IMG/VR virus record: IMGVR_UViG_3300042923_000569
Coordinates: 195,772 to 259,771 of that record
From: a virus
Length of the DNA: 64,000 nucleotides
Direction: 5' to 3' (one strand)
Below the pieces are notes generated by a model, which was given only the letters and a program-made list of their open reading frames with translations, did no database searches and was not told where the DNA came from. This document shows, piece by piece, positions 1 through 64,000 of the stretch. A program made the position numbers and the translations under genes. How positions within the stretch are numbered: the stretch's first letter is position 1; each line of letters begins with the position of its first letter.

Positions 1-216
1 GCCACTTTTTCCGTAACAATCTGCGTAATAATCATCTAGATAAAGATAATTTTCTTCATCATCTGGATTACACATTTTGATGATTTCAGAACCCGGATAG
101 AAAGTTTGATCTAGTACTTCAAAGGGTTTTCCAGTTTCATTGGAAAGTGCTTTACCTTCTTGAATTAGAGCTTCAATTTCTTTTTCAATCTGTTTAATGG
201 TACGTACTTTAGACAT
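1..216 (-). CDS. hypothetical protein (partial; the coding region runs off the window start)
   Basis: ATG at 216-214 preceded by AAGGAA; open frame to position 1 (MSKVRTIKQIEKEIEALIQEGK...). Confidence 0.5.
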   Translation of the reverse strand, partial: MSKVRTIKQIEKEIEALIQEGKALSNETGKPFEVLDQTFYPGSEIIKMCNPDDEENYLYLDDYYADCYGKSG

Positions 217-226
217 TTTATTTTCC

Positions 227-472
227 TTAACAAGTCTGACTTGACGAAACCCAGCCGCCTTGTTCAGCATCTAGATAATATTCATCAACTAACCATTCAC
301 CATCTTCACTCTGAAGGTACTGTGGTGGGTAATAGGTACAACCTGCACCATAAGCAATATCAAGTGAAAATTCCAAACCATGTTCATCTGCAATTTGTAC
401 TGCATCCGCAACTGCTTGATCGATTTTTGCAACTGCTGCATCTAACAGTTGTTTTGCTTCTTGTTCAGTCAT
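227..472 (-). CDS. hypothetical protein (81 aa, acidic)
   Basis: ORF track; part of a tightly packed co-oriented series. Confidence 0.5.
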   Translation of the reverse strand: MTEQEAKQLLDAAVAKIDQAVADAVQIADEHGLEFSLDIAYGAGCTYYPPQYLQSEDGEWLVDEYYLDAEQGGWVSSSQTC

Positions 473-473
473 A

Positions 474-707
474 TTAATAATCCTCGCGTTTCCAAGAGTC
501 GTCGTACCAGGTAGACAACATTTCTTTTACTTGTTCAATTTCTTCGTCAGTTGTATCATCACTGAAAGCAGTCTGGTATTCACATACTGGACAGTACCAT
601 TCCATTCCTTCATACAACTTAGATTTCACTACTTCAATTGTGTCATTGACGAATAGCTCAACGTAGCTATCACCAGATTCACTTTTAATATGCATTGCAA
701 TAATCAC
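474..707 (-). CDS. hypothetical protein (77 aa, one CxxC pair)
   Basis: ORF track; 1-nt gap to neighbour. Confidence 0.5.
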   Translation of the reverse strand: MIIAMHIKSESGDSYVELFVNDTIEVVKSKLYEGMEWYCPVCEYQTAFSDDTTDEEIEQVKEMLSTWYDDSWKREDY

Positions 708-970
708 ACAATCACCAATTTTAGCTTTTTAGTTAGTACTGCTTCTTCTTCACCATCAACAAAAACTTCAATAGTAGAAGTACTTAGCCATAGACCTAAG
801 TCAATATTTTTACCTTCGTACTGCTTAATAAAATCTTCACCAAATACATCAGCACGAAGTTTTACGTTATAGAAATAAAGGTCAGACACACCATGTTCGT
901 CCCAATTTTCCCAAGATTCGATTAGTGAAAATTCAACACCAGAATCATCTTTTTCTGTTTTAATAGTCAT
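704..970 (-). CDS. hypothetical protein (88 aa)
   Basis: ORF track; 4-nt overlap with downstream gene. Confidence 0.5.
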   Translation of the reverse strand: MTIKTEKDDSGVEFSLIESWENWDEHGVSDLYFYNVKLRADVFGEDFIKQYEGKNIDLGLWLSTSTIEVFVDGEEEAVLTKKLKLVIV

Positions 971-971
971 A

Positions 972-1343
972 TTAATATTTCCTAATTACCTCAATCTTTG
1001 GATCATCATAACGACGACCACGATATTGAGAAGTTTCTTGATCTTCGTTCCATCGTTTTTCACAACATTTACATTCAATCACAAACCAGTAAGAATCCTG
1101 AGAACGATCATAGTTACCAGTATCAGACTTAGATTCAATGGTAATGTATTCATGAGTGCATTCTTCTTGAAAACTTAATTGTGCATCTAATGCTTTGGCT
1201 AGATTTTCTTGGAGCTTAAGAAACTCCTTTCGCTTCTCTGCAAATTCTGCACCAAGCTTATCAGCAGCCGTTTGATATTCCATAACGGCTTTTTTGGAAC
1301 TGAATTCTGTACCGTCAGCAGCTACATAAATTTTTTGTGTCAT
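972..1343 (-). CDS. hypothetical protein (123 aa, Cys-rich C-terminus)
   Basis: ORF track. Confidence 0.55.
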   Translation of the reverse strand: MTQKIYVAADGTEFSSKKAVMEYQTAADKLGAEFAEKRKEFLKLQENLAKALDAQLSFQEECTHEYITIESKSDTGNYDRSQDSYWFVIECKCCEKRWNEDQETSQYRGRRYDDPKIEVIRKY

Positions 1344-1531
1344 TTCCTTTTCCTTTTTAAGAATTCTTCTTTAATTAACATAGGAATTGTTATAGGCCAA
1401 AATAAACCCAAAATAGCCATTATAGCCATTCCAAAAACATTGCCCCAATCACGCCAGATGGTAATTCCAATAATGAATGTTAGAAAAATTCCTGCCAAAT
1501 ATATCATTGATATAGTACCTAGAATTTCCAT
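1340..1531 (-). CDS. small membrane protein (~63 aa)
   Basis: ORF 1340..1606 overlaps 1531..1716; an internal ATG at 1531 gives TGATG coupling; hydrophobic. Confidence 0.45.
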   Translation of the reverse strand: MEILGTISMIYLAGIFLTFIIGITIWRDWGNVFGMAIMAILGLFWPITIPMLIKEEFLKRKRK

Positions 1532-1716
1532 CATAATGAAAAGACTTCCATGATTAAAACTATAGGCCAGCATATTCCAGCCATAAGAGAAATAAGAGTT
1601 CCACAAATCATATTGGATATACCCACTGAATCTAAAGTAAGTTCAACAAATGTATATGAAAATGCAATGATTCCACACAAAATATAAATGAATATAAAAA
1701 TTGTTAGTACTGTCAT
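1531..1716 (-). CDS. small membrane protein (61 aa)
   Basis: ORF track; hydrophobic; ATGA overlap with upstream ORF. Confidence 0.45.
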   Translation of the reverse strand: MTVLTIFIFIYILCGIIAFSYTFVELTLDSVGISNMICGTLISLMAGICWPIVLIMEVFSL

Positions 1717-1949
1717 TTGTTTTCGCCTGTAATTTTTTCTTTAATTTTTACAAACCAGTATACAGGCCATAGAGCTGCAATCATAAATGCAAAACCCATC
1801 ATTAATAATCCAAATACAAGTACTAGTGGATGATCATCGTCACCGTTAATTCCCATTTCAGTAATAATATCACCGAATGTAACTACTGCCATTATTACAT
1901 AGAAAATACAGAAAATTCCAATCCAAGATAAAATTTCCATTATTCCCAT
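1713..1949 (-). CDS. small membrane protein (78 aa)
   Basis: ORF track; two hydrophobic segments. Confidence 0.5.
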   Translation of the reverse strand: MGIMEILSWIGIFCIFYVIMAVVTFGDIITEMGINGDDDHPLVLVFGLLMMGFAFMIAALWPVYWFVKIKEKITGENK

Positions 1950-2287
1950 CCTAAATGATAACGCCAGCCTTGTGAACCGAAAGAGTCATCAAGGTCACCA
2001 GCATTAAGAACATCGATCATAAATTCGATTTCACCAGATACCATATCACCATCAACTGGAGTTCCAGCGGCAATAGCGTCTAGTACTTCAGGCGTTAACG
2101 AAGAATAGTTTACAAATAGGTCTTCTTCTTCTGCACCTTCATAATCGTGATAATCATTATCGTACTGTACTGTTAAATCATAAATGGTTCGCAAATCACG
2201 AATAAAAGAATCACGGTCTTCTACATTTCTGAAGACGCCATTAATTTCAATTTCGTGTTGAAGACTACCGAAGTTACGTTCACTCAT
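1940..2287 (-). CDS. hypothetical protein (115 aa, acidic)
   Basis: ORF track. Confidence 0.55.
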   Translation of the reverse strand: MSERNFGSLQHEIEINGVFRNVEDRDSFIRDLRTIYDLTVQYDNDYHDYEGAEEEDLFVNYSSLTPEVLDAIAAGTPVDGDMVSGEIEFMIDVLNAGDLDDSFGSQGWRYHLGWE

Positions 2288-2547
2288 AGATATTTGTCCA
2301 TCAAAAAGTCGAATAATTCTTTACTATTTTTACCAACATACCAGTCAACTAGTTCGTTTTCTTCGTCTTCATCTTCTGGGTGTTCGAAAATTTCAACATG
2401 GAAATGTCCCTTAAAATCAACACCAATACCGAAGATAAGTTCACCACAAGTATTTTCTTCAATATCCTCTATCATAGAACAGATATAGTCGAATTGTTCT
2501 GATTCATTGGCATTAGTTGGAAATTTATATTCAGTTGTGTTTTTCAT
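2284..2547 (-). CDS. hypothetical protein (87 aa)
   Basis: ORF track; 4-nt overlap. Confidence 0.55.
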   Translation of the reverse strand: MKNTTEYKFPTNANESEQFDYICSMIEDIEENTCGELIFGIGVDFKGHFHVEIFEHPEDEDEENELVDWYVGKNSKELFDFLMDKYL

Positions 2548-2707
2548 TACTCTTTCCTAATACTAGTAAAATGATAATAACAAGAAATGGAGAAATGATA
2601 AAACTGATAATAGCCCATAGTAAAAATGAACGATTATTCTTTTCTGTAATACAGAACATCACGTAGTAAGTGATTAGTAGGATAATTACGTAAATTGCAG
2701 TTGCCAT
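2531..2707 (-). CDS. small membrane protein (~58 aa; below the ORF-track cutoff)
   Basis: hand translation MATAIYVIILLITYYVMFCITEKNNRSFLLWAIISFIISPFLVIIILLVLGKSNEKHN; TAATG coupling to the upstream gene. Confidence 0.35.
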   Translation of the reverse strand: MATAIYVIILLITYYVMFCITEKNNRSFLLWAIISFIISPFLVIIILLVLGKSNEKHN

Positions 2708-2970
2708 TATTCTTTACCTACTGAAACATGATGTAGTACTGCTACAGTTTTAAATTCTTCTTCAGAATTGCCATTCAGATCAACAATCTTAACTTTAAGA
2801 CCGTCAAGTGAATTATTTGCGTGGTACTTTTCCATTAGTGCTACATCATGGGTATCCGAAACAATATCAACTGCTTCACCAGTACGTTCAGCAATGAACT
2901 TAGCAACTTCAACTGCTAGGGTTGTTTTACCTGAATGTACTGTATCTGACGTAATATTAACTGTAATCAT
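2707..2970 (-). CDS. hypothetical protein (87 aa; SGKTT resembles but is not a canonical P-loop)
   Basis: ORF track. Confidence 0.5.
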   Translation of the reverse strand: MITVNITSDTVHSGKTTLAVEVAKFIAERTGEAVDIVSDTHDVALMEKYHANNSLDGLKVKIVDLNGNSEEEFKTVAVLHHVSVGKE

Positions 2971-3173
2971 TAATTATCCTCTAAATCTTGAATTTTTATA
3001 CCTTCGCTTAAAATTTGTTTGCGTGGGTATTTGTGTTGATAATACTTTAGACCATCATCGTGATCACGAAATGCACCTAGATTAGTACGACACATTTCAT
3101 AAACTGCACCATCTGAATCGTGGTCTACGATATCAGATTGTTCATAATAAAAAAGATAAACTAGCATATACAC
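2970..3173 (-). CDS. hypothetical protein (67 aa)
   Basis: ORF track; start preceded by the conserved TTTTAATTGAGAGG leader. Confidence 0.45.
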   Translation of the reverse strand: MYMLVYLFYYEQSDIVDHDSDGAVYEMCRTNLGAFRDHDDGLKYYQHKYPRKQILSEGIKIQDLEDN

Positions 3174-3209
3174 CTCTCAATTAAAATGGGGTACTTAGTA
3201 CCCCTAGTA

Positions 3210-3425
3210 TTACTCAGCAGGATTTCCAGCCGAAGTAATATAACTTACTTTAATAACATACTCTGGTGATGGATATTCACGCTCTAAATCAGCACGAATA
3301 CCACCAGAAACAGACGTCTTACCTACCCAATGAGAATCAGTATGGGTAACAATATCATGAAGACTGTAAGAACGGTTTTCTTCATTGTTACTTTTATAAA
3401 TGCTATATACTACATGAATTGCCAT
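3210..3425 (-). CDS. hypothetical protein (71 aa)
   Basis: ORF track. Confidence 0.45.
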   Translation of the reverse strand: MAIHVVYSIYKSNNEENRSYSLHDIVTHTDSHWVGKTSVSGGIRADLEREYPSPEYVIKVSYITSAGNPAE

Positions 3426-3434
3426 TTTGTTTCC

Positions 3435-4358
3435 TTAGAAATCGCCCGGATTGACTTGATAGACTTTTAGACCCAATAGCTTACGCCACATGTCAACAAC
3501 TTTGGTGCGATCATCAAATACTTTAACTACTTTATATTCAGTACTTACATGATTCATAAACAACTCATACTTAACAATATCATCAGGGCGGTTATCATCC
3601 GCAGCACGCATGTAGATATGGTCATAAGGAACACCGTATTTCTGCAACCACTTCTCAGTATCTTCTTTGCAAGTTTCATGGCGACCACTCATGATGATTA
3701 CCTTACGACCAAGATAGTTCTTTTCTGCCATAACAGAAAAGATAACTTCAGGATCTGGATCATCAAGTAGTACTTTGTTTTCTTCATATGGACCACGTTT
3801 ACCTTCCATATGAGCAAGAGTACCGTCAATATCTACAATGATTGCTTCTTCCAAGCCAGAATCATAAGTGAATTTTGGTAAGACACTGTACAAGTACTTT
3901 TCTGCCATACCATCAATAACTTCTTCAGGTACGGACTTTTCCCGCATTAAGTTACGTTCTTTACACTGCTTAACATAATCTTTAATAGCGAAGAATTCAT
4001 GTACGAAAGTTTTATCCTTCTTAAATTCAGTAAAGAAGTTTTGTTCTTTATAAGTGTAATTGTGTTCGCGTGCAAATTCTTTCCACTTATTACGTACTGC
4101 CGGATTTAAGTTGGTATCACCAACGATAATGTTCCAGTTATTCAAAGCTGCATGTTTAGCTGCACTGTACTGAGCGTCTTGCACGTACTGTTCATTGTCT
4201 TTGCGGAACTTATAGTTTTGGTGTGATCCAGCCATAGTCTGGCGAATGTCGTCTAAGTTTACGATTACCGTTTTAGAACGAGCACTTTTTACATGTTCTT
4301 TCGCCCAGGTCGTTTTACCGCAACCTGGTGGTCCTACTGTTACTGTCAATACTGGCAT
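3435..4358 (-). CDS. pseT: polynucleotide 5'-kinase / 3'-phosphatase (T4 PseT-like)
   Basis: Walker A GPPGCGKTTWA; phosphatase DxDGT motif (DIDGTLA); C-terminus ...VDMWRKLLGLKVYQVNPGDF closely resembles the T4 PNK C-terminus; the first ATG is M6 of the track ORF, whose own start is TTG. Confidence 0.9.
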   Translation of the reverse strand: MPVLTVTVGPPGCGKTTWAKEHVKSARSKTVIVNLDDIRQTMAGSHQNYKFRKDNEQYVQDAQYSAAKHAALNNWNIIVGDTNLNPAVRNKWKEFAREHNYTYKEQNFFTEFKKDKTFVHEFFAIKDYVKQCKERNLMREKSVPEEVIDGMAEKYLYSVLPKFTYDSGLEEAIIVDIDGTLAHMEGKRGPYEENKVLLDDPDPEVIFSVMAEKNYLGRKVIIMSGRHETCKEDTEKWLQKYGVPYDHIYMRAADDNRPDDIVKYELFMNHVSTEYKVVKVFDDRTKVVDMWRKLLGLKVYQVNPGDF

Positions 4359-4569
4359 GTTTTCCAATTCCAAATTTGTCAGAGAAATTTCTTAGTACTC
4401 GTTCTGATACACGAATACTCGCAGTGTCATTCCTGGAGCTATATTTTAAAGGTGTCCATGATAGACCATTTGCATCTAAAAACTTTAATGCACGAAAATA
4501 ATCTTTAAGTGTATTAAATTTAATTACAGTCATGTCCTGTTCAATGCTATGGCTTATTTCAACTTTCAT
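4315..4569 (-). CDS. hypothetical protein (84 aa)
   Basis: ORF track; 3' end overlaps the pseT start by ~44 nt in another frame. Confidence 0.4.
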   Translation of the reverse strand: MKVEISHSIEQDMTVIKFNTLKDYFRALKFLDANGLSWTPLKYSSRNDTASIRVSERVLRNFSDKFGIGKHASIDSNSRTTRLR

Positions 4570-4578
4570 GGAATTCTC

Positions 4579-4809
4579 CTAAATGATTATGTACTTGTCA
4601 CAGTATTTCATCGTTAGATTGAAGAATGCTCCTTCATCGAAATAAAATTCTTCATCAACGATAAAAGCTATGTCACCAATATTTTTTACGTATCCAAGCA
4701 TCTCATTTTTTTCAACGATGCTTAAAGTTTTAGCTGGAATAACAGAAAATTCATGTTCTTTATATAAGACTTTGACTGTTTGTATTGTTTCCAATTTACT
4801 CACGTGCAA
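4579..4809 (-). CDS. hypothetical protein (76 aa)
   Basis: ORF track. Confidence 0.45.
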   Translation of the reverse strand: MHVSKLETIQTVKVLYKEHEFSVIPAKTLSIVEKNEMLGYVKNIGDIAFIVDEEFYFDEGAFFNLTMKYCDKYIII

Positions 4810-5035
4810 ATCTTCCTATATCATAAATTTTAGGTTTTTTGTTTTTGGGCTTACGTTCCTTCTTATACATAGTACTGCTAACACCAAAAGTATTTTTAAG
4901 ACGCTTTGCAGACTTAACCACACCATTCCTTGAGCGGTCACTTTGCACAGCGTCTATCTCTTGTAGTATTCTTCTATGTTCTTCAGGAGTTCTTACGTCG
5001 CCCTTTTTTACTTTGTACTTAGGTTTAGCCATCAC
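4796..5035 (-). CDS. small basic protein (79 aa, Lys/Arg-rich)
   Basis: ORF track. Confidence 0.45.
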   Translation of the reverse strand: MMAKPKYKVKKGDVRTPEEHRRILQEIDAVQSDRSRNGVVKSAKRLKNTFGVSSTMYKKERKPKNKKPKIYDIGRFARE

Positions 5036-5062
5036 TACTCCTTGTTAGGCTATGTTACGAAC

Positions 5063-6223
5063 TTAAACTTCAAACTCCTTAAGAACGTCTTTCATGTACT
5101 TTAACATGATAGCTTTATAATCTACGGGCTTAGAATTATAAAGTGAGAACGCAATACCAGGCATTCCAAGTTCGTTAGGTAATACCTTCTGTACTTGAAT
5201 TGCATAATCTTTTCGTTCTAAATTTTTATTTTCATTGTAAAATGATTCAGATTCACTTACTAGCTTATTATAGCAGGAAAATACAAGCTGTTCCATTTTT
5301 TCGATCTTTTTCATTGCGTACAAATCTGTACTAAACATCTGCTTAAGATCATCTGATGCACCGGTAATCACTGCACCATATAAACGAGAATCAACATTAA
5401 TGCTGTCCTTTGTAAAGTGTAGAGCACTATACCAATCAGTCTTAACCTTACAAATACGACCATCTTTTAGAATGATAATATAACCTTCAATGTCATGCAT
5501 TTCACGTACTGCATCAATGCTTTCAATTAAAGTCTCTTTCATTGGGAAAGTACTATCAATATCACCGTGTTTAGCCGACACAGAACGCTTGTACAAGCCC
5601 GGAAATGCATCTTTAAGGCGTTCACCCACTAACATTTCACCGGTCTGACGATGGCGTACATTAAGCACAGTAAGGCCATCTTCCTGATACGGAAGAACAA
5701 TACGGTACTCAGGTGAGGTATATTCTAAATTTACAGTGAATCCTAGAATTTCTGCCTGATAGATTTCTTCGTAGAATTCTTTATCCTTGTGTAGCATTGC
5801 AGTACTGTTAATAGCATGGTCAGAATATAATGATGCCTGGGACTTAGTACGTACTTTATAATCTGCATCCATGAAGGTACTGATAATAGAGCCGTCAAGT
5901 TTATCCATTACTACTGCAATCTCAGAACTTAAAGTACTTTTATCAAACATAGTGAATGGGTTTTCATATGCATTGAAAAACTTCATTGGTGGTCTAGAAA
6001 CCAAACGAATAAAAGAACCTTTATCATTACCTTGAGGATCTACTTCAAACATTGAACCACGGCATTCTAAAGCATTAGGCTCTAGAAAGTCAGTATAGCT
6101 TGCAAGACGATATGAGAAAATACGGAATGTGCCACCGCCAGCAGAAGTGAAGTCTTTCCATGAGAAAGCATCGTTCTTTGCGGTTAAAGCCATCAGATCG
6201 TTAAAAATAGTTTCAGTGCTCAT
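5063..6223 (-). CDS. rnlA: RNA ligase 1 (T4 gp63/Rnl1-like)
   Basis: Motifs FRIFSY, ALECRG, EKFFN, ENPFTM and the central lysine region match T4 Rnl1. Confidence 0.9.
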   Translation of the reverse strand: MSTETIFNDLMALTAKNDAFSWKDFTSAGGGTFRIFSYRLASYTDFLEPNALECRGSMFEVDPQGNDKGSFIRLVSRPPMKFFNAYENPFTMFDKSTLSSEIAVVMDKLDGSIISTFMDADYKVRTKSQASLYSDHAINSTAMLHKDKEFYEEIYQAEILGFTVNLEYTSPEYRIVLPYQEDGLTVLNVRHRQTGEMLVGERLKDAFPGLYKRSVSAKHGDIDSTFPMKETLIESIDAVREMHDIEGYIIILKDGRICKVKTDWYSALHFTKDSINVDSRLYGAVITGASDDLKQMFSTDLYAMKKIEKMEQLVFSCYNKLVSESESFYNENKNLERKDYAIQVQKVLPNELGMPGIAFSLYNSKPVDYKAIMLKYMKDVLKEFEV

Positions 6224-6232
6224 TTTAAACCC

Positions 6233-6547
6233 TTATTTGGTTTCGTAATCATCATTTACAAATGAATCTAAATCATAATATAAATTATCTGCACTAATTT
6301 GTGCCAGTAGTTCAGTACTTTCTTTGATTTGATTAATATTACCGTCAGAATCTACAAGAAAAATATTATCAGCATCACACTTAATTTCTTGGCGATTTTC
6401 ACCATAAATCTTAATGCTGCGTCTAAGTGTATATTCTTTCTGTCCAGTTTTCTTCGTAACAATTGTTCCATCTTCTAAATCAGAAGCCTGGATAATAACC
6501 TTAAAGACACTTGGCATTGTTTTAAAATGTATCATTCTTATATCCAA
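6233..6547 (-). CDS. hypothetical protein (104 aa)
   Basis: ORF track; terminator hairpin immediately upstream. Confidence 0.55.
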   Translation of the reverse strand: MDIRMIHFKTMPSVFKVIIQASDLEDGTIVTKKTGQKEYTLRRSIKIYGENRQEIKCDADNIFLVDSDGNINQIKESTELLAQISADNLYYDLDSFVNDDYETK

Positions 6548-6577
6548 AAAAAGCCCCGATTAGACGGGGCATAATAA

Positions 6578-7318
6578 TTAATACAATTCAACCATTCCCA
6601 TCAAGACAGAATCATCTGGACGTGAATATTGTTGTTTCGCAATTTTGAAATAAAATGAATCGGCGTTTTCTAAACAGTATCGCTTCTTCAAACATCTCGT
6701 ATATGTTTGGTTATTAGGATGAACCCATTCGTAAATCTGAATTCCTTCATCATTATAACCAATTATTGATGTACGGTTTCCTTCATGACGGTTAAAGTTT
6801 TTACTCCTTTCAGTAAAGTACTTTACCTCGACGACTTCTGGCTCGTCATAAACATAAGGCATTTCAGTTAAACGAAAATAATAATAAGTCTCATCTTCAG
6901 AATATCCTAATAGAACTGTTTCAGTACTGCTAATACCATAGTGCTGTAAGCTCTTTGACTCATTATCTTTTATATCTGCAAGTACCTCTCTTAGTACTTG
7001 TACCGGTTCTCCATTAGGATCAGAAACTCCAGCAACCCTACGTTCAATAATAGGGTCAGTATATCTACGTTCTTCCTGAACTACACCGTTCATATATAGA
7101 CCAACGAAATCATCCTTATATGTTTTTACTGAGTACTGAGTACTGTTTAAAGTACTATATACATCAGCCAACATATTAGCCTGTCCACACTGTACACCAT
7201 CAACAGCTCCAGCAGTTGCGTATTCTGCCATTACTGATGTTAAGGTTTGAAAGTTGGACATGTTTAGTTCGTTAGCCATTTCTGTTGCAAATTTAATACG
7301 ATCAATCATCGCACACAC
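6578..7318 (-). CDS. hypothetical protein (246 aa)
   Basis: ORF track; AAGGAG-type RBS; sits between the NTase-like gene and rnlA. Confidence 0.6.
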   Translation of the reverse strand: MCAMIDRIKFATEMANELNMSNFQTLTSVMAEYATAGAVDGVQCGQANMLADVYSTLNSTQYSVKTYKDDFVGLYMNGVVQEERRYTDPIIERRVAGVSDPNGEPVQVLREVLADIKDNESKSLQHYGISSTETVLLGYSEDETYYYFRLTEMPYVYDEPEVVEVKYFTERSKNFNRHEGNRTSIIGYNDEGIQIYEWVHPNNQTYTRCLKKRYCLENADSFYFKIAKQQYSRPDDSVLMGMVELY

Positions 7319-7381
7319 TCCTTGTGTTTAAAATCTGCTGTCTCTCCCTTAAAAAAATCCCCGAATTAACGGGGAAAGATA

Positions 7382-8476
7382 TTAATCTAATTCTTTAATA
7401 GCAAGTAGTTTAATATTACCTGAAATTGTAAGTCCTTGATGAGTCATATCAAATTTACAATCATCTTCAACTTCAATAACTGCTGCATAATAGGCATTAC
7501 TAGTTCTATAGTAGTAAGCTGATGGAACGTCATCAATACTTGGATAAACAGTAACATCTTTTCTGAAGTAACTAGATTGATCTAACGTAAATGTTTGTTC
7601 GTGATTATTGTTATCAACATATACACCATTAATCTTACGAATGTACTTAAAGAAAATACGCTGATTAGCATATGGATTTCCTAGTACTGTAAAGAATAAC
7701 ATTTCAATCGTTGGGTTGGTAGCAGTTGGCTTATCCAGATATTCATGTACTGTTTCGATCATAGAAAAAGCATCTTCCATTGTAAAAGGTACTGAATGGT
7801 CGAAGAATTCTGATACATCAATACCATAGAAACCACTTAGCTGATCTTCCAATTCTTCCCATGAAGTAATGTTCAGATCACTAATAGCCATTCCGATCTT
7901 GAACATTTCTTTCTTAGAAATCTTATAACCACGCTCTAAGTATTTTGAAACACGTAGGGAACTCATGATAGGATAACGAGTACCTTTATTAAAAGTTAGT
8001 CTACGTTCTGCAATGTCAGTTACAAACTTATCGTGCAAAACGAATTGCGAAGTACTGAAATCATATGCAGCCATATTGATATGGAAATCATAACTTTTAA
8101 ATATATCAGTCACATCTTGAAAGAAATCAAAATGGATTAATTGAAGTACTAAATCGTTATGAGTGAAGGTTATACTTCTGGAAGTGTGATTTTGACAGGT
8201 AAATTCAAAAGTACTCATATCCAAAAAATCTTCTTCAGACAATGGGAAAGGATCTTCCCCGTCTTCCAAATCACCCTCACTGTTATAAGCATTACGAATG
8301 AAGGTGATAATATCTTTTTTGGATCTGAAATAAATGTCATAGTCATTTACTTCTGCACCAGAAAAGATTGATGTAATTGCACCACCAGCAATAATTGCGT
8401 TTGTAGTGGTAAGCATACTAATTGCATCTTCTCCTAGATTGCGAAGAAGTGTGTTTTTGTGTCGTCCTAGATTCAT
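7382..8476 (-). CDS. putative nucleotidyltransferase (Pol-beta superfamily signature)
   Basis: N-terminal AIIAGGAITSIFSGAEVNDYDIYF fits hGG-x12-DxD-hhh with the spacing of class-II CCA-adding and poly(A) polymerase-type NTases; rest of protein unrecognised. Confidence 0.45.
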   Translation of the reverse strand: MNLGRHKNTLLRNLGEDAISMLTTTNAIIAGGAITSIFSGAEVNDYDIYFRSKKDIITFIRNAYNSEGDLEDGEDPFPLSEEDFLDMSTFEFTCQNHTSRSITFTHNDLVLQLIHFDFFQDVTDIFKSYDFHINMAAYDFSTSQFVLHDKFVTDIAERRLTFNKGTRYPIMSSLRVSKYLERGYKISKKEMFKIGMAISDLNITSWEELEDQLSGFYGIDVSEFFDHSVPFTMEDAFSMIETVHEYLDKPTATNPTIEMLFFTVLGNPYANQRIFFKYIRKINGVYVDNNNHEQTFTLDQSSYFRKDVTVYPSIDDVPSAYYYRTSNAYYAAVIEVEDDCKFDMTHQGLTISGNIKLLAIKELD

Positions 8477-8664
8477 TTACTAAGTTCTTTCCATTGTTTA
8501 ATTATGTCATATATAAAAAATCCTGTTCCTAGTGAACTAATACTAATAGATACACCAGCAAGTATATGAGCTATTTCTAGCTCACCAGTACTTGTATATA
8601 GAAACCACGTACAAGCCCATAACAAGATTAAAGATAGGGCTTGTACAACTAAAACCGTCTTCAT
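8473..8664 (-). CDS. small membrane protein (63 aa)
   Basis: ORF track; hydrophobic; overlaps both neighbours. Confidence 0.4.
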   Translation of the reverse strand: MKTVLVVQALSLILLWACTWFLYTSTGELEIAHILAGVSISISSLGTGFFIYDIIKQWKELSK

Positions 8665-9524
8665 TATTGAGCCACAGCCTTACCATAATCAGGTGCATAT
8701 TCTTGAACAATCTGCACAAATTTACGGATGGTACGGACTTCAGTTAGAAGCATGAATTTTAGTACTTCGTATACTTCACGTTGATTGAAGTTGTTTTTGG
8801 CATCCTTCATCATATCTAGGAAGTACATTTCAACTTCATCACAATACTCAACAAGCTTAGCTGGTTTAAATACACCAACAGCAGTACTGAGATTATGAAT
8901 ACGGTCAATTAGTTTTACAACTGAACAGACTTCACAATTAGAAACCTGTTGGAAATATCCATAATATTGTTCACTACCCTGATCCTTAAATTTAGATAGA
9001 ATACGGCTGTACTTAACAACATCAGGGAACATTTCGTGCAATTCATTTTCCCATTCAGGATAATCTTCAATGGTATCATGAATGATAATACCCATATACA
9101 CATCGTAAGGCTTAAGAAGAGAGCTATGTAAACTAAGTGCCAAGCTCAACATTTCAAGTTGATGTGAAAATTCTGGATTACCATCTTTACGTTCATTGCA
9201 ATGTACTTGCTCTGCAAAAGTGATTGCACGACGAACATCAAAGTACTTTGGTTCTGCCAAAGTAAGACCTTCGATAATACCAAGTACTTTAGTGCGTAGT
9301 TTGTTATATTCTGTCTTTTCCATACGATCTACCTCTTCGTCGGTTTGATTCAACATATAAGCTGGCATTGGTTTTCCGTTATAAATCACATACTCACCAG
9401 TTTCTAGCTTACGTTGTGCAATGTTCGCAGATGCCTTTTTAAGACGACGATGAAGCCGGTCGCTTAACTCATCTGCTGTTAGAATTTTATCGTCCACGTT
9501 TACCTTTGATACGTTCTTCGCCAC
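8664..9524 (-). CDS. HD-domain phosphohydrolase, RelA/SpoT-type (small alarmone hydrolase-like)
   Basis: ...KDGNPEFSHQLEM...GIIIHDTIEDYPEW parallels the SpoT hydrolase pattern R.sGePy..HpL.V...(L)LHDviEDt. Confidence 0.7.
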   Translation of the reverse strand: MAKNVSKVNVDDKILTADELSDRLHRRLKKASANIAQRKLETGEYVIYNGKPMPAYMLNQTDEEVDRMEKTEYNKLRTKVLGIIEGLTLAEPKYFDVRRAITFAEQVHCNERKDGNPEFSHQLEMLSLALSLHSSLLKPYDVYMGIIIHDTIEDYPEWENELHEMFPDVVKYSRILSKFKDQGSEQYYGYFQQVSNCEVCSVVKLIDRIHNLSTAVGVFKPAKLVEYCDEVEMYFLDMMKDAKNNFNQREVYEVLKFMLLTEVRTIRKFVQIVQEYAPDYGKAVAQ

Positions 9525-9681
9525 GTTTAACCAAATCAGTAATGAGTACTTTTAACTCATTAGCAGCTTCGGTAATACTTGATAGATGATCTTTAAAGGT
9601 CATTTGTTCAAGTTCTTTTCGTGTTTTCTTACGCGAATTAGTTTTTTTCTTTTTCATAAGCTCACAACATGTCATTAACAT
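9487..9681 (-). CDS. small basic protein (~64 aa from the internal ATG)
   Basis: track ORF 9487..9693 starts at TTG; first ATG at 9681; weak RBS; overlaps both neighbours. Confidence 0.3.
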   Translation of the reverse strand: MLMTCCELMKKKKTNSRKKTRKELEQMTFKDHLSSITEAANELKVLITDLVKRGEERIKGKRGR

Positions 9682-10252
9682 TAAGTACTTCAACTAGTGG
9701 ATTGCTGAAGTCTTTAAATACGTCCATTTCACATTCTTCCACTACTAATGCAAACTTCATCATTGCATCAAAATCAGGTGGAACGTCACCCCATTCAACA
9801 CCTAGCAGATTGCGAATTTTCTCAATAGCTTCAGTGAATTGTTCTGGATCGATAAAGTCCATGATCAATGAACAAATGGCTCCACGCGAATCACCAAAAG
9901 TACAATTCAACTGCCGTCCACCTTCAACCCGAACCCAAATATCAGTACTAAGTTTAGTTTTAATGTGGTCGTAAATGTCACGAACTAAAGTGTGGTTACG
10001 TTCGATAATCAACCGGCGTGATTCTAAACATTCAAGAATATATGATACATCCGCATCGATTTCATAGTCGCCCATGTCGTCAATAGCATATTGCACACCA
10101 TCATGATAGATGCTGTACATATAATCCCCATCCTTCCAGTTACCACGTACTGTCCGTGGGACGATTCCCATACGTAAGTACTTTGTATACGTATTAGTCA
10201 TGACACTCGTCATTCTTCTTTTCCTTTTTAAATTTAGTCTAGATGCTATCAA
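9662..10252 (-). CDS. hypothetical protein (196 aa)
   Basis: ORF track. Confidence 0.55.
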   Translation of the reverse strand: MIASRLNLKRKRRMTSVMTNTYTKYLRMGIVPRTVRGNWKDGDYMYSIYHDGVQYAIDDMGDYEIDADVSYILECLESRRLIIERNHTLVRDIYDHIKTKLSTDIWVRVEGGRQLNCTFGDSRGAICSLIMDFIDPEQFTEAIEKIRNLLGVEWGDVPPDFDAMMKFALVVEECEMDVFKDFSNPLVEVLNVNDML

Positions 10253-10547
10253 CCTTCTCTTGTATTGTCAAGAGAAATAGCTGAATTTCTTCGATTTTTA
10301 TTTCGTTTGTGCATAAAAACGCCATTAATTCAGGAAGTACATAAAACAACTTAGCGAACGAACTAATTTCAGATTGATTAAACGAGAATCCCATTGGTAT
10401 AACACTGGAATTCCATACACCTTCGATTCTGTGCGATACTACTGCCATTATCACCCGATCACCGTACTCAACCGAAACATGCCGATAACCTGTCTGCTCA
10501 TTCTCTTCCCAAAACATGTGGCTCGTTTTAAAAACCATACTTCTCAC
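10239..10547 (-). CDS. hypothetical protein (102 aa)
   Basis: ORF track. Confidence 0.5.
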   Translation of the reverse strand: MRSMVFKTSHMFWEENEQTGYRHVSVEYGDRVIMAVVSHRIEGVWNSSVIPMGFSFNQSEISSFAKLFYVLPELMAFLCTNEIKIEEIQLFLLTIQEKVDSI

Positions 10548-11073
10548 CTAGTAGTTGTTTTAAGAGTTCAAAGTACGTCCTGTTCTTTGCGTGAGAACCC
10601 GGTGGCATCAAGCTACTGAATTCAGCAAAGTCATTACGTAAGATAGTATCACGAACGTTAGTACTTGAATAGGGATTATTTTCTCTAGGACCGGCACTAA
10701 CTGTTTGAACTGTATCGAAATTGTACAATTCTCCGTTATATTTGTGAAGCAGATCACCAAATTTACCAGACCTGTCGGACCCGCATAGCATGACAATATT
10801 ACTATAAAGTGGATCTAATTCTTCCAAAACACCAAATAACGTACTCGCATGATGTGGTTGAAAATACTTCATAATCCAGGGATAGTACTCTTCAATCATA
10901 TCAATTTTAAAGTCATACGGTAATTGCTCTGAGTTAGTTACGTACAACTTAATTTCAGAATTTGGAATCGTTTGTTGTAGTATAAGTGCTTGTTGAAACA
11001 TTTTTCCATGTCCCATATGAACCGGACTAAACTTACCATACATCATAATACATGTCTTTGGTGCAATGTTCAT
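10528..11073 (-). CDS. NMN/NaMN adenylyltransferase-like nucleotidyltransferase (NadD/NMNAT family)
   Basis: HxGH-type motif GKFSPVHMGH near the N-terminus and ISSTxIR-type motif YSSTNVRDTIL near the C-terminus. Confidence 0.7.
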   Translation of the reverse strand: MNIAPKTCIMMYGKFSPVHMGHGKMFQQALILQQTIPNSEIKLYVTNSEQLPYDFKIDMIEEYYPWIMKYFQPHHASTLFGVLEELDPLYSNIVMLCGSDRSGKFGDLLHKYNGELYNFDTVQTVSAGPRENNPYSSTNVRDTILRNDFAEFSSLMPPGSHAKNRTYFELLKQLLGEKYGF

Positions 11074-11078
11074 TGTTA

Positions 11079-11627
11079 TTACTCTAAGTCAATCCAAGGT
11101 TGCACTACAAAACCTATACTATGTAGTACTTCTAGTTTCTCTTTAGTAATATTGTTATCATAGATAACTAACATACTTGGAAATGGTGCACCTGATTTTT
11201 TATGAGAACCATCTTCTCTCCATGAAGGAAGACTACGGTTATCAAACTTCAGACGACCTTTAACAAAACAAATAGCTTCCGCTGAACCTTGAATATAATT
11301 GTGAAAGTATCTTGTATCGGTTCTTGCTGGTGGCAATGCAACAATAGTAGTTCCATTTACACGGTGTTCTTCATCAAACTTTTTAAACCATTTACTGATT
11401 TCTCTTCCGTAAGGAGGATTACACCAGACAGTTTCACCTTCCCATGAATGTGCAAGACCATCCGTTTCAGGTGTATAGTACTTCTCACATTTAGCAGTTT
11501 CATCCATTGCAGCAGGATCTAAAGTAAAGTTCCATACTGCGTTCAACCTCTGATAAAAATCATCAGGAGTATCCCACGTATTTGATGCTGAACTAAAATG
11601 AACTGATTTATTATTTTCTTCTTCCAT
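11079..11627 (-). CDS. phage DNA N6-adenine methyltransferase (Dam-like, PF05869-type)
   Basis: WDTPDDFY...FTLDPAA...ETDGL...WCNPPYGR: DPAA and NPPY catalytic motifs in the order typical of the phage Dam family. Confidence 0.8.
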   Translation of the reverse strand: MEEENNKSVHFSSASNTWDTPDDFYQRLNAVWNFTLDPAAMDETAKCEKYYTPETDGLAHSWEGETVWCNPPYGREISKWFKKFDEEHRVNGTTIVALPPARTDTRYFHNYIQGSAEAICFVKGRLKFDNRSLPSWREDGSHKKSGAPFPSMLVIYDNNITKEKLEVLHSIGFVVQPWIDLE

Positions 11628-11639
11628 GAAGTTTCCTTT

Positions 11640-12164
11640 TTAAATTAATTGACAGTACTTCGTAATCTCGTCAAATTCAGAACTATATCGATCTGATTCA
11701 AAACAGAACCTGAAGTAATGACCGTACCTAGCCATTAAGTTAAACATTTCATCTTCCTGAAAGACGTAAAACTTAAATTCACTAGGTTCTTCTTTATAGC
11801 CAATAAAATTGATAATTTCATTTGTCACATCTTTTCCATCGTAGTAGTACGTTCTGGATTCAAGATTTCCATTGATATCATATCTTTTATATTCACCATA
11901 GAGTTTGTTATTATGTTCAAAGTACTGAGAGCTGACTCGATTATTATTGTACCGGTTTTCTACATGTCCATAGTATTCAACTTTCTGAATGAGAGGTATT
12001 TTGGTGGGGCGATATGTTATAGTTGCAAGTACATTGTTCTGTTTGAACTCCGTAACTTTGCTTATTTTATTGTGGTCTATCTGAACACGATAGCCGATGA
12101 ACTCATTCAAATCTACGGAATCTTTTACGATTCCTGTTTTCTTACACTTGTACACGATTTTCAT
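11640..12164 (-). CDS. MORN/YwqK-like repeat protein (174 aa)
   Basis: repeated Y..NG.L..........G...G..YY.DG-type units. Confidence 0.5.
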   Translation of the reverse strand: MKIVYKCKKTGIVKDSVDLNEFIGYRVQIDHNKISKVTEFKQNNVLATITYRPTKIPLIQKVEYYGHVENRYNNNRVSSQYFEHNNKLYGEYKRYDINGNLESRTYYYDGKDVTNEIINFIGYKEEPSEFKFYVFQEDEMFNLMARYGHYFRFCFESDRYSSEFDEITKYCQLI

Positions 12165-12289
12165 TTACATCTCACGAATAGGAATCAGGATTATTTCTGA
12201 TTCATTGATACAAGGAACATCCTACGGACGTTCCAGTAAATCTCTTAACAGACTTCACTTACGTTACGTTCTGTAGAGATTTACATTTC

Positions 12290-12725
12290 TAACTTAAAAG
12301 GATTAATACGTTTAGTACTTTATACTGACGAGATTTGTTGATGCAATTTCATCCCCCCAAAAGGAGGGAAGAATAAAGGTCTGACGATGATAGTCTTAGC
12401 TTTTCATGTCACGAATTTCAAATTGAGCGGAAGCGGGTTGTCCTGTTTCTCCCTATCGCGGTTCTATACAACGGTCGTAGTCTTACTACACTGATTCTAA
12501 TAGCTACATGAACAGCTTTAGAATTGTCAAATTCAAGACGGATCTATATTGTACAAATCCAATCGCCAAATTTAACTCCCTTATACATTAGGTAGGTGCG
12601 ATCCTATATGTCTATCTAGGCATGAACTTATGTAGTACTGTCATGCTTTATACAGCCGCATTGCCGTGAGTGGTACAAACTATGCCAACATCTAACGGGT
12701 TTCTTTTGCTGTTCGTACTGAATGA
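12290..12725. other. ORF-free structured element, copy A (homologous to 61170-61640)
   Basis: ~435 bp with blocks of perfect identity to copy B (gccgcattgccg, gtacaaactatgcc, aactactcatct, ccttatatgtctatc) between divergent blocks; no ORF on the gene strand. Confidence 0.5.
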
Positions 12726-12810
12726 ACTACTCATCTGGTGTTTACTTTTCAACATCATCAGGTCTTCAACTATCCTTGTTGTACAAGGTCATTCAGAGTT
12801 TTTCTCAATT

Positions 12811-12840
12811 AAAAAAGGACAACACCCAAAGTGCTGTCCT
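12811..12840 (-). terminator. rho-independent terminator for the 273-aa gene
   Basis: on the minus strand, hairpin aggacagcactttgggtgttgtcct followed by TTTTTT. Confidence 0.6.
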
Positions 12841-12862
12841 AGTACTATTATACCACAAAAAA

Positions 12863-13684
12863 TTAAAACGTTTCATTTGTTAGCTGCATGATTTTAACAC
12901 ACAACTGCCGCATAAATTCAAAATTATTGTAGTTATATTCTTTCGTTGCATATACATCTTCATCATCATAACGGTAGAAATCAAAACACTTTTTAATATG
13001 GTCAACCGATACAGCAGTTTTGTGTATAAAATTTCGAGAATTATGTGGCACAAAATAAGTACTGAGATATGACATGATAGATGATTCATTCGAACTCAAT
13101 TCAAACTCACACAATTTAAAAACAGATTCATTGAACATAAAAGCTTTTTCATACTTTATATAAGGAATTAGTTCGTCGATAATATCCTGACGAAAAGCTT
13201 CTGGTACTTTAAACTCAAATACATCACTATCATTTGTTGGGTGAGAAAAATCGAAAAACTCTTGACTTGATGGATTATTAGGTGCGTAATAAAATCCATT
13301 AGTACTCCAACCGCTGCTGGCATCACCGGTCATTGATGCATTAGATGCTCTCTGTGCCGTATTACCAAACCCAACTTCTTTAGATTCTAGATTATAAGTA
13401 CAATAATTGTACTCAGTAACTCCTAATAATTCCAACTGAAAAGTTATTTCATCTGGAATATTAACTGGGATTATTCTAGTACAATCATTAGTATTGGAGA
13501 TGAATACATTGTTGCAACCAAACTTTGAACTTAAGTTATGAACTATTGAGTAAAAAGATGTACTTATCTCTAATGGCTTTCGGAACGTACTGTGTGGGTT
13601 TGCTGGTGTCCCCATTCCACTTGCAGAACCTATACTACCAGAACGATTGACATCGTGAAAAGTTATAAAAAAATTAACAAACAT
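12863..13684 (-). CDS. hypothetical protein (273 aa)
   Basis: ORF track. Confidence 0.55.
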   Translation of the reverse strand: MFVNFFITFHDVNRSGSIGSASGMGTPANPHSTFRKPLEISTSFYSIVHNLSSKFGCNNVFISNTNDCTRIIPVNIPDEITFQLELLGVTEYNYCTYNLESKEVGFGNTAQRASNASMTGDASSGWSTNGFYYAPNNPSSQEFFDFSHPTNDSDVFEFKVPEAFRQDIIDELIPYIKYEKAFMFNESVFKLCEFELSSNESSIMSYLSTYFVPHNSRNFIHKTAVSVDHIKKCFDFYRYDDEDVYATKEYNYNNFEFMRQLCVKIMQLTNETF

Positions 13685-14458
13685 TTAATATATCCTATTA
13701 TTTCTATCTCGCAAACTTACATTACCATCCATATCTAAACTAGATACAAAACTTGAAGAATCTACAAGAACACCTTCAGTTTCCATTACCTTTTTAAGAA
13801 TAGCATGTCGTCTAACAGCAGTTTCATATGAGTCTGGAATACGGGTGTCTTCGAATTTGCTTAGTGCAGGAATAATAATTGGATAGTCGAACGAATCTTT
13901 AATCTTTACTGCACGTTCCATTTTTTGGATATTAGTTTCTCCAAATGACCTTTTGAATTTATTTCGATTGGCATTAATAAAACCACTAGGAGTAGAATCA
14001 GCTACAACTTGGATTGATTCATTATTACCGAAAAGTACATAACTATGTTTGGTCCAGAATGGTTGTACTTGTACATCGTATATCATTGAAGTCACTGCTT
14101 CATAGATAGGTTCAATTTCTACACACGGAATATAATCACTATCAATTGCATACTTAAAATCATATGTCAATTCTCCGGTGCTGGATAAGTAACCAGTACT
14201 AGGAAGTATTAATGACATATCATTGATAAAGTTTATGATGTATTCAACCTCAGCCAGTTTAAATTCCTGACTGTACTGAACAAATAATGGATGTATTTTA
14301 TCCAAGTATAATTGCTTGAATTTATCGTTACAGTAATGATCGTTAAAGATATCCTCATAAAATAGCAGTCCTATAAGTTTAGGATCTATTTCATTTGCAG
14401 TACTGACAATATTGTCTTCCCAATCTTTTTGTAGTTTTTTAAGACTTTGTATTGACAT
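13685..14458 (-). CDS. hypothetical protein (257 aa)
   Basis: ORF track; abuts neighbours. Confidence 0.55.
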   Translation of the reverse strand: MSIQSLKKLQKDWEDNIVSTANEIDPKLIGLLFYEDIFNDHYCNDKFKQLYLDKIHPLFVQYSQEFKLAEVEYIINFINDMSLILPSTGYLSSTGELTYDFKYAIDSDYIPCVEIEPIYEAVTSMIYDVQVQPFWTKHSYVLFGNNESIQVVADSTPSGFINANRNKFKRSFGETNIQKMERAVKIKDSFDYPIIIPALSKFEDTRIPDSYETAVRRHAILKKVMETEGVLVDSSSFVSSLDMDGNVSLRDRNNRIY

Positions 14459-14784
14459 TAACTATCCTTTTCAATCCTTGCACGTGCTTTTACAATACTT
14501 GTATTAAGGAAAAATAATGATACAAAAGGCCAGAATACTAATGTACCTAATGAATATGCAAAAGTTCTTATAGAACTGAAGAATAAAATTTCGTACCAGT
14601 CATCATAATCACTCCATTCATAAAAATCAAGACCTAAGTACGTTTTTATTTTAGTTGGGGTTACATATTTTGCAGTATAAAGTTGTCGGAAATACGTGAA
14701 ACATGACTTTAGGTGCATTAGTACTATGTACATAAAGCCTAAAAGTCCAAAAGAAAAATAACCAATTATTAATATGGTGCTCAT
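14458..14784 (-). CDS. membrane protein (~108 aa)
   Basis: track ORF 14458..14808 begins at TTG inside the upstream terminator hairpin; first ATG (MSTILIIGYFSF...) at 14784; hydrophobic. Confidence 0.45.
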   Translation of the reverse strand: MSTILIIGYFSFGLLGFMYIVLMHLKSCFTYFRQLYTAKYVTPTKIKTYLGLDFYEWSDYDDWYEILFFSSIRTFAYSLGTLVFWPFVSLFFLNTSIVKARARIEKDS

Positions 14785-14794
14785 ATTTTTGTCC

Positions 14795-14817
14795 AAAAAA
14801 AAGGGCAATTAAGCCCT
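14795..14817 (-). terminator. rho-independent terminator
   Basis: minus strand agggcttaattgccct then T8. Confidence 0.55.
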
Positions 14818-14824
14818 TTATAGT

Positions 14825-15064
14825 TTAGTGATAACGTGAACCGGTATAAACCTGCTCAGTAATATCAAAGTCTAGATAATGAAATGATTGTTCAAATCCT
14901 TCAATCATAATAAATGCTGAACCGCCTTTAATGCACGTCAATGGAATACCAGGTTCAATGATATTTTTATAAACCGAACTTTCTTTTAAAGTGATTACAT
15001 CACCAGTGAATGCACCACGCCAATATTTTTCACTTCTTAGTTCATGACTTACTGCGTCAGACAT
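14825..15064 (-). CDS. hypothetical protein (79 aa)
   Basis: ORF track. Confidence 0.45.
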   Translation of the reverse strand: MSDAVSHELRSEKYWRGAFTGDVITLKESSVYKNIIEPGIPLTCIKGGSAFIMIEGFEQSFHYLDFDITEQVYTGSRYH

Positions 15065-15076
15065 ATAAATTCCTTA

Positions 15077-15424
15077 TTAGTGATTAGTACTGTAAGCGTA
15101 AGCTGGACGTAATAGTTCCTGTGGGTTAATCTCCGGTACAAGTACGGTAACTTTTACCTGATAATCTTCTCCAGAAACTGGATGTGTAAGTGTTTCGTAG
15201 TGAATGGATTCAATGAAGGTTTCATAGTCTTCCTGAGAACGGGTCACTACTGAAGCAGCAAATTTCTTACGACTTTCAGTTTTCATTGTTATGCTGATGA
15301 TTTCAACTTCTTCGTTATATTCATCAACACTGTTTTCGTCATATGAATCTTCATGAAGTACTTTCTGTACTACTGGTTCATCATGACCATCGAACATATT
15401 AAATTTGTCATTTCCTTTTGACAT
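15077..15424 (-). CDS. hypothetical protein (115 aa, acidic)
   Basis: ORF track. Confidence 0.5.
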   Translation of the reverse strand: MSKGNDKFNMFDGHDEPVVQKVLHEDSYDENSVDEYNEEVEIISITMKTESRKKFAASVVTRSQEDYETFIESIHYETLTHPVSGEDYQVKVTVLVPEINPQELLRPAYAYSTNH

Positions 15425-15447
15425 AATTTCTTCCTTAGTATAAAAAT

Positions 15448-15849
15448 TTATTGTTGAGACGCAACAAACTCAGTAATGGTTTGTTTAAAAAGCTCAATTT
15501 GTTTTTCGACGGTTTTACGTTCTACGATTTCTGGAACTTCTTCTTTAAGTTGTTCACATGCAGCGATCAAGAATTCATAATCAGAATCACAATTTTGATA
15601 TGCAGAAGTTAACGCTTCCCAATCTTTGGAAATCGAATCATCAGAACTTACACGGTACTTAGGCCATAGCGAACCATAATCTTTAACGGACTTACCATTC
15701 AATACACGAATTGCATTGAAAATCTGCCCGATAGTAAAATGTTTAGTATTTTGTAAATCTTCAATGCAGCACAACATGTCAGTACCATCTTTACTGATTA
15801 GTAGTACTCCTGTAATTGCTTTTAGATAACCAGAATGTGTATTACTCAT
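15448..15849 (-). CDS. hypothetical protein (133 aa)
   Basis: ORF track. Confidence 0.5.
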   Translation of the reverse strand: MSNTHSGYLKAITGVLLISKDGTDMLCCIEDLQNTKHFTIGQIFNAIRVLNGKSVKDYGSLWPKYRVSSDDSISKDWEALTSAYQNCDSDYEFLIAACEQLKEEVPEIVERKTVEKQIELFKQTITEFVASQQ

Positions 15850-15895
15850 TGTTTTTAAACCCTCTCTTTAGGTGCGTATATTATACCACAAAGTT

Positions 15896-16216
15896 CTATA
15901 GTGTTTCATTTTCTTCTGGAACTTCTAGGACTTTATGCCATTCATTAAAGTCCATAAGCATAAGAAAGAAATTGTCTTCATCTTCATCATCCATGTACTG
16001 TACTAATGCATACAGAAACTTATCAGCTTCTTCTTTAACAAAAAATTTTGAAGCAGTTTTAATCCTGTCCAATGCCATTTTGTATGGGACATTTCTCTCT
16101 ACATGAATAATAGAATCATCAAAAAACTGAACTTTATCCGCAGACCAAGGCCAGCCACGTTTCCCTAGCCAAATAAAAACTGGTACGTCATCTTTAAACT
16201 TCAACTTCCGTTTCAT
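15896..16216 (-). CDS. hypothetical protein (106 aa)
   Basis: ORF track. Confidence 0.5.
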   Translation of the reverse strand: MKRKLKFKDDVPVFIWLGKRGWPWSADKVQFFDDSIIHVERNVPYKMALDRIKTASKFFVKEEADKFLYALVQYMDDEDEDNFFLMLMDFNEWHKVLEVPEENETL

Positions 16217-17084
16217 TCTCTTTCATCTCTATCTGTGCTAACATGTCTCTGAACATACTTTTATTACCGACTTCTGTTTCTGAACAGTACTGTACGCTTT
16301 TCTTTAGAACATATAAACCTTGTTGATAGCATTGGAATAGTTCATTAGTTGGAAGCATCAAATCAATATGAAAACAATTTATTTCGTTGTAAAGATTTAT
16401 TATCGATGCATCTTTTAAGTTAGGAAGTACTATCGGATTTCGAAGATAACCATTTCTTTTGCTATCACCAGTAGAACACCAGAAAGTAACTCTCTTATGT
16501 TTATAATTTAATTGCACAGTACTACCGTCACCAAAAAATAATAGACTGCAAGTACAAACACCTTTTGAGTTATAGTACTCTCTTATATTGACGCCATTAG
16601 GCATTAACATGAAAAATTCAGTAGTGCCATTTCGATTAATCTTTTTAGTGTATCTATGATTTTCAAAGTACATAGTATATTCCTGACGCTGAATATCCAT
16701 CCGTAATTTTCTAGTATCACTGAATTCATATCTCTTAGTACTTAATGTTTTAGTACCATCTTTCTTTATCTTGTAGCTGAATCCAACATTATCAAGATCT
16801 ATTCTTTCTAAAAAACGCTCACTTATATAGTGTAATCTGTAAATTCCATCAACCTCTTTAATTGAAAATTCATAATTTTCATTTGGTTCTAACTTTCTAG
16901 AGCTATGACAATAAGATTGGGCTTTATAATGGATATCATTAATTCGATAGTGCTGCTGAGAACCAGTTCTTCCAACAAAAAAATGTACTCGGTTTTCATC
17001 AGTTCCGATTACAAGTGGACTGTTATATCTGTACTTTGCATATTCTATCGCTTCATGTACTGAGTACTGTTTTAAATCAAACAT
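16194..17084 (-). CDS. MORN/YwqK-like repeat protein (296 aa)
   Basis: repeated Y.F..-..G-containing units resembling those in 11640..12164. Confidence 0.5.
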   Translation of the reverse strand: MFDLKQYSVHEAIEYAKYRYNSPLVIGTDENRVHFFVGRTGSQQHYRINDIHYKAQSYCHSSRKLEPNENYEFSIKEVDGIYRLHYISERFLERIDLDNVGFSYKIKKDGTKTLSTKRYEFSDTRKLRMDIQRQEYTMYFENHRYTKKINRNGTTEFFMLMPNGVNIREYYNSKGVCTCSLLFFGDGSTVQLNYKHKRVTFWCSTGDSKRNGYLRNPIVLPNLKDASIINLYNEINCFHIDLMLPTNELFQCYQQGLYVLKKSVQYCSETEVGNKSMFRDMLAQIEMKENETEVEV

Positions 17085-17266
17085 TATTTCTTTCCATAAA
17101 CGTCAAAGGACGCATCATAGCGTCCTTTGTATTTCCCATTACCTTTTTTCATTTCTTTCTTTTGATCAACAAACGTTTTTGGTTTGTTAAAAGTCTCCAT
17201 ATGCTTTGCAACAGGATTCTCAACAATTGGTGTAAGTTTTTTTACACCCTTTTTAGACTTTGCCAT
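17084..17266 (-). CDS. small basic protein (60 aa)
   Basis: ORF track; Lys-rich. Confidence 0.4.
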   Translation of the reverse strand: MAKSKKGVKKLTPIVENPVAKHMETFNKPKTFVDQKKEMKKGNGKYKGRYDASFDVYGKK

Positions 17267-17269
17267 CTG

Positions 17270-17746
17270 TTACTCCAGTTGAGGGTTTTTTAATGTTAAA
17301 CTTTCTATATCGTCGGAGGTTATCATAACATGCGGTTCACCTTCTGTAAAGAGAAAATCATGATAACTTTCACTTACAGTAAAATGATCCATAACAAAAC
17401 CTTTGGACAGAAACATTAAAATATGTTTGTCATCTGGCTTGGTGTAGGTATTACGTAACTTCTCTACTTCGGATTGTGGGGTACTTCCTGGGTTGTTTCT
17501 CATGACACACTGATTGAAAGTAGTGTTCATTGTCATTGGCGTAGCCATAATCCATTTCTCAGTACTGTTAACAGTTACTGCAAAACAATTACAATTAGGA
17601 TTATTGAAAAATTCGTACATAGTTGTACTACAAAGGAATAGACATTGTACAATATCCTTGATAGAAAACATTAACCCATGTACCTCAAATGCATCTTTAG
17701 TGATCACATCTTCAATCGGCCCATTATCTTTATGAATAATATTCAT
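17270..17746 (-). CDS. hypothetical protein (158 aa)
   Basis: ORF track; preceded by a TATAAATA late-promoter-like box. Confidence 0.55.
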   Translation of the reverse strand: MNIIHKDNGPIEDVITKDAFEVHGLMFSIKDIVQCLFLCSTTMYEFFNNPNCNCFAVTVNSTEKWIMATPMTMNTTFNQCVMRNNPGSTPQSEVEKLRNTYTKPDDKHILMFLSKGFVMDHFTVSESYHDFLFTEGEPHVMITSDDIESLTLKNPQLE

Positions 17747-17794
17747 GTGTTCACTCCTTGAACTCTTTTAATGCACGTTCCAGTGCTCTAAAAG

Positions 17795-17802
17795 TATTTA
17801 TA
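17795..17802 (-). promoter_or_regulatory. T4-type late promoter box TATAAATA
   Basis: minus strand gagTATAAATActtt about 50 nt upstream of the ATG at 17746; the only exact match seen among intergenic regions. Confidence 0.45.
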
Positions 17803-17821
17803 CTCATCCTTGAGTACATGT

Positions 17822-18265
17822 TTAGGCCGCAGCAATTTTCCGCAAGAATTCACTATGAACTCTACGGCACATTTCTATAGTACTTTGCATTGTACTGTAA
17901 TCAAATTCAACCGGTAATCCAAACACGGAACCGTTGTTGTCAAACACTTCAGGAAGTTCTTCTAACGTAAAAGTACCTTCAAATAGGTTAGTACTCAGTT
18001 CAGAACCAGCTTGAACAAAAAAGAACTCAGGACTATATCGTATTACAAGATTCTTCTTGTCAATAGCAATATTACATAAATCCTGTAAGTTCTGTGTTCG
18101 TACTTTTAACTTGAATACATTCTTTCGTACTTCCTGTACATCAAGTGAGTATCCGTCACCGATGTAGTAGTTATTTCTTGGGGCTAAGTCTAACCCGTTA
18201 ATGTTACTTAAAATATCCTGAATAATAAAATTTATAGGATCAATATTATCAATTATACTAAGCAT
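17822..18265 (-). CDS. member of the tandem YFQ-motif paralog family (147 aa)
   Basis: ...EFFFVQ...TLEELPE resembles the shared motif of the array. Confidence 0.5.
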   Translation of the reverse strand: MLSIIDNIDPINFIIQDILSNINGLDLAPRNNYYIGDGYSLDVQEVRKNVFKLKVRTQNLQDLCNIAIDKKNLVIRYSPEFFFVQAGSELSTNLFEGTFTLEELPEVFDNNGSVFGLPVEFDYSTMQSTIEMCRRVHSEFLRKIAAA

Positions 18266-18812
18266 TACTCAAACCCATTTCATCTAGTAATTTATCAATT
18301 GCTTTGATATGATGTTCCTCCAAATCTCCCATAGAAACTTGCAAAGAAACAATTTCTAAATCTTTTATTTCATTTAGTAACTTACATGATTCCTCGTAAA
18401 AGAATTCTTCAGGTAAATCGTATCGTGTTAAGTTCTGAAAATACATAGCTTCATCGTGAACAAAAGGATACTCAATCCTTAACTCATCAAAGTATGCTAC
18501 TTGGCACGTCTTATTTAATGGACTATAATTTATCCATCTTGGATTAACTGAGTTACCGGAATTAATTTCCTGATAGTGCAACATACCAGCACAGTTAGTA
18601 CTTTTAAAACTTTCCGACCTGTCCGTGCAAATCCTGACAGAAACATTGTGATCTTTTACAATTACAATTTCTACATCATCGCATTTAGATACAATCTTGT
18701 GACTATGATTATTCTCTTGAAAGTACTTGTCAAGCTTAATAAGAGAATCAATAATAAACTTACCTGAATCTAGGAGTTCTTTATATTCTTCACGCGTTAA
18801 ATTAATTTTCAT
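18258..18812 (-). CDS. tandem YFQ-motif paralog (184 aa)
   Basis: YPFVHDEAMYFQNLTRYDLPEEFF. Confidence 0.55.
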   Translation of the reverse strand: MKINLTREEYKELLDSGKFIIDSLIKLDKYFQENNHSHKIVSKCDDVEIVIVKDHNVSVRICTDRSESFKSTNCAGMLHYQEINSGNSVNPRWINYSPLNKTCQVAYFDELRIEYPFVHDEAMYFQNLTRYDLPEEFFYEESCKLLNEIKDLEIVSLQVSMGDLEEHHIKAIDKLLDEMGLSNA

Positions 18813-19255
18813 TCTAATATTTCCAAATCATAACGGTACTGGTCAGCATGAATACCACGTAAGTAATCTTCTGCTACATCCATATGCATTTTAGTACAAT
18901 CCAAAATCTTAATCTTTGATGTTTCAAAGAAACAGTACGAAGGTACTACATCTGGTTCATACTCATTGATGTAACGTATGTAATCATAATCAACTTCATC
19001 GTTGAGTAGTTGGTAATATAATTTCTTCCAGCCAGAATCAGAACCCTGATCTTTTGCTTCATATTCTTCGCCTAATTCAATTAAGCAACGATGAATATAG
19101 ATACTATCTAATGTTAAATCTCGAAGATGCCTTCGATCTTGTTTGAGTTTAAGTAAAGCACAATCAACGGCACTCATCATTCCACCCAAGTGTAATCCAC
19201 CAAATGGAACATAAAACTCTTCAATTTTAACAGTACTGGCATGAAATACAATCAT
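18809..19255 (-). CDS. hypothetical protein in the paralog array (148 aa)
   Basis: ORF track; weak motif similarity only. Confidence 0.5.
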   Translation of the reverse strand: MIVFHASTVKIEEFYVPFGGLHLGGMMSAVDCALLKLKQDRRHLRDLTLDSIYIHRCLIELGEEYEAKDQGSDSGWKKLYYQLLNDEVDYDYIRYINEYEPDVVPSYCFFETSKIKILDCTKMHMDVAEDYLRGIHADQYRYDLEILE

Positions 19256-19839
19256 ATGATAATGAACCCGTCTAGTACATCTAAGTTAAATGTGGATAAA
19301 TCGGAAACTTCAATAATAATTTCATTATCATTTATTCGTTTGTAAAATTCAAAACAGAAATCAATCTCTTTTTGGAACTGTTCATATTCTACAATATTCT
19401 GTACAGTCATTTGCTGGAAAAACCATTCTTCAGGTCGTTCTAATAAAATATCTTCAACATCAGCATATAAATCAACTAATACCCGATTAGTTTTATAATC
19501 AATACTATCACCAACAACAATAGAAAACTCCCACCCGCCTTTGTAACAAAAATAATCATTGCACACAATGCTGTCATAAAATTCAATATTGTAGTCTTCG
19601 GTTCTACGTATGGAAAACATTGCTCCCTCGTCAGGTGCTGCATCTGATTCATATACATAAAACCCGTCACCCCTCATACAAACATCTAAACCTAAACCTT
19701 TGTAATTGTAAAACATGAAGTTATAGTACTGTCCATTTTCAATGGATTCTTTGTACTTTTCTTCCATCATCTTATAAAGATTATAAACGTACATCAATTT
19801 ATTAATTGTATTAGTATTATAGAAATCATATCTGTTCAT
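19252..19839 (-). CDS. tandem YFQ-motif paralog (195 aa)
   Basis: ERPEEWFFQQMTVQNIVEYEQF. Confidence 0.55.
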   Translation of the reverse strand: MNRYDFYNTNTINKLMYVYNLYKMMEEKYKESIENGQYYNFMFYNYKGLGLDVCMRGDGFYVYESDAAPDEGAMFSIRRTEDYNIEFYDSIVCNDYFCYKGGWEFSIVVGDSIDYKTNRVLVDLYADVEDILLERPEEWFFQQMTVQNIVEYEQFQKEIDFCFEFYKRINDNEIIIEVSDLSTFNLDVLDGFIII

Positions 19840-20345
19840 TACAAAGAACCTAAGTGTGTCTCTTTAAGACGGTTAATGTGTGTACGTATTGCATTCAGAG
19901 TAAGTGGACTTATCATTCTATGAATATACCCATTGAAACCTTTGGTATAAAGAATACAACAAATATAGTACTCATACAGTTCTTTATCTGTCATAACAGT
20001 ACTTAACTGAAAGTCCAAGTCTTCTTTAAACTCTGATACATTAATAAGTTCTCTGCTAACGTATCGATTACACTTTTTATCAATACCATTAAAAAACCAA
20101 AACGTATCATACAAATCTGTTAAACCTGGATTAAACATTAAAAAAGTTTCAAAAATATCGGTTCTTGAATCTCTTATCCTGATAGTACTTTTATTAAAAA
20201 AATATTTGTTCTTTAGTGTATTATAATTATTTGTATAAAGTCCAGAAGACTTGGTAAGTACATCAAGTAATTCGGTATGAATATCTTTTATATCCATAAT
20301 CTTCTGAACGTAGAACTCAGCACGTTCGAATATTCTTAAACTCAT
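19839..20345 (-). CDS. hypothetical protein in the paralog array (168 aa)
   Basis: ORF track. Confidence 0.5.
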   Translation of the reverse strand: MSLRIFERAEFYVQKIMDIKDIHTELLDVLTKSSGLYTNNYNTLKNKYFFNKSTIRIRDSRTDIFETFLMFNPGLTDLYDTFWFFNGIDKKCNRYVSRELINVSEFKEDLDFQLSTVMTDKELYEYYICCILYTKGFNGYIHRMISPLTLNAIRTHINRLKETHLGSL

Positions 20346-20953
20346 AATTTCTTCAAACTCCGAAAAGTACCAATTACTAATTTCATACCATCAGTTATTG
20401 ATTTAACAAGCTTAGGATCTGAGATAAGATTTTGTATAGGTTCTTCACACTCAGATTCTTTAGCACTGTTTAAATGAATCCCCGTCAGATAATCAGTACT
20501 GTAATAGCTCATTACCTTATCATAGAATGTTTCTGGTGCTAAATCCAGAACAGACAAATACTGAAAGTACTGTTCTTCCTGGATAGGATAGTTCATCTGA
20601 TGATCATATTTTTCAGCACCAGCAGAACCCACCAAACTAATAACTGACGAAGATGCTCTCCGACCACATTCAATCTGAATGTTCAAATCATCAGTATAAA
20701 CAATCGTATTTTCAGTAATGTAATCGTAATATAAGTAAATCATATACACAAATGAATCATTAATCAGTTTGAATGAGACTGAATCAGGAAACACGCTAAA
20801 CCGAAATTCTACTCCACTCTTGGTTCCACCAAAGTTATAAGGTTTATCTGGAATGAAATTTTTATCGTTAATTGCAATACGAAGACCTTCCAACTCAGTA
20901 ATTACTTCCGAAAAACTTTCGGTAATATCCTGTACTAACTCTAACCGTAACAT
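20342..20953 (-). CDS. tandem YFQ-motif paralog (203 aa)
   Basis: NYPIQEEQYFQYLSVLDLAPETFY. Confidence 0.55.
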   Translation of the reverse strand: MLRLELVQDITESFSEVITELEGLRIAINDKNFIPDKPYNFGGTKSGVEFRFSVFPDSVSFKLINDSFVYMIYLYYDYITENTIVYTDDLNIQIECGRRASSSVISLVGSAGAEKYDHQMNYPIQEEQYFQYLSVLDLAPETFYDKVMSYYSTDYLTGIHLNSAKESECEEPIQNLISDPKLVKSITDGMKLVIGTFRSLKKL

Positions 20954-21086
20954 CTTCGCCCCGTCGCCGCGTGCCGCCCATTATATCTTGATAACTATAA
21001 TGAGAAGCGGAAATTTTTTTTGGTCATTTTTTAACCTGCCTTTTTTAAGGCAACACTTATTTATGCAAACCAAAAGAGGCCATTTT

Positions 21087-21707
21087 TCAATAGCCTTGTG
21101 TCTTAAAGCGTTTAATCTCTTCTGTCATTAAACCTTTTGTCGCATCCATAACGTATTGTACCACATTATCTAAACTTGTTTCATTTAATAGCGGATTCGA
21201 TAAATGCATCTGCGTATGAAACGCCTGAAACATTGGACAACTTTCAATAACGTACTGACTCGTGTACATAAACCTATCAATCAAATCCTCTGAAGGTAAT
21301 TCCATTTGTGTTAAACGCTGAAAGTACTCAGCCTCGTCTAAAGGATATTTTAACGTAACATTTTCACGTTTCCACAAACTCACTATTTTCACTAAATTTA
21401 TTTCATCGGTCAAACCACCCGTAACACTCAAAATACCTGGTTCGAAAAACCTAATCTCTGATGACTTCTCAGTACTACCATGATACAACCAAACTGAATG
21501 AAATAATGGTAACTTCTCTCCGTCTTCCCGAATGCTATGAACGTCAAATGTCATTCTGTCATGCACGAATCGTACCAACCTTATATATACATGGTCAGTA
21601 CTATATTCCAAATCATCCTGTACACCTGGAGTAAAAGTACCAACAAGCTTCTGTACTTCAGCTAAAGCCTGATAGAACTCTAAAAACTTTATCCTGTTGT
21701 CTGACAT
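21087..21707 (-). CDS. tandem YFQ-motif paralog (206 aa)
   Basis: YPLDEAEYFQRLTQMELPSEDLI. Confidence 0.55.
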   Translation of the reverse strand: MSDNRIKFLEFYQALAEVQKLVGTFTPGVQDDLEYSTDHVYIRLVRFVHDRMTFDVHSIREDGEKLPLFHSVWLYHGSTEKSSEIRFFEPGILSVTGGLTDEINLVKIVSLWKRENVTLKYPLDEAEYFQRLTQMELPSEDLIDRFMYTSQYVIESCPMFQAFHTQMHLSNPLLNETSLDNVVQYVMDATKGLMTEEIKRFKTQGY

Positions 21708-22252
21708 AATAATTCCTTTAGTACGTGTATTAGGTGCCGTAAATCGTCTTCACTGAGAATATCGTATACATTGAAATTAATCTGTACTCTAGGATGCTCA
21801 GGACTGTAGTTACGGTACAAGTGTTCAAGTATCATAGCATTGACTTCATTCTGTGTGTACTTTGTTAGTAGCTGGAACTCCATCGATTCTAATTCATCGT
21901 GACTTAATCGTTCATCAGGAGAGTAAGGTAAAGATGGAAAACTATTCCTTGCCATATATAATTGTGCTGAACTTTCTCTTACTATATCCCTAAAGGTATT
22001 GTATCGTGTCTGTATCGTAAAATTATAGTCATCCCTCAAAGTACTATTAAGCGGTGCACTAAAGTCCTGTAAAGAAATAAACTCAGTGTAAGTAATCACA
22101 TACAATGCAGTACTTGCACTATAACTGAAAAGCCTATAAGTCTTGTCAGACTTGTCAGATGGGAGTATCCTTATCTCATCATTAACTACTTTCTCATGGA
22201 AATGTAAGTCTTTAAGTAAACATACCAATTCCGCTAGGAGTACAATTTTCAT
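21689..22252 (-). CDS. tandem YFQ-motif paralog (187 aa)
   Basis: YSPDERLSHDELESMEFQLLTKYTQNEV. Confidence 0.5.
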   Translation of the reverse strand: MKIVLLAELVCLLKDLHFHEKVVNDEIRILPSDKSDKTYRLFSYSASTALYVITYTEFISLQDFSAPLNSTLRDDYNFTIQTRYNTFRDIVRESSAQLYMARNSFPSLPYSPDERLSHDELESMEFQLLTKYTQNEVNAMILEHLYRNYSPEHPRVQINFNVYDILSEDDLRHLIHVLKELLCQTTG

Positions 22253-22824
22253 TTCATCGAACTCTTAAGATAAGGAACCAGAATATTAACTACTTCATGA
22301 GGTTCTAACATATCATGATATAGTACCACCCCAACGCTAAGTGCATCGTAGTTGGACAGTAGCTGTTGCATAACCCTAACCTCATCATCCAAGATTTTAT
22401 ACTGTTCTTCAGTAAGTAAGTTCTGGACAGTCATCAACTGAAAGTACTGTTCTTCACTGAAAGGATATGGCATAAAAGTATAAGGACTTTTAGAATCTTT
22501 GGAGTTATCCTTATCGTACAGTGCGTAATATCTTGGGAAGTCAGGTTTCCAGTGTGCTAGACGAATACTGTTCTCTGTTATAGTACTGAAGTACTGGTCT
22601 TTGCTATTATAACTAATCTCGTAGATAGTAGTTCTACCAGTAGGTAATTCACGGTGTAATCTTAGAATCCTGTCTAAACTTACAAAAGGGTTCTCTATAA
22701 ATTCTATTACATAACCGTGTTCTATTATTGTAGTATCACACTTTCTTGGGTTAGCGTTGTACATTAAAGGTACTAAAGCCGCCCACGTACCAATGAACAT
22801 ATCCTGTAGTTTATCGTAATCCAT
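22249..22824 (-). CDS. tandem YFQ-motif paralog (191 aa)
   Basis: MPYPFSEEQYFQLMTVQNLLTEEQY. Confidence 0.55.
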   Translation of the reverse strand: MDYDKLQDMFIGTWAALVPLMYNANPRKCDTTIIEHGYVIEFIENPFVSLDRILRLHRELPTGRTTIYEISYNSKDQYFSTITENSIRLAHWKPDFPRYYALYDKDNSKDSKSPYTFMPYPFSEEQYFQLMTVQNLLTEEQYKILDDEVRVMQQLLSNYDALSVGVVLYHDMLEPHEVVNILVPYLKSSMK

Positions 22825-22833
22825 ATCGTGCCT

Positions 22834-23349
22834 TTATAGTAGTTCTGTTAAGTTTAAAAATCGTATAGTGCAACGTTTAAGTCGTTCAGTCTTTTGCTCT
22901 ATACTGTTGTCATCTTCGTTGGTTATCGTGATGCAATCGTAGGGAAGTTTTGCTTCGGTATAGAAAGTACTGCACAGGTTGCTTAACATCGTAGGTTCAT
23001 CGTGTAGTGACATTTGCTGAAATATGAACTCATCAGTGAGTGCTATCGTGCTGTACTTATCGTACTCATAATCTACTGGTGCGATTTGACCTGGACATTT
23101 CAGTACAGTACTTCGGTTGTTAGTTTTCCATCCTGGTTCTTGATCTCGACCAATGATAGTATAAAGATTGTTGATATTAAAAATCATATTGTTTTTCTGT
23201 TTATAAGTAAGATTTAATCCTTCAACTGGTGAAATCGACCCTTCTAATTTAAAGTGCTTAAAGTATTGCTCTAATTTAAAGAACAGTATGTTGCCCGAAA
23301 CGGACATATCAATGTATGCCCGAACGTATTCCTGTATATCACCAAACAT
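22834..23349 (-). CDS. tandem YFQ-motif paralog (171 aa)
   Basis: ALTDEFIFQQMSLHDEPTML. Confidence 0.5.
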   Translation of the reverse strand: MFGDIQEYVRAYIDMSVSGNILFFKLEQYFKHFKLEGSISPVEGLNLTYKQKNNMIFNINNLYTIIGRDQEPGWKTNNRSTVLKCPGQIAPVDYEYDKYSTIALTDEFIFQQMSLHDEPTMLSNLCSTFYTEAKLPYDCITITNEDDNSIEQKTERLKRCTIRFLNLTELL

Positions 23350-23410
23350 GTAAAACCTTTATCCTTATACCCCATTTATGTGTCGCTAAGCGTTACTGGC
23401 CTTTAGTACT

Positions 23411-23447
23411 AAAAAAATAAAACCATAGTCCAATGGTTTTTATTTTA
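23411..23447. terminator. bidirectional rho-independent terminator
   Basis: aaaaccatagtccaatggtttt flanked by an A-run and a T-run. Confidence 0.6.
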
Positions 23448-23553
23448 GAAATGTCAAGGGATTACCTGTGCATTTTAAAAGTCAAGAAGTTTTATTTTGA
23501 GGTAACTATTTTTTGCACCTATATAAAAGTACGCTAATCCTTCGCAGGACACG

Positions 23554-23754
23554 TTATACGCGGCGTACAGTACAGCCTGACGTACCATACTCCACCTGGT
23601 ACTCTGAGCCAGTAGGTAGTCGCTCAAGGGCGTTGCGTAGCGTGGTAGTCTTCTTCACGCTGATAGGTAGCTGACGTAGTACTACATGCACTGCTTCATC
23701 AGTACTATTAACCTGAGCCACGATGGAACCGAGGCAACCGATAACTGTAAACAT
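23554..23754 (-). CDS. hypothetical protein (66 aa) in a GC-richer island
   Basis: first ATG has an AAGGA RBS (aaggacaataagattATG); the track ORF (23554..23793) begins inside a promoter -10 element. Confidence 0.4.
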   Translation of the reverse strand: MFTVIGCLGSIVAQVNSTDEAVHVVLRQLPISVKKTTTLRNALERLPTGSEYQVEYGTSGCTVRRV

Positions 23755-23791
23755 AATCTTATTGTCCTTATGAATAGGGAAAGCCACCAGC

Positions 23792-23820
23792 ATTGTGCCA
23801 GTGGCTTAGGGATTTGTCAA
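23792..23820 (-). promoter_or_regulatory. sigma70-like promoter (TTGACA-17-CACAAT)
   Basis: minus strand agtacTTGACAaatccctaagccactggCACAATg. Confidence 0.45.
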
Positions 23821-23834
23821 GTACTATTGTACTT

Positions 23835-24131
23835 TTAATTATTGTCCTGCTGCAATTCATATTTGAATGATACGAGATCATCATTCAGATAGAATGTACT
23901 GTGACCAGGTTTAACATCAGCGTGACCATCAACTGACTGTTTGTAGTTTGACTCCAGCCATTCCATCTGGTCTTGCTGGTCTTCAGGGTCGGTAATCCCG
24001 CACGCCATCAGCACCATCATTACCGCCAGTTGTCTAGGGTTTTCAGTACCAACCAGGTTGATTCTAATGTCCAGTACGTTGAAGCCAAAACGGTTTACAG
24101 AAACATTAACGAACGGGGTAGATGTAGCCAT
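23835..24131 (-). CDS. hypothetical protein (98 aa)
   Basis: ATG at 24131 preceded by GGAG at -9; the longer track ORF (to 24212) lacks an RBS. Confidence 0.5.
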   Translation of the reverse strand: MATSTPFVNVSVNRFGFNVLDIRINLVGTENPRQLAVMMVLMACGITDPEDQQDQMEWLESNYKQSVDGHADVKPGHSTFYLNDDLVSFKYELQQDNN

Positions 24132-24232
24132 GATGTAAATCTCCGGGGTAATGTGAAAAGCACTATTGCCTTCCGATGAATATATAATACTACTACCTAT
24201 CCGAGTACGCAAGTACTTTCTTAAAGATTATT

Positions 24233-24478
24233 CTAAGAAATGTATTCAATACTTACTACCATATCATTGCTAATATATCCTCTGCCGTTACCTGATACGC
24301 AGGCACGATAGTTAATCTCTGCTATTGCCTGATGGTCTTCGCGTTTAGTACTGTTAGTTGCAGCCATTGTAAGATCCACCAGCACTCTCATATGCCCAGG
24401 GGTCTTATCGCGGTTCAATGTGAATTCAGTAATATCAGTGTTGCCTAATGATACAGTTACTTTAATCTGATTTGACAT
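24233..24478 (-). CDS. hypothetical protein (81 aa)
   Basis: ORF track. Confidence 0.5.
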   Translation of the reverse strand: MSNQIKVTVSLGNTDITEFTLNRDKTPGHMRVLVDLTMAATNSTKREDHQAIAEINYRACVSGNGRGYISNDMVVSIEYIS

Positions 24479-24534
24479 ATCCGTGCCCCTAGAGAAAGTG
24501 GGAAGTAGTCTTACTTCCCGATGTGATTAATATA

Positions 24535-24804
24535 CTACTTAGCGATCTTTGCTGCAAGTACTTTCAAGAATGTTTTCAATTCTTTTTCGTTAGAAGTTTC
24601 TAACAGTACATTGCCATTAATTTCATTTACTTTGAATGAACCGTTGGCATACACTCTTACAAAGTACATTGGTTCTGCTGCATCTTCTTCATCATCGATA
24701 GACCAGAACTCTACTTCAGTAGCTTCTTCATCATCGATTGTTTCCATGAAGTCTGCAACCTGGTTAGCACCAAACAGTTTATTCAGCAGGGTGATAATTT
24801 TCAT
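24535..24804 (-). CDS. hypothetical protein (89 aa, acidic)
   Basis: ORF track; early-type promoter about 35 nt upstream. Confidence 0.55.
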   Translation of the reverse strand: MKIITLLNKLFGANQVADFMETIDDEEATEVEFWSIDDEEDAAEPMYFVRVYANGSFKVNEINGNVLLETSNEKELKTFLKVLAAKIAK

Positions 24805-24836
24805 TTCGTTTACTCCGTTGCGTTTCCGATGTAGTA

Positions 24837-24865
24837 ATAATAGTACTTCTGAATGTTTAACGCAA
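24837..24865 (-). promoter_or_regulatory. early-type promoter, AGTACT cassette (TTGCGT-17-TATTAT)
   Basis: minus strand aaaaagGCTTGCGTtaaacattcagaagtacTATTATtactacatcgg; an A/T-rich UP-like tract lies upstream. Confidence 0.55.
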
Positions 24866-24910
24866 GCCTTTTTTAAATTAAAAGTATAATTTTTTATTTG
24901 CTGTAGGGTA

Positions 24911-24939
24911 TTGACAGGCCACCAGCACTAAGGCATAAT
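24911..24939 (+). promoter_or_regulatory. consensus sigma70-like promoter facing away from the genes (TTGACA-17-CATAAT)
   Basis: gtaTTGACAggccaccagcactaaggCATAATtaacac; would make a ~150-nt plus-strand RNA ending at the 25078-25103 terminator. Confidence 0.5.
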
Positions 24940-24950
24940 TAACACACAGA

Positions 24951-25036
24951 CGGCGAAACGTCTTTGACCCATAGGGTGCGGAGCTATATAAAAAATAAAA
25001 GTACTATCCAATAGATAGATCTATGCACCCTATGGG
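24951..25036. repeat. quasi-palindromic intergenic element (CCCATAGGGTGC arms), copy 1
   Basis: small hairpin gacgGCGAAAcgtc, then arm cccatagggtgc(ggag) 24968-24983, ~41-nt loop, arm gcaccctatggg 25025-25036. Confidence 0.6.
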
Positions 25037-25077
25037 CTTAGTGGCTGTATCTGCCAATGAGATAAGTATAGCAAAAA

Positions 25078-25103
25078 GGGCTGACCGAAGTCAACCCCTT
25101 TTA
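25078..25103. terminator. conserved hairpin terminator of the GGGCTGAC-CGAA-GTCAACCC family
   Basis: perfect stem only in the minus-strand transcript (G-U replaces C.A); U-runs on both sides. Confidence 0.6.
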
Positions 25104-25118
25104 TGTAATTCTTTTTGG

Positions 25119-25289
25119 TTATGCTGGCTGGTGATCGTGACGGCCTTTAGTGTAGGCGTCCTCTAATTCTTTACGTTGCCAGGTATCGAGTGAGTTAAAC
25201 AAAAGGCGGTTATCATTATCAACCGGGCGGTTGTTGGTTCCTAATTCGTACCAACGTACTTTCAACATTTCTAAATCTACTTGAACCAT
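25119..25289 (-). CDS. small protein (56 aa; below the track cutoff); paralog of 25385..25594
   Basis: hand translation MVQVDLEMLKVRWYELGTNNRPVDNDNRLLFNSLDTWQRKELEDAY...; AAGGA RBS; shares LK(I/V)RWY and LF(D/N)SL motifs with its paralog. Confidence 0.45.
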   Translation of the reverse strand: MVQVDLEMLKVRWYELGTNNRPVDNDNRLLFNSLDTWQRKELEDAYTKGRHDHQPA

Positions 25290-25384
25290 TTTGTACTATC
25301 CTTATGGACTCATTGTAACGATTATATAATGTGGGTTATACTAAGTCAACCCTATTGATATTATTTTTTATTATGACTGGAATT

Positions 25385-25594
25385 TTAGAATGTCTTTACT
25401 GTTGGTAGTACTGTTGATTGCATCCACGTTTCTGATTCATCGTTGACGCCGTACAGATAGGCTTTCTTTAGTTCAGCCTGGATGTGGGATGGAAGGGAAT
25501 CGAATAGTTCTTTGTCTTTCCCAATGATTGGATTTCCTGCAACTGCCTGCTTGTACCAACGGATTTTTAAAGCTTCGACTTGACTGTTTTGCAT
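25385..25594 (-). CDS. small protein (69 aa); paralog of 25119..25289
   Basis: ORF track. Confidence 0.5.
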   Translation of the reverse strand: MQNSQVEALKIRWYKQAVAGNPIIGKDKELFDSLPSHIQAELKKAYLYGVNDESETWMQSTVLPTVKTF

Positions 25595-25709
25595 TGTTGG
25601 CCTACACCTTTCTTTGTTTTGTTAAGAACATCTTATCGGATTCCTCTTAATCTGTCAACTACCTTGACGAATTTTATTTTATGGTCTACCGTCAGGCTTA
25701 GTTGAGATA

Positions 25710-25740
25710 TAAAAAAAGAGGTTGACAATTGCCAACCTCT
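25710..25740 (-). terminator. rho-independent terminator
   Basis: minus strand agaggttggcaattgtcaacctct then T7. Confidence 0.6.
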
Positions 25741-25762
25741 GTGAATCTAAACGTGTAATAGG

Positions 25763-26107
25763 TTAAACGCTGTATGTTTCGATCTGATGCTGCTTGATCG
25801 CATTGCGTTGTACTGCATCCAATTTATTAAACGCTGGCGATCCGTATGCAGGTTCGATCTGAGTCCAGTTTTCCAGGTTGATAGGTTGCCCGTATGCGAT
25901 AGCCTGAAGCATACGCATAATGCGACGGTTCTGGATATCACGGATTTCCCGATCCGTTTTATCTTCATCTGACAACAGAGAAGATTCCAGCTTGAAGCGG
26001 CGACCATTGTAATCTTGTCCAGCGATTACATATTCAGTACTGTTATTTTTACCCGGCGACGTCATTACAAACAAGTTCATCTTCATGTAATTATCCTCCA
26101 TAAACAA
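25763..26107 (-). CDS. hypothetical protein (114 aa)
   Basis: ORF track; overlapping ORF 25747..26007 judged spurious. Confidence 0.5.
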   Translation of the reverse strand: MFMEDNYMKMNLFVMTSPGKNNSTEYVIAGQDYNGRRFKLESSLLSDEDKTDREIRDIQNRRIMRMLQAIAYGQPINLENWTQIEPAYGSPAFNKLDAVQRNAIKQHQIETYSV

Positions 26108-26127
26108 TATAATATGATTATAGGCTA

Positions 26128-26156
26128 AGGGCTGACGGTTGTCAACCCTTTTTTTA
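26128..26156. terminator. terminator hairpin, variant of the family (loop GGTT)
   Basis: agggctgacggttgtcaaccct then T7. Confidence 0.5.
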
Positions 26157-26166
26157 TATTTTAAAC

Positions 26167-27087
26167 TTAAAAATCGAGAAGTTCTTCAGGTTCGGCGTTT
26201 TTCAGTGCCAGCCTCTGATCTACCAGGTTCATCGCCATTTGCCAGAGTGAGCTATTCAACACGATGTTTTTATCAATGTTGGTGATAGCACGGCTGGTGC
26301 GTTTGCGTCCTGTTTCTGGATTGAAGCCTGACTGCCCGCCTTGCATCAAATGCTGTTGAACCGTATTAAAAGTACTATACAGGGAATTATCGTATTTGTC
26401 AGTACTATTTAAGCCTTTATGTGATAAAAGTGAACGCGGCTGGAATACGGCGTTTGTGAAATCACCGTTAAGCGGCATACCTTCTTTTAACACATACGCG
26501 GCAATGGCGAATGAATCACGTTCTGAAATGTTCAGATCAATCTGTTTCATTTCTTCTTTATAACGTTCAATATCATCAAAGTCTTTTACTACAGTGTAAA
26601 CACCTTCGATAACATCATCCATAACGCCTTTGCCTTTCGTGCCATTACCTTTGTGATAGATTTTAGTATTGTGTGACATATCACCCATTACTAAACCATT
26701 AGCACAAACAAAGCGAAATTGTCCCGCCATTAACTGGTAAGCACTTGTACCATCATTGGCATTCACCAAAATGATTTCGTTTGCTTCACCTTCAACCTTA
26801 CCAGGCTGACGGAAACGGATCATATGTTTAGTATAATCACGTTTGGTAGTATCGCGTACTTTTGCCTGTATCGCGTACATAGGAAAATAGTTTTCTTGTG
26901 CCAGGCGATCAACAATGTCAATCGTTGCCACTGGTGCAAATCTTGATGACCGGCTTTCGTGCCCTTCAACTGCGAAGATTGAAGGAACCACTTCTAACAG
27001 TTCAGTACGGTTCAATGGACGGTTATCTTTAAGGGCAAAGCCGTTGATTCCTTGATACATTTTGTTCATGGGATAGCCTCTAAGCAT
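26167..27087 (-). CDS. DUF932-like protein (phage/plasmid-like protein family, PF06067-type)
   Basis: remembered family hallmarks SIFAxEGHESRS and DGTSAYQLMAGQFRFVCANGLV; identification from memory only. Confidence 0.5.
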   Translation of the reverse strand: MLRGYPMNKMYQGINGFALKDNRPLNRTELLEVVPSIFAVEGHESRSSRFAPVATIDIVDRLAQENYFPMYAIQAKVRDTTKRDYTKHMIRFRQPGKVEGEANEIILVNANDGTSAYQLMAGQFRFVCANGLVMGDMSHNTKIYHKGNGTKGKGVMDDVIEGVYTVVKDFDDIERYKEEMKQIDLNISERDSFAIAAYVLKEGMPLNGDFTNAVFQPRSLLSHKGLNSTDKYDNSLYSTFNTVQQHLMQGGQSGFNPETGRKRTSRAITNIDKNIVLNSSLWQMAMNLVDQRLALKNAEPEELLDF

Positions 27088-27139
27088 TAAGTTTTTAAAT
27101 TATAATATGCTAAACTTTAATTGTCTAGCACATTTGAGA

Positions 27140-27337
27140 TTATTTTTTATTCAGTTCAATTGATAAAGCATCAAACTCTTTCTGTTGAGTACTGGTAAGA
27201 TCCACCAGCCAACTTACAGAAACCTCTACACGATAGCCATAATCAATCGCATAGATTGTGTTATCCAGAATCAGAGGCTGAATCGAGGGAAACTTTTCAG
27301 CTACCGCTGTATTGATGTTCAGTACTTTGCACCCCAT
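27140..27337 (-). CDS. hypothetical protein (65 aa)
   Basis: ORF track; early-type promoter at 27370-27398 upstream. Confidence 0.45.
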   Translation of the reverse strand: MGCKVLNINTAVAEKFPSIQPLILDNTIYAIDYGYRVEVSVSWLVDLTSTQQKEFDALSIELNKK

Positions 27338-27369
27338 TTCTTCAACCCCTGTTCTGTTTCGATGTAGTA

Positions 27370-27398
27370 ATAATAGTACTTTTATAAGTTAAACGCAA
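27370..27398 (-). promoter_or_regulatory. early-type promoter, AGTACT cassette (TTGCGT-17-TATTAT)
   Basis: near-identical to the 24837-24865 cassette. Confidence 0.5.
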
Positions 27399-27447
27399 GT
27401 ACTTTTTAAATTAAAAGTATAATTATTTGAAATTATTTTATTAGTAC

Positions 27448-27456
27448 TGCTACAAT
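27448..27456 (+). promoter_or_regulatory. extended -10 promoter (TGcTACAAT) reading into element copy 2
   Basis: cTGCTACAATacagcacccc...; transcript would end at the 27513-27540 terminator. Confidence 0.35.
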
Positions 27457-27459
27457 ACA

Positions 27460-27540
27460 GCACCCCAATGGGTTAGTAGCTGTATCTGCCAATGAGATAA
27501 GTATAGCAAAAAGGGCTGACCGAAGTCAACCCCTTTATTA
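27460..27540. repeat. partial palindromic element plus conserved tail and terminator (copy 2)
   Basis: gcaccccaatggg + ttagtagctgtatctgccaatgagataagtatagcaaaa + gggctgaccgaagtcaaccc. Confidence 0.55.
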
Positions 27541-27552
27541 AGAATTTTGGAT

Positions 27553-28131
27553 TTAAATGTAAGTTACTGAATGGTCAGTTTCTTCGAAATCAATATCATT
27601 TGCAATGATTGATTCCTTGACATTTTCGTCAGAAATCAGGTCATAATAACATTTGTCCAGGTCGAAGTAGTACGCATCGCCAGCGGCTTTAATGTACGCG
27701 TCAATCTCTAATTGCAATTTGTCATAAAGAGATTGCTGTTTTGGTGAAAGGTCATTTTGCCAATCACCATCCATTTCCGCTGAAGTAGTATTTGAATGGT
27801 AGTAGCGACTTGAACCACGAACCACTTTACAAGAAATATCGTTGCCCTTGATCAGTTCATGCAACAGGCGATAATGTGACCAGTGTTTTGCTGCACGTAA
27901 AAACTTTTCAATGTCAACGTTATCAGCGGTAAAACTTGCACCATCGCCCTGGCTGCAAAAGCCGGAGTACTGAGATTCTACATCTTCAAAGCCAACGGCT
28001 TTCAGTTTATCATGATGTTCAGCGGTTACGTGTTCGCACCAACCATCATAATCAACGTTAATATCTCTGTGCTTGTCAAGTGCTTTGGCCTGTTGCTGTG
28101 CGTTCAGTTCGTTGAATTTCATGATGTTCAT
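27553..28131 (-). CDS. hypothetical acidic protein (192 aa)
   Basis: ORF track; sits downstream of the DUF932-like gene. Confidence 0.55.
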   Translation of the reverse strand: MNIMKFNELNAQQQAKALDKHRDINVDYDGWCEHVTAEHHDKLKAVGFEDVESQYSGFCSQGDGASFTADNVDIEKFLRAAKHWSHYRLLHELIKGNDISCKVVRGSSRYYHSNTTSAEMDGDWQNDLSPKQQSLYDKLQLEIDAYIKAAGDAYYFDLDKCYYDLISDENVKESIIANDIDFEETDHSVTYI

Positions 28132-28329
28132 CTCAATTAAAATGGTTAGGAACTATTCCTTAACCTTGAATACATTATACATTACTACGTTAAACTTGCA
28201 AGTACTTTCTAGTAGATAATCAGGTAAATTATGAAGATAATTACTATCAGTACTTTTACCATTTTTTCCATCTGCATGGCTACTATATGTGCTAGGCTCT
28301 TAGTACTGTATAGTACTACATAACGTTTC

Positions 28330-28554
28330 TTAGTGGACATACCTCATTGCCCCAAATGTAAGAGGGGTATTAACAACACTAACTTTTGTGATAATAAGGT
28401 TAGGTTCAATCCCGTTAAAGTAGCGAAGTGCGAACACTGTATCGCCCATTGAATAGTCTTCACGTAAACAAATAGGTTGCAGTACTTCAGACATTTGTCT
28501 ATCTTCATCTGAAGGTTCTTCAAAAATAATCTTCTTTAAAAAGTCTTCAATCAT
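28330..28554 (-). CDS. hypothetical protein (74 aa)
   Basis: ORF track. Confidence 0.45.
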   Translation of the reverse strand: MIEDFLKKIIFEEPSDEDRQMSEVLQPICLREDYSMGDTVFALRYFNGIEPNLIITKVSVVNTPLTFGAMRYVH

Positions 28555-28610
28555 TACCGTATTCCTTTATGTTGTGGTATGAAACTAATCTTAGTACAAC
28601 TTATTAGTAC

Positions 28611-28639
28611 TTGCAAGAATTATTTTAGTACAATATATA
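28611..28639 (+). promoter_or_regulatory. AGTACT-cassette promoter on the plus strand (TTGCAA-17-TATATA) reading into element copy 3
   Basis: agtacTTGCAAgaattattttagtacaaTATATAacc. Confidence 0.45.
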
Positions 28640-28664
28640 ACCTATAACTAACAAATATATCTAT

Positions 28665-28745
28665 GCACCCTATGGGTTAGTAGCGGTATCTGCCAATGAG
28701 ATAAGTATAGCAAAAGGGGCTAACCTAAGTCAACCCCTTGTTTAA
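28665..28745. repeat. partial palindromic element plus conserved tail and terminator (copy 3)
   Basis: gcaccctatggg + ttagtagcggtatctgccaatgagataagtatagcaaaa + ggggctaacctaagtcaacccc. Confidence 0.55.
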
Positions 28746-28747
28746 AA

Positions 28748-29089
28748 TTATTTGCAAGTATAGATAACTTTAGCGGGAACATACTTACCAGTACTTTCAT
28801 CCGGGATCGCAGTTTCCATAGTATATTTGTTATGGATGCGGTCTGAAATGATCCGGCCTGTATCGTTTCGGTAATCGTTACCGTCTTTCCAGAATTCCAG
28901 GGCATGACCGTGACTAGTCAAAGTAACTTTTGGTTGAGTAAGTTCAATCGTTGAACCTACAGACATAGGAACATTACTTGCGACTGTGTTCCCATTAACG
29001 ATCAGTGTTTGAGTACTACAGGTTAGTACTTCAGCTTGAACGGACAGTGACAGTACTGATAAGATACCAAAGGCGATTAACTTTTTCAT
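28748..29089 (-). CDS. secreted/periplasmic protein (113 aa with signal peptide)
   Basis: internal start MKKLIAFGILSVLSLSVQA is a Sec signal; RBS present; the longer track ORF (to 29140) starts at an alternative codon. Confidence 0.55.
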   Translation of the reverse strand: MKKLIAFGILSVLSLSVQAEVLTCSTQTLIVNGNTVASNVPMSVGSTIELTQPKVTLTSHGHALEFWKDGNDYRNDTGRIISDRIHNKYTMETAIPDESTGKYVPAKVIYTCK

Positions 29090-29125
29090 TTTATAATCCT
29101 GTTCAGTTGATATAGTTATTATAAT

Positions 29126-29157
29126 AAAAAAGGCTGACAAACGTCAACCTCTTTTTG
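29126..29157. terminator. terminator hairpin of the GGCTGAC...GTCAACC family
   Basis: aggctgacaaacgtcaacct flanked by A- and T-runs. Confidence 0.5.
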
Positions 29158-29158
29158 A

Positions 29159-29683
29159 TTATTCTATAGTACTATTTAAAATTGCGTTCTGTATGTATTC
29201 CATAATTTCATATTGGTCTACATTGTCTTTTGATGTAATTTCTTGCATTGCACGATATGCCGCGAAGACGCCAGCTTTAAATTTAGCTGGTGGCACTGCT
29301 TTGAGAGAATTCACTATACTAGATAAGTAACCTGGATTATTAGCAAAGATTCTCGCTAAGTCCTGGGTTAGAGCTTGTACTTTTGTTCTACTGTTATGTA
29401 CTGGATCTTTCGGAGCTTCTTCTGGTTCAGCGGTAGGAGTTGAACCCGGCATAAGCCCTAATGATTTAAAGTACTTTAACTTTTCTTCAGGCTTCATTTT
29501 TGACGTATCGATACCCTGAGAAGGCATTGTGTTTAATTTGCCTTGCATTCCTGTACCCTGATTACGTTTACCTTTGCTACCTTGTCCGGCGTCGTGACTG
29601 TTTGCACTGCGTTCACTGTTCGACCACTTATCAGAGTGTCCTGAAAGTGTTGCACCGTTTTTACTTCTGAATGTTCCAGGCAT
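29159..29683 (-). CDS. hypothetical protein (~174 aa, Gly/Ser/Lys-rich N-terminal half)
   Basis: ATG at 29683 has a GGGGA RBS; the track start at 29725 has none. Confidence 0.5.
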   Translation of the reverse strand: MPGTFRSKNGATLSGHSDKWSNSERSANSHDAGQGSKGKRNQGTGMQGKLNTMPSQGIDTSKMKPEEKLKYFKSLGLMPGSTPTAEPEEAPKDPVHNSRTKVQALTQDLARIFANNPGYLSSIVNSLKAVPPAKFKAGVFAAYRAMQEITSKDNVDQYEIMEYIQNAILNSTIE

Positions 29684-29740
29684 AATAAAAAATCCCCAAT
29701 ATGTTATAAAGTTTATTATAATCATATTTAGGGATTATGT

Positions 29741-30010
29741 CTACCGCCGTTCAACGAATTTGTTATACTGTTCATGCGTCATTAGGTTTAGTACTTCATC
29801 CCGGATCACAATGCGTTCATTGTGTGATACGTCAAGTACTTTAAACAATCCACAACCTAACTTCCTGGCATGAATAGATCCGCTTTTGTATCCGGTCACA
29901 ACCTTGATCGCTTTGTCAAGTATCTTTGTTTGTACTTTAAAGTGCAATCGAAGTTGTATATCTTGAATCATTATCCGCTTCATAGATACACCTTCTAAGG
30001 GGCTTGTCAA
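29741..30010 (-). CDS. hypothetical protein (89 aa)
   Basis: ORF track. Confidence 0.5.
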   Translation of the reverse strand: MTSPLEGVSMKRIMIQDIQLRLHFKVQTKILDKAIKVVTGYKSGSIHARKLGCGLFKVLDVSHNERIVIRDEVLNLMTHEQYNKFVERR

Positions 30011-30027
30011 GCCCCCTACGATTGATT

Positions 30028-30492
30028 TTAAGCACTTTTCGCAATGGACTGAGCCAGACGGATAGGCACAAGTGAGCGGCGATACATGACGCGTACACGC
30101 TTATCATTAGGGGTAGTTAGTACTTGTTCACCGATGATCCCTGCGATAATCTTACGTACTTCTTTCACTGCAACGTGAGCAACTTCTACAACTTTCTTTT
30201 CAAAGTTGTTTGCATTCAGGAAGGAAATACGATCCTTAATTGCTGGTGCTGGTTTAGCAACATCAACAGCTTTAAGAGCGGCAGCCAGGCTTGCAGTAGT
30301 TTCTGAATGAATCTCTACTGAATGCTCTTTCGCTGGAATTGCTGGTGCAACTTCAACCGCTGCAACTACTTCAGACAGTACAGCCCAACGTTCACCGGCT
30401 GCTGCATCTTTACCAAAATCTTTGACTTTGCCGCCGTTCTCTGAAGCGAAGTTACGAGCCAGGGTGCGTGATGCGAAGAATTCAGTTCTCAT
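30028..30492 (-). CDS. hypothetical protein (154 aa, Ala-rich)
   Basis: ORF track. Confidence 0.55.
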   Translation of the reverse strand: MRTEFFASRTLARNFASENGGKVKDFGKDAAAGERWAVLSEVVAAVEVAPAIPAKEHSVEIHSETTASLAAALKAVDVAKPAPAIKDRISFLNANNFEKKVVEVAHVAVKEVRKIIAGIIGEQVLTTPNDKRVRVMYRRSLVPIRLAQSIAKSA

Positions 30493-30567
30493 TTTTTCAA
30501 TCTCTCTTGTGTGGTTGATGTGATAATTATAAGTTCTTTCGGGTTTTAGTGCAAGTACTTTTTAAAT

Positions 30568-30900
30568 TTAATTTTTAATACATTCTACACTGTAATCGAT
30601 TGTTGTATCATCAGTTGGTTTTACATAAAACATCTTTTCTTCTTCCGTCTGGTATCCAGTAAGTGTCACTTTCATACCATCAAAATAAGAATCAGTTTTG
30701 ATACGGTTTACTACTTCAGGCGATACTGTCAAGTTATAATTAACAGGATAGTAATCCTCTCTGGCACCACTTACTTTACAAACATAATTAGGATTAGTAA
30801 ATGATTTAAATTTATTATATCCTTCTTTAAGTACTGGATGAATAACAAAACCACATACTGAGCTTACTAATACAATTGCAATCAAAGACGAAGTTTTCAT
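30568..30900 (-). CDS. secreted protein (110 aa, signal peptide)
   Basis: MKTSSLIAIVLVSSVCGF N-terminus. Confidence 0.55.
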   Translation of the reverse strand: MKTSSLIAIVLVSSVCGFVIHPVLKEGYNKFKSFTNPNYVCKVSGAREDYYPVNYNLTVSPEVVNRIKTDSYFDGMKVTLTGYQTEEEKMFYVKPTDDTTIDYSVECIKN

Positions 30901-30972
30901 TATTATATTCCAGTTCAGTTTATATTATAAAGTACTCTGATTATATAAAGTACTTTGACTAATATCCACTAA

Positions 30973-31419
30973 TTAAACGTAATTATATTTGCTAATATAT
31001 GTTTTAACATTAGAAGATAATTCTTCCAACATTACGCCAGCATCCTCACCTTTATAATTACAAAGTTGAACAAAGCGAATACCATTATCTAATAGATCTT
31101 CTGCGATTGAATACATAGCCTCAATTGCTGATCTATCTTCCATGTAATTACTTTCCATCATTTCCCGGCGTTCTTCTGGCGTCAGTGGGATATAAGTACC
31201 GGCAGCAATTGCCAATGATTCTGCAACAACATCGCGGTACTCTCTGCGAATTTCCATTGTCATATGAGGATCATTCACTGACAGAGTATCACCCAAGGTA
31301 AAAGATTCTGCTGATTTGTAAACTGAAGAATATACAGCTTCAGCTTCAGCCAGACAAGTTTCAATCCCGTAAGTACTTTCGATTGCTTGCAATGCTTCAG
31401 CCAGTTTCTTGAGTTGCAT
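30973..31419 (-). CDS. hypothetical protein (148 aa)
   Basis: ORF track; early-type promoter at 31466-31494. Confidence 0.55.
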   Translation of the reverse strand: MQLKKLAEALQAIESTYGIETCLAEAEAVYSSVYKSAESFTLGDTLSVNDPHMTMEIRREYRDVVAESLAIAAGTYIPLTPEERREMMESNYMEDRSAIEAMYSIAEDLLDNGIRFVQLCNYKGEDAGVMLEELSSNVKTYISKYNYV

Positions 31420-31465
31420 TTTCTTATCCCCTGTACGATTCGCCGTGAACCGTTTCGATGTAGTA

Positions 31466-31494
31466 ATAATAGTACTTCTGAATGTTTAATGCAA
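31466..31494 (-). promoter_or_regulatory. early-type promoter, AGTACT cassette (TTGCAT-17-TATTAT)
   Basis: minus strand agtacTTGCATtaaacattcagaagtacTATTATtactacatcgaaacgg. Confidence 0.5.
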
Positions 31495-31564
31495 GTACTT
31501 TTTAAATCGAAAGTATAATTTTTGATGTAAAAAAAAAGCCTCGACAATGCGAGGCTTTTGTGGG

Positions 31565-32419
31565 TTACTTGAGACTTACAAACGGTACTGACGAACCTGG
31601 TACAAACTGAGTAGGTAACACACCGTTCCATTTGTCAACCGCTGCAAGCTGTACAAGTTGCGGATTGTTGTTTAGTGCGTCTGCTTTCGCCTTAATCGCT
31701 GCTGCATCAGCTTCACCTTGTAGGCGAGTTGCCTGTGCGTCTGCTTTAGCTTGTGCAACTTTTGCATCGGCGGTGGCTTGTGCGTTAGTTACCTGGATCT
31801 GTGCGGTAACTTTCGATTCTTCCCACTGCTGCTGGCGTTTCGTTACGGCAATCTCTGCCTGCATACGTTCTTCAATCGACTTTTCATACGCTGGACTGAA
31901 TGACAAGTTTTCGATCTGGACGCTTTCAATTAGTACCGGATAGTTTTGCATAGCACCTTTAACCGCTAGGTTAAGATTGGTAACTAGCTTTTGACGATCC
32001 TGTACTGCTGTAATAGCATTGAATTGTCCGAAAACGTTTTCAAGTGCTTGCGGTACTTGACGATCAATAACACGTGCAACAAAGTTATCGATACTACCAA
32101 ATTGGCTATACAGTTCACCAACTTTGCCCGGTGGAATAGAATACGAAACTGAAATATTCATATCTGCCGGTTGCTGGTCACGCGAATATGCCTGAGTTTT
32201 TGGATAAGATTTACTCTGACCAGAAACTTTAACTTCTACTACTGAATCAACAAATGGCTTTTTCCAGTGGAAGCCAGGATCGGCAATGCCAGTTAATTTA
32301 CCATTAGTAAGAATAACGCCGCGATCTTGCTGGTCAACAGTATAGAACGAACCACCAGCAATCATCGCACCTACTAGTAGTACGAATACTACAAGACCAA
32401 TACCAAAGTACTTACCCAT
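31565..32419 (-). CDS. SPFH/band-7 (prohibitin/HflC-like) membrane protein
   Basis: N-terminal TM helix, then GVILTNGKL...PGFHWKKPF... SPFH core and a C-terminal Ala/Gln-rich coiled coil. Confidence 0.8.
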   Translation of the reverse strand: MGKYFGIGLVVFVLLVGAMIAGGSFYTVDQQDRGVILTNGKLTGIADPGFHWKKPFVDSVVEVKVSGQSKSYPKTQAYSRDQQPADMNISVSYSIPPGKVGELYSQFGSIDNFVARVIDRQVPQALENVFGQFNAITAVQDRQKLVTNLNLAVKGAMQNYPVLIESVQIENLSFSPAYEKSIEERMQAEIAVTKRQQQWEESKVTAQIQVTNAQATADAKVAQAKADAQATRLQGEADAAAIKAKADALNNNPQLVQLAAVDKWNGVLPTQFVPGSSVPFVSLK

Positions 32420-32429
32420 TGAAAACCTC

Positions 32430-32678
32430 TTAAGTTAATTTACCATTTTGATTATAAAGAAATAAAGGAATATCCTTCGAATTTAAATCTACTTTAAAAC
32501 TACTATCACAATCACGTGCAAATGCAATTGCCCGATCATGAGTTAATGATTCTGCATCAGGAGTATTTGCCGCTTTATCAGCCTGAATAGTACAGCGAAC
32601 ATTTCCACCACAACGATCAAATAAATCGTTCTGTGTACTTCTGAATTTTTCAATTGCAGTAATTGGCTGTACTTTCAT
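32430..32678 (-). CDS. hypothetical protein (82 aa)
   Basis: ORF track. Confidence 0.45.
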   Translation of the reverse strand: MKVQPITAIEKFRSTQNDLFDRCGGNVRCTIQADKAANTPDAESLTHDRAIAFARDCDSSFKVDLNSKDIPLFLYNQNGKLT

Positions 32679-32680
32679 TT

Positions 32681-32917
32681 TTAATTATCCTTATACATAA
32701 GATAGATTAACAAACAAGTAAAACATTCCGCACACATGAAAATTAGAAATGTTCCAAAACCTTTTCCAAAAGTCATATATGTCATGAAATCTGAATTATG
32801 ATTATACGCGATTGATTCGATTTGCCAAGTATAATCTACTGTAAAATTAGAATAGGTTAGCCCAAGTGCTAACAACAATAATGTTGCCAGTACCGCAATC
32901 CCCTTTACATATTGCAT
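32681..32917 (-). CDS. small membrane protein (78 aa)
   Basis: ORF track; hydrophobic. Confidence 0.45.
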   Translation of the reverse strand: MQYVKGIAVLATLLLLALGLTYSNFTVDYTWQIESIAYNHNSDFMTYMTFGKGFGTFLIFMCAECFTCLLIYLMYKDN

Positions 32918-32948
32918 ATTCTACCTGCTTTTGTCAGTGTGTCAACAG

Positions 32949-33227
32949 TTATTTTACTACTGCTTTCTTTGCCTGGTAACTGCGATAGACAGTTTCAGAA
33001 AGATCAACTAATATCAGGAACCCGGCAGGGAATAACCCCATAAAGGCAGTACTGAAAGAAGCAGGTAACACGAAATGAATAAACGCCTTCCAGCGATCAC
33101 CACCTTCAATGTAATTGAACATTTCGTGATTGCAGATCATCAGTACTAAACAAACGGTAATACTGAATACTACACCAAACAGATAAGAGTATCCAATCCA
33201 CTTCAGGTATTTTGGTAATCGTTTCAT
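32949..33227 (-). CDS. small membrane protein (92 aa)
   Basis: ORF track; hydrophobic. Confidence 0.5.
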   Translation of the reverse strand: MKRLPKYLKWIGYSYLFGVVFSITVCLVLMICNHEMFNYIEGGDRWKAFIHFVLPASFSTAFMGLFPAGFLILVDLSETVYRSYQAKKAVVK

Positions 33228-33339
33228 TTAAAAGTTCTCTACAAAAGTTGCCCTTTCAATGAGTGCATTCTACCAGAAATATCCTTATATGCAAGCACAA
33301 TTTTAAATTAAAAATATAATGTTTATTTGCTCAACGGCA

Positions 33340-33368
33340 TTGACAGACCACCAGCAATAGGGCATAAT
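33340..33368 (+). promoter_or_regulatory. consensus sigma70-like promoter (TTGACA-17-CATAAT), plus strand
   Basis: caTTGACAgaccaccagcaatagggCATAATtatc; shares the ccaccagc spacer with the 24911 and 39437 copies. Confidence 0.5.
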
Positions 33369-33377
33369 TATCACATA

Positions 33378-33411
33378 GACAGCGAAATGTCTTATCCCAT
33401 AGGGTGCGGAG
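33378..33411. repeat. palindromic element, 5' half only (copy 4)
   Basis: gacaGCGAAAtgtc hairpin (stem covaries with copy 1) + cccatagggtgcggag. Confidence 0.5.
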
Positions 33412-33478
33412 TTGTACCTGTAATATATAAATTTAAAACAAAAATAAGTACTGGCTATTATACCAGTACTATGATATA

Positions 33479-33778
33479 CTATTTCCAGATATACTTGGTT
33501 ACGCCGTAATATCCGCGATGCAGTACTACCACATCATTACTTGTCATAACATGGCTTAGGGTAATGTCTACCAGTGTTTCGCCATTAAACAACGCCATCC
33601 AGCCATAACCAGTATCAACATATACATGATGATCGCCATCGCTTTCAACTAATTGCCATTCAAACGGTTTACCGTTCTTATTCCACAATGCCAGATCTTC
33701 GCACGGTTCTGTTACCAGGCGATGCGGAAGATCGGACATATAATCAAAACGTTTTTCCAACTGTTCGATGATTGACAT
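33479..33778 (-). CDS. hypothetical protein (99 aa)
   Basis: ATG at 33778 behind the conserved leader ttaattgagagaattc; the track N-terminal extension merely translates the upstream promoter cassette. Confidence 0.55.
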   Translation of the reverse strand: MSIIEQLEKRFDYMSDLPHRLVTEPCEDLALWNKNGKPFEWQLVESDGDHHVYVDTGYGWMALFNGETLVDITLSHVMTSNDVVVLHRGYYGVTKYIWK

Positions 33779-33854
33779 ATGAATTCTCTCAATTAAAGTA
33801 ACTACATTATAAAGTACTATCATAATAATTACAATAGTACTTTTGATAATGTTT

Positions 33855-34061
33855 TTACGCGGCGTGATACTGCTTGCCTTTTTCTGGATGTTCGCCTGAT
33901 TGTTTCCAACGACAGACTTCCTGCTCTGCTTCGTGACGTGTCGCCCAATCATTCACATAGTTGTCACAGAATCGAACAACAAAACGTTTTTTGCCTGAAA
34001 TATCACCAGTGAATTCAGGAGTAATTGTATAGCGGCGATCTTTAAAAGCCATGATAGTCAT
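33855..34061 (-). CDS. hypothetical protein (68 aa)
   Basis: ORF track, ATG start. Confidence 0.45.
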   Translation of the reverse strand: MTIMAFKDRRYTITPEFTGDISGKKRFVVRFCDNYVNDWATRHEAEQEVCRWKQSGEHPEKGKQYHAA

Positions 34062-34199
34062 CTCACTTAATAAGGTTAGTTAAGTATTCGAGTACATGCA
34101 ACAATACAGGCTGTACTGAATCCCAATTATAAAACATCAAAGCACAAACTACAATACCTAATAAGAATTGCATTTCGCTTTCTCCTACTCAGTAACTAC

Positions 34200-34227
34200 A
34201 TTATAAAGTACTCGCAGAATTAAGCAA
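34200..34227 (-). promoter_or_regulatory. early-type promoter, AGTACT cassette (TTGCTT-16-TATAAT)
   Basis: minus strand aagtacTTGCTTaattctgcgagtacttTATAATgtagttac. Confidence 0.5.
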
Positions 34228-34245
34228 GTACTTTTGATAATGTTT

Positions 34246-34485
34246 TTACTTAGAATATTCTAACAGTGCATCAGCGTCAATAAACCCGGTAACGCCATAT
34301 TCAGAGAAATCAACAACAGGCGTTTGAAACTGTGCCAGGTATGCAATCGACGTGTATTTGCCATAAGTCGCAGTGATATACTCCTGCAATTTGGCGTGAA
34401 CATCAGTAGAGTTTTCGTCTTTGATAACTACTGCGTACACATCAGGAAGGCCAACAGTCGGGGAAACTTTAACAATCTTCAACAT
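34246..34485 (-). CDS. hypothetical protein (79 aa)
   Basis: ORF track. Confidence 0.5.
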   Translation of the reverse strand: MLKIVKVSPTVGLPDVYAVVIKDENSTDVHAKLQEYITATYGKYTSIAYLAQFQTPVVDFSEYGVTGFIDADALLEYSK

Positions 34486-34539
34486 AATGTTTTACTCTCT
34501 CAATTAAAATGATAACTTAATTATACAGTACTATCTAAA

Positions 34540-34806
34540 TTATGCAAGCGATTTGCTATATTTTAAATGTACTTCTAATGCTTGGGACATACGATTACGC
34601 ATTGCCTTTACAACCATTCGACGGCAAGATAATTCTGTTTTATCATCCAGCTTAGATAATCCAGGCCGTTTCATTGAATACTTTTGCAGTACTCGCCAGT
34701 TGGCCCCGGTCTTGCTGTATATGCTGCAAGTGATACGATCATTCAAACAATCGAACAAAACAACTAACGTCCTGGTACTATACAACATAGAATAATTCTC
34801 AGACAT
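34540..34806 (-). CDS. hypothetical protein (88 aa)
   Basis: ORF track. Confidence 0.5.
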   Translation of the reverse strand: MSENYSMLYSTRTLVVLFDCLNDRITCSIYSKTGANWRVLQKYSMKRPGLSKLDDKTELSCRRMVVKAMRNRMSQALEVHLKYSKSLA

Positions 34807-34850
34807 TTTATAACCTCCTGTTATGGGGGATAGTTAATCCCCCGGTGTGG

Positions 34851-35171
34851 TTAGTCGTCTGGAGTTTCTACATCATATGCGGGTTCAATTTTTTCCCCGG
34901 TGTGATCATCATAGAGATCATCATTTTCATAATTCACTTCAACCCCGACGATATGCCATTGACTATCATCGGGATCATTAAAGTTAACTTTGTGATACTC
35001 ATTGATAACAGTATCGATAGCCAGGCAACCGCCATCAGCAGTTACAAAGTACTGGTACTTTTCATAACCGCCGGAATTGAAGCCCCAATTGATTGACGGC
35101 GTACCGTCATCCAATCTGATAGCCTGGCCGATGAATTCATTTTCGAAATTGCTTTGAGTATTCGATAACAT
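34851..35171 (-). CDS. hypothetical protein (106 aa, acidic)
   Basis: ORF track; ATG start. Confidence 0.5.
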   Translation of the reverse strand: MLSNTQSNFENEFIGQAIRLDDGTPSINWGFNSGGYEKYQYFVTADGGCLAIDTVINEYHKVNFNDPDDSQWHIVGVEVNYENDDLYDDHTGEKIEPAYDVETPDD

Positions 35172-35245
35172 GGCTGTATTCCTATCTCGTTTAAAGTAAC
35201 TACATTATAAAGTACTTGATGACATATTACAAGTACTTTTAATGT

Positions 35246-35407
35246 TTACTGATCCCAATAATTCTGTAAAGATTGATATGTGATTTTATATTGATTAGCC
35301 GCTAACATTAACGCATCAGTTTCTGTTTTCCCTTCCTGTTGCATAAGATGCCAGGCATAATCACTAGCTAATTCATAATCGGATGAATCAAACGCTTCTT
35401 CTCTCAT
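35246..35407 (-). CDS. small protein (53 aa; below the track cutoff)
   Basis: hand translation MREEAFDSSDYELASDYAWHLMQQEGKTETDALMLAANQYKITYQSLQNYWDQ; AAGGAA RBS. Confidence 0.4.
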   Translation of the reverse strand: MREEAFDSSDYELASDYAWHLMQQEGKTETDALMLAANQYKITYQSLQNYWDQ

Positions 35408-35479
35408 ATGTTGTTCCTTTCGTTTAAAGTAACTACATTATAAAGTACTCGCGAATATATGCAAGTACTGTTAATGTTT

Positions 35480-35749
35480 TTACGCTAATAAATCTGCCAG
35501 GATGTTATCGCGTTTCATTACTTCTTTTACATAATATCGATAATGAGTAACAGCGGCAATGTAAGTTTCAAAATCAAGGTATTCAGTTTTACCGGCGATC
35601 TGTGCTGTTACATAATAACCGATTTTAATATGTTCGCCGTGAAAATTAAAAGAATCTTTTTGAGTCAGTACTACAATATCCTTTTGAGTAGACAATCTAG
35701 CAACTTCAGTATCTTTTGAATCAAACTCGCAAGTATCTTTAAATGACAT
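35480..35749 (-). CDS. hypothetical protein (89 aa)
   Basis: ORF track. Confidence 0.5.
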   Translation of the reverse strand: MSFKDTCEFDSKDTEVARLSTQKDIVVLTQKDSFNFHGEHIKIGYYVTAQIAGKTEYLDFETYIAAVTHYRYYVKEVMKRDNILADLLA

Positions 35750-35859
35750 TTTTCTTTCTCCGTCTCGTTTCGATATAAGTAAGTATACTCTCTTTTAGTT
35801 TATGTACAAGTACTTTTTAAATTAAAAGTATAATTATATTTTTTAACGGGCACACTTCA

Positions 35860-35937
35860 GCACCCTAATGGGTTTGACCGTTTCGCCGGATTAAGATAAG
35901 TATACTAAAAGGGCTGACTTGCGTCAACCCCTTTTTT
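35860..35937. repeat. palindromic element half in inverted orientation, plus terminator (copy 5)
   Basis: gcaccctaatggg-tttgaccgtttcgccgg is the reverse complement of the copy-1 5' module; followed by gggctgacttgcgtcaaccc T6. Confidence 0.5.
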
Positions 35938-35940
35938 CAA

Positions 35941-36255
35941 TTATTCTTCCATCTGTTGCTGATCATATACATCACCGCTAGCAATCCATAGCAGTTTAAC
36001 ATACAAATCAGTATCGGATTCATTTTCTAATTCGTCATCATCCCATGCACCAGTTTCTAACAGTACTGATACAATCTTTTCGCGAGGTATCGCCTGCAAT
36101 GTTTCCAGGAAGTAAGGAAGTTCTGCTTTAACAGATTCTTCACAGTCGCCTGCATGATGCATAGAATAGACCTGATCCAGATCTCTGAATGTAAACTCAA
36201 TCTTACCACAAGATGACGTGTACCAGATTTGATCTTGCATTTTGTTTTCTCTCAA
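35941..36255 (-). CDS. hypothetical protein (104 aa, acidic)
   Basis: ORF track. Confidence 0.5.
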   Translation of the reverse strand: MRENKMQDQIWYTSSCGKIEFTFRDLDQVYSMHHAGDCEESVKAELPYFLETLQAIPREKIVSVLLETGAWDDDELENESDTDLYVKLLWIASGDVYDQQQMEE

Positions 36256-36323
36256 TTAAAAGTAAGTCAGTAACTACATTATAAAGTACTCGCAGTAATA
36301 AGCAAGTACTTTTGATAATGTTT

Positions 36324-36668
36324 TTACGATTCGTCTGCCATACTATCCACCAGCTCATAAACCGGCTTAAGTAATGCATCAAACGCCGCATGATCACCGC
36401 TAGCAGTATTAGCGATTAAATCAATACCATCATTGCCGTTATTATAGATAAGCAGTATAGAACCGATTTGATAAGGATCATCTTTCTTTAATACGCGGAG
36501 CCAGTCCAGTCCAGTACTGTTAAGGGCTTCTTTGATTGTGCTAACATCACTTGAACGGCGTAACACGAACTCCTCACCATCAAAAATGCTAACCTCATAG
36601 CCACCAGCAAAAACAGTACTCAAAATACAATCAATGATTCTGTTTTCGTTTTCCAGGAGTGCAGCCAT
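36324..36668 (-). CDS. hypothetical protein (114 aa)
   Basis: ORF track. Confidence 0.5.
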   Translation of the reverse strand: MAALLENENRIIDCILSTVFAGGYEVSIFDGEEFVLRRSSDVSTIKEALNSTGLDWLRVLKKDDPYQIGSILLIYNNGNDGIDLIANTASGDHAAFDALLKPVYELVDSMADES

Positions 36669-36755
36669 AATATCCTCTCAATTAAAAGTAATTCGTTTGC
36701 AGTAACTACATTATAAAGTACTCGCTAGTTAATGCAAGTACTTTTGATAATGTTT

Positions 36756-37148
36756 TTACTTATTCAGATAACGATGAAAGTAATACATAGGGGAATGTTG
36801 GCGATCTTTCGCTGGCGGTACTTTGTACTTACAAAGCTCATAAACCTTTTGCATCATCTGGATATCAGACGCTGGCAATGCATAGTACTCAGTCTTTTTA
36901 ACATCAATCGCGAAGTGTTGAAGTAGTAAAGCCCTGGCTGATTCAGCACTTAAGCCAGTGTGAAGAATAGCGGCTTTTTCTTCAAATGCTTTAAGCATTT
37001 GCTCGTTAGGCAAATTCTTACGTGGTAACGCATTGATAGTTGCCTTATGGAATTTCTTACCATTGGCTAACAGCAATTCATGTACTGACATTTCTTTGCC
37101 ATTGAACAAGAAACAAAAACCGTTTTCATAACCTCTGACTTCTAACAT
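36756..37148 (-). CDS. hypothetical protein (130 aa)
   Basis: ORF track. Confidence 0.5.
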   Translation of the reverse strand: MLEVRGYENGFCFLFNGKEMSVHELLLANGKKFHKATINALPRKNLPNEQMLKAFEEKAAILHTGLSAESARALLLQHFAIDVKKTEYYALPASDIQMMQKVYELCKYKVPPAKDRQHSPMYYFHRYLNK

Positions 37149-37347
37149 AGTAATCCTCTCAATTAAAATTAACTACTCAATAAGTTTATTATATAGTACT
37201 CGCTTGTTATTGCAAGTACTATCGAACTACTTATTATGATTATCATTGTACAGGCGATCACATAATCGCCCATGATAAACCCGCCCATTCTTTAAACGTT
37301 TACCCAAAGGCATAAACCATTTAAGATGGAAACCAGTAAGAAAGATT

Positions 37348-37482
37348 ATATCTTTCATTCGGAAACTTCTACAGTCCAGCCTTTATAGGCGTCGATGTAA
37401 TTGATCCAGTCCTGGTCATTCCAACGGGCAGTAGTTACACCAGGAGCTTTAAACTTGTAATGTCCAGCTTTATATGCTTCCA
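37348..37482 (-). CDS. small protein (~44 aa; below cutoff)
   Basis: MTKMEAYKAGHYKFKAPGVTTARWNDQDWINYIDAYKGWTVEVSE behind the conserved ttaattgagaggtgatac leader; ATGA-coupled to a second ~43-aa ORF ending near 37228. Confidence 0.35.
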
Positions 37483-37574
37483 TCTTAGTCATGTATCACC
37501 TCTCAATTAAAATTAACTACTCAATAAGTTTATTATATAGTACTCGCTTGTTATTGCAAGTACTATCGAACTAC

Positions 37575-37976
37575 TTACAGATCTTTTTTACGCTTCACAT
37601 CATTGCAGTTATCATAGTAAGGAATCGATAACATATTACACAACGTGTACAGGGTACGCACACGAACATTGTCAAAATCAACAAAGTTCCCCTGTACTGC
37701 TTCGCGGAAAATAGTATAACCAGTGTATTCATACTGATTACCATGCCCAGGCATAAACTCATTGCGAACTACATCGATCCAGACCTGTTCACCTTCAGGC
37801 CGGTTATAGTGGTTAGCGTTTAACTCGTTTGCCTTTTCCACATCAACCAGGCAGGCGACATAAGTACTGTGATACGTTACGCCTAATGAATCAGTCCAGC
37901 GATTACCAGTAAGAGTAATGCCCTTGATATCTTCCAGGGTTAAACGTGCGATTGTGATTCTAGTATCTTTGTCCAT
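37575..37976 (-). CDS. hypothetical protein (133 aa)
   Basis: ORF track. Confidence 0.5.
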   Translation of the reverse strand: MDKDTRITIARLTLEDIKGITLTGNRWTDSLGVTYHSTYVACLVDVEKANELNANHYNRPEGEQVWIDVVRNEFMPGHGNQYEYTGYTIFREAVQGNFVDFDNVRVRTLYTLCNMLSIPYYDNCNDVKRKKDL

Positions 37977-38102
37977 CTGGTAAACCTCTCAGTTAAAATT
38001 GTGTATCTCGTTTCGATATAAAAGATTATACGCGATTCTAGTTTATGTGCAAGTACTTTTTAAAATGAATTTATAATTATATTTTTTTAATGGGTATAAC
38101 TC

Positions 38103-38186
38103 TGTACCCTATGGGCTAAGCCATTTCTCTGGCGTATGAGTACTATAACAAAAGAGGCTAACTTTCGTCAACCCCTTTTGATAATT
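38103..38186. repeat. degenerate palindromic element half plus degenerate terminator (copy 6)
   Basis: gtaccctatgggctaagccatttctctggcg ... gaggctaactttcgtcaacccc T4. Confidence 0.4.
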
Positions 38187-38188
38187 AA

Positions 38189-38659
38189 TTATAGATACTT
38201 TTCAGGGATAGAATCTTGCTGAATGATTTGCTTTTCAGCCGCGAGTTCTGTTACAAACTCTTTCAGCTTTTTAAAGTACTTGTCATAACCCGCGATTACT
38301 TTATCAGCATCGCCTTTAATCTTGCGTACTGCAATCTTGCGGCTTTCAGCGTACATATGCGGCTTTTCAGTAATGCAAGTTACCCAGGCACCGTCAAATT
38401 CAACTTCCAGATCCTGGAGTTCAACTTCTGAATCATTAAACTTGATTCCTTTGTGAATGTATGACCGGAAAGTTACTGGATCATTCATTCTGATTTTTGC
38501 GGAAACATCATTAATGTCGCCAATCAAACCGCAGAAGATAGCAATACCGCCACCTAGTGCTAGTGGGCTGATTCGAATACTTCCATTAGGAAAGTACTTC
38601 AGAAATGATTCTGTTACTGCTGCCTGGAGTTCGTTGGCTTTCATGTTCTGTTCTCTCAA
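38189..38659 (-). CDS. hypothetical protein (156 aa)
   Basis: ORF track. Confidence 0.5.
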   Translation of the reverse strand: MREQNMKANELQAAVTESFLKYFPNGSIRISPLALGGGIAIFCGLIGDINDVSAKIRMNDPVTFRSYIHKGIKFNDSEVELQDLEVEFDGAWVTCITEKPHMYAESRKIAVRKIKGDADKVIAGYDKYFKKLKEFVTELAAEKQIIQQDSIPEKYL

Positions 38660-38726
38660 TTAAAAAGTTACTATATAACTAATTATAAAGTACTCGCTAG
38701 TTAATGCAAGTACTTTTGATAATTAA

Positions 38727-39170
38727 TTATTCAACAGTTCCCGCCAGGATCTCTCCTACGCGTACCATTTCATAACGATCAACGATTGATAAAGATAGCT
38801 TAGTATCTTTTTGGCGTACACTATACCAGGTATCACCTTCAAACACATAACGGGTAATGTTTTTGTTTGCGATAAGGAACATCAACCATGATTTAGTAGT
38901 TAGTGGCTCTGTGCCAGTTTCACCACGATCACGCCCATAAGCTACAGTATAGCCAGGAACCTTTTTATTGAAGCTGTGACCTTCTGGACACTCGATAGAT
39001 TTATCCAGTACTGACAGATCACCCAGGGCGATTAGTGCCTTTGCACGTTCTGCATCGTTGTAATGCTCAACTAACATTCTACCAGTGTGACCGATATAGC
39101 CATCATAGTTTACAGATGACCAGGTAACATGTTCGCCGTCTTTGATTGCAATAACTGCTGGAGTACCCAT
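38727..39170 (-). CDS. hypothetical protein (147 aa)
   Basis: ORF track. Confidence 0.5.
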   Translation of the reverse strand: MGTPAVIAIKDGEHVTWSSVNYDGYIGHTGRMLVEHYNDAERAKALIALGDLSVLDKSIECPEGHSFNKKVPGYTVAYGRDRGETGTEPLTTKSWLMFLIANKNITRYVFEGDTWYSVRQKDTKLSLSIVDRYEMVRVGEILAGTVE

Positions 39171-39436
39171 TTTTAAATCCTCTCAATTAAAAGTAACATC
39201 GTCTCGTTTCGATATAGGTAATTATATAGTACTGGTAATCGAAAGCAAGTACTTTTTAAAATAAAAGTATAATTAAGAATCAAAAATAAATTTGCATCTA
39301 AAGAAAAATGATGATACGATGTTTATGCGGCGAAAATGTGAGGTTCGCCGCAAGTCCAACGAATGATAACGCATTGTATTACTTTATAGGATAGCTATGG
39401 GTTTGCTATCCTTTTTTTTTTATTTTCGAAAAGGTA

Positions 39437-39465
39437 TTGACTCCACCAGCCAAATAACCGATAAT
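39437..39465 (+). promoter_or_regulatory. sigma70-like promoter (TTGACT-17-GATAAT) with an upstream T-rich/A-rich UP-like tract, plus strand
   Basis: ttttttttttattttcgaaaaggtaTTGACTccaccagccaaataaccGATAATcac. Confidence 0.5.
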
Positions 39466-39473
39466 CACATCAA

Positions 39474-39623
39474 GACGGCGAAACGTCCTTTCCCATAGGG
39501 TGCGGAGCTATGTCTTTAAAGTACTAATTTTCTTACGGGTATTCCTCTGCACCCTATGGGCTACGCCTTTGTCTCGGCTTGTATGTATTATTGCATTTTT
39601 CGGGGATTGAAGTCAACCCCCGA
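39474..39623. repeat. complete quasi-palindromic element (copy 7) with 3' hairpin terminator
   Basis: gacgGCGAAAcgtc; arm cccatagggtgcggag 39492-39507; ~37-nt loop; arm ctctgcaccctatggg 39545-39560; tail ...tcggggattgaagtcaacccccga ttt. Confidence 0.6.
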
Positions 39624-39634
39624 TTTGTAAAGAT

Positions 39635-39991
39635 TTATTCTTCTTGCGTTACACATTCCAGGCGGTAAGTACTGAAATGTTTACGGAATAAATCGCAAGC
39701 CTGATCGCCGTTTTCCGCTTGCATTATAATCGAACCTTCTCGATTATTTTTAATATCGAAATATGTTACTATCCAGCCACGCGTTTTGATTTCAGATAGT
39801 GGCAAGTGAATTGATCCACCGCTGGTTAATTGACCTTCAGGATCTTTGTTGATTGCTTCCTGGTCGATAGTCAGTGAATAGTTTTCACCATCTACAACGT
39901 GGAACAATTCAACAATCGGATCGATGTTTCCACGTTTGTTTGCGATGCGTTCCAGTGTAGAAAGTACTCCGCGAAGTTCTGATAATCTCAT
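39635..39991 (-). CDS. hypothetical protein (118 aa)
   Basis: ORF track. Confidence 0.5.
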   Translation of the reverse strand: MRLSELRGVLSTLERIANKRGNIDPIVELFHVVDGENYSLTIDQEAINKDPEGQLTSGGSIHLPLSEIKTRGWIVTYFDIKNNREGSIIMQAENGDQACDLFRKHFSTYRLECVTQEE

Positions 39992-40030
39992 TTAAAATTT
40001 ACTCTCGTTTGTTGGTGTGTGGTAATAGTA

Positions 40031-40432
40031 CTATACTACTTCAGAAGTAGCAAGAATATTTTCAAAGTATTCGATTAAATCACAAAGTAACTTGTAGCGA
40101 AGTTTACCAGGTTCAGAATCCATTACGCAAAGGTTACGCTGATTCCAATGTAAGTTAACAGCCCGATTAACATCATTATCAGTTAATTGCATTTCAACCG
40201 GATAACCGCAGTGTAAACCCATTTCCACAAATACAGGCTGCAAGTATTCGTGATCGATCCCGGTAACTTCACTGTTAGGAGTGTGGGCGAATACGTGCCA
40301 GCAGATACCATGCTGTCTGGTTAGGTTGAATGATTCACCGTTGATAGTGGTGTAAGTAACATCACGATCTAAACAGTCTTTCATTGCTGTTAGTACTTTC
40401 AGGACTAAAACTGCCTGCTCTGTACGTTTCAT
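40031..40432 (-). CDS. hypothetical protein (133 aa)
   Basis: first ATG (MKRTEQAV...) at 40432 directly behind the conserved ttttaattgagaggcaataca leader. Confidence 0.5.
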   Translation of the reverse strand: MKRTEQAVLVLKVLTAMKDCLDRDVTYTTINGESFNLTRQHGICWHVFAHTPNSEVTGIDHEYLQPVFVEMGLHCGYPVEMQLTDNDVNRAVNLHWNQRNLCVMDSEPGKLRYKLLCDLIEYFENILATSEVV

Positions 40433-40566
40433 TGTATTGCCTCTCAATTAAAATTTGTTTTGTTTCGATACAGGGAAGTTTACACTACTCGAAAGTTTAT
40501 ACAAGTACTTTTATAAAATATTTTTAAACTCTCTGTAACGCATTCTAAGCGATTTAAAGTACTGCC

Positions 40567-40863
40567 TTACACCTTCAACGATTGAACGTTAAAAGCCCCG
40601 CTAATAGGCTTACACGCAAGATCTATAGCATAGTTCGCTTTCTTGTGGATTATGTACATACACGAATCAAACTGATGATTATACGGCATATCATAAACCC
40701 GGCGTTGTACAAGTTCACCACTAACAACAAAGGCCAGGTAGCCGCTGAAGGTACAACTACGCGGGCCAGCACTGGTCATCGTTTTAGCAATACGGGTACG
40801 GGGATCAATCAGGGACGAAATAGGCTTAAGGTTAAGATTGTTATTCATGGCGTTTAGTCTCAA
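40567..40863 (-). CDS. hypothetical protein (98 aa)
   Basis: ORF track; overlapping plus-strand ORF 40582..40857 judged spurious. Confidence 0.45.
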   Translation of the reverse strand: MRLNAMNNNLNLKPISSLIDPRTRIAKTMTSAGPRSCTFSGYLAFVVSGELVQRRVYDMPYNHQFDSCMYIIHKKANYAIDLACKPISGAFNVQSLKV

Positions 40864-40995
40864 TTAAAAGGTAGAATCTAAAACGCTCTGTAATCAATTC
40901 TAAGCGTTTCTAATAGTACTTTAAGCGAATGTATCACAGTACTATTAGAAATGCTTAGCGGGGCATATAGCCCCGCCATGCTGTATTACTTTGTA

Positions 40996-41640
40996 TTACG
41001 CGGCGGTATCTTCAGAGGCTACGCGGAAAGTTTCGATGAAAGTTTCGCGGTCCATGTTTTTAGAAGCTACCAGATCTTTGAGTTCCTGGCTCATGTTGCC
41101 TTTTTCCGGCATATCGTACTGTTTGCCATCGACTTCAACAGTGACGCGGTTGTATGCGTTGTTGCTGCCGGTAAGTGACGCTTTGATCTTCTTACCTACA
41201 CCAGCAACCGCCGCCTGAGCTACTGCCAGATCCACGCCACCAGCTACCAGAAGTTTGAGCATTTTTTCACGTTCTTCTTTCGCTTTCTCTTCCGCTTCAG
41301 CGTTCAGACGTTCACGTTCTGCCTGAGCTTTAACGCGGGCTTCTTCGCGGGCCGCTTCAGCACGTGCGGCTTCTTCTTTCTGGTACTGTACAGCAGCCGG
41401 GATTGCTTTAGACGCTGCAACCAGAATTTTAGAAATCACGTCAGTGTCAGTTGTTTTATCAACAAAGTACTGAGCCAGGTTAGTCGCAACAGTGTTTACG
41501 TGATCAGCAATGTCTGCTTTGTGCTGAGCCAGTACTTCTTTACTGTGTGTCTTACCTTCTTCCGGTGCCGCCAGGGTAGGAGCCTGAGCGAACAGGATTG
41601 AATTCAGTGTTACTTTAGGAGCTTTAGAAGTGTTAGTCAT
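40996..41640 (-). CDS. hypothetical Ala/Glu/Lys-rich coiled-coil protein (214 aa)
   Basis: ORF track; strong GAGGGT RBS; sigma70-like TTGACT-17-TAAATT promoter near 41700-41735 on the minus strand. Confidence 0.6.
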   Translation of the reverse strand: MTNTSKAPKVTLNSILFAQAPTLAAPEEGKTHSKEVLAQHKADIADHVNTVATNLAQYFVDKTTDTDVISKILVAASKAIPAAVQYQKEEAARAEAAREEARVKAQAERERLNAEAEEKAKEEREKMLKLLVAGGVDLAVAQAAVAGVGKKIKASLTGSNNAYNRVTVEVDGKQYDMPEKGNMSQELKDLVASKNMDRETFIETFRVASEDTAA

Positions 41641-42170
41641 GATATTACCCTCGAATTTTTTAAGTTAATTTGTTTGGCCTGATTGTTTCGGCTTGATTAA
41701 AATTTAAACTACTTGTTTCTTTCAGTCAACTACTATTTTCAACTTTCAAGAAACTTTTTTTCTTTCTATCGTCTGGAGCATTTCGCCCTTTCGATAACCA
41801 ACATCTTACACCATCCTTTCTAACTAGCAAGTACTTTTTAAAAACTTTTTTTCGTTCTATCCAAAAGAGAGTTTCTATCTTCAGGACTTGCTAGCCAGGT
41901 TGTTAAAGAGCGGTGTTCCGTGTTGATGTGGTAATAGTACACTAACCATAAAACTCTGCAAGCACTTTCTTATAAAAACTTATAACTTTTTTCATTCGTC
42001 GTTTTTCTTCCTTTATACGCGTAAAGAAACCCACAACACATAGGAAGCATTTACAGCCCTTTAAAGTACTAATCTAAGTGTTTACCAGGCGTAATCCTCC
42101 AGCCTCTTATAGTGCGTCCTATGCGTTCCTATATAGAAGAAACTATTTTCAATCTTTTTAAAGAAAATGC

Positions 42171-42198
42171 TTGCTTCTCTGATTCAGTACTGTATAAT
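42171..42198 (+). promoter_or_regulatory. AGTACT-cassette promoter on the plus strand (TTGCTT-16-TATAAT)
   Basis: aaaatgcTTGCTTctctgattcagtactgTATAATc reading into element copy 8. Confidence 0.5.
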
Positions 42199-42207
42199 CT
42201 TTTATAT

Positions 42208-42312
42208 CGAAGCGAAATTCGTTATCCCATAGGGTGCGGAGATCCGTCTATTGCTTTTTTACTTTTTCCTGGGTATAGCTCCGCACCCTATGGGAAAGGC
42301 CATTTCGCTGGC
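42208..42312. repeat. complete quasi-palindromic element (copy 8) with perfect dyad symmetry
   Basis: cgaaGCGAAAttcg; 4 nt; cccatagggtgcggag; 36-nt loop; ctccgcaccctatggg; 4 nt; gccaTTTCGCtggc. Confidence 0.65.
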
Positions 42313-42492
42313 TTGTACGTATTATTGCATAATTCGATCAGTACTGTCAACAAAAAAGAAAATTAAAATAATGCTTGATCTGGCTGGTGGCTGTGATATT
42401 ATTACCCCGTCAACACGAAAAGACAGCTATTGATTCTGCCTGGTACTAACCAGACGCGGAAGGGGAACTAATGGAAAAACGCAATGAAAAAG

Positions 42493-42620
42493 CGTTTAGC
42501 CATCTAAACGTCTAGAGTGCTAGCCACCTAGATGGATAGCCATTTAGCCGTCTAAACGTCTAGACATATAACCATCCAGAAGTACAGCCATCTTTCCATC
42601 TACACTGCCAGAAGTCTATC
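42493..42620. repeat. iteron-like cluster of CC(A/G)TCTA 7-mers
   Basis: at least 8 copies (ccatctaaacgtctag x2, ccacctagatgg palindrome, ccatttagcc, ccatccag, ccatcttt, ccatctacac, ccgtctgttg) within ~130 bp of non-coding DNA. Confidence 0.5.
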
Positions 42621-42743
42621 CGTCTGTTGATAGCAGATAGGGATAGTACACCCAAAATTTAAGTAAAGTACAACATCGATCTATCCATAATTCTTTGACT
42701 AGGATCATTACATCCTGAAATATACAATACAAAAAATAATAGC

Positions 42744-42806
42744 ACTTAGGATAGTTCCTGGTACTGTAAACATCTACAGCAGGAATTATATTAAGTGCTA
42801 TCAACG
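42744..42806. repeat. long imperfect hairpin / nested inverted repeat
   Basis: atagcactta...ttcctggtactgtaaacatctacagcaggaa...taagtgctat. Confidence 0.4.
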
Positions 42807-42935
42807 TACTTCTAATGTATATTCTCAGTACTAAAGATTCCTGAGAAAGCAGGGTGTCCAGTCAAGACAACTTCGTTACAACGTTACGAGGGGAATCTCG
42901 TATAGTACTGTTACAGTCGGGATTCACCTTCCTGG

Positions 42936-43244
42936 TTACTCTCTTCCGCAACATGGATATATCTTACCATATCTAATTTGCACGTCAAGTACTTTATTTT
43001 TAATTTCCCACATTCTAGTATTCCCTGGGACTGTTGTTTTGTCCAGTGATATCACGCTTCGGTTATAAAATTTACACAACGTTCGAAGTACTTTAAATTT
43101 AAGAATATCCTGAAACTTTTTTGTACTTTTGATGATCCAGGAAAAATCTGATAGGTACTCCAAATTTTTTAGGATTCGTCTTTTTTCTAACGCACCAACC
43201 AAGTTTTTCCCATACCTCATTGTACCTTTTTTAAAAAAGGTCAT
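42936..43244 (-). CDS. possible basic protein (102 aa) inside the 2-kb non-coding hub
   Basis: ORF track only; no clear RBS or promoter seen. Confidence 0.25.
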   Translation of the reverse strand: MTFFKKGTMRYGKNLVGALEKRRILKNLEYLSDFSWIIKSTKKFQDILKFKVLRTLCKFYNRSVISLDKTTVPGNTRMWEIKNKVLDVQIRYGKIYPCCGRE

Positions 43245-43299
43245 TTGTACAAAATGTGCTATTTACATTCGACTTCAGGAAGAGATATAGCGGCAGGGG

Positions 43300-43380
43300 G
43301 TAACAGTACTGTTATGATGTTCTTAGTACTGTTACCATACTCTTAGTACTGTTATGATGTTCTTAGTACTATATCATTAC
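43300..43380. repeat. four tandem ~20-bp direct repeats (TCTTAGTACTGTTATGATGT)
   Basis: gtaacagtactgttatgatgt / tcttagtactgttaccatac / tcttagtactgttatgatgt / tcttagtactatatcattac, about 250 bp upstream of the plus-strand operon. Confidence 0.6.
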
Positions 43381-43625
43381 TATTAATTCTCTGCAATATT
43401 AAAGTACTTTAAACATAATCATAAACCTTCGTAAACGCAATATAAGCGTGTTTGAATCCTGTAGATATCGCTGTGCATATCTCCAGCAAGCAAACAGAAG
43501 CTCTCAGAGAGCGTCCTATGCGGTTATAGGGGGTATTTGGAGGGTATATTATGGTATAGTTCTTAGGTACTGAAATGTTGTATATAGGGTAAATACCTAT
43601 AATATAATAATGGAGAGGGAAGATT

Positions 43626-44135
43626 ATGTTACCATTTTCAATAATGAATCACTACGGTAATGTAGTTGTACGGGATGATTATAAAAGATTTGTAGATGAG
43701 TTAACTAATGACAGTACTAATAAGTTAGTTACATACACACAGTCATACAGTCAGTTAAATGGTACTACATACAATAGGATTTACATGTACGGTACTAATT
43801 CGGTATCTGGAACTATGTGGGGAACACCTTATGGTTCTAGGATGACATGGGACAGTTCATTCAGTAGGGTAATACAGCATTGTTTTCCTACACAGTCTTT
43901 ATATAATGATTTTATTGCTAGTACAAATAATAGCAGGGTAGTATGTTTAGTACGTTCAGATATTACTACTGGAGAGAGTTATATAAGTTTAGCTAGGAAT
44001 GGATATACGAGTTCTACATACGGAAGATTTAGTGGTACGACTATAGATCAGTTCATATACTATGATGAAAGTACTGCTAGGGTGATGATATATAATCCTG
44101 GTACGATGAGTACGCCAGTTTTCTATTACAATTAA
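43626..44135 (+). CDS. hypothetical protein (169 aa), first of three MLPFP-N-terminus paralogs
   Basis: GGAGAGGG RBS; N-terminus MLPFSIMNHYGN shared with the next two genes. Confidence 0.6.
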   Translation: MLPFSIMNHYGNVVVRDDYKRFVDELTNDSTNKLVTYTQSYSQLNGTTYNRIYMYGTNSVSGTMWGTPYGSRMTWDSSFSRVIQHCFPTQSLYNDFIASTNNSRVVCLVRSDITTGESYISLARNGYTSSTYGRFSGTTIDQFIYYDESTARVMIYNPGTMSTPVFYYN

Positions 44136-44148
44136 TGAGGGGAGAGAG

Positions 44149-46170
44149 ATGTTACCATTTCCGGTTTTAAATAATTACGGTAATAATGTTATACCGCCGC
44201 AAAAGGGTATAAAGAAGTTTTCAGTTGGTGGTGGTGGACAGACGGTTATGTTACATTATGCCAATGGTGATTTATATGCAATAGGTAATAATAGCAATGG
44301 TAAGTTAGGTACAGGAGACACTACTGCTATAAGTGGGGCATGGAGAAGAATAATCACTGATGTTCGTTTATATACATGTTCACATACAGGTACTATAGTA
44401 ATAAAGAATGATGGTACTGTATGGTACTCAGGGAATATTACTTCTATATTCACTACTGCATTAGGTTATAATTTTCCTACTACATCTGCATTTACTGAGA
44501 TGACTTCTGCATTTAGTACATTTAGTATAGGGACGATTAAGTACATAGAGATGTATCAGGATTCTGGTCAGCGTTTTCATATGGTTGATGGTTCTGATCA
44601 GTTATGGGGAATAGGAAGTAATCAGTACAATGCATTAGGTAATGGTTCGAATACTGGTAATACGAATTGGGTATCTATAATAAATGGTTCTAGTGCTAAG
44701 AGTGTTCATCATTCATTAAACGTAACTTGGATGGAGAAGACTGACGGGACTTTCTGGAGTTGTGGTACTAATTCATTTGGTACATTGGCGAGTGGTGGTT
44801 CTACTACTACTGTATACAATAATTTCACTCTTATTAATAACTTTTCTATCAAGGCAATAAGTGTAACTCAGTACAACGTAACGTTATTATTAAATGACGG
44901 AACACTTAGAATATACGGAGTAAGTTCTTCTGGACAAGCAGGTAATGGAAGTACTTCAGCGGGTAACTTAATAAATCCATATCAGCCTGCATTAAATAAC
45001 GTTCGCGGGTTAGGAGACAGTACTGGTTCTTTATACAGTACACAAATAAAGGGTGTAATAACTCCTATGGGTGCTGGTACGAACACGAACACATTATTAG
45101 GTACAGGTATAGCGACTGATCCTACATTAACATTTACGAATGCTAATACCGGTGTTATGTCTAACTTAGATTATGCGAATTTAGATTTCTTCACATACGC
45201 GAGTAACACTGCTGGATATGCGGTTATAGGTAATGAGGTATATGCAGTAGGTAATAATGCATATACATTAGGTGGTGCTCTTAGTACTTGGACATTAATG
45301 AATACGCCATTGAGTACTTTATGGACGTCGAATCCTTCTTATAGTAATGTAGTTAACATAAGTACTGCTACACCTCCGTTATCTAGGAATGGACATGCTA
45401 CATGTAGTTATGGTGCTAACAAGTTCATTATGTACGGTGGAACTAACAGTGCTAATGCGTTGTTGAGTGATATATGGATATATGATGCAAGTACTTCAAC
45501 GTGGAGTCAGGTTCCTGCTGTTGCGAGTGCTGTTGCTAGGATTGGTGCAGGAATAAGTGTATTTGGTGATAAGTTATATATATTTGGTGGACAGAGTTCT
45601 ACTGCTACTGGAAGTACTACAAACAGTATGTACAGTGTAGATTTAGTTACTGGAGAGTTCACATTACTTACTACTACTAATACACCTTCAGTCAGGGCGT
45701 ATGCTTCTTTATGTACAGTGGGTTCGAGTTTATACGTATGGGGTGGAGCGAGTTTAAGTACATTCCATTCATTCAATCCGAGTACTAACGCATTTGTCAC
45801 ATTAACATCTTCACCTATATCTAGTGTAGTAGATGCGAATATGGAGACGGATGGTATTGATTTATACATTAACACATCGAGTAGTACTGCATTTTACAAG
45901 TACGATATAAGTACTGGATTATGGGTATTACTTGCTAATAAGCCGGTTAACAACGCATTGAAGTACGTTTATAATTCTGGTTATTTGTATGCTACAGTTG
46001 CGAGTACATCTACGATATATGCTTATAGGGTAGAAACGAACATGTGGAAAATGGTTGGTAGTACTACATTGAATACTACTAAGGGTTGTATGAGTTCTGC
46101 TGGTAAGAGTGTATATTACAGTGGTGGATTAACTGCGGTAGACAGTAATAACTTTTACAGAATATCATAA
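44149..46170 (+). CDS. RCC1-repeat plus Kelch-repeat beta-propeller protein (673 aa); candidate adhesin or host-interaction protein
   Basis: RCC1-like units (GNNSNGKLGTGDT, GSNQYNALGNGSN, GTNSFGTLASGG, SSSGQAGNGS) in the N-half; Kelch-like units (LYIFGGQ...YSVDL, LYVWGGAS) in the C-half; GAGGGGAG RBS. Confidence 0.6.
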   Translation: MLPFPVLNNYGNNVIPPQKGIKKFSVGGGGQTVMLHYANGDLYAIGNNSNGKLGTGDTTAISGAWRRIITDVRLYTCSHTGTIVIKNDGTVWYSGNITSIFTTALGYNFPTTSAFTEMTSAFSTFSIGTIKYIEMYQDSGQRFHMVDGSDQLWGIGSNQYNALGNGSNTGNTNWVSIINGSSAKSVHHSLNVTWMEKTDGTFWSCGTNSFGTLASGGSTTTVYNNFTLINNFSIKAISVTQYNVTLLLNDGTLRIYGVSSSGQAGNGSTSAGNLINPYQPALNNVRGLGDSTGSLYSTQIKGVITPMGAGTNTNTLLGTGIATDPTLTFTNANTGVMSNLDYANLDFFTYASNTAGYAVIGNEVYAVGNNAYTLGGALSTWTLMNTPLSTLWTSNPSYSNVVNISTATPPLSRNGHATCSYGANKFIMYGGTNSANALLSDIWIYDASTSTWSQVPAVASAVARIGAGISVFGDKLYIFGGQSSTATGSTTNSMYSVDLVTGEFTLLTTTNTPSVRAYASLCTVGSSLYVWGGASLSTFHSFNPSTNAFVTLTSSPISSVVDANMETDGIDLYINTSSSTAFYKYDISTGLWVLLANKPVNNALKYVYNSGYLYATVASTSTIYAYRVETNMWKMVGSTTLNTTKGCMSSAGKSVYYSGGLTAVDSNNFYRIS

Positions 46171-46180
46171 GGAGATTGAA

Positions 46181-47332
46181 ATGTTACCATTTCCAATTAT
46201 AAGTAATTTAAGACAACAGAGTATCTATAAGATACAAAAGTTTGTTGCTGGTTCATCGCACGTAGCAATATTAGGAACGAATGGACAGTTATTCACTAGA
46301 GGTGATAATACCTATGGACAATTAGGGGATACTTCTTATACTACCAACTATCAGGGCTGGCAATTAAGTTTATCAGACGTTGCTGGTGTATATGGTGATC
46401 GTTCACAGAATACGGTTGCCATTAAGAAAGATGGTACTGTGTGGGTATGTGGTAGATTTTGGACTGCTACACAGTTCGGTTTTACATCTACAACAGGTGC
46501 ACATTCATGGACTGAAATTACTTCGTACTTACCATTCAGTACTAATACTATTAAGGATATACAGGTTGGTTATCAGATGAGTGCATTTGTGCTTAATGAT
46601 GGTAGTGTATATTTTTGTGGTACGAATACGAATGGACAATTCGGTAATAACAATACTACTAACTTAACGAGTTATACCAAATCCCTAGCAACGGATGTAC
46701 AGAAGTTATATATACAGCATCCTCTTTGGCAGGGACAAAACGTTATATCATATATAGACAGTACTGGTAAGCCTTATGCCTGTGGTTATAACGGTACTAA
46801 GCAGGTATCTAGTAGTTCAACTATATCATCGTACAGTACATTCCAGTTATTATCGAGTGCAGTATATACTAGTGCAGCGATTGCTGGTACTACTAGTTGG
46901 TACATAAGAAGTAACGGCTCTGGTGATTATTGCGGGTCGGCCTCTGTATTACAGAATACAAACAGTGGTATATTGAATATGTATTCTGCTACAGGTAACG
47001 GTGCTACACAATTAGGAGAAATACAGTTAGCATCATTTGCAATTGTATATGGTTATAAAACTACTAATACGTTTTGGGCTAAGACTTACTATTCTGGTGG
47101 TGGGTCAGAACTACCACTAATGAATAATGTATCGAACAGGGCTAACTGGTTACAGCAAAGTACTATGCCGGTGAGTGCAGGTGTATATAGTGGAATGGCT
47201 ATGGGTAATTATAATAATGGATTTATATTATTCTTAGGTTCAGACCAGCAAGAAATATTTGGTGTTGGATTAATGAGTTCAAATAATGCAAGTACTGCAT
47301 TTGAGAAGTTAAGTATTCCAGAATTTAAATAA
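46181..47332 (+). CDS. RCC1-repeat beta-propeller protein (383 aa)
   Basis: classic RCC1 unit GDNTYGQLGDTS and GTNTNGQFGNNNTT; N-terminus MLPFPIISN. Confidence 0.6.
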   Translation: MLPFPIISNLRQQSIYKIQKFVAGSSHVAILGTNGQLFTRGDNTYGQLGDTSYTTNYQGWQLSLSDVAGVYGDRSQNTVAIKKDGTVWVCGRFWTATQFGFTSTTGAHSWTEITSYLPFSTNTIKDIQVGYQMSAFVLNDGSVYFCGTNTNGQFGNNNTTNLTSYTKSLATDVQKLYIQHPLWQGQNVISYIDSTGKPYACGYNGTKQVSSSSTISSYSTFQLLSSAVYTSAAIAGTTSWYIRSNGSGDYCGSASVLQNTNSGILNMYSATGNGATQLGEIQLASFAIVYGYKTTNTFWAKTYYSGGGSELPLMNNVSNRANWLQQSTMPVSAGVYSGMAMGNYNNGFILFLGSDQQEIFGVGLMSSNNASTAFEKLSIPEFK

Positions 47333-47333
47333 C

Positions 47334-47365
47334 AAAAAACCCGCCTTGAGCGGGTTTTCTTTTAT
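47334..47365. terminator. bidirectional rho-independent terminator between convergent genes
   Basis: aaaaaacccgccttgagcgggttttctttt. Confidence 0.7.
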
Positions 47366-48024
47366 CCACCATAACTATGAGAGCTTGATGAACTATGGTA
47401 AGACGAACTAGAAGCCCTGGCAGCGTTTGTACTGACAGTACTACCGAAGCCACCCCTTGTTACAGTACTTGTCACTGCGGGCTTAGGAGAGAGTGCAGAG
47501 CGTGATACAGAGGTAGTATTCGAGTGAGCAAAGCTACCGAATGAGTTTCCTTTAGCATCGACGAACTTGTTATACATAGGTGAAGATGAACGAGTACTTG
47601 AGTACAATGCCTGGCTTGGATAGTTCGATGAGCTTGAACTAAATCCGTGCATCAACGGGAACCACATAAAGGAGCTATGCGATCCTGACGTAGTTTGTAC
47701 ATTACTGGCAGTAGTACTTTGTGAGTTACACTGCCCTGTTCCGAACTCATCTTCACAATCTTCTTTAGACATATACTTAGGAGCGGTACTACTTGATTTA
47801 GCGAGTGCATTCTGGTAATCAAGAGCACAGCGGTTCTTTTGTTCTGGTGATTGAGCACGGTATTCACAGTCTTGTACTGTTTGATAGACTGTTACTTTTT
47901 CCTGTTCATCGCATCCTGTCAAGAACAATGACCCGCCAGAGATAGCAAGGAACAACGCACTGTATTTCCAGAATGTATGTACTTTACGAAAACGGTTGAG
48001 GTTAATGTTCTTAGTACGTTTCAT
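47362..48024 (-). CDS. Ser-rich lipoprotein (220 aa)
   Basis: signal peptide with lipobox LFLTGC; long Ser/Thr-rich C-terminal region. Confidence 0.65.
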   Translation of the reverse strand: MKRTKNINLNRFRKVHTFWKYSALFLAISGGSLFLTGCDEQEKVTVYQTVQDCEYRAQSPEQKNRCALDYQNALAKSSSTAPKYMSKEDCEDEFGTGQCNSQSTTASNVQTTSGSHSSFMWFPLMHGFSSSSSNYPSQALYSSTRSSSPMYNKFVDAKGNSFGSFAHSNTTSVSRSALSPKPAVTSTVTRGGFGSTVSTNAARASSSSYHSSSSSHSYGG

Positions 48025-48161
48025 TTCTTTTTATTCTTCCCGAAGGTTTTGTTTTTCTTTTTGCGTTTAACACTTGGGCGACCGCGATCATTGCTACTGG
48101 TATTCCAGATACTTGAACTACCGCCCATATCCAGGATCATTTGTTGTTCTAGGGTTAGCAT
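48021..48161 (-). CDS. small basic protein (~46 aa; below cutoff), ATGA-coupled to the lipoprotein gene
   Basis: MLTLEQQMILDMGGSSSIWNTSSNDRGRPSVKRKKKNKTFGKNKKK behind the conserved tttttaattgagaggacaattata leader. Confidence 0.4.
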   Translation of the reverse strand: MLTLEQQMILDMGGSSSIWNTSSNDRGRPSVKRKKKNKTFGKNKKK

Positions 48162-48215
48162 TATAATTGTCCTCTCAATTAAAAATCCTGTACATATTAC
48201 AGTACAGGAATTATA

Positions 48216-48545
48216 TTACTTACGTTCAGCAGCGTTGAGTACTTCAGTAGCTTGAGTATATTGACCTTCTTCTTTAACTAAAGGTTCTACTGGTTCAGTA
48301 CGTTCTACTTCAGCGGCGAACGATGCAGCTTTAACATCAGTTTCGATTTCGTTGATAAGTTTTTTGTACTCATCATACGCTACCAATGCAATGATTAGAG
48401 CTATAGCGATTACTGTTACGTACACATTCCCCAATAGCAGACCGAGAATAGCAAACGGAATTACTACATTTGGAGTAGATTTGATCTGACGCTTAATTTC
48501 GTTGAAAGTGCGTTTTGCTACAGTACTGATAAATTCGTCGTTCAT
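48216..48545 (-). CDS. small membrane protein (109 aa)
   Basis: ORF track; one central hydrophobic stretch. Confidence 0.5.
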   Translation of the reverse strand: MNDEFISTVAKRTFNEIKRQIKSTPNVVIPFAILGLLLGNVYVTVIAIALIIALVAYDEYKKLINEIETDVKAASFAAEVERTEPVEPLVKEEGQYTQATEVLNAAERK

Positions 48546-48609
48546 AGTAATTCCTCGGTTAATTATGAAATAATTATAAAGTTTAAATCGGATTAAGTCA
48601 ATGAATTTT

Positions 48610-48957
48610 TTACTTTTTACGTCTTAAAAAGAAGTTTCTTACACCTGATAAGATTGTTGCAAGTGCAGTGACTCCATATACAAGTATCAAGATACCGAAT
48701 GAGAAGATAGAACAAGTCAAATATAAAGCCCGTATCCACTCTGAACCAGTACAAAGATAAATTACTAATGATAGTACTGCAAATAATAGAAATATTGCAA
48801 TAGGTGCCATAACTTCATCATCTTTTGAACCAAGGAATTGATTAATTTTTGGAGCAATCTTATCAAATCCAAATAACCAATCCACAAATGAAATAAGGCA
48901 TATTAATAAAAAACCGAATAGATAGAGATTAGCCATAACTATTAGTACTTCACGCAT
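48610..48957 (-). CDS. small multi-TM protein, basic-tail family (115 aa)
   Basis: 3-4 hydrophobic segments; C-terminus VRNFFLRRKK. Confidence 0.55.
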   Translation of the reverse strand: MREVLIVMANLYLFGFLLICLISFVDWLFGFDKIAPKINQFLGSKDDEVMAPIAIFLLFAVLSLVIYLCTGSEWIRALYLTCSIFSFGILILVYGVTALATILSGVRNFFLRRKK

Positions 48958-49307
48958 TATGATTTACCCCTTCGTTTACGGATAGAATCACGCAGACTGC
49001 AAATATAAATGACAAATGCAGGAACTACAAACAACGCCCAAAGTAAAGTGTTATAGAAGATTGACCATGCGTTGGATGTTCCTAGTATAGCATTGAATAA
49101 AGTACCAAGACCAATTAATGAACAAATAAACACATGAAAGCCTGATACTTCGTCTAGGTCACTAACAAAAGAATCATAATAATCGGTACTGAAGAACCAG
49201 CCGATAACCAGTACTGCATAGAGTACTACAATGATGAAGAATGATGCACTATACCAATCAGAGTTTGATTGAATCAGATTATAAACACTAGCAATTGCTT
49301 CAATCAT
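48957..49307 (-). CDS. small multi-TM protein, basic-tail family (116 aa)
   Basis: C-terminus SIRKRRGKS; ATGA coupling. Confidence 0.55.
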   Translation of the reverse strand: MIEAIASVYNLIQSNSDWYSASFFIIVVLYAVLVIGWFFSTDYYDSFVSDLDEVSGFHVFICSLIGLGTLFNAILGTSNAWSIFYNTLLWALFVVPAFVIYICSLRDSIRKRRGKS

Positions 49308-49672
49308 GTACGACCTCGTTTATTTGCAAAATAACTTCTTAGTGAGATTACTGAATTGAATAACCAATTCGTTAGTACTAATAGAGAAACAGCCGCAATT
49401 AGTAAGGCATTAGTACTAAGTACACCTATGCTCATGGTATCATTATATGAATATGATGAACAGAAAAGCATAAATGAAATAATAATAACAAACATAATGA
49501 ATATGCCTACTCCGATTTCATCAATATATAAACGAACTTTGAAGTAGTAGTTGGCACAAGTTAACCAGCCGACTGAAAGTACTATAGCGGTAATTAAGTT
49601 CACGCAGTACGCAGCTATCAGTATATAATGTAGCCAATCTGGAACAGATAGATTAGTCATGTATATTTCCAA
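49304..49672 (-). CDS. small multi-TM protein, basic-tail family (122 aa)
   Basis: C-terminus SYFANKRGRT. Confidence 0.55.
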   Translation of the reverse strand: MEIYMTNLSVPDWLHYILIAAYCVNLITAIVLSVGWLTCANYYFKVRLYIDEIGVGIFIMFVIIISFMLFCSSYSYNDTMSIGVLSTNALLIAAVSLLVLTNWLFNSVISLRSYFANKRGRT

Positions 49673-49721
49673 AGATTTGAACTCCAGTTAAGGAGTTCAA
49701 TTTATAAAGTATAATTTATAG

Positions 49722-50498
49722 TTACACCACTTCGCTGTTATTGCGAATCCAGTTCATGTAACCACGAAGTGAATCACGATTTTGAAGTTTAGGACTATTA
49801 CGAATAGTCATAATTGCTTCATTCCATGTGATACGTTCTACGCCGAGTTCTTTAAGAATACGGTTACAGTAATTAGTACCGGCATCACAAGCACCAGCAC
49901 GACGGAGAATATTAGGGTCGATTTTACGGTTACGTTGGGCATTCTTCCCTGTAAGGCCAAGTTTCTTTGCTTCATCCGTAGTAATAAAAACAAGATTAGT
50001 AAGGCTTGAACCTTTATTTGTCAGTACTTTCATACCTTCTTCAGTGAACATATAATCAACTAATGCAGGAATTGAATTAGTATAAAGTACTTCGTTCAAT
50101 GATGAAATACTAAGAATTTGGAGAGCATCTTGTACTGGAAGTGATTGCTGGGTACTTGCAATAGCATGACCATAACGATCTTTAGCATACGTTTGTTCAA
50201 GGATATACTTCAATGCACGATATGGAAGTTGTACCATATCAAAAATATTAGTATCTGATCGGTACATATCTGTCGTGAGATCATACCATTCTTCATTAGT
50301 AAGGTTAGATACTTGAACACGATTATTTTTAACCAATGATTTAATCACTGATGAATTCATTTTGAAAAGGTTCTGTGAAATTAATTCGTCAGAAACACCT
50401 TCCAAATCGGAAACTTTAAGACCTTTCCATTGTACAAATGGAATGAGTGCTGGATCAAGAGTAGCTAAGGTAGCATCTTCAATACAAAGTTTAATCAT
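49722..50498 (-). CDS. hypothetical protein (258 aa) with the C-terminal CxxG...W...IR..P...W domain
   Basis: C-terminus CDAGTNYCNRILKELGVERITWNEAIMTIRNSPKL... is paralogous to that of 56383..57165. Confidence 0.55.
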   Translation of the reverse strand: MIKLCIEDATLATLDPALIPFVQWKGLKVSDLEGVSDELISQNLFKMNSSVIKSLVKNNRVQVSNLTNEEWYDLTTDMYRSDTNIFDMVQLPYRALKYILEQTYAKDRYGHAIASTQQSLPVQDALQILSISSLNEVLYTNSIPALVDYMFTEEGMKVLTNKGSSLTNLVFITTDEAKKLGLTGKNAQRNRKIDPNILRRAGACDAGTNYCNRILKELGVERITWNEAIMTIRNSPKLQNRDSLRGYMNWIRNNSEVV

Positions 50499-50511
50499 GA
50501 TAAATCAAATC

Positions 50512-50874
50512 CTAAATGTTTAAATTACGTTTATTAGCGAAGTACTTTCTTGATTTATGAAAGCCCACAAAGAGATAATTAATACAGTGCAGAAAACCAA
50601 AGATTAATGTTAATGCTCCAAGCATTGGCATTAATAGTAAAAACACTCGTAGCCCTACACCATCGGCTGCTAGTCCGAACATAACTAGTAAAGTTGAAAG
50701 CATACCACATACACCCAAGAAAACCGTATATGATGCTTTAAAATTGTTAGAGATTTTTGTGTAGTAATTAGAGCTTACCCAATATCCAACGAAGTAAACT
50801 ACTAAAAAGATTACAAAAATGCAAAAGGAAAACATTAAGGTACAATTAATAATATTAAAAGTTAAAGTACTCAT
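50512..50874 (-). CDS. small multi-TM protein, basic-tail family (120 aa)
   Basis: C-terminus HKSRKYFANKRNLNI. Confidence 0.55.
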   Translation of the reverse strand: MSTLTFNIINCTLMFSFCIFVIFLVVYFVGYWVSSNYYTKISNNFKASYTVFLGVCGMLSTLLVMFGLAADGVGLRVFLLLMPMLGALTLIFGFLHCINYLFVGFHKSRKYFANKRNLNI

Positions 50875-51206
50875 ATCTTATTTCTCTTCTTACCAAAGTA
50901 CTCTCTGGTTTTAGAAAGTAAATGAAATAGAAAACAAATACCAATCACAATCAATGCTACAAACGAACAGATACCTAATGTAGATATTCCAGCGTCAATA
51001 GCTGCTGAAAAATCTTTGAATATCCATTGTAATATAGAAAACTCAAGAGTTACTGCAAAACAAATACCCTCGACTATACAGTAAATCATTTTATGATTCG
51101 GATTGAGGTTAGTAATGTAATCAGCGTAAGTCAAGAACCCGACTAATGCTATTACTGCAATAGCTAGGTTAATAACACTGAGTACTGTAAAAATGTCATG
51201 CCACAT
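50871..51206 (-). CDS. small multi-TM protein, basic-tail family (111 aa)
   Basis: C-terminus KTREYFGKKRNKI. Confidence 0.55.
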   Translation of the reverse strand: MWHDIFTVLSVINLAIAVIALVGFLTYADYITNLNPNHKMIYCIVEGICFAVTLEFSILQWIFKDFSAAIDAGISTLGICSFVALIVIGICFLFHLLSKTREYFGKKRNKI

Positions 51207-51207
51207 A

Positions 51208-52011
51208 TTACACCTTCTGTGAAGTTACAAACATTCGTGTAGCGTGCTGTTCCCACTTCTCAGGAAATTGCAGATACAGACCTGCTAACTGTACTGGTAG
51301 ACGCAGAGAAGGTAAACGCAGATTCGCACAATTCTTTAACATGAAGTTCAGAATATTATCTGAACCTTCTTTACTGATACCATGACCTTTCACGATATTA
51401 GTAGTACGCATGATGTTCTCAATGTGAACCATGATACTTTCGTTGTCGTGGATCTCTAGGTCAATAAATGCACCCCTGGTCATCAGTGCGTTTACGTGTG
51501 GAGACAGTGCAGAGTTTGCCTGCGAAATCTTCACAAGATCTTTGTTAGTGATAAAGATAACCTTACCACTGAATTCAAACTGAGTTGGGATACCATTGTC
51601 AGCCAAGACACGTGAAGAACTCATGTAAGTAATGATGCGTTTATCATCAGACTCAAGAGAGGCTTTCAGCAGGTTCAGCTTGTCTTCGGTATCGAATACA
51701 TCAACGTCATCCATAAGGAGAACGTCACCAAGATTACGTGCATTGTAGAGAGCCTGATACAGACCTAAGCCAGTACACTTACCATTCAGATAATGGAAGT
51801 TACAGAATCCGGTATCATGGGCTTCTTCCAGACGTTTAATGAGGTTGTATGATTTACCAATACCACTTGCACCGGTCACTGTTAACGCTTTGATGGGATT
51901 GAAGGGGTCCATGATGCACTCAACAGTGTCCATCATTGCTTCAAAATTCTCAGCGATACGCAGTTTCAGTACTTCACGGCGGCTCATCATAGTAGTTTCC
52001 TCGGTACTCAT
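51208..52011 (-). CDS. AAA-type/P-loop ATPase (267 aa)
   Basis: Walker A GASGIGKS; Walker B VLLMDDVD. Confidence 0.65.
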   Translation of the reverse strand: MSTEETTMMSRREVLKLRIAENFEAMMDTVECIMDPFNPIKALTVTGASGIGKSYNLIKRLEEAHDTGFCNFHYLNGKCTGLGLYQALYNARNLGDVLLMDDVDVFDTEDKLNLLKASLESDDKRIITYMSSSRVLADNGIPTQFEFSGKVIFITNKDLVKISQANSALSPHVNALMTRGAFIDLEIHDNESIMVHIENIMRTTNIVKGHGISKEGSDNILNFMLKNCANLRLPSLRLPVQLAGLYLQFPEKWEQHATRMFVTSQKV

Positions 52012-52075
52012 CTCAATTAATATACAGAGATTATAAGGGAAAAATCTCTGTAGGTCAAGCTTTTTTTAATCTTTA

Positions 52076-53005
52076 TTAAGCAGATACGGATGTATTCTTT
52101 GTAAAGATAGTCAGCAAACGAGTCCATAATGAACGTTTTTCAGTTACATTAAGTACTTGAATTGTTTCTTTCTCTGGACTTGTTTCGGTACTTTGTTTTT
52201 TAAGTTCATCACGATGTTTAGAATACTCAGCCTTAACAATATGGTTAAGTTTATTACACAGAGTTTCCATATTCTTTTTACTTTTATTATTAATAATCCC
52301 ATGACCTTTATTAGAAGCAATAACTTCTTTACAGATTCGGATATTAATTAATTCTTTTGCAAACTCATTAATAAATTCATCCCATGCAGTATTTGATACC
52401 TTAATTAAATCTTTGAAATTAAGTGGCATCAATGCCGGAATGAACTGATTATGTTTATTATAATGATTAATCAGTGCCAGCTTGTAATGTCCAGGCATAG
52501 TACTGAACTGAACAGATGGAATCTTGACACTATGTTCTTTCTTAAATCCATTCTTATTCAAGTCCAGATAAGTAAAATTACGTTTTACTTTATTAATTTC
52601 AGCATTTGGATTTAAGTTGTTCAACAAGCACCGATCATACCAGTACTTGAACTCTGCGTATTCAGCAAAAAGATTACTACGCATAAGGTTACATTTCTCA
52701 CACAGCAAGTGCAAGTTATGCAACAAATTAGAACCTTCAAGAGAGTTAAGTAAGTTATGGTCAACTGTCATACGACGACCATTACCAGCGAACATAATCA
52801 TACCGTACATATCATGAAGTTTGAATACACCTTCTGAACCACAGCAATGACATTTTAATCCATCGCGTGTAGCTATATTGATAGCACGGATAGTACACGA
52901 TTTAAATGGATAGTGTTTACGCATTTGTTCTAAGTTGTTGAGAACAAACTCACCTTTAAACGTTACATTCTTTACTGATGAAATATTCATTTGATTACCG
53001 TGCAA
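52076..53005 (-). CDS. HNH endonuclease (309 aa), probable homing endonuclease
   Basis: CHCCG zinc-finger, then VDHNLLNSLEGSNLLHNLHLLCEKCN HNH core; paralogous to 57146..57628. Confidence 0.7.
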   Translation of the reverse strand: MHGNQMNISSVKNVTFKGEFVLNNLEQMRKHYPFKSCTIRAINIATRDGLKCHCCGSEGVFKLHDMYGMIMFAGNGRRMTVDHNLLNSLEGSNLLHNLHLLCEKCNLMRSNLFAEYAEFKYWYDRCLLNNLNPNAEINKVKRNFTYLDLNKNGFKKEHSVKIPSVQFSTMPGHYKLALINHYNKHNQFIPALMPLNFKDLIKVSNTAWDEFINEFAKELINIRICKEVIASNKGHGIINNKSKKNMETLCNKLNHIVKAEYSKHRDELKKQSTETSPEKETIQVLNVTEKRSLWTRLLTIFTKNTSVSA

Positions 53006-53339
53006 TTAATTCATTTTCGTAAACAACCCAGCGTGCACCGCTGAACACAATAGCTTCGGCTTTATCGATATCCGCAGTACTATGTGGAGAAGAAAGAATG
53101 CGAACACGATCACAAATCAAGCCGTTTGCATCGTCAACATAGGTGAATGATTCATCAAAGATTTTGCGGTACTTAGCATAATCTTCGTCACTAACATCAT
53201 ACACGAGATCATAAGACATACTATTAATAGTTTCAACTACATATGGAATGTCTGAACCTTGCATAAAAACTTTGTCTCCCACTTTAAATTTACTTGGTGG
53301 GATGATTGCAGTTTGCAGAAGATTTTTTAATTGGCTCAT
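52995..53339 (-). CDS. hypothetical protein (114 aa)
   Basis: ORF track. Confidence 0.5.
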   Translation of the reverse strand: MSQLKNLLQTAIIPPSKFKVGDKVFMQGSDIPYVVETINSMSYDLVYDVSDEDYAKYRKIFDESFTYVDDANGLICDRVRILSSPHSTADIDKAEAIVFSGARWVVYENELIAR

Positions 53340-53377
53340 TTAAAATGTTCTCTCTTGATTTGATAAGGTTATCATAA

Positions 53378-53410
53378 CAAAAAGGGCTGACCGAAGTCAA
53401 CCCCTTATAT
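53378..53410. terminator. conserved GGGCTGACCGAAGTCAACCC hairpin terminator
   Basis: exact copy of the family stem-loop. Confidence 0.55.
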
Positions 53411-53739
53411 TAATAATCTTTAAATTTTGAACGAATTTTTTTGGTTTTTCCAAAGCCAAACCATACCATGAAACACAGTAATACTACTACGGAGATTCCA
53501 ACATAGTTAATAATTAGTGTGCCGCATAATGTAAATTTGCTTGGGTCATTATCCATAGTAATATCAAGAATAATACACACGATATTAACGAAAGAAAATA
53601 TATATAATGTTTCTTCTATACCGTCAAAATACTTATTAACTAACTTATGACGGTTAAAGATTCTAAGTACTAATGCACATAATGCTACCAGTACTATTAA
53701 AGCCAGAACTAATGTTGAGATAAAGTTATAGATTAACAT
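53410..53739 (-). CDS. small multi-TM protein, basic-tail family (109 aa)
   Basis: C-terminus GKTKKIRSKFKDY. Confidence 0.5.
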   Translation of the reverse strand: MLIYNFISTLVLALIVLVALCALVLRIFNRHKLVNKYFDGIEETLYIFSFVNIVCIILDITMDNDPSKFTLCGTLIINYVGISVVVLLCFMVWFGFGKTKKIRSKFKDY

Positions 53740-53745
53740 ATAGCC

Positions 53746-54075
53746 TTATGTATCAATAAATGAAGAACGAAATTCTGATAATATCATACATATCAGAGCA
53801 ATAACAATAATCGAACCAATTAACCCTATGGTTGACATTAATATAACTGCTAATGCCGCATATTGATCAATTTTTGGTGGATGGTATATGTCAACTGAAA
53901 GACAAATCATAAGAAATAAGTTATATGCACTTAAATAATACAATGAATCATCATTACCAGAAAGTTTCGCTACTAACTTTCTTTTATTAAAGAAGCATAG
54001 TATCCATAAAGAACATACATAAAATATGTACACACCACCTACTACAGAAAAAATTGTGTTAATCCAAAAAATCAT
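53746..54075 (-). CDS. small multi-TM protein (109 aa)
   Basis: hydrophobic; paralog of 53410..53739. Confidence 0.5.
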   Translation of the reverse strand: MIFWINTIFSVVGGVYIFYVCSLWILCFFNKRKLVAKLSGNDDSLYYLSAYNLFLMICLSVDIYHPPKIDQYAALAVILMSTIGLIGSIIVIALICMILSEFRSSFIDT

Positions 54076-54119
54076 ATTAGAATCTCTAATGAAAAGGCAC
54101 AGTTAAGTGCCTTATAGTT

Positions 54120-54518
54120 TTAGTTAATCTTGGTACATTTTGGTGATTCACCGGTACTGAGAATATCACCTTCAGAATTTTGGGTAATGATAGTAGCACT
54201 GTTACTTTTCTTGTAAACATAAATTACAGTACTACCAGTACTATCTTCATCGTAATAGATATACGTAGTGCGATCTTCATGGAAATCCACACCAGAAGTA
54301 TCTAATGCAGTTTTCCATTTCTTACGTGGATTTTTCTCATCAGTTACTTTAAAGTTGCATGAGAATACCGGGTAATTATCTTTCTTCTTTGGTTCAGAAC
54401 GAAGGGTTTCGATCTGTTTGAAAGTATCTTGGGTGTTATCGTTAATCAGGCGTTCAAGTTCAGTTGCTTGAGCTGAGAAGGACAGGACCAGTACTGTAGC
54501 GATGATTAAACGTTTCAT
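54120..54518 (-). CDS. secreted/periplasmic protein (~132 aa with signal peptide)
   Basis: internal start MKRLIIATVLVLSFSAQA; the track ORF extends to 54578. Confidence 0.55.
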   Translation of the reverse strand: MKRLIIATVLVLSFSAQATELERLINDNTQDTFKQIETLRSEPKKKDNYPVFSCNFKVTDEKNPRKKWKTALDTSGVDFHEDRTTYIYYDEDSTGSTVIYVYKKSNSATIITQNSEGDILSTGESPKCTKIN

Positions 54519-54556
54519 TTTATTTCTCTCAGTTAAATTTTGTCCCATCAGAATAG

Positions 54557-54590
54557 CAAAAAGGCTGACCGAAGTCAACCTTTATTTTTT
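54557..54590. terminator. conserved GGCTGACCGAAGTCAACC hairpin terminator
   Basis: aaaaaggctgaccgaagtcaacctttatttttt. Confidence 0.55.
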
Positions 54591-54861
54591 ATTCTGGACG
54601 TTTAACGTCTTTAAGTTTTGGCATTTCCTGAATAACATTAAATGTGTGTAATACATTTTTACGGTCACGAGTACTGTAAACTTTACCTACATTACGTTCA
54701 AAAATGATCATTAGTGTGCTTTCTTGATTCACAAAAATACGATGTTCATCAGTACTGAATGATTTTACAAAACTGAAACCTTGGCTTTTTAAAAGTTCTC
54801 CAAGTTGTTGGATTGGAACCTGCTGCCAACTCTTAATAACACTAAAATCTGTCTTTATCAT
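54589..54861 (-). CDS. hypothetical protein (90 aa)
   Basis: ORF track. Confidence 0.5.
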   Translation of the reverse strand: MIKTDFSVIKSWQQVPIQQLGELLKSQGFSFVKSFSTDEHRIFVNQESTLMIIFERNVGKVYSTRDRKNVLHTFNVIQEMPKLKDVKRPE

Positions 54862-54890
54862 GTTTAATTCCCTTTAACATATGATTTACT

Positions 54891-55232
54891 TTATTTATTC
54901 TCTATACAAATACTAACTAATTCATTTAGTTTAGTACCTTGTTCGTACAACGCTACTAATGTAAAAGCATTCTCTGAGCAGTACTTAACTGCATAACCAA
55001 TATCAGTTCCAGATGCTTCAAGTTCTTTTAATGCTTTAACAATCATCTGATAGATCATAGTACTCGTCTTTTTAACAGGGTCGGGTTGAATCTTACCATT
55101 AGCACAATCAATAATATATCTACGCTTCTGAGATCTGGTTAATCCTGGTGGAATAGTAAAAGTTACACCATTGATATTATGTCTTAACCTGTCAAATTCT
55201 TCAGGGCTTACGATATATTCATTATCTTTCAT
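54891..55232 (-). CDS. hypothetical protein (113 aa)
   Basis: ORF track. Confidence 0.5.
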   Translation of the reverse strand: MKDNEYIVSPEEFDRLRHNINGVTFTIPPGLTRSQKRRYIIDCANGKIQPDPVKKTSTMIYQMIVKALKELEASGTDIGYAVKYCSENAFTLVALYEQGTKLNELVSICIENK

Positions 55233-55489
55233 AACTTACCTACAATTTCATAGTACTTCAATTTAATGAGATAGAGTAGATAGTCCGTATACTTTATCTC
55301 ATTGTCATAACGTTTTCTTACTTTGACTTTATCACTTTCAGTAATACAAGTCTTCATTTCTTTTGCTCTGGACTTCTGCAAAACAGTTAGTTTGTTTGCT
55401 AGTTCTTTAATAGTACTGTTAACTTCATGGCGGTTTTTCCATGAAGCCCTGAGATGATTCAGTGTAGCATATGCACTGAATTTACTCAT
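55229..55489 (-). CDS. hypothetical protein (86 aa)
   Basis: ORF track; 4-nt overlaps. Confidence 0.5.
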   Translation of the reverse strand: MSKFSAYATLNHLRASWKNRHEVNSTIKELANKLTVLQKSRAKEMKTCITESDKVKVRKRYDNEIKYTDYLLYLIKLKYYEIVGKL

Positions 55490-55674
55490 TGAATCCGGTC
55501 CTTTGAGATGTACTTCATTTTATAGTACAAACTATCTAACCGGACTTGATAGATAGCATCAGTAATAAACGCGTCAACTTCTTCTTCAGTATCCCCGGTT
55601 ATTACAAGGTGAATGCTTTCGTATACATCTTCACCCGGCTTAAGACCTTTCAGTAATACATTGTATTCTAACAC
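55486..55674 (-). CDS. hypothetical protein (62 aa)
   Basis: ORF track. Confidence 0.45.
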   Translation of the reverse strand: MLEYNVLLKGLKPGEDVYESIHLVITGDTEEEVDAFITDAIYQVRLDSLYYKMKYISKDRIQ

Positions 55675-55690
55675 AATACACCCCCTAAAA

Positions 55691-56011
55691 TCAATTTAAT
55701 TTTTCAATTAACCTTTTAAAATGATATATAGTAAGACTAACCAAATACCAATAAGCAGAGATAAGAATTCCATATGATAAGTACATGTCTATTGATTGTT
55801 CATTTAAAATAAACATGTTTACAAGACTTAAATTACATAAAATAATTAAAGTATAAGATGCTGGTGTAGAAAGTCTCCACTTAGTTTTGTGTTCTTCTTC
55901 ATTAAAGTTATTTTTAAAACTTAGTTGAAGAATCAAACTTAGAACTCCATAAAAGAACAGTACTGATGGAATTAAAGAAACTACAACAACTACAGCTAAA
56001 AGAATTTCCAT
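55691..56011 (-). CDS. small membrane protein (106 aa)
   Basis: ORF track; hydrophobic. Confidence 0.5.
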   Translation of the reverse strand: MEILLAVVVVVSLIPSVLFFYGVLSLILQLSFKNNFNEEEHKTKWRLSTPASYTLIILCNLSLVNMFILNEQSIDMYLSYGILISAYWYLVSLTIYHFKRLIEKLN

Positions 56012-56060
56012 ATAAAATATCCTATAAAAAAAGGGAGATAATTATATCTCCCTATGATTG

Positions 56061-56381
56061 TTATTTTGTGTCTAACAGATGTACTTTATCTTTGTAGTAG
56101 TGATAGGTAGTCTTTGCATACAGACTTACCATCCATAACCAGAACAGACATGACAGCCAGATTTGTAAATGTGTTACTACATTCCCGTATAGAAGCCCAA
56201 TTAACCACAAACAAATTACGGTATATAGTGGGATTACATTAAAGAATGCAGATTTACTTTTCAGTAGTACCATCGTCGAACCCCACACAGATTTCCGTTG
56301 CTGGAATTTAGTGACGTACAAATCAAATACGAAAAGTAAATTAACTAACGTAGTTCCGATAACGAATCCAAAAATGTTCAT
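56061..56381 (-). CDS. small membrane protein (106 aa)
   Basis: ORF track; hydrophobic. Confidence 0.5.
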   Translation of the reverse strand: MNIFGFVIGTTLVNLLFVFDLYVTKFQQRKSVWGSTMVLLKSKSAFFNVIPLYTVICLWLIGLLYGNVVTHLQIWLSCLFWLWMVSLYAKTTYHYYKDKVHLLDTK

Positions 56382-56382
56382 A

Positions 56383-57165
56383 TTATACCTCTACGTTATT
56401 TTCCCACCACCATTCCAGCTCACCGCCGAATGATTGGATTAGTTCTGGATTATCACGGATATATGATACTACAGTATCCCATCCAAGTACACCATCAGTG
56501 CCTAACTTTTCAATCCAGGGGCGAATCGTCCGGCGGCCTTGAATACACGCGTCACAACCATTTAGGGTTTCTTCACTGAAGTTAGGCACTACAGGGAACC
56601 CAGCGGCGACCAGTACTGCATTTGGTAACAGAATTGGATAGCTGGAAACCTCACAGCTATAATCAAGCTGTTCAAAAATAAACTGCAAAACCGTTTGTTC
56701 TTCAGAAAACTTTTTAGTAAATGAAGTAATAGGGATGTTTGGATTCAGTAACGGCCTGTAGTCATTTGCCTCGAATAATAACTCAATACCAACAGATTCA
56801 AAGTATTCATCAAAAGATATAATACCGTAATTGTACTTATCACTTAAACTAATATGTTTATCAAGTTGTTCTTTATATCGTTCATAGATAAACGAACTAT
56901 TATTTTTGTTTTCAATGAGATTGATACAGAATGAGCATTCAACTTTATGTTTAAACACTTCATCCCAATATTCAATTGGACGCGTATCGAATTTAAAAAT
57001 ACGTCCGTTCACAAAAATACGACCGGCAGCATCCAATTTACGATAAACTTTTAAGTCAATCAAATCAATCTGATCATTAGGTAAGCGGTGCCAGAGAATA
57101 GATTTAACTTCAGCAGAAGTTAGTTCGTTAATATTCTTTTCAGTACTAACACGCAACTCGATCAT
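56383..57165 (-). CDS. hypothetical protein (260 aa) with the C-terminal CxxC...W...IR..P...W domain
   Basis: C-terminus CDACIQGRRTIRPWIEKLGTDGVLGWDTVVSYIRDNPEL; paralog of the 49722..50498 C-terminus. Confidence 0.55.
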   Translation of the reverse strand: MIELRVSTEKNINELTSAEVKSILWHRLPNDQIDLIDLKVYRKLDAAGRIFVNGRIFKFDTRPIEYWDEVFKHKVECSFCINLIENKNNSSFIYERYKEQLDKHISLSDKYNYGIISFDEYFESVGIELLFEANDYRPLLNPNIPITSFTKKFSEEQTVLQFIFEQLDYSCEVSSYPILLPNAVLVAAGFPVVPNFSEETLNGCDACIQGRRTIRPWIEKLGTDGVLGWDTVVSYIRDNPELIQSFGGELEWWWENNVEV

Positions 57166-57628
57166 CTTTTAAAACCTCAATTTTAATTAAGCTAGTACCA
57201 AAAGTTGGGTGTTTATACTCTTGATAAGCAACACCATTAAGATATACAACTTTAACTGGTACGGAAATAGTATTAGAACTAAGTTTTGGAATCCAATTAT
57301 AATCTTCTTTGGTAATCTTTTTAGGCTTAGTGAGATATGAAAAGTTCTTAGAAACAGGTAAAGGATCACCGCTCCAGTACCATTCAAGAAATTCGGTTAG
57401 TTCAGCAAATAGATTACCACGGAGTTGATTACAATCATAGCACATGGGAACAAGGTTGTCAATGCAATTAGAGCCGCCCAATGAACGAAGAAATACGTGA
57501 TCCTGCGTATATCGTACTAAGGTTCCATCCAGCTTTTTAAAGTAGTTTTTACTTACTTGAGGAATACCACAGCACATACAGCAGACATTGCGGTATACTT
57601 GGTTCATATCTTGCATGAGAGACTCCAT
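57146..57628 (-). CDS. HNH endonuclease (160 aa)
   Basis: CCMCCG zinc-finger, then DHVFLRSLGGSNCIDNLVPMCYDCN HNH core. Confidence 0.7.
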   Translation of the reverse strand: MESLMQDMNQVYRNVCCMCCGIPQVSKNYFKKLDGTLVRYTQDHVFLRSLGGSNCIDNLVPMCYDCNQLRGNLFAELTEFLEWYWSGDPLPVSKNFSYLTKPKKITKEDYNWIPKLSSNTISVPVKVVYLNGVAYQEYKHPTFGTSLIKIEVLKDDRVAC

Positions 57629-57690
57629 TCATTGATTTAGGAGTCCATTGTAGCTTAATCAGGGGGTCAGGTCAACCCCCAGGGAGGATT

Positions 57691-58491
57691 TTATTGAACA
57701 GAAACGCTAGATAAAGTTGAAGATAGCCAGGTCAAATCGTCTTTAGCTTCTGATAGATTATTAACATTAGCTAAAATGTGACGGGCAACGAATTCATTCC
57801 ACGAGTACCGTTGGTCACTACGCCCAGCCCATTTAACTACACGACGCCAGCCCAAACGACAAGGATCATATGAACGTAGTTCATTACTGGTCATAGTAGG
57901 TCGAACAGCACCAAAGATTTTAATTTGGTCTTCAGTACTGATAATAGTTGCACCAAATGCTTCAAACAAAGTAGCCTTAAAGCTAACCAATTGATTAAAA
58001 GAAGTTTCCGATACGTTCAAATTACTCCAGTTATCAATGAATGCTTTTGCTAGTTCAACATCTTTCTTTTCACCAACAATCTCACCGAAAAAATGTCCTC
58101 GGTGAGTAGAGTTAGAATTCGTAAGAAGACTAATAATCTGTTCAGTACTCAATGCTTGTTGATAAATTAATGTAACAATATCGTATGAAATTTCTGCTTG
58201 ACGTTCAATAAGATACTCAATACTTTCTTCATCTAATTTACAATTACTAATAACATAATCGATATATAGATTAGTTCCTTCAGTTAATATAAGGAAAATT
58301 TGTAAAGGGATTGGATCTTTTACCATTGACAATACATCAGAATTATATAACTGCATATATTCATCTGGATTGAGATTTGATGCTAGTTGGATTAATTCTT
58401 CTACTGAAATTGGCGAATCTATTTTATATTTTAAAAGGTTATTAGCAACTTCATTAATACTAACTTCCTTAGTAATATTTAAACGTGGCAT
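57691..58491 (-). CDS. hypothetical protein (266 aa)
   Basis: ORF track; C-terminus CRLGWRRVVKW...SWNEFV loosely related to the W-rich domain family. Confidence 0.55.
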   Translation of the reverse strand: MPRLNITKEVSINEVANNLLKYKIDSPISVEELIQLASNLNPDEYMQLYNSDVLSMVKDPIPLQIFLILTEGTNLYIDYVISNCKLDEESIEYLIERQAEISYDIVTLIYQQALSTEQIISLLTNSNSTHRGHFFGEIVGEKKDVELAKAFIDNWSNLNVSETSFNQLVSFKATLFEAFGATIISTEDQIKIFGAVRPTMTSNELRSYDPCRLGWRRVVKWAGRSDQRYSWNEFVARHILANVNNLSEAKDDLTWLSSTLSSVSVQ

Positions 58492-59039
58492 TATAACAGT
58501 TCCTCATCTTTCATTTCTTCAAGGTACTTAATTACTTCAGGGTCATTTGAATGGTGTAGTACGCAGCCTAGATCTAGATCATCGCTATATTTTTTAACAA
58601 AATCCAAATCAATTGATTGTACATTTTCAACATAGAAAAGGCGTATAAGGTTTTTCTCAGCTAGTGCGTTCAAATGTTCTTTTGAAGTACTCTCTGGTAG
58701 ATATTCAAGTATTACGGATTTTTCAATTGCAATATCCATAATTTTATTCATCAAATCGTCGGAACTAACACCCAACTTATTTGATAGTAAAACAATATAC
58801 TCATCATTATTAAGTCGATTAATTATAAAAGCATTAAAAATAGTGTGTAATACTTTACTTCCTGCAATGTCAACAAGTTTAACATACTTTTGTGCATCTT
58901 CAAATCCATGATTGAAAGACGTATATACAATATCACTACCATAAAGTAATTCTACATTATCAGCACCATAGGTTTCAATGGCAGCAATAATTTCATCAAG
59001 ACTACTGGTACTTGTTGACTCAACTACTTTGATATTCAT
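58491..59039 (-). CDS. hypothetical protein (182 aa)
   Basis: ORF track. Confidence 0.55.
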   Translation of the reverse strand: MNIKVVESTSTSSLDEIIAAIETYGADNVELLYGSDIVYTSFNHGFEDAQKYVKLVDIAGSKVLHTIFNAFIINRLNNDEYIVLLSNKLGVSSDDLMNKIMDIAIEKSVILEYLPESTSKEHLNALAEKNLIRLFYVENVQSIDLDFVKKYSDDLDLGCVLHHSNDPEVIKYLEEMKDEELL

Positions 59040-59101
59040 TTTTGTTCCTTTGTTATCTAAATTAAAAAGCCGAACTTAGTTCGGCATTATAAAGTACTTA
59101 A

Positions 59102-60232
59102 TTAGCTCTCAGTATGTTCACGAGACATAAACCGGCCAGTTGCAGGATCACGTGGTGGCATCTTGGCGGCCCGTTCCTGTTTTAGTCGTTCACGTTCTGC
59201 TTGTTGTTGTAGACGTTCTGTATGTTCTTGTTCACGTGCAACAGCTAATTCAGGATTAGCAGCATATGTTTCTTCAACAACGCGATTGAATTGTTCTGGA
59301 TTTAAAACATCCATAAACTCTTCCTGGAACGTAGCATTTGCTTCATCTACACTTACACCCGTTACTGAACTATAATCATTAACATCAATTTCTTTTAGAT
59401 TATAAGTTAATTTTCGTTCTGCACGTTGTACTTGACGTTCAGTGTTATTAACTGCACGTTCTTTCAACCAATCAACGTAACCATTGGCATTCATACGTGG
59501 ATGTTTCTTGTAAAGTACTAACAAGTCATTCCATGTTGGATAACCTTCTGGATCGTTATTAACACGACGATACTTACGTAACCAGATTGAATATGAACGT
59601 TGACCATCACCACACGGATCGCCGCTCATCACACGCTGTTCATTCATAACGGTATAGAGGTTTTCTGGTGGAGTGATACCAATTCGTTCACAATCTTCAA
59701 TAGTTGCATATTCAAGAACATCAGAGTTTTCTAAGTATTCTCGGAACGCATCGTTATAGTTATAGAACTCTTGATATGATTCAACACCTTTATTACGTGC
59801 AAAGTGATCAAAGAAATTATCAACATCCATAATAGTTGAATTTTCATCTAAGAACTTTGGCGTGATACAATGCTGATGTTCTGCATAATCCATGTGAATA
59901 TGCTGTTTATAATTTTCTAAAAATTCAAGCGAGTACTGTTGTTCATTATGAAACATTGAAGTTTCAATTTTAAATTCACGATTTCCGATTTTGTAGTTTG
60001 CTTCAATACAACGAATTAGAGCTTCTTCGTTAATATAATATAGTATATTACTTAAATTAATCCATGAAGCAAGAACATCAGGTGCTGCAACAAACAGACG
60101 ATTTAATAAAACTTTGTTTGATAACTCATCTTGGTAATCTTCAGATTCTTCAAGATAACGCCAAGCAACAATTTTTAATTCAGCTAAGCTAAGATCAAGT
60201 AAGCTGGTTTTATCTGAAATACGAGTAAGCAT
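59102..60232 (-). CDS. hypothetical protein (376 aa); W-rich domain mid-protein, Arg/Glu/Gln-rich C-terminus
   Basis: DPCGDGQRSYSIWLRKY...YPTWNDLLVLYKKHP...GYVDWL. Confidence 0.55.
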   Translation of the reverse strand: MLTRISDKTSLLDLSLAELKIVAWRYLEESEDYQDELSNKVLLNRLFVAAPDVLASWINLSNILYYINEEALIRCIEANYKIGNREFKIETSMFHNEQQYSLEFLENYKQHIHMDYAEHQHCITPKFLDENSTIMDVDNFFDHFARNKGVESYQEFYNYNDAFREYLENSDVLEYATIEDCERIGITPPENLYTVMNEQRVMSGDPCGDGQRSYSIWLRKYRRVNNDPEGYPTWNDLLVLYKKHPRMNANGYVDWLKERAVNNTERQVQRAERKLTYNLKEIDVNDYSSVTGVSVDEANATFQEEFMDVLNPEQFNRVVEETYAANPELAVAREQEHTERLQQQAERERLKQERAAKMPPRDPATGRFMSREHTES

Positions 60233-61032
60233 TATAGAGCCTCAAGTTCACTAAGCATTAAGTTTAAAATAATATCATCGAACCACACGCGTGCCACGGC
60301 ATAAACACCGCAAGTTTTCGCATCGGCTACATATTCTTCCCAATTAGAATAACTTGTTTTGTTATTATTTCGATAGTAATTTACCATATCACGTGTACTA
60401 TGACTAGCCATACTGCGATTATTATCATAATCAGCAGCTAGTACTTCAGCGTTAATAGTACGCATATAATAACGATCCATTACTTCAATGATTGATTTTC
60501 CATTAATAATTGAATAAATCTGTTTAAACACATTCAATACACTATCCCGGGCAGTATCATAACGTACAAAGGATGAAATACGGTCACGATCTTTAGTAAG
60601 ATCAATAAAGTTCAATACATCGCCACGTTCAGCCCTGATACCTAGAAATGCACTTACATCCATACTATCACGGTACAAATCAAAGAATTCTTTATCGATA
60701 TTCCTCTGATTTTCAATATGATATAAAGGAAGTTTTGAAGCATGGTCTTTCAATACTTGAGCAGGGATATTATAATTATGATGGATGATTGAAGTATTAA
60801 CACTTTTAGAATTAATAAAAATCTTAGTAATTTGTTCAGGAGTTAATGAGAAGTTATTAATAATACGGTCTTGTAAACGCTGAGACAAATCACCTTCTAA
60901 CATACGCTCAAACAATTCTTTATCAGATAGAATGTTACGTAATTCGTCACGATCTACTTGGTCAAAACAGAAAGAATTAATATTCTCTGAATTAATTTCA
61001 GATGGTTCAGCCCTTAAATGAATCTTACCCAT
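60232..61032 (-). CDS. hypothetical protein (266 aa)
   Basis: ORF track. Confidence 0.55.
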   Translation of the reverse strand: MGKIHLRAEPSEINSENINSFCFDQVDRDELRNILSDKELFERMLEGDLSQRLQDRIINNFSLTPEQITKIFINSKSVNTSIIHHNYNIPAQVLKDHASKLPLYHIENQRNIDKEFFDLYRDSMDVSAFLGIRAERGDVLNFIDLTKDRDRISSFVRYDTARDSVLNVFKQIYSIINGKSIIEVMDRYYMRTINAEVLAADYDNNRSMASHSTRDMVNYYRNNNKTSYSNWEEYVADAKTCGVYAVARVWFDDIILNLMLSELEAL

Positions 61033-61169
61033 TTAAATTATTACCTTAAAGTTATGGTTAAAAGAATGCTACTCGCCTTGCTTACGCAAGTCAATGATTT
61101 TGTTCTCTGCGAGAATCAAAATCTACTTTAATAATTATTCTGTTATTAAAAGAACCTTTAATATCAAAA

Positions 61170-61640
61170 CACTTATGAAAGTACTTCATAACTTACCTAT
61201 CTTATACTGACAAGATTTGTAGAGGCAATTTCATCCCCCACAAGGGGAACGAATCTGACAATGATAGTCGTCGGTATATTGTATTGAGAATTACTTTTCA
61301 GTACAGAAGCGGGTTGTTCGGTATTCTTCTTATCTCAGTTCTAACAACGGTCGAGGTCTTAGCTCTCTAAGTGCCAGGTCTATACAATCAAACCCAGCAC
61401 CTGAATAGTCATAAAATTTGGACGCAACTATACTGTACAAATTTCGATGCTATTCTCCCTTATACTATTTGGTAAGGTGCATCCTTATATGTCTATCGAG
61501 GAAGTACTGTTAAGTATTAGATGTACTTCTTTATAGTGCCGCATTGCCGAGGGAGGTACAAACTATGCCTTCACCTATCGGGTTTCTTCTGCACTTCGTA
61601 CTGCTTGAACTACTCATCTATCAATTACATTTTCATTGAA
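61170..61640. other. ORF-free structured element, copy B (homologous to 12290-12725)
   Basis: same block structure as copy A; contains a GAGGGAGG-N8-ATG mini-ORF of 24 codons on the plus strand. Confidence 0.5.
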
Positions 61641-61757
61641 GTAGGAACAAAACATTAGGGGCATTACGCCCCTATCAAACAGAGTTTTATTATCACAGGT
61701 ACATTATACCACATTAATCGAAGTCGTTTCAAAAAATGTGTAGATTGTATAGTACCC

Positions 61758-62030
61758 TTAAAGTTTACCGAATGACGCCCATTCAGAGTTAGTCATAACA
61801 CCGACTACACCTTTGTCATTAACGAAAATGATAGTATCACCCGACCAATCTACGCCATGCTGAGTACTTGGTTTTTTGTTAGTACTATAAACTGCAACTA
61901 AGTTAGCACTGAATAAATTATTGAAAAATTCACGCAGTGCAGTACTTTTCTTGAACTCTTCTGTATTGTAGATGAATTCAATAATGTCGTTGTAGTTCTC
62001 TGACAGGTTCAAATCAGAAAGAGCTTCCAT
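61758..62030 (-). CDS. hypothetical protein (90 aa)
   Basis: ORF track. Confidence 0.5.
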   Translation of the reverse strand: MEALSDLNLSENYNDIIEFIYNTEEFKKSTALREFFNNLFSANLVAVYSTNKKPSTQHGVDWSGDTIIFVNDKGVVGVMTNSEWASFGKL

Positions 62031-62283
62031 TAGTAGATACCTTCCAGTTTAACAATAATATTATCAATACCAGGTTTAACCAGGTACAGAGGATCTTTTA
62101 CCATATCCCAAAACCTTACAGCTTTGGAGAGAAATGCTTTACCCGTAACTTCAGTACCGTCAGGTAATGTCAGCGTGTAATCGATGTTACGTAACTGTTG
62201 AGGTTGGGTACAAGTAACTTTCTTACCAACAACATGATTAGTATCTTCATCAACTACTGCATACATATAGATAGTCATGATTG
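62030..62283 (-). CDS. hypothetical protein (~84 aa)
   Basis: track ORF 62030..62491 overlaps the upstream gene by 200 nt; the internal ATG (MTIYMYAVVDED...) sits just after the upstream stop. Confidence 0.45.
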
Positions 62284-62288
62284 CACCC

Positions 62289-62837
62289 TTACAGTACTTC
62301 GACTTTAGTAATTTCGTCGGATAGGTAGTAACGAGTATCGTTAACAACAGTGAAGCGATAGTTATTACCACGACCTTGTTCCCAATCGAGTGTGACATTA
62401 ACAATGTCACCCGATTTAGTTTCCACTTTGAAACTATCATCGTAGCTTGGGTTGTTGTACAGAGAATCCGCCGCACCCTCATTACCGCCAAAATCTTTCA
62501 TTTTGATAGTCACTTCAGTTTCATTGTTTTCCAGCATAACTACTGGAGTTTGCGGGAGTGAAGTTTGCTGCAATACATATTTGATTGCATCTTCAACCGA
62601 ACCGTTAATTTCAGTTTCTTTACCAGATTCAATATTTGTTACCAGTATCGAAAACGGACCAACTGGATAGATGTTACGAGAGGGCCAACATGCACCAGTA
62701 CTGATAGAGATTTCATATCCCATAAAATCAAACTGGCAGCACGCATTAATCTTTTCGCCATAATTGGTATCGAAGTTCAATCCGAAAATAGTGAATCCTT
62801 GAAAATTCTTATCTGAAATCGTCATTTTGTTTCTCAC
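62289..62837 (-). CDS. hypothetical protein (182 aa); its N-domain is paralogous to 62844..63116
   Basis: KNFQGFTIFGLNFD...INACCQFDFMGYEISIS matches KNYQGFAVVGLDFI...TIACCQFIFRGHEISIS. Confidence 0.55.
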   Translation of the reverse strand: MRNKMTISDKNFQGFTIFGLNFDTNYGEKINACCQFDFMGYEISISTGACWPSRNIYPVGPFSILVTNIESGKETEINGSVEDAIKYVLQQTSLPQTPVVMLENNETEVTIKMKDFGGNEGAADSLYNNPSYDDSFKVETKSGDIVNVTLDWEQGRGNNYRFTVVNDTRYYLSDEITKVEVL

Positions 62838-62843
62838 TTAAAA

Positions 62844-63116
62844 TTAGGCTGTTTGATTAATAACATAATCAATTGCGTTTTCTACTGTTCCACTGATGTA
62901 TTTGATTTTACCAGATACTGTGTTAATTACCCTTATTGTTTCAGGTCCAATATTATATACAGCTTGATTTGGATGTTCCGCAGTCGGACTGATGGAAATT
63001 TCATGGCCCCTGAAAATAAATTGACAGCAGGCGATTGTATTTTGACCGAAGTCATCAATAAAATCAAGTCCAACAACGGCAAAGCCCTGATAGTTCTTTT
63101 TGGTCAATGGTTCCAT
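62844..63116 (-). CDS. hypothetical protein (~90 aa), tandem paralog of the 62289..62837 N-domain
   Basis: ATG (MEPLTKKNYQGF...) behind the conserved ttttaattgagaa leader; the track extension to 63185 begins at TTG inside the terminator hairpin. Confidence 0.5.
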   Translation of the reverse strand: MEPLTKKNYQGFAVVGLDFIDDFGQNTIACCQFIFRGHEISISPTAEHPNQAVYNIGPETIRVINTVSGKIKYISGTVENAIDYVINQTA

Positions 63117-63163
63117 TTTATTCTCAATTAAAAGTAATGTTGTTTCGGTAGGAGTACTATAGC

Positions 63164-63196
63164 AAAAAGGGCTGACCGAAGTCAACCCTTATTTTA
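63164..63196. terminator. conserved GGGCTGACCGAAGTCAACCC hairpin terminator
   Basis: exact family copy. Confidence 0.55.
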
Positions 63197-63204
63197 AATT
63201 CTTT

Positions 63205-63537
63205 TTATTTGTTGGCGTAATAATTAAACAAAATATTGATAGCCTGGTTGTCAGCATCTACCTGCCGCTGAATACGCTCTTTCTCCATATGTTCTTTCGC
63301 AAGTTCATACAATTTACGAACAGTATCAGTACGAATATAACGAATTATATCACCGTTACCAAGTATTGATGGTGTTGGGTTATCACCACGAATATCAATT
63401 ACGACTTCAACCGCCCGGTAACGGTTTTTAATTACAACACAGTTATGGTCGCGACCAACATCTGTTTTCACCGAAAAATCTTCTGGATGTTTTTCAAAAA
63501 GTTCCAGGAACTTATCACCGGCTTCAAACTGTTCCAT
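63205..63537 (-). CDS. hypothetical protein (110 aa)
   Basis: ORF track. Confidence 0.5.
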   Translation of the reverse strand: MEQFEAGDKFLELFEKHPEDFSVKTDVGRDHNCVVIKNRYRAVEVVIDIRGDNPTPSILGNGDIIRYIRTDTVRKLYELAKEHMEKERIQRQVDADNQAINILFNYYANK

Positions 63538-63547
63538 TACAATACCC

Positions 63548-63973
63548 TTATTTTAATGCGTACAAGTGGAAAAGGAATACGTGTTCAATACCTTCTTCAT
63601 CATAAAGGTATTCATGTTGAATATCGTGAGTACCGATATACTCACCCCACTTATGCCACCGCCAGCCGCCATCTTCGGGCTGATGTTTTTTAAAGATTGG
63701 TGCCATAACTAAAACGTACTTGTTATCGGTGGATTCAATGAACGGGTACTTTTGCAGTACTTGTTCGTAGTTATCACATACACCATAACCATCGAAAAGG
63801 TTGATGCCATCTTTCATCATCTGAAGTGTTTTATCCCGGTCAGCAGTGTATTCACCCGTAACTGGATTGAACATACCATAACCACGATCTAATAGTTCGT
63901 TCGTAGTATTATCCTGGATAGTGTATTCGAAGTTCAGCGAACTGACCAAATACACACCAGTACTTTCCTGCAA
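63548..63973 (-). CDS. hypothetical protein (141+ aa); frame stays open to the window end, possibly partial
   Basis: ORF track; annotated start is TTG and no in-frame stop lies upstream within the window. Confidence 0.45.
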   Translation of the reverse strand: MQESTGVYLVSSLNFEYTIQDNTTNELLDRGYGMFNPVTGEYTADRDKTLQMMKDGINLFDGYGVCDNYEQVLQKYPFIESTDNKYVLVMAPIFKKHQPEDGGWRWHKWGEYIGTHDIQHEYLYDEEGIEHVFLFHLYALK

Positions 63974-64000
63974 AATATGATCAATTGCAGTAGGTTCGGT

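Follow-up and report, generated by a model that had tools for sequence, protein, structure and literature searches.

The described systems closest to this locus are the tRNA repair pair PseT and RnlA of T4, the small alarmone hydrolases (SAHs), Gad2 of the Bacillus phage SPbetaL7, and the class II tRNA nucleotidyltransferases together with E. coli Cca, a fused nucleotidyltransferase (NTase) and HD phosphohydrolase. In class II enzymes, the RRD of motif B and the EDxxR of motif D form the ribose and base template. SAHs restore tRNA pyrophosphorylated by toxSAS enzymes, and the phage SAHs from PVP-SE1 (PbcSpo) and SSU5 (PaSpo) neutralise all toxSAS toxins tested. Knock-out of Gad2 renders SPbetaL7 sensitive to Gabija, and inhibition of Gabija in vivo has been demonstrated for two genes only, that of SPbetaL7 and a homologue from a Brevibacillus prophage. 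Each gene of the block analysed here is a further member of one of these or other already-known kinds. From the gene identities, conserved catalytic residues, folds, synteny and presence/absence patterns, we infer the activities and targets of the encoded proteins; the region is probably an accessory early-type stretch with several independent counter-defence genes rather than one integrated tRNA-repair machine.

Layout of the block

The window, a 64,000-nucleotide stretch of viral DNA, comes from a GAP32/CBB-like (Mimasvirus-like) jumbo phage. The ORFs named in the original prediction are all present where it placed them, on the minus strand (Table 1). They do form one co-oriented block, as had been claimed, but this co-orientation is uninformative, because every sizeable ORF from 1 to ∼41.6 kb (about 40 kb) lies on the same strand. 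Moreover, the block is not an uninterrupted operon, since intrinsic-terminator-like hairpins follow both the NTase gene and the gene first read as encoding 246 aa (orf246), thus setting apart Gad2, orf246 and the Rnl1-Pnk unit. An equivalent of the hairpin downstream of orf246 was found in CBB, whereas no hairpin occurs there at the position matching the other one, nor any terminator between Gad2 and orf246. At the upstream end of the block, start and stop codons overlap between the SAH gene, the 63-aa membrane-protein gene and Gad2, so these three are probably co-translated here; this, like the missing terminator in CBB, speaks against regarding the genes as independent.

Table 1. Features of the block, with positions in the window
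Feature	Coordinates	Strand	Evidence
Pnk, PseT-like polynucleotide 5′-kinase/3′-phosphatase	3435..4358	-	Pfam, PHROG, motifs
Small conserved ORFs of 84, 76 and 79 aa in the Rnl1-Pnk interval	4315..5035	-	phrog_14730, phrog_26893, phrog_15306 (PHROGs without assigned function)
T4 RnlA-type RNA ligase 1, including C-terminal domain	5063..6223	-	TIGR02308, PF20819, PF09511, motifs
Conserved 104-aa ORF, no assigned function	6233..6547	-	phrog_30478 1.9e-32
Intrinsic-terminator-like hairpin and T7 run, directly 3′ of the 243-aa gene	6553..6570	-	
243-aa protein, PD-(D/E)xK (restriction-endonuclease-like) fold	6578..7309	-	
Intrinsic-terminator-like hairpin and T7 run, directly 3′ of the Gad2-like gene	7358..7375	-	
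Gad2-family Pol-beta nucleotidyltransferase, 364 aa	7382..8476	-	
63-aa predicted two-helix membrane protein	8473..8664	-	phrog_28070 3.3e-18
RelA/SpoT-type small alarmone hydrolase (SAH), 219 aa	8664..9323	-	PDB matches, HD_4, invariant motifs
Doubtful N-terminal extension of the SAH ORF, 67 codons from GTG 9524	9324..9524	-	Probably non-coding spacer

The RNA repair pair, the 243-aa protein and the alarmone hydrolase

Profiles and catalytic motifs confirm the predicted T4-type pseT and rnlA pair. Pnk combines the two parts that define a T4-type PseT, an N-terminal P-loop kinase (GxxGxGK[ST]; here GPPGCGKT at residue 14) and, at the C terminus, a HAD phosphatase bearing DxDxT (DIDGT at residue 181), and matches PF25109 HAD_PNKP (1.1e-46; 158.9 bits against a cut-off of 27.6), AAA_33 (2.3e-19; 70.5 bits against 27) and phrog_505 (7.5e-101). 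Its likely start is ATG 4358, the mechanical ORF extending to 4373, and it is 81 to 83% identical to the Pnk proteins of CBB and GAP32. Rnl1 matches TIGR02308 (4.5e-90; 302.5 bits against a cut-off of 242.25), PF20819 (9.5e-22) and PF09511 (3.6e-16), and carries the hallmarks of RnlA-type ligases, namely, intact motifs I (KxDG; KLDG at 108), IV (EGY at 246) and V (KxK; KVKTD at 259) plus the Rnl1-specific C-terminal domain. Both enzymes thus resemble their T4 counterparts in all catalytic motifs. Unlike the T4 pair, Rnl1 and Pnk are here separated by ∼0.7 kb that holds the three small conserved ORFs; this arrangement is kept across Rak2-like jumbo phages and is already annotated in GAP32, CBB, K64-1 and Munch. 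All three ORFs are kept in CBB and GAP32, and the 84-aa one also in K64-1 and Munch. By analogy with T4, the pair presumably counters PrrC/RloC-type anticodon nucleases, and this clade-wide module would heal and seal the anticodon-loop breaks that they introduce.

The ORF originally listed as an unknown 246-aa protein exists, but it starts at ATG 7309, encodes 243 aa and is recognizable by its fold, a restriction-endonuclease-like alpha/beta core of the PD-(D/E)xK type. Invariant positions are D115, D142 and R149, most sequences also have E152, and no clear (D/E)xK triad is assignable from sequence alone. This protein is encoded by a core gene of Rak2-like jumbo phages.

The HD protein is, as predicted, a RelA/SpoT-type hydrolase with an HDTIED motif, whereas its proposed length of 286 aa reflects an over-extended ORF; the real protein has 219 aa. 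The extension is common to one near-identical metagenomic sequence only, all other homologues beginning at M68, and the upstream small ORF of CBB and GAP32 matches window positions 9487-9657, not the extension. The protein has the single RSH hydrolase domain of an SAH, with R..H, HD, ED and DRxHN motifs and no synthetase domain, and the hydrolase motifs are invariant in 41 homologues (H108, R112, H121, H149, D150, E153, D154, K204, D207, R208 and N211 in the 286-aa numbering). Among PDB sequences it is closest to SAHs, SpoT and Rel (7p1y, 1.7e-5; 7qps, 6.3e-5; 6s2t, 3.2e-4). The match to HD_4 (PF13328; 3.7e-4), at 20.7 bits, is below the Pfam gathering threshold of 27.2; several close homologues carry a precomputed PF13328 match.

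This single-domain architecture with HDxxED and DRxHN is shared with PbcSpo, PaSpo and bacterial SAHs (ATfaRel; PDB 7p1y and 6yvc). Like the first two, the protein is phage-borne, toxSAS neutralisation being a feature of those known examples. It differs from the known phage SAHs in belonging to a distinct subfamily of 36 phage records, mostly Rak2-like and all jumbo (>330 kb) except one 47-kb Klebsiella record, and a tblastn search with it (E≤1e-3) did not reach PVP-SE1 or SSU5. That SpoT-type hydrolases can strip pyrophosphate from tRNA 3′ ends, as the original prediction stated, is true of the enzyme class according to the literature on other SAHs. The protein encoded here would hydrolyse 3′-pyrophosphate groups, with either (p)ppGpp/(pp)pApp or tRNA CCA ends as the substrate, and could thereby weaken defences of the toxSAS/CapRel type or the stringent response. 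In K64-1, GAP32 and CBB, too, a gene for a small membrane protein comes after that of the SAH, and the two are conserved together across the clade.

The 364-aa protein compared with Gad2 and class II nucleotidyltransferases

The predicted GG-x12-DxD motif of the 364-aa protein is present as G31 G32 ... D45 Y D47 and is not a chance motif, because these glycines and aspartates, along with D130, are invariant in 59 homologues. Its identification as a Pol-beta-type nucleotidyltransferase also holds, the nearest folds being class II CCA-adding, A-adding and poly(A) polymerase enzymes. Homology places the protein in the Gad2 family (PF26128): the model, named Gad2, is found on all 77 homologue clusters, and the SPbetaL7 gene annotated Gad2 was matched at E=1e-43 by tblastn and E=5e-50 by BLASTP. 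SPbetaL7 Gad2 itself had no match in the Pfam set used, which does not contain the PF26128 model. The two proteins are homologous in the NTase core over residues 6-284 and share the GG...DxD...D catalytic residues, and both are phage-borne and rapidly diverging. In contrast, overall identity is only 31-38%, the proteins are unlike in an insertion (residues 66-89) and in their C-terminal domain, and the host here is Gram-negative; the anti-Gabija role of the 364-aa protein is putative. Gad2 is also the most diverged gene of the block, with 58% identity to CBB versus 72-90% for its neighbours, a pattern typical of arms-race genes.

The 364-aa protein consists of a class II tRNA-NTase-like head and neck followed by a variable beta-rich C-terminal domain. 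It shows the Pol-beta head and neck fold with motif A (GG...DxD) that marks class II enzymes, but not the sequence match to PF01743 or PF12627 that also does so; a PF01743 profile search gave no match at E≤0.1, whereas E. coli Cca matches at 3.7e-19. Across the 59 family members, RRD is replaced by S-[FY]-D and EDxxR by [YF]-P-x-x-S (proline in 100%, serine in 93%), as read from an alignment to E. coli Cca that is weak (E 0.11). The protein lacks a helical tRNA-binding body and tail; its region 270-364 is rich in beta structure, and many shorter homologues (238-260 aa) do not have this region at all. It is in these respects (RRD, EDxxR, helical body/tail and PF01743 match) that the protein departs from class II tRNA nucleotidyltransferases and bacterial poly(A) polymerase (PF01743; PDB 1miv, 3h37, 3wfo, 4wby and 3aql). 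Its active site would thus be class II tRNA-NTase-like without the CCA-specifying template, and the enzyme may transfer nucleotides without a template, either onto the 3′ end of a nucleic acid or onto a small molecule, possibly overlapping with repair at nucleic-acid ends. Its gene, which only some members of the clade carry, would be an accessory anti-Gabija gene.

Gene neighbourhoods and competing explanations

The genes for the NTase and the HD hydrolase lie near each other here, recalling the fusion of two such domains in E. coli Cca, and the original prediction took them for a split CCA enzyme, holding that bacterial CCA enzymes fuse exactly these two domains. However, the HD domain of E. 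coli Cca is PF01966 and that of the phage protein is RSH-type HD_4, hhalign of the latter against Cca returned an insignificant probability of 1.3%, and the two phage genes are parted by the membrane-protein gene. They are also uncoupled in evolution, because in K64-1 and Munch the conserved order runs Dam, NMNAT-like, SAH, orf246, Rnl1, Pnk, with no Gad2, while an SAH was encoded within 10 kb in 0 of the 72 outside-clade Gad2 loci from IMG/VR, which form 34 clusters at 60% identity. Within the same distance, 3 of these loci have an RNA ligase and 5 a Pnk-like kinase. No NTase-HD fusion protein occurs among 77 + 87 clusters or among the best 150 of 6,682 representatives. The broader claim of a cluster repairing both anticodon-loop and 3′-CCA damage, with Rnl1/Pnk mending anticodon loops, the SAH stripping CCA-end pyrophosphate and the NTase rebuilding CCA, fails with the split enzyme and is very unlikely. 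It conflicts with the replaced template motifs in all 59 family members, with the missing body, tail and PF01743 match, with a beta-rich C terminus that short homologues do without, with the HD type and with the uncoupling of SAH and Gad2; furthermore, one Gad2 locus (L097) carries a genuine Cca as well (E 1e-96), and the validated function of the family is anti-Gabija.

Nor do the data favour a housekeeping role, in which the NTase would be a CCA-adding or maturation enzyme for phage tRNAs and the SAH would only damp the host stringent response via (p)ppGpp, neither being a counter-defence. A Gad2-like gene directly follows a 25-tRNA array in Escherichia phage 4MG, 8 of 80 IMG/VR loci have tRNA genes within 10 kb, and the SAH keeps all (p)ppGpp-hydrolase motifs. 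Nevertheless, tRNA genes are absent from the window and from the vicinity of most Gad2 loci, the CCA-specifying motifs are missing, and the SPbetaL7 knock-out phenotype is specifically Gabija sensitivity, which together leave this explanation very unlikely. Unlikely, but not to the same degree, is that Gad2 enzymes act with phage DNA ligase to tail or mask phage DNA 3′ ends, thus defeating Gabija's block of end-joining/circularisation, the proximity to RNA repair being incidental. Gabija reportedly acts at DNA ends and prevents circularisation, and an ATP-dependent DNA ligase is encoded ≤∼2.2 kb from Gad2 in 13 of the 72 outside-clade loci (at least 5 of 34 clusters; the background frequency of ligases in phage early regions is not controlled for). 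It directly adjoins Gad2 in three loci (L056, L076 and L100), is also close in phage J2-1, L005, L018 and L019, and lies 9.1 kb away in a 14th locus. This link is guilt by association, however, and all of the closest structural relatives work on the 3′ ends of RNA; there is no DNA ligase near Gad2 in the window, and that of GAP32 is ∼10 kb away.

A further reading, speculative and distinctly improbable in our view, regards the Gad2 family as descended from class II tRNA NTases, without their CCA template, and as tailing or capping the 3′ ends of nucleic acids. The coupled SAH, membrane-protein and Gad2 genes beside Rnl1/Pnk would then be a co-regulated end-repair island, whose NTase would work on tRNA or RNA ends left by OLD/Toprim-type nuclease damage; the GajA relatives P2 Old and PARIS AriB, both of this type, cut tRNA. 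If true, this would explain how Gad2 works and connect RNA repair with the evasion of Gabija. The neighbourhoods of a few unrelated Gad2 loci also count against our preferred reading of several independent counter-defence genes: an Rnl2-type ligase and a P-loop kinase lie two genes upstream of Gad2 in L019, Rnl and Pnk lie within ∼6 kb of it in L038 and L045, and an RlaP NTase gene adjoins it in L028.

Composition and setting of the block

At the nucleotide level, region 3435-9524 is ~77 to 79% identical to jumbo phages of the Mimasvirus type, among them Cronobacter phage GAP32, Pectobacterium phage CBB, and Erwinia, Serratia, and Yersinia relatives. The gene order of the block is not new, having been annotated before in GAP32 (GAP32_074-084), CBB (gp077-gp087), and BF-like phages. 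The block is best read as a set of neighboring but separable counter-defense genes, i.e., a T4-type tRNA repair pair, a RelA/SpoT-type small alarmone hydrolase (SAH), and an accessory nucleotidyltransferase (NTase) of the Gad2 family, together with a nuclease-fold protein (orf246; read as 246 aa, 243 aa from its ATG at 7309). Each gene adds one more member to a known family, and for both the phage SAHs and Gad2 a counter-defense family is already in the literature; what is left of the original finding is mostly ordinary. These genes had been described as one co-oriented block. The minus strand carries every sizeable ORF in the first ~41.6 kb, and a shared orientation is thus uninformative about function. 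The window contains no tRNA genes, and PHROG scans of the small ORFs matched only families of unknown function. Just upstream of the block lie genes for an NMN-adenylyltransferase/cytidylyltransferase-like protein (PF01467, 1.9e-3; phrog_3041, 3e-36) and a Dam-type DNA adenine methyltransferase (PF05869, 3.4e-27). A survey of Erwinia phages has reported perfect co-occurrence of gad2 and the NAD-salvage system NARP2.

Features of the window and of other loci carrying Gad2 homologues (L-numbers)
Feature	Locus	Coordinates	Strand
Pnk	window	3435-4358	-
Rnl1	window	5063-6223	-
Hairpin after orf246	window	6570-6553	
orf246	window	6578-7309	-
Hairpin after Gad2	window	7375-7358	
Gad2-family NTase	window	7382-8476	-
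SAH (219 aa)	window	8664-9323	-
Spacer (163 nt)	window	9324-9486	
Small ORF upstream of spacer	window	9487-9657	
NMN-adenylyltransferase/cytidylyltransferase-like	window	10528-11073	-
Dam-type methyltransferase	window	11079-11627	-
DUF932 protein	window	26167-27087	-
SPFH/Band-7 protein	window	31565-32419	-
Two Kelch/RCC1-repeat proteins	window	44149-47332	+
HNH endonuclease	window	52076-53005	-
Cca and adjoining RlaP-type NTase, ~8 kb from Gad2 homologue	L097	18754-20582	
Rnl2-type ligase and P-loop kinase	L019 (ENA contig NODE_87, 51.6 kb, unrelated phage)	4547-6383	
DNA ligase	L015	4483-5826	
DNA ligase	L005	5815-6777	
DNA ligase	L018	3391-4491	
DNA ligase	L019	2875-3771	
DNA ligase	L056, L076, L100, L030, L037-L041, L050, L055, L068, L077, L079 (IMG/VR)		
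tRNA array	L010 (4MG)	686-7300	
Gad2-like gene	L010 (4MG)	7500-8924	

The RNA repair pair and the alarmone hydrolase

Domain matches and catalytic motifs bear out the proposed identities of the repair pair, under which the relatives are already annotated. The 312-aa ORF encodes a kinase-phosphatase of the PseT type (Pnk), with matches to PF25109 (1.1e-46), AAA_33 (2.3e-19), and phrog_505 (7.5e-101) and both the GPPGCGKT and DIDGT motifs; its start was placed at ATG 4358 because homologues begin at M6. The 386-aa ORF is a ligase of the T4 RnlA family (Rnl1), scoring 302.5 bits against TIGR02308 (cut-off, 242), with the C-terminal domain PF20819 (9.5e-22) and the motifs KLDG, EGY, and KVKTD. Rnl1 and Pnk, with the intervening small ORFs, are kept throughout the Rak2-like phages, K64-1 and Munch among them.

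The HD protein had been read as a 286-aa ORF. Since its eighty-odd homologues (203 to 247 aa) align from M68, which is preceded by its own GAGG ribosome-binding site, this ORF is overextended and the gene encodes 219 aa. The upstream small ORF of CBB and GAP32 is also present in the window and is distinct from the 286-aa extension. In CBB it overlaps the annotated SAH start, whereas in the window a spacer separates this CBB gp076-homologous ORF from the conserved start. No stop codon interrupts this spacer in the SAH frame, hence the spurious 286-aa ORF. Consistently with the proposed RelA/SpoT type, sequence similarity to PDB entries is highest for small alarmone hydrolases, SpoT, and Rel (7p1y, 1.7e-5; 7qps, 6.3e-5; 6s2t, 6yvc, and 6z3n, 3e-4 to 7e-4), and the R..H, HD, ED, and DRxHN motifs are invariant. 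Judged by these sequence features, the protein is predicted to be a stand-alone RSH-type hydrolase. The accompanying statement that SpoT-type hydrolases can remove pyrophosphate from tRNA 3′ ends is correct for the class and already published, because the SAHs of phages PVP-SE1 and SSU5 neutralize all tested toxSAS toxins and SAHs are able to restore pyrophosphorylated tRNA. A survey of jumbo phages likewise lists "HD-alarmone" phosphodiesterases, RNA ligases, Pnk, and CCA-type NTases among their counter-defense equipment. The SAH subfamily of the window is narrow (36 phage records, mostly Rak2-like), and its carriers are jumbo phages of >330 kb, with a single 47-kb Klebsiella record as the exception.

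A predicted nucleotidyltransferase of the Gad2 family

Sequence similarity places the 364-aa protein in the Gad2 family. PF26128, labeled "Gad2" in contig annotation, is carried by 77/77 clusters of its homologues, and the gene annotated as Gad2 in Bacillus phage SPbetaL7 matches the 364-aa protein by tblastn (E=1e-43) and BLASTP (E=5e-50, residues 6 to 284). At 50% identity and E<=1e-3, the family comprises 6,682 cluster representatives. Gad2 is a Gabija anti-defense protein, previously predicted to be a nucleotidyltransferase, whose knockout renders SPbetaL7 Gabija sensitive. Scans with Pfam, NCBIfam, and PADLOC yielded nothing useful for the 364-aa or 246-aa protein; the Pfam copy evidently lacked PF26128, because a true Gad2 was also unmatched there. 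A literature search by the name PF26128 gave no match, and neither the 364-aa protein nor the family profile had a meaningful sequence match in the PDB.

The NTase had been likened to CCA-adding enzymes. What stands of this comparison is the catalytic core, which is like that of class II enzymes; the features that define CCA addition are absent. PF01743 did not match the 364-aa protein, while the E. coli Cca control did (3.7e-19). Alignment of the family profile to the single E. coli Cca sequence with hhalign was weak (E 0.11) and served only to map motif positions; it places family positions 121 to 189 on Cca residues 84 to 156, with S-[FY]-D at the motif B RRD and [YF]-P-x-x-S at the motif D EDxxR. 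At positions taken from this weak alignment, neither the RRD arginines nor the Glu-Asp/Arg template was found in any of 59 family sequences. Where Cca has its helical body and tail, the 364-aa protein has a beta-rich, poorly conserved region (residues 270 to 364), which homologues of 238 to 260 aa lack entirely. By these defining features, the protein is therefore not CCA-adding. The Gad2 fold is specifically that of a class II tRNA nucleotidyltransferase/poly(A) polymerase minus the CCA template, which leaves fewer candidate chemistries to test. Phage genes annotated as "tRNA nucleotidyltransferase" (KASIA, 382E49-1, and TR-TP1; tblastn E 7e-10 to 4e-5 to the 364-aa query) were considered as a sequence bridge to Cca and rejected, as they likewise do not match PF01743. 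Besides its Gad2 homologue, a phage contig unrelated to the window phage (L097) has a true CCA-adding enzyme, which matches E. coli Cca at E 1e-96; both can thus coexist in one phage.

One system or separable genes

Had the original prediction held, the block would have constituted a new, broader anti-tRNA-damage system, repairing the anticodon loop and the CCA end with a "split Cca" made of the NTase and the HD protein. Such an integrated system is not supported, and both gene order and families are already on record. In its favor, the stop and start codons of SAH, a 63-aa membrane protein, and Gad2 overlap in the window, and a few unrelated Gad2 genes lie near RNA repair genes. In one of them (L019), genes for a P-loop kinase (AAA_33/KTI12) and an Rnl2-type ligase (PF09414) lie two genes upstream, a second, independent instance of this proximity; in another (L028), an RlaP NTase adjoins Gad2. 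Against it, K64-1 and Munch keep orf174, Dam, the NMNAT-like gene, orf102, orf196, SAH, orf246, Rnl1, and Pnk but lack Gad2 at that site; Gad2 is also more diverged (58% identity to its CBB counterpart) than its neighbors (72 to 90%). Terminator-like hairpins follow Gad2 and orf246, of which CBB keeps only the latter.

Distribution points the same way. We compared the 10-kb flanks of 80 IMG/VR Gad2 loci, 8 Rak2-like and 72 others (34 clusters at 60% identity). SAH, orf246, Rnl1, and Pnk accompany the 8 Rak2-like loci, but iterated HMM searches detected SAH in 0/72 of the others, near which they found RNA ligase (3 loci), Pnk-like kinase (5), RlaP (2), and Cca (1). No NTase-HD fusion occurred among 77 Gad2 clusters, 87 SAH clusters, and the best 150 of the 6,682 representatives (223 to 447 aa). 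The HD domains also differ in type (PF01966 in E. coli Cca, HD_4 in the SAH), and comparison of the SAH profile with Cca was insignificant. These results argue against a split NTase/HD pair and for separable genes.

Among other Gad2 loci, Escherichia phage 4MG has a 474-aa Gad2-like gene directly after an array of 25 tRNA genes, and at another locus (L096) 14 tRNA genes lie no more than 10 kb from the Gad2 homologue. A general link to tRNA arrays, as suggested by 4MG, was rejected because most Gad2 loci have no tRNA genes close by. The commonest close neighbor is an ATP-dependent DNA ligase, found within ~2.2 kb in 13/72 loci from at least 5 independent Gad2 clusters, a raw count without background control; it is also close to Gad2 in J2-1, L005, L018, and L019. 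In several unrelated arrangements the ligase directly adjoins Gad2, on either strand. Gabija has been reported to act at DNA ends and to block circularization; the recurrence of the ligase agrees with this recent evidence, which gives it some value.

Follow-up and report, generated by a model that had tools for sequence, protein, structure and literature searches.

A 64,000-nt stretch of viral DNA (the window; IMG/VR record IMGVR_UViG_3300042923_000569, positions 195,772 to 259,771) carries two homologous elements, copy A and copy B. Judging from the covariation among their homologs, each is very probably (roughly 90%) a gene for a non-coding RNA of about 0.45–0.55 kb, encoded on the minus strand, with its own conserved promoter and a fold of two domains. 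The RNA family is previously undescribed, and a literature search found no prior description of the RNA.

Two homologous elements and their common fold

Comparison of the window with itself by blastn aligns 12320–12736 with 61202–61619 at 72.5% identity over 436 columns (E 3e-47), which bears out the homology of two ORF-poor elements proposed earlier in a sequence-only reading; neither blastn nor nhmmer finds a further copy in the window. That reading had located the homologous regions, but the selected unit is bigger, extending from about 12306 to 12876 in copy A and from about 61200 to 61732 in copy B. Its right edge is the conserved promoter, and its left edge reaches beyond the first direct repeat. 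The copies lie in ORF-poor gaps of 698 bp (A, 12165–12862) and 725 bp (B, 61033–61757), close to the 700 bp claimed. A terminator was said to border each gap; copy A has one, whereas the hairpin in question at copy B is the RNA's own conserved P2. The unrelated flanks of the two copies are explained by their being members of a set of five old, evenly spaced paralogous loci.

The sequence blocks quoted as invariant are found in both copies, except that ccttatatgtctatc is identical only starting at tatatgtctatc, the reading in copy A being tcctatatgtctatc. The two direct repeats do show the parallel G-to-A change (CTGACGAG and CTGACGATGATAGTC versus CTGACAAG and CTGACAATGATAGTC), and parallel changes in the repeats are seen again in other family members. 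As had been supposed, the conservation is not of a triplet, coding kind: differences between the copies follow base pairing, not codon position, and the indels between them have lengths that are not multiples of three.

A family alignment for conserved helices was built with nhmmer and hmmalign. The 5′ domain contains 44 pairs, 96.5% canonical and 30 with compensatory double changes, and its covariation score of 0.529 compares with at most 0.097 for slid controls; none of 500 shuffles scored as high. For the 3′ domain, with 40 pairs (93% canonical, 30 with compensatory double changes), the score is 0.578 against at most 0.12 for slid controls, again with none of 500 shuffles reaching it. Overall, about 84 pairs forming about 15 helices and four pseudoknots are supported, and 60 of the 84 pairs show double changes. 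Covariation so far above the slid and shuffled controls upholds the large structured non-coding RNA, one of the options that had been listed for the elements. The features of both copies are collected in Table 1.

Several helices merit separate mention. P1 is 98% paired, with four covarying pairs and 13 G·U cells on the minus strand, and P4 is Watson–Crick in 399/399 (82 sequences). PK1 has undergone a G-C to A-U double change in at least three lineages, with all 246 of 246 cells Watson–Crick. The PK2 variants in the alignment are AUCGC/GCGAU, GAUGC/GCAUC, GUGCA/UGCAC, GAUAC/GUAUC, and AUCAC/GUGAU. PK3 is paired in 26/26 sequences outside clade 1, five of its pairs covary, and its cells in 82 sequences comprise 498 Watson–Crick, 11 G·U, and 2 A·C; its sequence varies among paralogs (ACAUGAA, AUACAAU, AUGCGAA, AUUCGAC). 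In the pseudoknotted core, helices 5–7 of the 3′ domain are 100% canonical on the minus strand, 24 G·U cells included, and 82 sequences give 72 G·U versus 1 A·C. A module of about 27 nt has been relocated between P8 and P13, the P8 module being placed within P13 instead in clades 1 and 4. The invariant unpaired blocks are UAAGGGAG, GAUAGACAUAU, CGGCAAUGCGGC, and AACCCGC.

The strand of the RNA follows from the wobble pairs and agrees with the orientation of the conserved promoter. In the register-safe helices of 82 distinct members, the minus strand has 84 G·U versus 3 A·C; therefore, the RNA strand is the minus strand, which is also the strand of the flanking genes. The mini-ORF of the sequence-only reading had been placed on the opposite, plus strand. 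Register errors in variable hairpins, together with helix-end G·U, had inflated early automatic counts in favor of the plus strand, and that strand was rejected. Neither a comparison of minimum free energies nor a Watson–Crick-only fold discriminates between the strands, and a column-pair covariation scan lacking phylogenetic correction was too noisy for use.

The direct repeats were examined for partners. RNAalifold proposed pairing of DR-2 (GUC) with the GAC of GACCGUUG; this was rejected, since island L184 has GUC changed to GAC, uncompensated. No complementary cis site for the repeats is present on either strand in the scanned flanks of at least 150 nt upstream and at least 400 nt downstream of each element. 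A role of the repeats as −35 boxes of promoters on the plus strand is likewise rejected, given weak −10 matches and the wrong strand.

It is very improbable that the element is a decayed protein gene or a real small protein gene, the latter encoded by the plus-strand mini-ORF MP(T/S)(S/P)NGFLL.... Both window copies do have a plus-strand ORF, of 24–73 codons, and GGAGG lies upstream of it in copy B; the GGAGG claimed for both copies reads GAGTGG in copy A. Conservation of the mini-ORF is not borne out, as the ATG context is found in only 48 of the 82 members and the ORF is anywhere from 6 to 35 aa long, some members having early stops (e.g., MPTPNG*). In copy A of GAP32 and of the Yersinia phage, as in every island copy, different sequence takes the place of the ATG-bearing loop. 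The supposed SD and codons 2–6 covary as the two arms of stem P5, whose loop GGCAUAGUUUGUACC includes the reverse complement of the mini-ORF ATG. The compensatory substitutions in stems and the indel lengths also argue against coding, and the homologs do not share the start codon, frame, length, and codon-position pattern expected of a protein gene.

Table 1. Positions, in window coordinates, of the RNA features and flanking signals of the two copies.
Feature	Copy A	Copy B	Strand	Remarks
Promoter	12847–12876	61703–61732	−	A: 10/12 consensus matches plus TG (promoter scan); B: 11/12 matches plus TG, 18-nt spacer
−35	12871–12876	61727–61732	−	A: −35-like ATGAAA(CG); B: TTGAAA
−10, TG-extended	12847–12857	61703–61713	−	TGTGGTATAAT; A: predicted start site near 12840
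Terminator of upstream gene	12811–12840		−	Copy A only; 11-bp hairpin plus U6, intrinsic
Structured core	12381–12796	61255–61682	−	P1 to DR-2; consensus folds, pair counts; same consensus structure in B
5′ domain	12576–12796		−	
3′ domain	12381–12583		−	
P1	12789–12796 with 12718–12725	61675–61682 with 61601–61608	−	Closing helix, CUGAAUGA with UCAUUCAG in A (12718–12796)
P2	12774–12788	61656–61674	−	Hairpin inside P1
P3	12735–12762	61618–61645	−	Hairpin inside P1; loop GAAAAGUAA in A
P4	12708–12712 with 12652–12656	61591–61595 with 61535–61539	−	ACAGC with GCUGU in A (12652–12712); encloses P5
P5	12664–12698	61547–61581	−	Long hairpin; loop GGCAUAGUUUGUACC in A
PK1	12659–12661 with 12608–12610		−	AUG with CAU (12606–12663); spans P6
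P6	12620–12646	61501–61529	−	Variable hairpin
P7	12593–12606	61473–61487	−	UAGG/CCUA in A; consensus-fold helix, within 12562–12606
PK2	12598–12602 with 12562–12566	Partner 61446–61450	−	P7 loop AUCGC with GCGAU in A; alignment reading
UAAGGGAG	12576–12583		−	Invariant; between P7 and PK2 partner
P8 module	12531–12558	61416–61442	−	Consensus UUUGUAC-AAUAUAGAUCC-GUCCAAA; degenerate in A
P9	12495–12523	61370–61401	−	Hairpin, within 12403–12523
P10	12477–12489	61353–61367	−	Hairpin, within 12403–12523
PK3	12506–12512 with 12403–12409	3′ strand 61278–61284	−	7 bp; P9 loop UUCAUGU with ACAUGAA in A
Conserved pseudoknotted core	12410–12476	61285–61352	−	A: PK4, P11, P12, P13; B: PK4/P11/P12
PK4	12468–12472 with 12437–12441		−	GUUGU with ACAAC
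P11	12456–12460 with 12410–12414		−	CGCGA with UCGUG
P12	12449–12453 with 12429–12433		−	GGGAG with CUUCC
P13	12424–12426 with 12417–12419		−	3-bp stem UCA with UGA, within 12415–12427
DR-2	12381–12395	61255–61269	−	GACUAUCAUCGUCAG in A; second CTGACG motif of the sequence-only reading
3′ extension	12306–12373	61200–61253	−	A: P14, DR-1, UAUAAAG, small hairpin; B: P14, DR-1, UAUAAGA
P14	12348–12373	61230–61253	−	G/C hairpin; includes near-invariant GGGGGGAUG in A
DR-1	12325–12337	61207–61219	−	A: CAAAUCUCGUCAG; B: CAAAUCUUGUCAG
UAUAAAG (A), UAUAAGA (B)	12318–12324	61200–61206	−	A: like a T4 late promoter
Small hairpin	12306–12318		−	GUAC-UAAAC-GUAU; wobbles suit minus strand only (alignment, by eye)
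Downstream hairpin	12236–12284		−	ACGNAGUG-type loop
Region downstream of copy B		61066–61123	−	Long hairpin 61096–61123, then separate promoter
Promoter of next gene (start 61032)		61066–61071, 61089–61094	−	Sigma-70-type; TTGACT 61089–61094, 17 nt, TAGCAT 61066–61071

Transcription signals around the copies

The arrangement TGAAAC, N17-18, TGnTATAAT stands 5′ of 34/34 aligned members and of the island copies; in its family form, TTGAAAC, 17–18 nt, and TGnTATAAT, it lies directly upstream of every copy. The predicted promoters of the copies are TG-extended and match the sigma-70 consensus. A TGAAACG-type promoter class was previously noted for CBB and GAP32 (PMC5259590).

At copy A, the stop codon of the upstream gene is at 12863, and the terminator of that gene begins 3–6 nt past the −10 box. 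Therefore, the predicted start would be at, or just inside, the 5′ arm of the terminator. The same geometry of promoter and terminator is repeated in A-type and clade-1 paralogs in other genomes. Downstream of copy A, the hairpin with the ACGNAGUG-type loop is found again behind phage and island copies and may belong to the RNA. The promoter of the gene following copy B is kept in B-type orthologs as TTGACT, N17, TAnnAT.

In clades 2 and 5, the RNA is flanked by divergent and convergent genes, with a strong bidirectional terminator at its end and no co-directional gene downstream. The RNA of these clades is a stand-alone unit with a terminator and, therefore, more than an mRNA leader. In clades 1, 2, 4, and 5, DR-2 is followed by a terminator-like hairpin with U7, and in clade 1 DR-2 itself forms the 5′ arm of that hairpin. 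Both window copies are devoid of an internal U-run terminator.

Occurrence in jumbo phages and chromosomal islands

Family members were identified in 62 records of Rak2-like jumbo phages, where a genome carries as many as five, all on one strand; a search of other phage groups gave no members beyond these records, and the plasmids searched contained none. The RNA is without annotation in all 62 records, where it fills the longest non-coding gaps of GAP32, PBECO4/121Q, CBB, and the Erwinia, Serratia, and Yersinia Eneladusviruses. These carriers belong to a widely isolated group of therapeutic candidates. Single copies are found in chromosomal islands of Serratia, Citrobacter, and E. coli that also have a large serine recombinase and defence-like genes, the cargo including reverse transcriptase, Cap4-like nuclease, and mSLOG/DuOB genes. 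The RNA with its promoter is the sole module common to islands and phages, and a comparison of flanking genes found no protein partner shared between them. Its presence amid defence cargo suggests an unseen interaction between jumbo phages and a host mobile element. The genes downstream of the copies have no common function, and the functions of the flanking phage genes are uninformative.

A contig of 370,971 nt, the only one with all five copies located, has them on one strand, with gaps of 84.5, 81.1, 64.4, 60.2, and 80.8 kb. A smallest gap of 60 kb or more would arise by chance with a probability of 0.0013, a statistic that amounts to about one observation because the genomes are closely related. 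In other genomes, the gaps between fetched copies are 55–85 kb, or about double where one copy was not fetched. GAP32 and the Yersinia phage have the same genes next to copy A, and across CBB, GAP32, and BF the fetched paralog types are found at matching places in the genome; therefore, the duplications appear to be old and kept by position. Identity among the copies is about 70%. Five old same-strand paralogs at even intervals lead to a testable hypothesis, that the elements serve the start of replication or the organisation of a 350-kb chromosome.

Possible functions and comparison with known RNAs

The functional reading that we tentatively favor is a locus-bound role, with the element giving a replication-origin or R-loop primer transcript, which takes up the replication-related site listed in the sequence-only reading; an "ornate" RNA acting in trans has about the same likelihood. 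In the proposed origin mechanism, host RNA polymerase would transcribe the element early, yielding a folded pre-primer. The G-run and the 3′ part (GGGGGGAUG, the direct repeats, and the A/T-rich stretch) would remain paired with the template in an R-loop, to be used by the phage replisome as in ColE1 RNA II or T4 oriF/oriG. With its single copy, a defence island might then be replicated by an infecting jumbo phage or compete with it. The fuller proposal, in which the five elements are the origins of the phage chromosome, each firing via a pseudoknotted pre-primer, and the islands captured one for amplification or titration, is somewhat more doubtful. If that proposal is true, the family would represent a structured primer RNA of a new class, and the islands a new form of origin piracy. 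The even same-strand spacing, the old, position-retained duplications, the near-invariant GGGGGGAUG, the iteron-like direct repeats with an A/T-rich stretch behind them, the RNA and promoter as sole common module, and the precedents of ColE1 and T4 all speak for an origin. Nevertheless, four pseudoknots and near-invariant single-stranded blocks exceed the needs of any known primer RNA, and the fold looks more like that of a ribozyme or ribonucleoprotein scaffold. Large RNAs with so many helices and pseudoknots are rare, and others have proved to be ribozymes, ribonucleoprotein scaffolds, or self-assembling particles. Moreover, no initiator protein or RNase H link was found, and even spacing could equally serve dosage or the organisation of transcription units. 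The cumulative GC skew of the window has no inflection at 12.3 or 61.4 kb, which is weak evidence because transcription dominates the skew there. The islands inspected are small and carry defence genes, and their replication during infection is conjecture.

The complex, strongly conserved fold with its invariant unpaired blocks is what would be expected of an RNA acting in trans, free or as a ribonucleoprotein. It could be a decoy against defence, regulate or sponge up a host or phage protein, or self-assemble like ROOL and GOLLD, which are its precedents. On this possible reading, the five copies would provide dosage or variant subunits, and the islands would carry an anti-defence or decoy gene. 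The free-standing paralogs in clades 2 and 5, which have a promoter and terminators to themselves, and the transfer of the RNA alone between phages and defence islands also favor it, and the paralog-specific PK3 could in principle be an intermolecular kissing contact. A free particle would be a Proteobacterial, phage-borne addition to the few "ornate" RNAs and a good target for cryo-EM. Yet, a diffusible product leaves five diverged copies at even, syntenic, same-strand positions unexplained, no protein partner is common to phages and islands, and no Rfam family resembles the RNA. A cis-acting 5′ leader of long transcription units (a put/EAR-like processive antitermination RNA, an attenuator, or a riboswitch) would account for a strong promoter in the direction of almost all genes, for the U7 hairpins after DR-2, and, as restart points for units of 60–85 kb, for the even spacing. 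It is unlikely, since in clades 2 and 5 a bidirectional terminator closes the element and no co-directional gene lies behind, the gene after a B-type copy has a separate sigma-70 promoter, no function is common to the downstream genes, the window copies have no internal U-run terminator, and a length of about 450 nt is several times that of any known antitermination RNA or riboswitch. Given clades 2 and 5 and the B-type copies, the element is not always the 5′ leader of regulated genes. Less probable still is a selfish or mobile RNA or DNA element (intron-, retroelement-, or MITE-like) with the direct repeats as traces of insertion or excision. Several copies per genome with unrelated flanks, the occupation of unrelated replicons (virulent phages and integrative islands), the parallel changes of the repeats, and the shifted 27-nt module are compatible with mobility. 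However, identity of about 70% and the synteny of copy A across phage genera point to old duplications, not recent transposition; the phage copies have no linked transposase, reverse transcriptase, or endonuclease; each copy has its own promoter, and the flanking genes are intact and unsplit; and Rfam gives no group I/II intron or ribozyme signal. The synteny and great age of the copies, and the structural selection on them, make it unlikely that they are the remnants of a mobile element considered in the sequence-only reading.

An Rfam scan, proposed with that reading as a check, gave no match at gathering score in the whole window. For 12100–12900, Rfam 15 (4227 families) with E up to 10 returned chance-level matches only, of at most 21.5 bits and mostly to the terminator hairpin. 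Group I/II introns, hammerhead and other ribozymes, RNase P, 6S, tmRNA, riboswitches, ROOL, GOLLD, OLE, and HEARO all stayed below the Rfam threshold, and ARAGORN found 0 tRNA or tmRNA genes in the window; group I intron, tmRNA, and RNase P readings, with no Rfam or ARAGORN support, were rejected. A hammerhead was also rejected: CUGACGAG, which resembles CUGANGA, lies on the strand opposite the RNA, the essential G8 is replaced by A in copy B, no GAAA box or stem II comes after the motif, and there is no Rfam match. In the related jumbo phage PA5oct, a non-coding RNA of about 450 nt, ncRNA002, has reportedly been defined by RNA-seq; the family profile has no match in PA5oct 1–40000 (nhmmer, E up to 10).

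Partial likenesses are found in several phage systems. The promoter-early stem-loop (PeSL) cassettes of T4-type phages are not known to have a structured RNA of about 450 nt behind them; the A-type and clade-1 loci resemble them in having a sigma-70 promoter and then a stem-loop that also ends upstream transcription (12811–12876), a likeness covering only the first 60 nt or so of the RNA locus. Like HK022 put and Bacillus EAR, the RNA is a promoter-proximal structured phage RNA co-directional with long gene arrays, but it is 4–6 times larger, and some copies are stand-alone and terminator-ended, with no downstream gene. The phi29 pRNA, of 174 nt and single-copy, is also a phage-encoded structured RNA with an early promoter, and the paralog-specific PK3 could in principle be intermolecular as well; unlike the pRNA, to which it has no homology, the RNA has no visible link to a portal or terminase gene.

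ROOL and GOLLD are large phage-associated RNAs of unknown function. The present RNA shares with them and with OLE a large size (about 0.45–0.55 kb), many helices, several pseudoknots, strong structural selection, the absence of an ORF, and a tie to phages or mobile elements. It differs in having no sequence or structure match to them, in occurring in enterobacterial jumbo phages, not Firmicutes or prophages, and in numbering up to five per genome, as diverged copies that each have a promoter and are evenly spaced where five were located. ColE1 RNA II is a folded pre-primer of about 550 nt, and T4 has several promoter-dependent R-loop origins. In contrast to these, the family has a far more elaborate, four-pseudoknot fold and no sequence similarity to them, and no antisense regulator like the RNA I of ColE1 was found. 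What it has in common with ColE1 RNA II and T4 oriF/oriG is a strong promoter, a folded transcript of about 500 nt (predicted for the family), a 3′ G-run and A/T-rich region, several sites per phage genome, and no need for an adjacent gene of its own.

Two homologous elements in a relative of Rak2-like jumbo phages

The closest DNA relatives of the window are Rak2-like jumbo phages of 350-380 kb, namely Xanthomonas phage XbC2 and Erwinia phage Kaldavass (~86% identity), Cronobacter phage GAP32 (82%), the Erwinia, Serratia and Yersinia Eneladusviruses, Pectobacterium phage CBB, and the E. coli and Salmonella Asteriusviruses. Nearly all ORFs of the window are on the minus strand. A single sizeable block of plus-strand genes (169, 673 and 383 aa) is present, and the GC skew is locally inverted there (+0.18 to +0.23).

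The sequence-only reading described two homologous elements with shared invariant blocks, a parallel G-to-A change at both CTGACG repeats, and a position inside unusually long gaps. Each of these points is borne out. Comparison of the window with itself by blastn aligns copies A and B at 72.5% identity over 436 columns (E 3e-47), the blocks are found in both, the parallel change is confirmed, and the copies occupy the longest ORF-poor gaps nearby. No third copy was found in the window by this comparison or by nhmmer. Copy B is followed immediately downstream by two paralogous genes in tandem, both matching phrog_15843, a family without known function.

Coordinates of the elements and of associated features
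Feature	Sequence	Positions	Strand
Copy A, aligned part	window	12320-12736	minus
Copy B, aligned part	window	61202-61619	minus
ORF-poor gap, copy A	window	12165-12862	
ORF-poor gap, copy B	window	61033-61757	
Promoter, copy A	window	12876-12847	minus
Promoter, copy B	window	61732-61703	minus
Terminator-after-promoter layout	window	12811-12876	
AACGNAGUG loop hairpin	window	12236-12284	
Plus-strand gene block	window	43626-47332	plus
Tandem paralogs	window	59102-60232, 60232-61032	minus
Reverse transcriptase (309 aa) beside 299-aa ORF	island L244	135-2272	
Cap4-like nuclease with SMC/AAA (SMC-like ATPase) protein	island L200	1172-4580	
mSLOG/DUF4326, DUF488 and DuOB genes	E. coli island L254	23035-24766	
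ncRNA002	PA5oct (L180)	21951-22401	gene strand

A family of large multi-pseudoknot RNA genes

A search of IMG/VR, metagenomes and GTDB genomes, first by pattern and then by nhmmer, recovered 82 distinct members of full length. They make up a new ncRNA gene family whose members are large and have several pseudoknots, each lying on the gene strand with its own promoter. A large structured ncRNA was among the options raised earlier, and in 32 diverse members compensatory changes lie far above slid and shuffled controls in both domains. The 5′ domain has 44 pairs (96.5% canonical cells, 30 with compensatory double changes) and a covariation score of 0.529, which 0 of 500 shuffles reach and which compares with at most 0.097 for slid partners. 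The 3′ domain has 40 pairs (93% canonical, 30 compensatory), scoring 0.578 versus at most 0.12.

Helix P1 closes a sub-domain containing hairpins P2 and P3, and P4 encloses the long hairpin P5. Pseudoknot PK1, of 3 bp, bridges hairpin P6 and changes from G-C to A-U in at least three lineages; PK2 joins the P7 hairpin loop to a downstream strand. PK3 pairs 7 bp between the P9 loop and a strand ~100 nt downstream, and depending on the paralog it reads UUCAUGU/ACAUGAA, AUUGUAU/AUACAAU, UUCGCAU/AUGCGAA or GUCGAAU/AUUCGAC. PK4, together with P11, P12 and P13, makes up a pseudoknotted core that is tightly conserved. A module of ~27 nt, UUUGUAC-AAUAUAGAUCC-GUCCAAA, is at P8 in most paralogs and inside P13 in clades 1 and 4.

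The element is not coding, and a coding gene is an extremely improbable explanation. The conserved plus-strand mini-ORF proposed earlier does not hold up: its ATG context occurs in 48 of the 82 members, its length ranges from 6 to 35 aa, and the ATG loop is replaced by other sequence in copy A of GAP32, copy A of the Yersinia phage and all island copies. What looks like its SD and first codons is stem P5, whose two arms covary.

Automatic counts of G·U and A·C, like free energies, were ambiguous or misleading as to the RNA strand. In register-safe helices of the 82 sequences, the minus strand has 84 G·U cells versus 3 A·C cells (P11, 21:1; P12, 50:0; PK3, 11:2; PK4, 1:0; P5a, 1:0), and P1, with 13 G·U cells, is seen in the minus orientation only. 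No member in any genome or island lacks a conserved promoter directly upstream on the same strand; it reads (T/A)TGAAAC, 17-18 nt, TGnTATAAT, with TGAGACA replacing TGAAAC in the Asteriusviruses. These promoters belong to the "TGAAACG" class noted for CBB and GAP32 (PMC5259590). The G·U excess, P1 and the promoter thus place the RNA on the minus strand.

The -10 box of A-type and clade-1 copies is followed, 3-6 nt on, by the first base of a hairpin that terminates the gene upstream (copy A; also L028, L072, L073, L031, L074, L075 and L011), and therefore the predicted start site is at or inside the 5′ arm of the hairpin. Judged from the sequence, read-through transcripts would meet the full terminator, and transcripts from the promoter would begin at or inside its 5′ arm.

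The core is followed by direct repeat DR-2, the G/C hairpin P14 with a near-invariant GGGGGGAUG, and DR-1, which is often trailed by UAUAAA(U), a T4-late-promoter-like motif, and then a small hairpin. Clades 1, 2, 4 and 5 have, between DR-2 and P14, a terminator-like hairpin with U7 that neither window copy has. The same substitution appears in both DR-1 and DR-2 of a copy, C to U in copy B and in one metagenome group and U to A in one Serratia island; no complementary partner of the repeats was found nearby. B-type copies have a long hairpin downstream, and after it the next gene has a sigma-70 promoter of its own. Clade 2 and 5 copies are isolated units, with a divergent gene on one side, a convergent gene on the other and a strong terminator after them, and therefore the RNA is an independent gene, not merely a leader.

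The motif (G)AACGNAGUG(A) is conserved in the loop of a hairpin that reappears 60-150 nt downstream of phage and island copies alike (the window, L185, L181, L200, L033 and L017). The next gene downstream of the clade-4 copy (L051, L069) encodes, by a tblastn match, an ADP-ribosylglycohydrolase-like protein (28% identity with a DraG-like protein from bacteria, E 1e-17 to 1e-18).

Distribution and genome layout

The element occurs in 62 of 50,697 phage records, all of them Rak2-like jumbo phages, at three to five places per genome, and is unannotated there apart from an occasional short "hypothetical" CDS. None was found among 72,556 plasmids. The 23-base search pattern also matched a Clostridia MAG (L186) and a Burkholderiales MAG (L187), neither with an nhmmer match to the family profile at E 1e-3 or below; they are chance matches or else very remote relatives.

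A 370,971-nt contig carries five copies on one strand, at 21.0, 105.4, 186.5, 250.9 and 311.2 kb, with gaps of 84.5, 81.1, 64.4, 60.2 and 80.8 kb; no gap being shorter than 60 kb would arise by chance with a probability of 0.0013. Gaps of 55-85 kb are found again in CBB, GAP32, BF and other genomes, with one double-length gap at the place of a non-fetched copy. GAP32 and the Yersinia phage keep the genes that flank copy A, and in CBB, GAP32 and BF the fetched paralog types are at corresponding positions; the duplications therefore appear to be old, with each position retained.

Outside phages, a complete element with its promoter is present once per chromosome in Serratia fonticola, Serratia sp. 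2723, Citrobacter amalonaticus, an Enterobacteriaceae MAG and 2 of 5,426 E. coli genomes; Serratia sp. L9 has a partial copy. A large serine recombinase adjoins the element in most of these chromosomes; in the E. coli island, a disrupted tyrosine integrase and a small resolvase are present in its place. Some islands additionally encode a CI/LexA-like repressor or a pair of ParB/RepB-like proteins. The jumbo phages share no protein with the islands. The islands are small integrative elements, and their cargo resembles defence genes.

Possible roles and known systems

The layout features are best fitted by a role bound to the locus, as an origin or as R-loop primer transcripts, to which we give a probability of about 0.3. 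This proposal is based on the fact that the copies keep evenly spaced positions on a single strand and have a promoter, a G-run, iteron-like repeats and an A/T-rich 3′ end, and on the capture of the element by islands. An ornate RNA or ribonucleoprotein acting in trans is about as good a fit, equally tentative, and would account for so complex a fold. A leader or antitermination role, against which the stand-alone clade 2 and 5 copies weigh, is less likely than either, and so, to a like degree, is a selfish element.

The Rfam scan proposed earlier was run, and no Rfam 15 family matched the element; ARAGORN found no tRNA or tmRNA, and literature searches found no published description of the RNA. 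Peripheral tertiary modules of large ribozymes relocate, and the shift of the ~27-nt module between P8 and P13 resembles this mobility. The terminator-after-promoter layout of copy A resembles the "promoter-early stem-loop" cassettes of T4. In the related jumbo phage PA5oct, RNA-seq defined an abundant ncRNA of ~450 nt on the gene strand (PMC7318152). This RNA, ncRNA002, has no sequence similarity to the family and, compared by sequence alone, may be an analogue of the element RNA.

What the first reader, a model, noticed from the sequence alone, without database searches (positions are those of the whole stretch)
17822..23349. Tandem array of about ten paralogous genes sharing a P(Y/F)xxEExYFQxLT...LPEE motif
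Ten consecutive, mostly 4-nt-overlapping genes of 147-206 aa fill 5.5 kb. At least seven share a ~125-aa N-domain followed by the motif [YPF]-x-[DE]E-x-YFQ-x-[LM]T-x3-[LD]-x-[EP]E and a variable acidic tail. The motif instances are YPFVHDEAMYFQNLTRYDLPEE, NYPIQEEQYFQYLSVLDLAPE, YPLDEAEYFQRLTQMELPSE, PYPFSEEQYFQLMTVQNLLTEE, PEEWFFQQMTVQNIV, DEFIFQQMSLHDEP and ESMEFQLLTKYTQNE. Large, rapidly diverging tandem families in phage early regions typically encode host-takeover or anti-defence factors. I cannot place this family in any known domain.
Basis: seen in the sequence. Interest (0 to 1): 0.6.

Follow-up and report, generated by a model that had tools for sequence, protein, structure and literature searches.

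The report
Jumbo-phage multigene family with invariant FQ motif
Eight of the ten back-to-back genes belong to a fast-evolving protein family with no matching fold among solved structures, found so far only in RaK2/GAP32-like giant phages (up to about 40 copies per genome); its function is unknown, and an ADP-ribosyltransferase-like gene sits inside the array.

Summary
The array is real, but it is not ten paralogs. Eight minus-strand genes (W_01 to W_07 and W_09) form one family. Support comes from profile-profile alignments, iterative HMM searches with no reversed-decoy hits, and fold matches to paralogs. W_01 is the weakest member. W_08 and W_10 are unrelated single-copy genes, and W_08 models as an ADP-ribosyltransferase fold.

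The array is syntenic in GAP32, CBB, BF, fHe-Yen9-04, XbC2 and Kaldavass. It is much larger in RaK2 (about 29 copies) and 121Q (about 39). Across 125 non-redundant members only E-E-x-Φ-F-Q-x-[SL]-T survives, and F and Q are invariant.

Family orthologs share 18-45% identity, against 73-86% for the flanking genes. dN/dS is about 0.07-0.47 against 0.02-0.09, still well below 1.

The most likely role is a set of non-virion, host-directed binding proteins used for host takeover or anti-defence. That role is inferred, and expression timing has not been shown.

The parts
22834..23349 (-). W_01, 171 aa. Probable, weakest family member, with motif TDEFIFQQMSLHD.
   Evidence: Motif aligned. jackhmmer reaches it only from the W_06 seed, at 2e-07. 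hhalign to the p06b group gives 22.7%. It has no ortholog in the six reference phages.
22249..22824 (-). W_02, 191 aa. Family member, with motif PYPFSEEQYFQLMTVQN.
   Evidence: hhalign p02-p07 95% and p02-p05 83%. jackhmmer E 1e-14 to 5e-29 from five seeds. Orthologs in all six reference phages.
21689..22252 (-). W_03, 187 aa. Family member, with motif HDELESMEFQLLTKY.
   Evidence: hhalign p02b-p03 97%. As a jackhmmer seed it recovers 128 family sequences with no decoys.
21087..21707 (-). W_04, 206 aa. Family member whose structure was predicted, with motif YPLDEAEYFQRLTQMELPSE.
20342..20953 (-). W_05, 203 aa. Family member, with motif NYPIQEEQYFQYLSVLDLAPE.
   Evidence: hhalign p04-p05 97.3%, E 1.7e-11, over 131 columns.
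19839..20345 (-). W_06, 168 aa.
   Evidence: Motif seen. jackhmmer from the 121Q gp400 seed gives 2e-09 and from the RaK2 ORF431 seed 1e-14. As a seed it recovers the RaK2 and 121Q subfamilies.
19252..19839 (-). W_07, 195 aa. Family member and the most acidic (pI 4.1), with motif RPEEWFFQQMTVQN.
   Evidence: hhalign p02-p07 95%. jackhmmer hits. pI.
18809..19255 (-). W_08, 148 aa. Not a family member. Conserved single-copy gene with a predicted ADP-ribosyltransferase fold, embedded in the array.
18258..18812 (-). W_09, 184 aa. Family member, overlapping the stop of W_08 by 4 nt, with motif YPFVHDEAMYFQNLTRYDLPEE.
   Evidence: hhalign p05-p09 93% and p04-p09 92%. jackhmmer E 8e-26 to 1e-36. This group is absent from CBB.
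17822..18265 (-). W_10, 147 aa. Not a family member. Conserved single-copy gene of unknown function.
   Evidence: 73-83% identity to orthologs. No profile link to the family, with probability of 1.1% or less. It matches its own PHROG, 15293.
20954..21086 (-). Conserved non-coding block between W_04 and W_05. It contains an ATAAATAAGTGTT box, an A-tract, TTTCCGCTTCTCATTATAGnTATCAAGATAtAATGG (promoter-like) and a GC-rich leader.
   Evidence: 88.8% nucleotide identity to an unannotated GAP32 stretch. The seven-phage alignment has long invariant runs although the flanking genes share under 40% amino-acid identity. The 19-mer occurs once in the window. No credible Rfam match: one sub-threshold chance hit, Histone3, E 0.38, on the opposite strand within this block.
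23350..23560 (-). Conserved non-coding block upstream of the first array gene. It has two TTGAC(T/A) boxes and CTAAAGGCCAGTAACGCTTAGCG...ATAAnnGGGGTATAAG.
   Evidence: The six-phage alignment shows conservation although the first gene differs between phages. In CBB the annotated 22,456-bp terminal repeat ends inside the aligned block, 64 bp before the first array gene.

Best explanation
The locus is a tandemly amplified, lineage-specific multigene family of small (about 100-235 aa), mostly acidic proteins. No signal peptide or membrane segment is apparent, though this was not formally predicted.

Shown:
- Eight members are packed into two tightly spaced, overlapping gene blocks on one strand, together with an ADP-ribosyltransferase-fold gene.
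- The W_04 model has a variable N-terminal beta meander. This is followed by the one conserved element, a two-turn helix E-[EA]-x-Φ-F-Q-x-[SLM]-T, and then a helix-strand-helix module.
- The family is restricted to RaK2/GAP32-like jumbo phages. Gene content differs between close relatives. The genes are under purifying selection that is 5-10 times more relaxed than in the neighbouring genes.

Inferred:
- The proteins are non-virion products made inside the infected cell. They act as a diversified panel of binding proteins against host factors, for host takeover or counter-defence.
- The invariant F-Q helix either locks the helical module onto the sheet or makes a contact shared by all members. 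The fast-evolving strands beta5 to beta7 and their loops carry the specificity.
- Duplication, loss and divergence of copies follow an accordion pattern and track different hosts.
For: Family reality:
- hhalign between ortholog-group profiles.
- Decoy-controlled jackhmmer searches.
- Foldseek matches of the W_04 model to paralogs in GAP32, Yen9-03/04, pEa_SNUABM_47 and RaK2.

Real genes: dN/dS is 0.07-0.47 in all pairs.

Fast evolution:
- Ortholog identity is 18-45% against 73-86% for W_10 and W_11.
- Within the p04 group the motif segment shows 0.57 mean identity, against 0.13-0.18 for beta5, beta7 and loop 76-82.

Gene-content flux: groups p02b, p06, p06b, p07 and p09 are each missing from some of the seven phages, and position 1 differs between phages. 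Copy number is about 29 in RaK2 and about 39 in 121Q.

Restriction to this clade: 36 clusters among 1.84 billion proteins, all of 236 aa or fewer. The core-profile search found only RaK2-like phage proteins.

Not virion proteins: none of the array genes carries the 'virion structural protein' label that neighbouring genes have in GAP32, BF, CBB and Yen9-04.

Host-directed context:
- An ADP-ribosyltransferase-fold gene lies inside the operon in every genome.
- The array starts 64 bp past the terminal-repeat end reported for CBB.
- The array is followed by RNA ligase, polynucleotide kinase and Dam methylase genes.

Acidity: pI is 4.1-5.2 for seven of the eight members.
Against: - No expression-timing, interaction or phenotype data exist for any member. 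Literature searches found none.
- The sigma-70 scan found no more sites than expected by chance in the region, and no clear consensus promoter directly upstream of W_01.
- dN/dS is below 1 everywhere, so positive selection is not demonstrated.
- No similarity to any known anti-defence or takeover protein was found. PADLOC, the one defence-related library here, covers defence proteins, not anti-defence proteins.
- The conserved motif could be purely structural.
Confidence: 0.45

Rival explanations
1. The family serves the phage itself, for example as regulators or chaperones of replication, transcription or assembly, or as a hetero-oligomer built from paralogs. The F-Q helix would then be only a fold-stabilising keystone.
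For: Positional orthologs are kept in all seven GAP32-like phages, and dN/dS is below 1. Tight translational coupling would suit stoichiometric co-assembly. The conserved residues (acidic helix N-terminus, an aromatic pair, a capping Thr, and LPxEE before the next helix) look like helix-capping and packing features.
Against: Copy number and membership vary widely between close relatives, from 6 to about 39 copies, which is unusual for core machinery. Divergence is 5-10 times faster than in the neighbouring genes. An absolutely invariant Gln in 125 of 125 members is more than packing usually requires.
Confidence: 0.25
2. Family members are partners of the embedded ADP-ribosyltransferase-fold enzyme W_08, as specificity adaptors, inhibitors or substrates. 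The constant helix would dock on the enzyme and the variable sheet would choose the target.
For: The W_08 ortholog lies inside the array in every genome examined, including RaK2 and 121Q. In the window, W_08 overlaps W_09 by 4 nt. The closest structural neighbours of W_08 are RES-type toxins, which work with a cognate partner protein.
Against: There is one W_08 copy against 6 to about 39 family copies. CBB lacks the p09 gene that follows W_08 elsewhere. No interaction test could be run here.
Confidence: 0.1
3. The motif is a cleavage site. E-x-x-Y-F-Q followed by a variable residue resembles the recognition sites of Gln-specific 3C/TEV-type proteases (resemblance recalled from memory). Members would then be processed into an N-terminal sheet and a C-terminal helical piece.
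For: The conserved positions E(P6), aromatic(P3), F(P2) and Q(P1) in 125 members match the E-x-x-Y-x-Q pattern. RaK2 ORF419 reads EEGYFQGS.
Against: The motif is modelled with high confidence as a helix within a confidently modelled domain, not as an extended linker. The residue after Q is usually large (Y, L or Q). No Gln-specific protease was identified in these phages. Head-maturation proteases of T4-like phages cut after Glu (established knowledge).
Confidence: 0.03
4. The genes encode virion decorations, such as the hairs or whiskers seen on CBB and 121Q.
For: These phages have unusual hair-like fibres (PMC5259590 and PMC7824862). Multi-paralog sets are common among fibre proteins.
Against: No array gene is annotated as a virion structural protein in GAP32, BF, CBB or Yen9-04, although neighbouring genes are. 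The proteins are small and globular and contain no repeats.
Confidence: 0.05
5. The motif is a compositional coincidence and the genes are unrelated.
For: Pairwise BLASTP E-values are weak, 1e-4 at best.
Against: Profile-profile E-values reach 1e-11, with clean negative controls. Five iterative searches gave no reversed decoys. Paralogs share a predicted fold. In the window, a strict form of the motif (which itself catches only five of the eight members) hits array genes plus one N-terminal chance match.
Confidence: 0.02

Closest known systems
Multigene families and 'genomic accordions' of large eukaryotic DNA viruses (ASFV MGF360/505, poxvirus terminal gene families; the general concept is cited in PMC13359090)
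   Same: Tandem arrays of diverged paralogs near a genome end. Copy number and membership differ between close relatives. Evolution is faster than in core genes. A host-interaction role is presumed.
   Different: There is no sequence or fold relationship. The host is bacterial. The function here is untested. Members are small single-domain proteins that share only a nine-residue helix.
Early or host-takeover gene clusters next to terminal repeats in large lytic phages (SPO1 host-takeover module, T5 pre-early region, T4 early ORF clusters; from general knowledge)
   Same: Runs of small, overlapping genes of unknown function on one strand, adjacent to the terminal redundancy and alongside host-modifying enzymes. 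T4 has the ADP-ribosyltransferases Alt, ModA and ModB; here there is the ADP-ribosyltransferase-fold W_08.
   Different: Those clusters are mostly unrelated genes rather than one amplified family. Early expression is demonstrated for them and not for this array.
[not shown]
T4 GoF (PHROG 13003, 'goF mRNA metabolism modulator')
   Same: W_09 gave a borderline hit to this PHROG, E 0.0098, at residues 100-172.
   Different: T4 GoF itself scores -0.9 bits against the family HMM with all filters off. The lead is rejected.
PHROG families 27532, 24375, 23172, 26432, 22368, 27549 and 34619
   Same: These families hold the orthologs of individual window genes, and some cross-hit weakly.
   Different: PHROGs splits the family into separate groups, all labelled 'unknown function'. 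The common family and its spread into RaK2 and 121Q are not recorded there. They are also missing from the CBB paralog table.

Membership tests
FQ-helix family of RaK2-like jumbo phages (defined here) | Significant profile similarity to other members | tested here: met
   W_02 to W_07 and W_09: hhalign up to 97% and jackhmmer E 1e-8 to 1e-36 with no decoys. W_01 is reached from one seed only (2e-07). W_08 and W_10 are not met.
FQ-helix family of RaK2-like jumbo phages (defined here) | Motif [DE]-[EA]-x-Φ-F-Q-x-[SLM]-[TS], 100-140 residues from the N-terminus in full-length members | tested here: met
   Present in eight window genes. F and Q are present in 125 of 125 non-redundant members, E in 104 and T in 100. 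The alignment is anchored on the motif, so this invariance is partly a selection effect.
FQ-helix family of RaK2-like jumbo phages (defined here) | Shared predicted fold | tested here: met
   The W_04 model matches BFVD models from GAP32, fHe-Yen9-03/04 and pEa_SNUABM_47 and RaK2 H6X4N8, at E 2.5e-19 to 5e-4. Their lengths suggest they are paralogs from several ortholog groups, which is an inference. Only W_04 itself was modelled here.
ADP-ribosyltransferase superfamily (for W_08 only) | ADP-ribosyltransferase core fold | tested here: met
   [not shown]
ADP-ribosyltransferase superfamily (for W_08 only) | Catalytic H-Y-E (or R-S-E) residues and NAD+ binding | tested here: inconclusive
   FHAST (H5) and YINEYE (Y95, N97, E100) are invariant, and I-Y-I-H (H55 invariant, Y53 not) is largely conserved, in 15 orthologs. 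They resemble the PARP motifs HGS, GIYF and YNEY as I recall them, but they were not superposed. There is no sequence-level PDB or Pfam hit.
T4 GoF | Sequence or profile similarity to T4 GoF | tested here: not met
   The family HMM against T4 GoF scores -0.9 bits.
YbaB/EbfC | Significant fold or profile match | tested here: not met
   [not shown]
Phage early / host-takeover genes | Transcription from early (host sigma-70) promoters soon after infection | tested here: inconclusive
   Conserved non-coding blocks with TTGAC boxes and TATAAT-like elements are present. The consensus scan is not enriched over shuffled sequence (47 found against 39.6 ± 5.8) and gives no clear site just upstream of W_01. 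No transcriptome was found.
Known anti-defence proteins | Homology to a characterised anti-defence protein | not testable with these tools
   No anti-defence library is available. Pfam, PHROGs, NCBIfam, PADLOC and PDB gave no informative hit.
Virion structural proteins | Detected in virions | not tested
   Indirect evidence only. Records for GAP32, BF, CBB and Yen9-04 label nearby genes as virion structural proteins but none of the array genes.

The most novel reading that the evidence does not exclude
The family is a modular targeting system. The invariant E-E-x-Φ-F-Q-x-S-T helix docks every member onto one common hub, either the co-encoded ADP-ribosyltransferase-fold enzyme W_08 or a single host machine. 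The hypervariable beta sheet of each paralog recognises a different host protein. A jumbo phage would then carry a library of 8-40 interchangeable adaptors that direct one activity to many targets. This would be a phage counterpart of the viral F-box/ankyrin or MGF adaptor families, built on a fold with no match among solved structures.
Probability: 0.1. Interest if true: 0.85.

Novelty: new variant of a known kind. Interest (0 to 1): 0.55.

Why it matters
Amplified, fast-evolving gene families are the classic mark of host-virus conflict in large eukaryotic viruses. Few have been defined in phages. This one accounts for about 8 genes in GAP32-like phages and about 30-40 genes in RaK2- and 121Q-like phages, which is roughly 5-7% of their genes.

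Tried and rejected
- Pairwise BLASTP alone is too weak to prove paralogy. Profiles were needed.
- The PHROG 'goF' lead was rejected, because T4 GoF does not match the family HMM. The SEIDFQTMS string in T4 motB.1 is N-terminal and the HMM does not align it, so it is treated as chance.
- Pfam, NCBIfam, PADLOC and PDB-sequence searches, with single sequences and with profiles, gave nothing above noise.
- The afdb50 fold library was unavailable.
- The word-indexed searches returned only 14 hits for the full-length profile and 6 for the core profile, all phage-like.
- Rfam on 17000-26500 gave only a sub-threshold chance hit.
- The conserved W_04/W_05 promoter-like 19-mer has no second copy in the window, so no promoter class could be defined.
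- Literature searches found no description of this family and no transcriptome for a RaK2-like phage.
- Vibrio phage 2.275.O has a W_11 ortholog but no detectable family member. Xanthomonas phage XaC1 has a similar array, but only 2 genes match the profile and a third carries the motif.
- Model coordinates are not exposed, so burial of F129 and Q130 could not be measured.

Full report
SOURCE OF THE WINDOW. The window comes from an undescribed jumbo phage of the GAP32/CBB/BF group (Mimasvirus and Eneladusvirus). Conserved genes downstream of the array share about 77-79% nucleotide identity with those phages. The array itself hardly matches at DNA level. Proteins identical or nearly identical to window genes are recorded on a 71.5-kb Logan contig (SRR35179801), which carries the same array, and on a 357,873-bp JGI contig.

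GENE LAYOUT. I name the genes in transcription order on the minus strand:
- W_01 22834-23349
- W_02 22249-22824
- W_03 21689-22252
- W_04 21087-21707
- W_05 20342-20953
- W_06 19839-20345
- W_07 19252-19839
- W_08 18809-19255
- W_09 18258-18812
- W_10 17822-18265
- W_11 17270-17746, which lies just outside the finding

Seven of the nine junctions inside the finding overlap. Four overlap by 4 nt and the others by 1, 8 and 19 nt. Two junctions are gaps of 9 and 133 nt.

IS IT A FAMILY? Pairwise BLASTP gives only weak matches restricted to the motif, with a best E of 1e-4. I fetched the syntenic arrays of six relatives: GAP32, XbC2, BF, CBB, fHe-Yen9-04 and Kaldavass. I grouped the genes into positional ortholog groups and compared the group profiles with hhalign.

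The groups form a connected network:
- p04-p05: 97.3%, E 1.7e-11, over 131 columns
- p02b-p03: 97%
- p02-p07: 95%
- p05-p09: 93%
- p04-p09: 92%
- p02-p05: 83%
- several links through p06b

The groups of W_08, W_10 and W_11 never exceed 1.1% probability against anything.

I then ran jackhmmer on all ORFs of the window and the loci, adding reversed-sequence decoys. No decoy was hit from any seed. These searches unite W_02 to W_07 and W_09. W_06 joins through the RaK2 and 121Q seeds. W_01 joins only from the W_06 seed, at 2e-07.

In the window, a strict form of the motif (which itself catches only five of the eight members) hits array genes plus one N-terminal chance match elsewhere. The result is eight members, with W_01 the weakest, and two non-members. 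W_06 (KEDLDFQLSTVMTD) was missed.

HOW BIG IS THE FAMILY? A profile search of 1.84 billion representative proteins found only 36 clusters with E of 1e-3 or less. All are 56-236 aa long and none is fused to another domain.

Sequence search from the GAP32-like profile alone understates the family. W_11 has orthologs across all RaK2-like phages. The regions upstream of those orthologs in RaK2 and 121Q are long arrays of genes of similar size.

The motif recurs there as [ST]-E-E-x-Φ-F-Q-[YHQ]-S-T-[LIV]-Y. Iterative searches assign about 29 RaK2 genes and about 39 121Q genes to the family. Some of these are short (99-140 aa) and keep the motif and the C-terminal part.

XaC1 has a similar array, but only two genes match the profile and a third carries the motif. 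Vibrio phage 2.275.O has no detectable member.

Across 125 members that are non-redundant at 70% identity, only four positions are conserved (W_04 numbering): E125 in 104 members, F129 in 125, Q130 in 125 and T133 in 100. The alignment is anchored on the motif, so part of this invariance is a selection effect.

Published work did not recognise the family:
- The CBB paralog table omits CBB_53-58.
- The RaK2 paper says only that about 10% of its gene products are paralogs.
- PHROGs splits the family into separate function-unknown groups.

STRUCTURE. AlphaFold2 on W_04 with a 22-sequence alignment gives pLDDT 90.5 and pTM 0.84. The predicted elements are as follows:
- two N-terminal helices
- an eight-strand antiparallel meander, residues 31-120
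- a two-turn helix at 125-132 that carries the E-A-E-Y-F-Q-R-L motif
- a loop ending in L-P-x-E
- helix 140-156
- strand 160-167
- C-terminal helices

The part after the motif is therefore a folded module, not a loose acidic tail.

Foldseek against BFVD finds only uncharacterised proteins from the same phage clade, whose lengths fit several ortholog groups, plus RaK2 H6X4N8. This independently supports a common fold.

By helical periodicity, Y128, F129 and L132 would face one side of the motif helix. E126, Q130 and T133 would face the other.

EVOLUTION.
- Orthologs of family members share 18-45% identity with the window proteins. The figure is 54-57% for W_08, 73-83% for W_10 and 82-86% for W_11.
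- Nei-Gojobori dN/dS between close phage pairs is 0.07-0.47 for family genes, 0.08-0.21 for W_08 and 0.02-0.09 for W_10 and W_11.
- The genes are therefore real and constrained, but much less constrained than their neighbours. Gene-wide positive selection is not shown.
- Within the p04 orthogroup the motif segment is the most conserved, with mean pairwise identity 0.57. Strands beta5 and beta7 and loop 76-82 are the least conserved, at 0.13-0.18.
- Gene content differs between close relatives:

| Group | Missing from |
|---|---|
| p02b | window, BF, CBB |
| p06 | Kaldavass, XbC2 |
| p06b | window, Yen9-04 |
| p07 | GAP32, CBB |
| p09 | CBB |

- Position 1 of the array holds different genes in different phages.

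CONTEXT.
- W_08 sits inside the array in every genome, including RaK2 and 121Q. It models with pLDDT 83 as an ADP-ribosyltransferase fold.
- Its invariant FHAST and YINEYE motifs and largely conserved I-Y-I-H motif suggest an H-Y-E-type active site. This is unproven, and there is no sequence-level hit.
- Two non-coding blocks are far better conserved than the genes around them.
- The first block is the W_04/W_05 gap. It has a T4-late-like ATAAATA box, an A-tract, a promoter-like CCGCTTCT...TATAAT element and a GC-rich leader.
- The second block is about 200 nt upstream of the first array gene. In CBB it contains the end of the annotated 22,456-bp terminal repeat, 64 bp before the array (PMC5259590).
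- None of the array genes is labelled as a virion protein in the reference records, whereas neighbouring genes are.
- Seven of the eight members are acidic, with pI 4.1-5.2.
- G+C is 0.32-0.34 in the array and 0.38-0.40 upstream of it.

INTERPRETATION. The following points are shown:
- It is a clade-restricted, amplified family.
- One helix motif is invariant.
- The family diverges fast but under constraint.
- Gene content changes between close relatives.
- The family is linked to an ADP-ribosyltransferase-fold gene.

The function is inferred. I rate non-virion, host-directed binding proteins for takeover or anti-defence at about 0.45. The rivals are:
- a phage-internal role with a purely structural motif, 0.25
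- partners of W_08, 0.1
- virion decoration, 0.05
- a Gln-specific protease site, 0.03, because E-x-x-Y-F-Q resembles TEV/3C sites but the motif is modelled as a helix in a confidently modelled domain
- chance, 0.02 or less, already refuted

No expression, interaction or phenotype data exist for any member. The sigma-70 scan is not enriched over shuffled sequence. The 'early' label therefore remains unproven.

Noticed in passing
[not shown]
   Followed up: partly
window 20954-21086 (-): The intergenic block between W_04 and W_05 is far more conserved than the flanking genes, at 88.8% nucleotide identity to GAP32. It has an ATAAATAAGTGTT box, an A-tract, TTTCCGCTTCTCATTATAG...TATAAT and a GC-rich leader. 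It probably holds an internal promoter or regulatory site. The class is undefined and the 19-mer occurs once in the window.
   Followed up: partly
window 23350-23560 (-); L004 (CBB) about 8300-8520: About 200 nt of non-coding sequence upstream of the array is conserved in six phages, even though the first gene differs between them. In CBB the annotated 22,456-bp terminal repeat ends inside this block, so it may mark the repeat boundary or a regulatory site.
   Followed up: partly
L010+L007 (RaK2 246-275 kb); L011+L008 (121Q 160-188 kb): The same family is greatly amplified in RaK2 (about 29 genes) and 121Q (about 39 genes). It includes short forms of 99-140 aa that keep the motif and the C-terminal module. 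All are annotated as hypothetical proteins.
   Followed up: partly
window 22834-23349 (-): W_01 has no ortholog in the six reference phages. The first position of the array holds a different gene in XbC2/Kaldavass and in Yen9-04, so the upstream end of the array turns over fastest.
   Followed up: partly
family motif, e.g. W_04 residues 125-131; L007:1823-2314 (RaK2 ORF419, EEGYFQGS): The conserved E-x-x-Y-F-Q string matches the TEV/3C-type protease site pattern E-x-x-Y-x-Q (recalled from memory). This is probably coincidental, because the model places it in a helix.
   Followed up: partly
window 17822-18265 and 17270-17746 (-): W_10 and W_11 are strongly conserved single-copy genes (73-86% identity, dN/dS 0.02-0.09) of unknown function. 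They close the array in all RaK2-like phages. W_11 has orthologs as far as Xanthomonas phage XaC1 and a Vibrio phage.
   Followed up: partly
window 16001-26000: G+C drops from 0.38-0.40 upstream of the array (22-32 kb) to 0.32-0.34 within and downstream of it. GC skew is also more negative across the array.
   Followed up: no
L012:3292-3651 (T4 motB.1): T4 MotB.1 carries SEIDFQTMS near its N-terminus, which resembles the motif. The family HMM does not align it, so it is likely chance.
   Followed up: partly
L013 10260-19483 (Xanthomonas phage XaC1): XaC1 has a comparable run of 19 overlapping genes of 135-190 aa upstream of its W_11 ortholog. Only two match the family profile and one more carries FDEYRFQYST. 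It may be a highly diverged branch of the family.
   Followed up: partly
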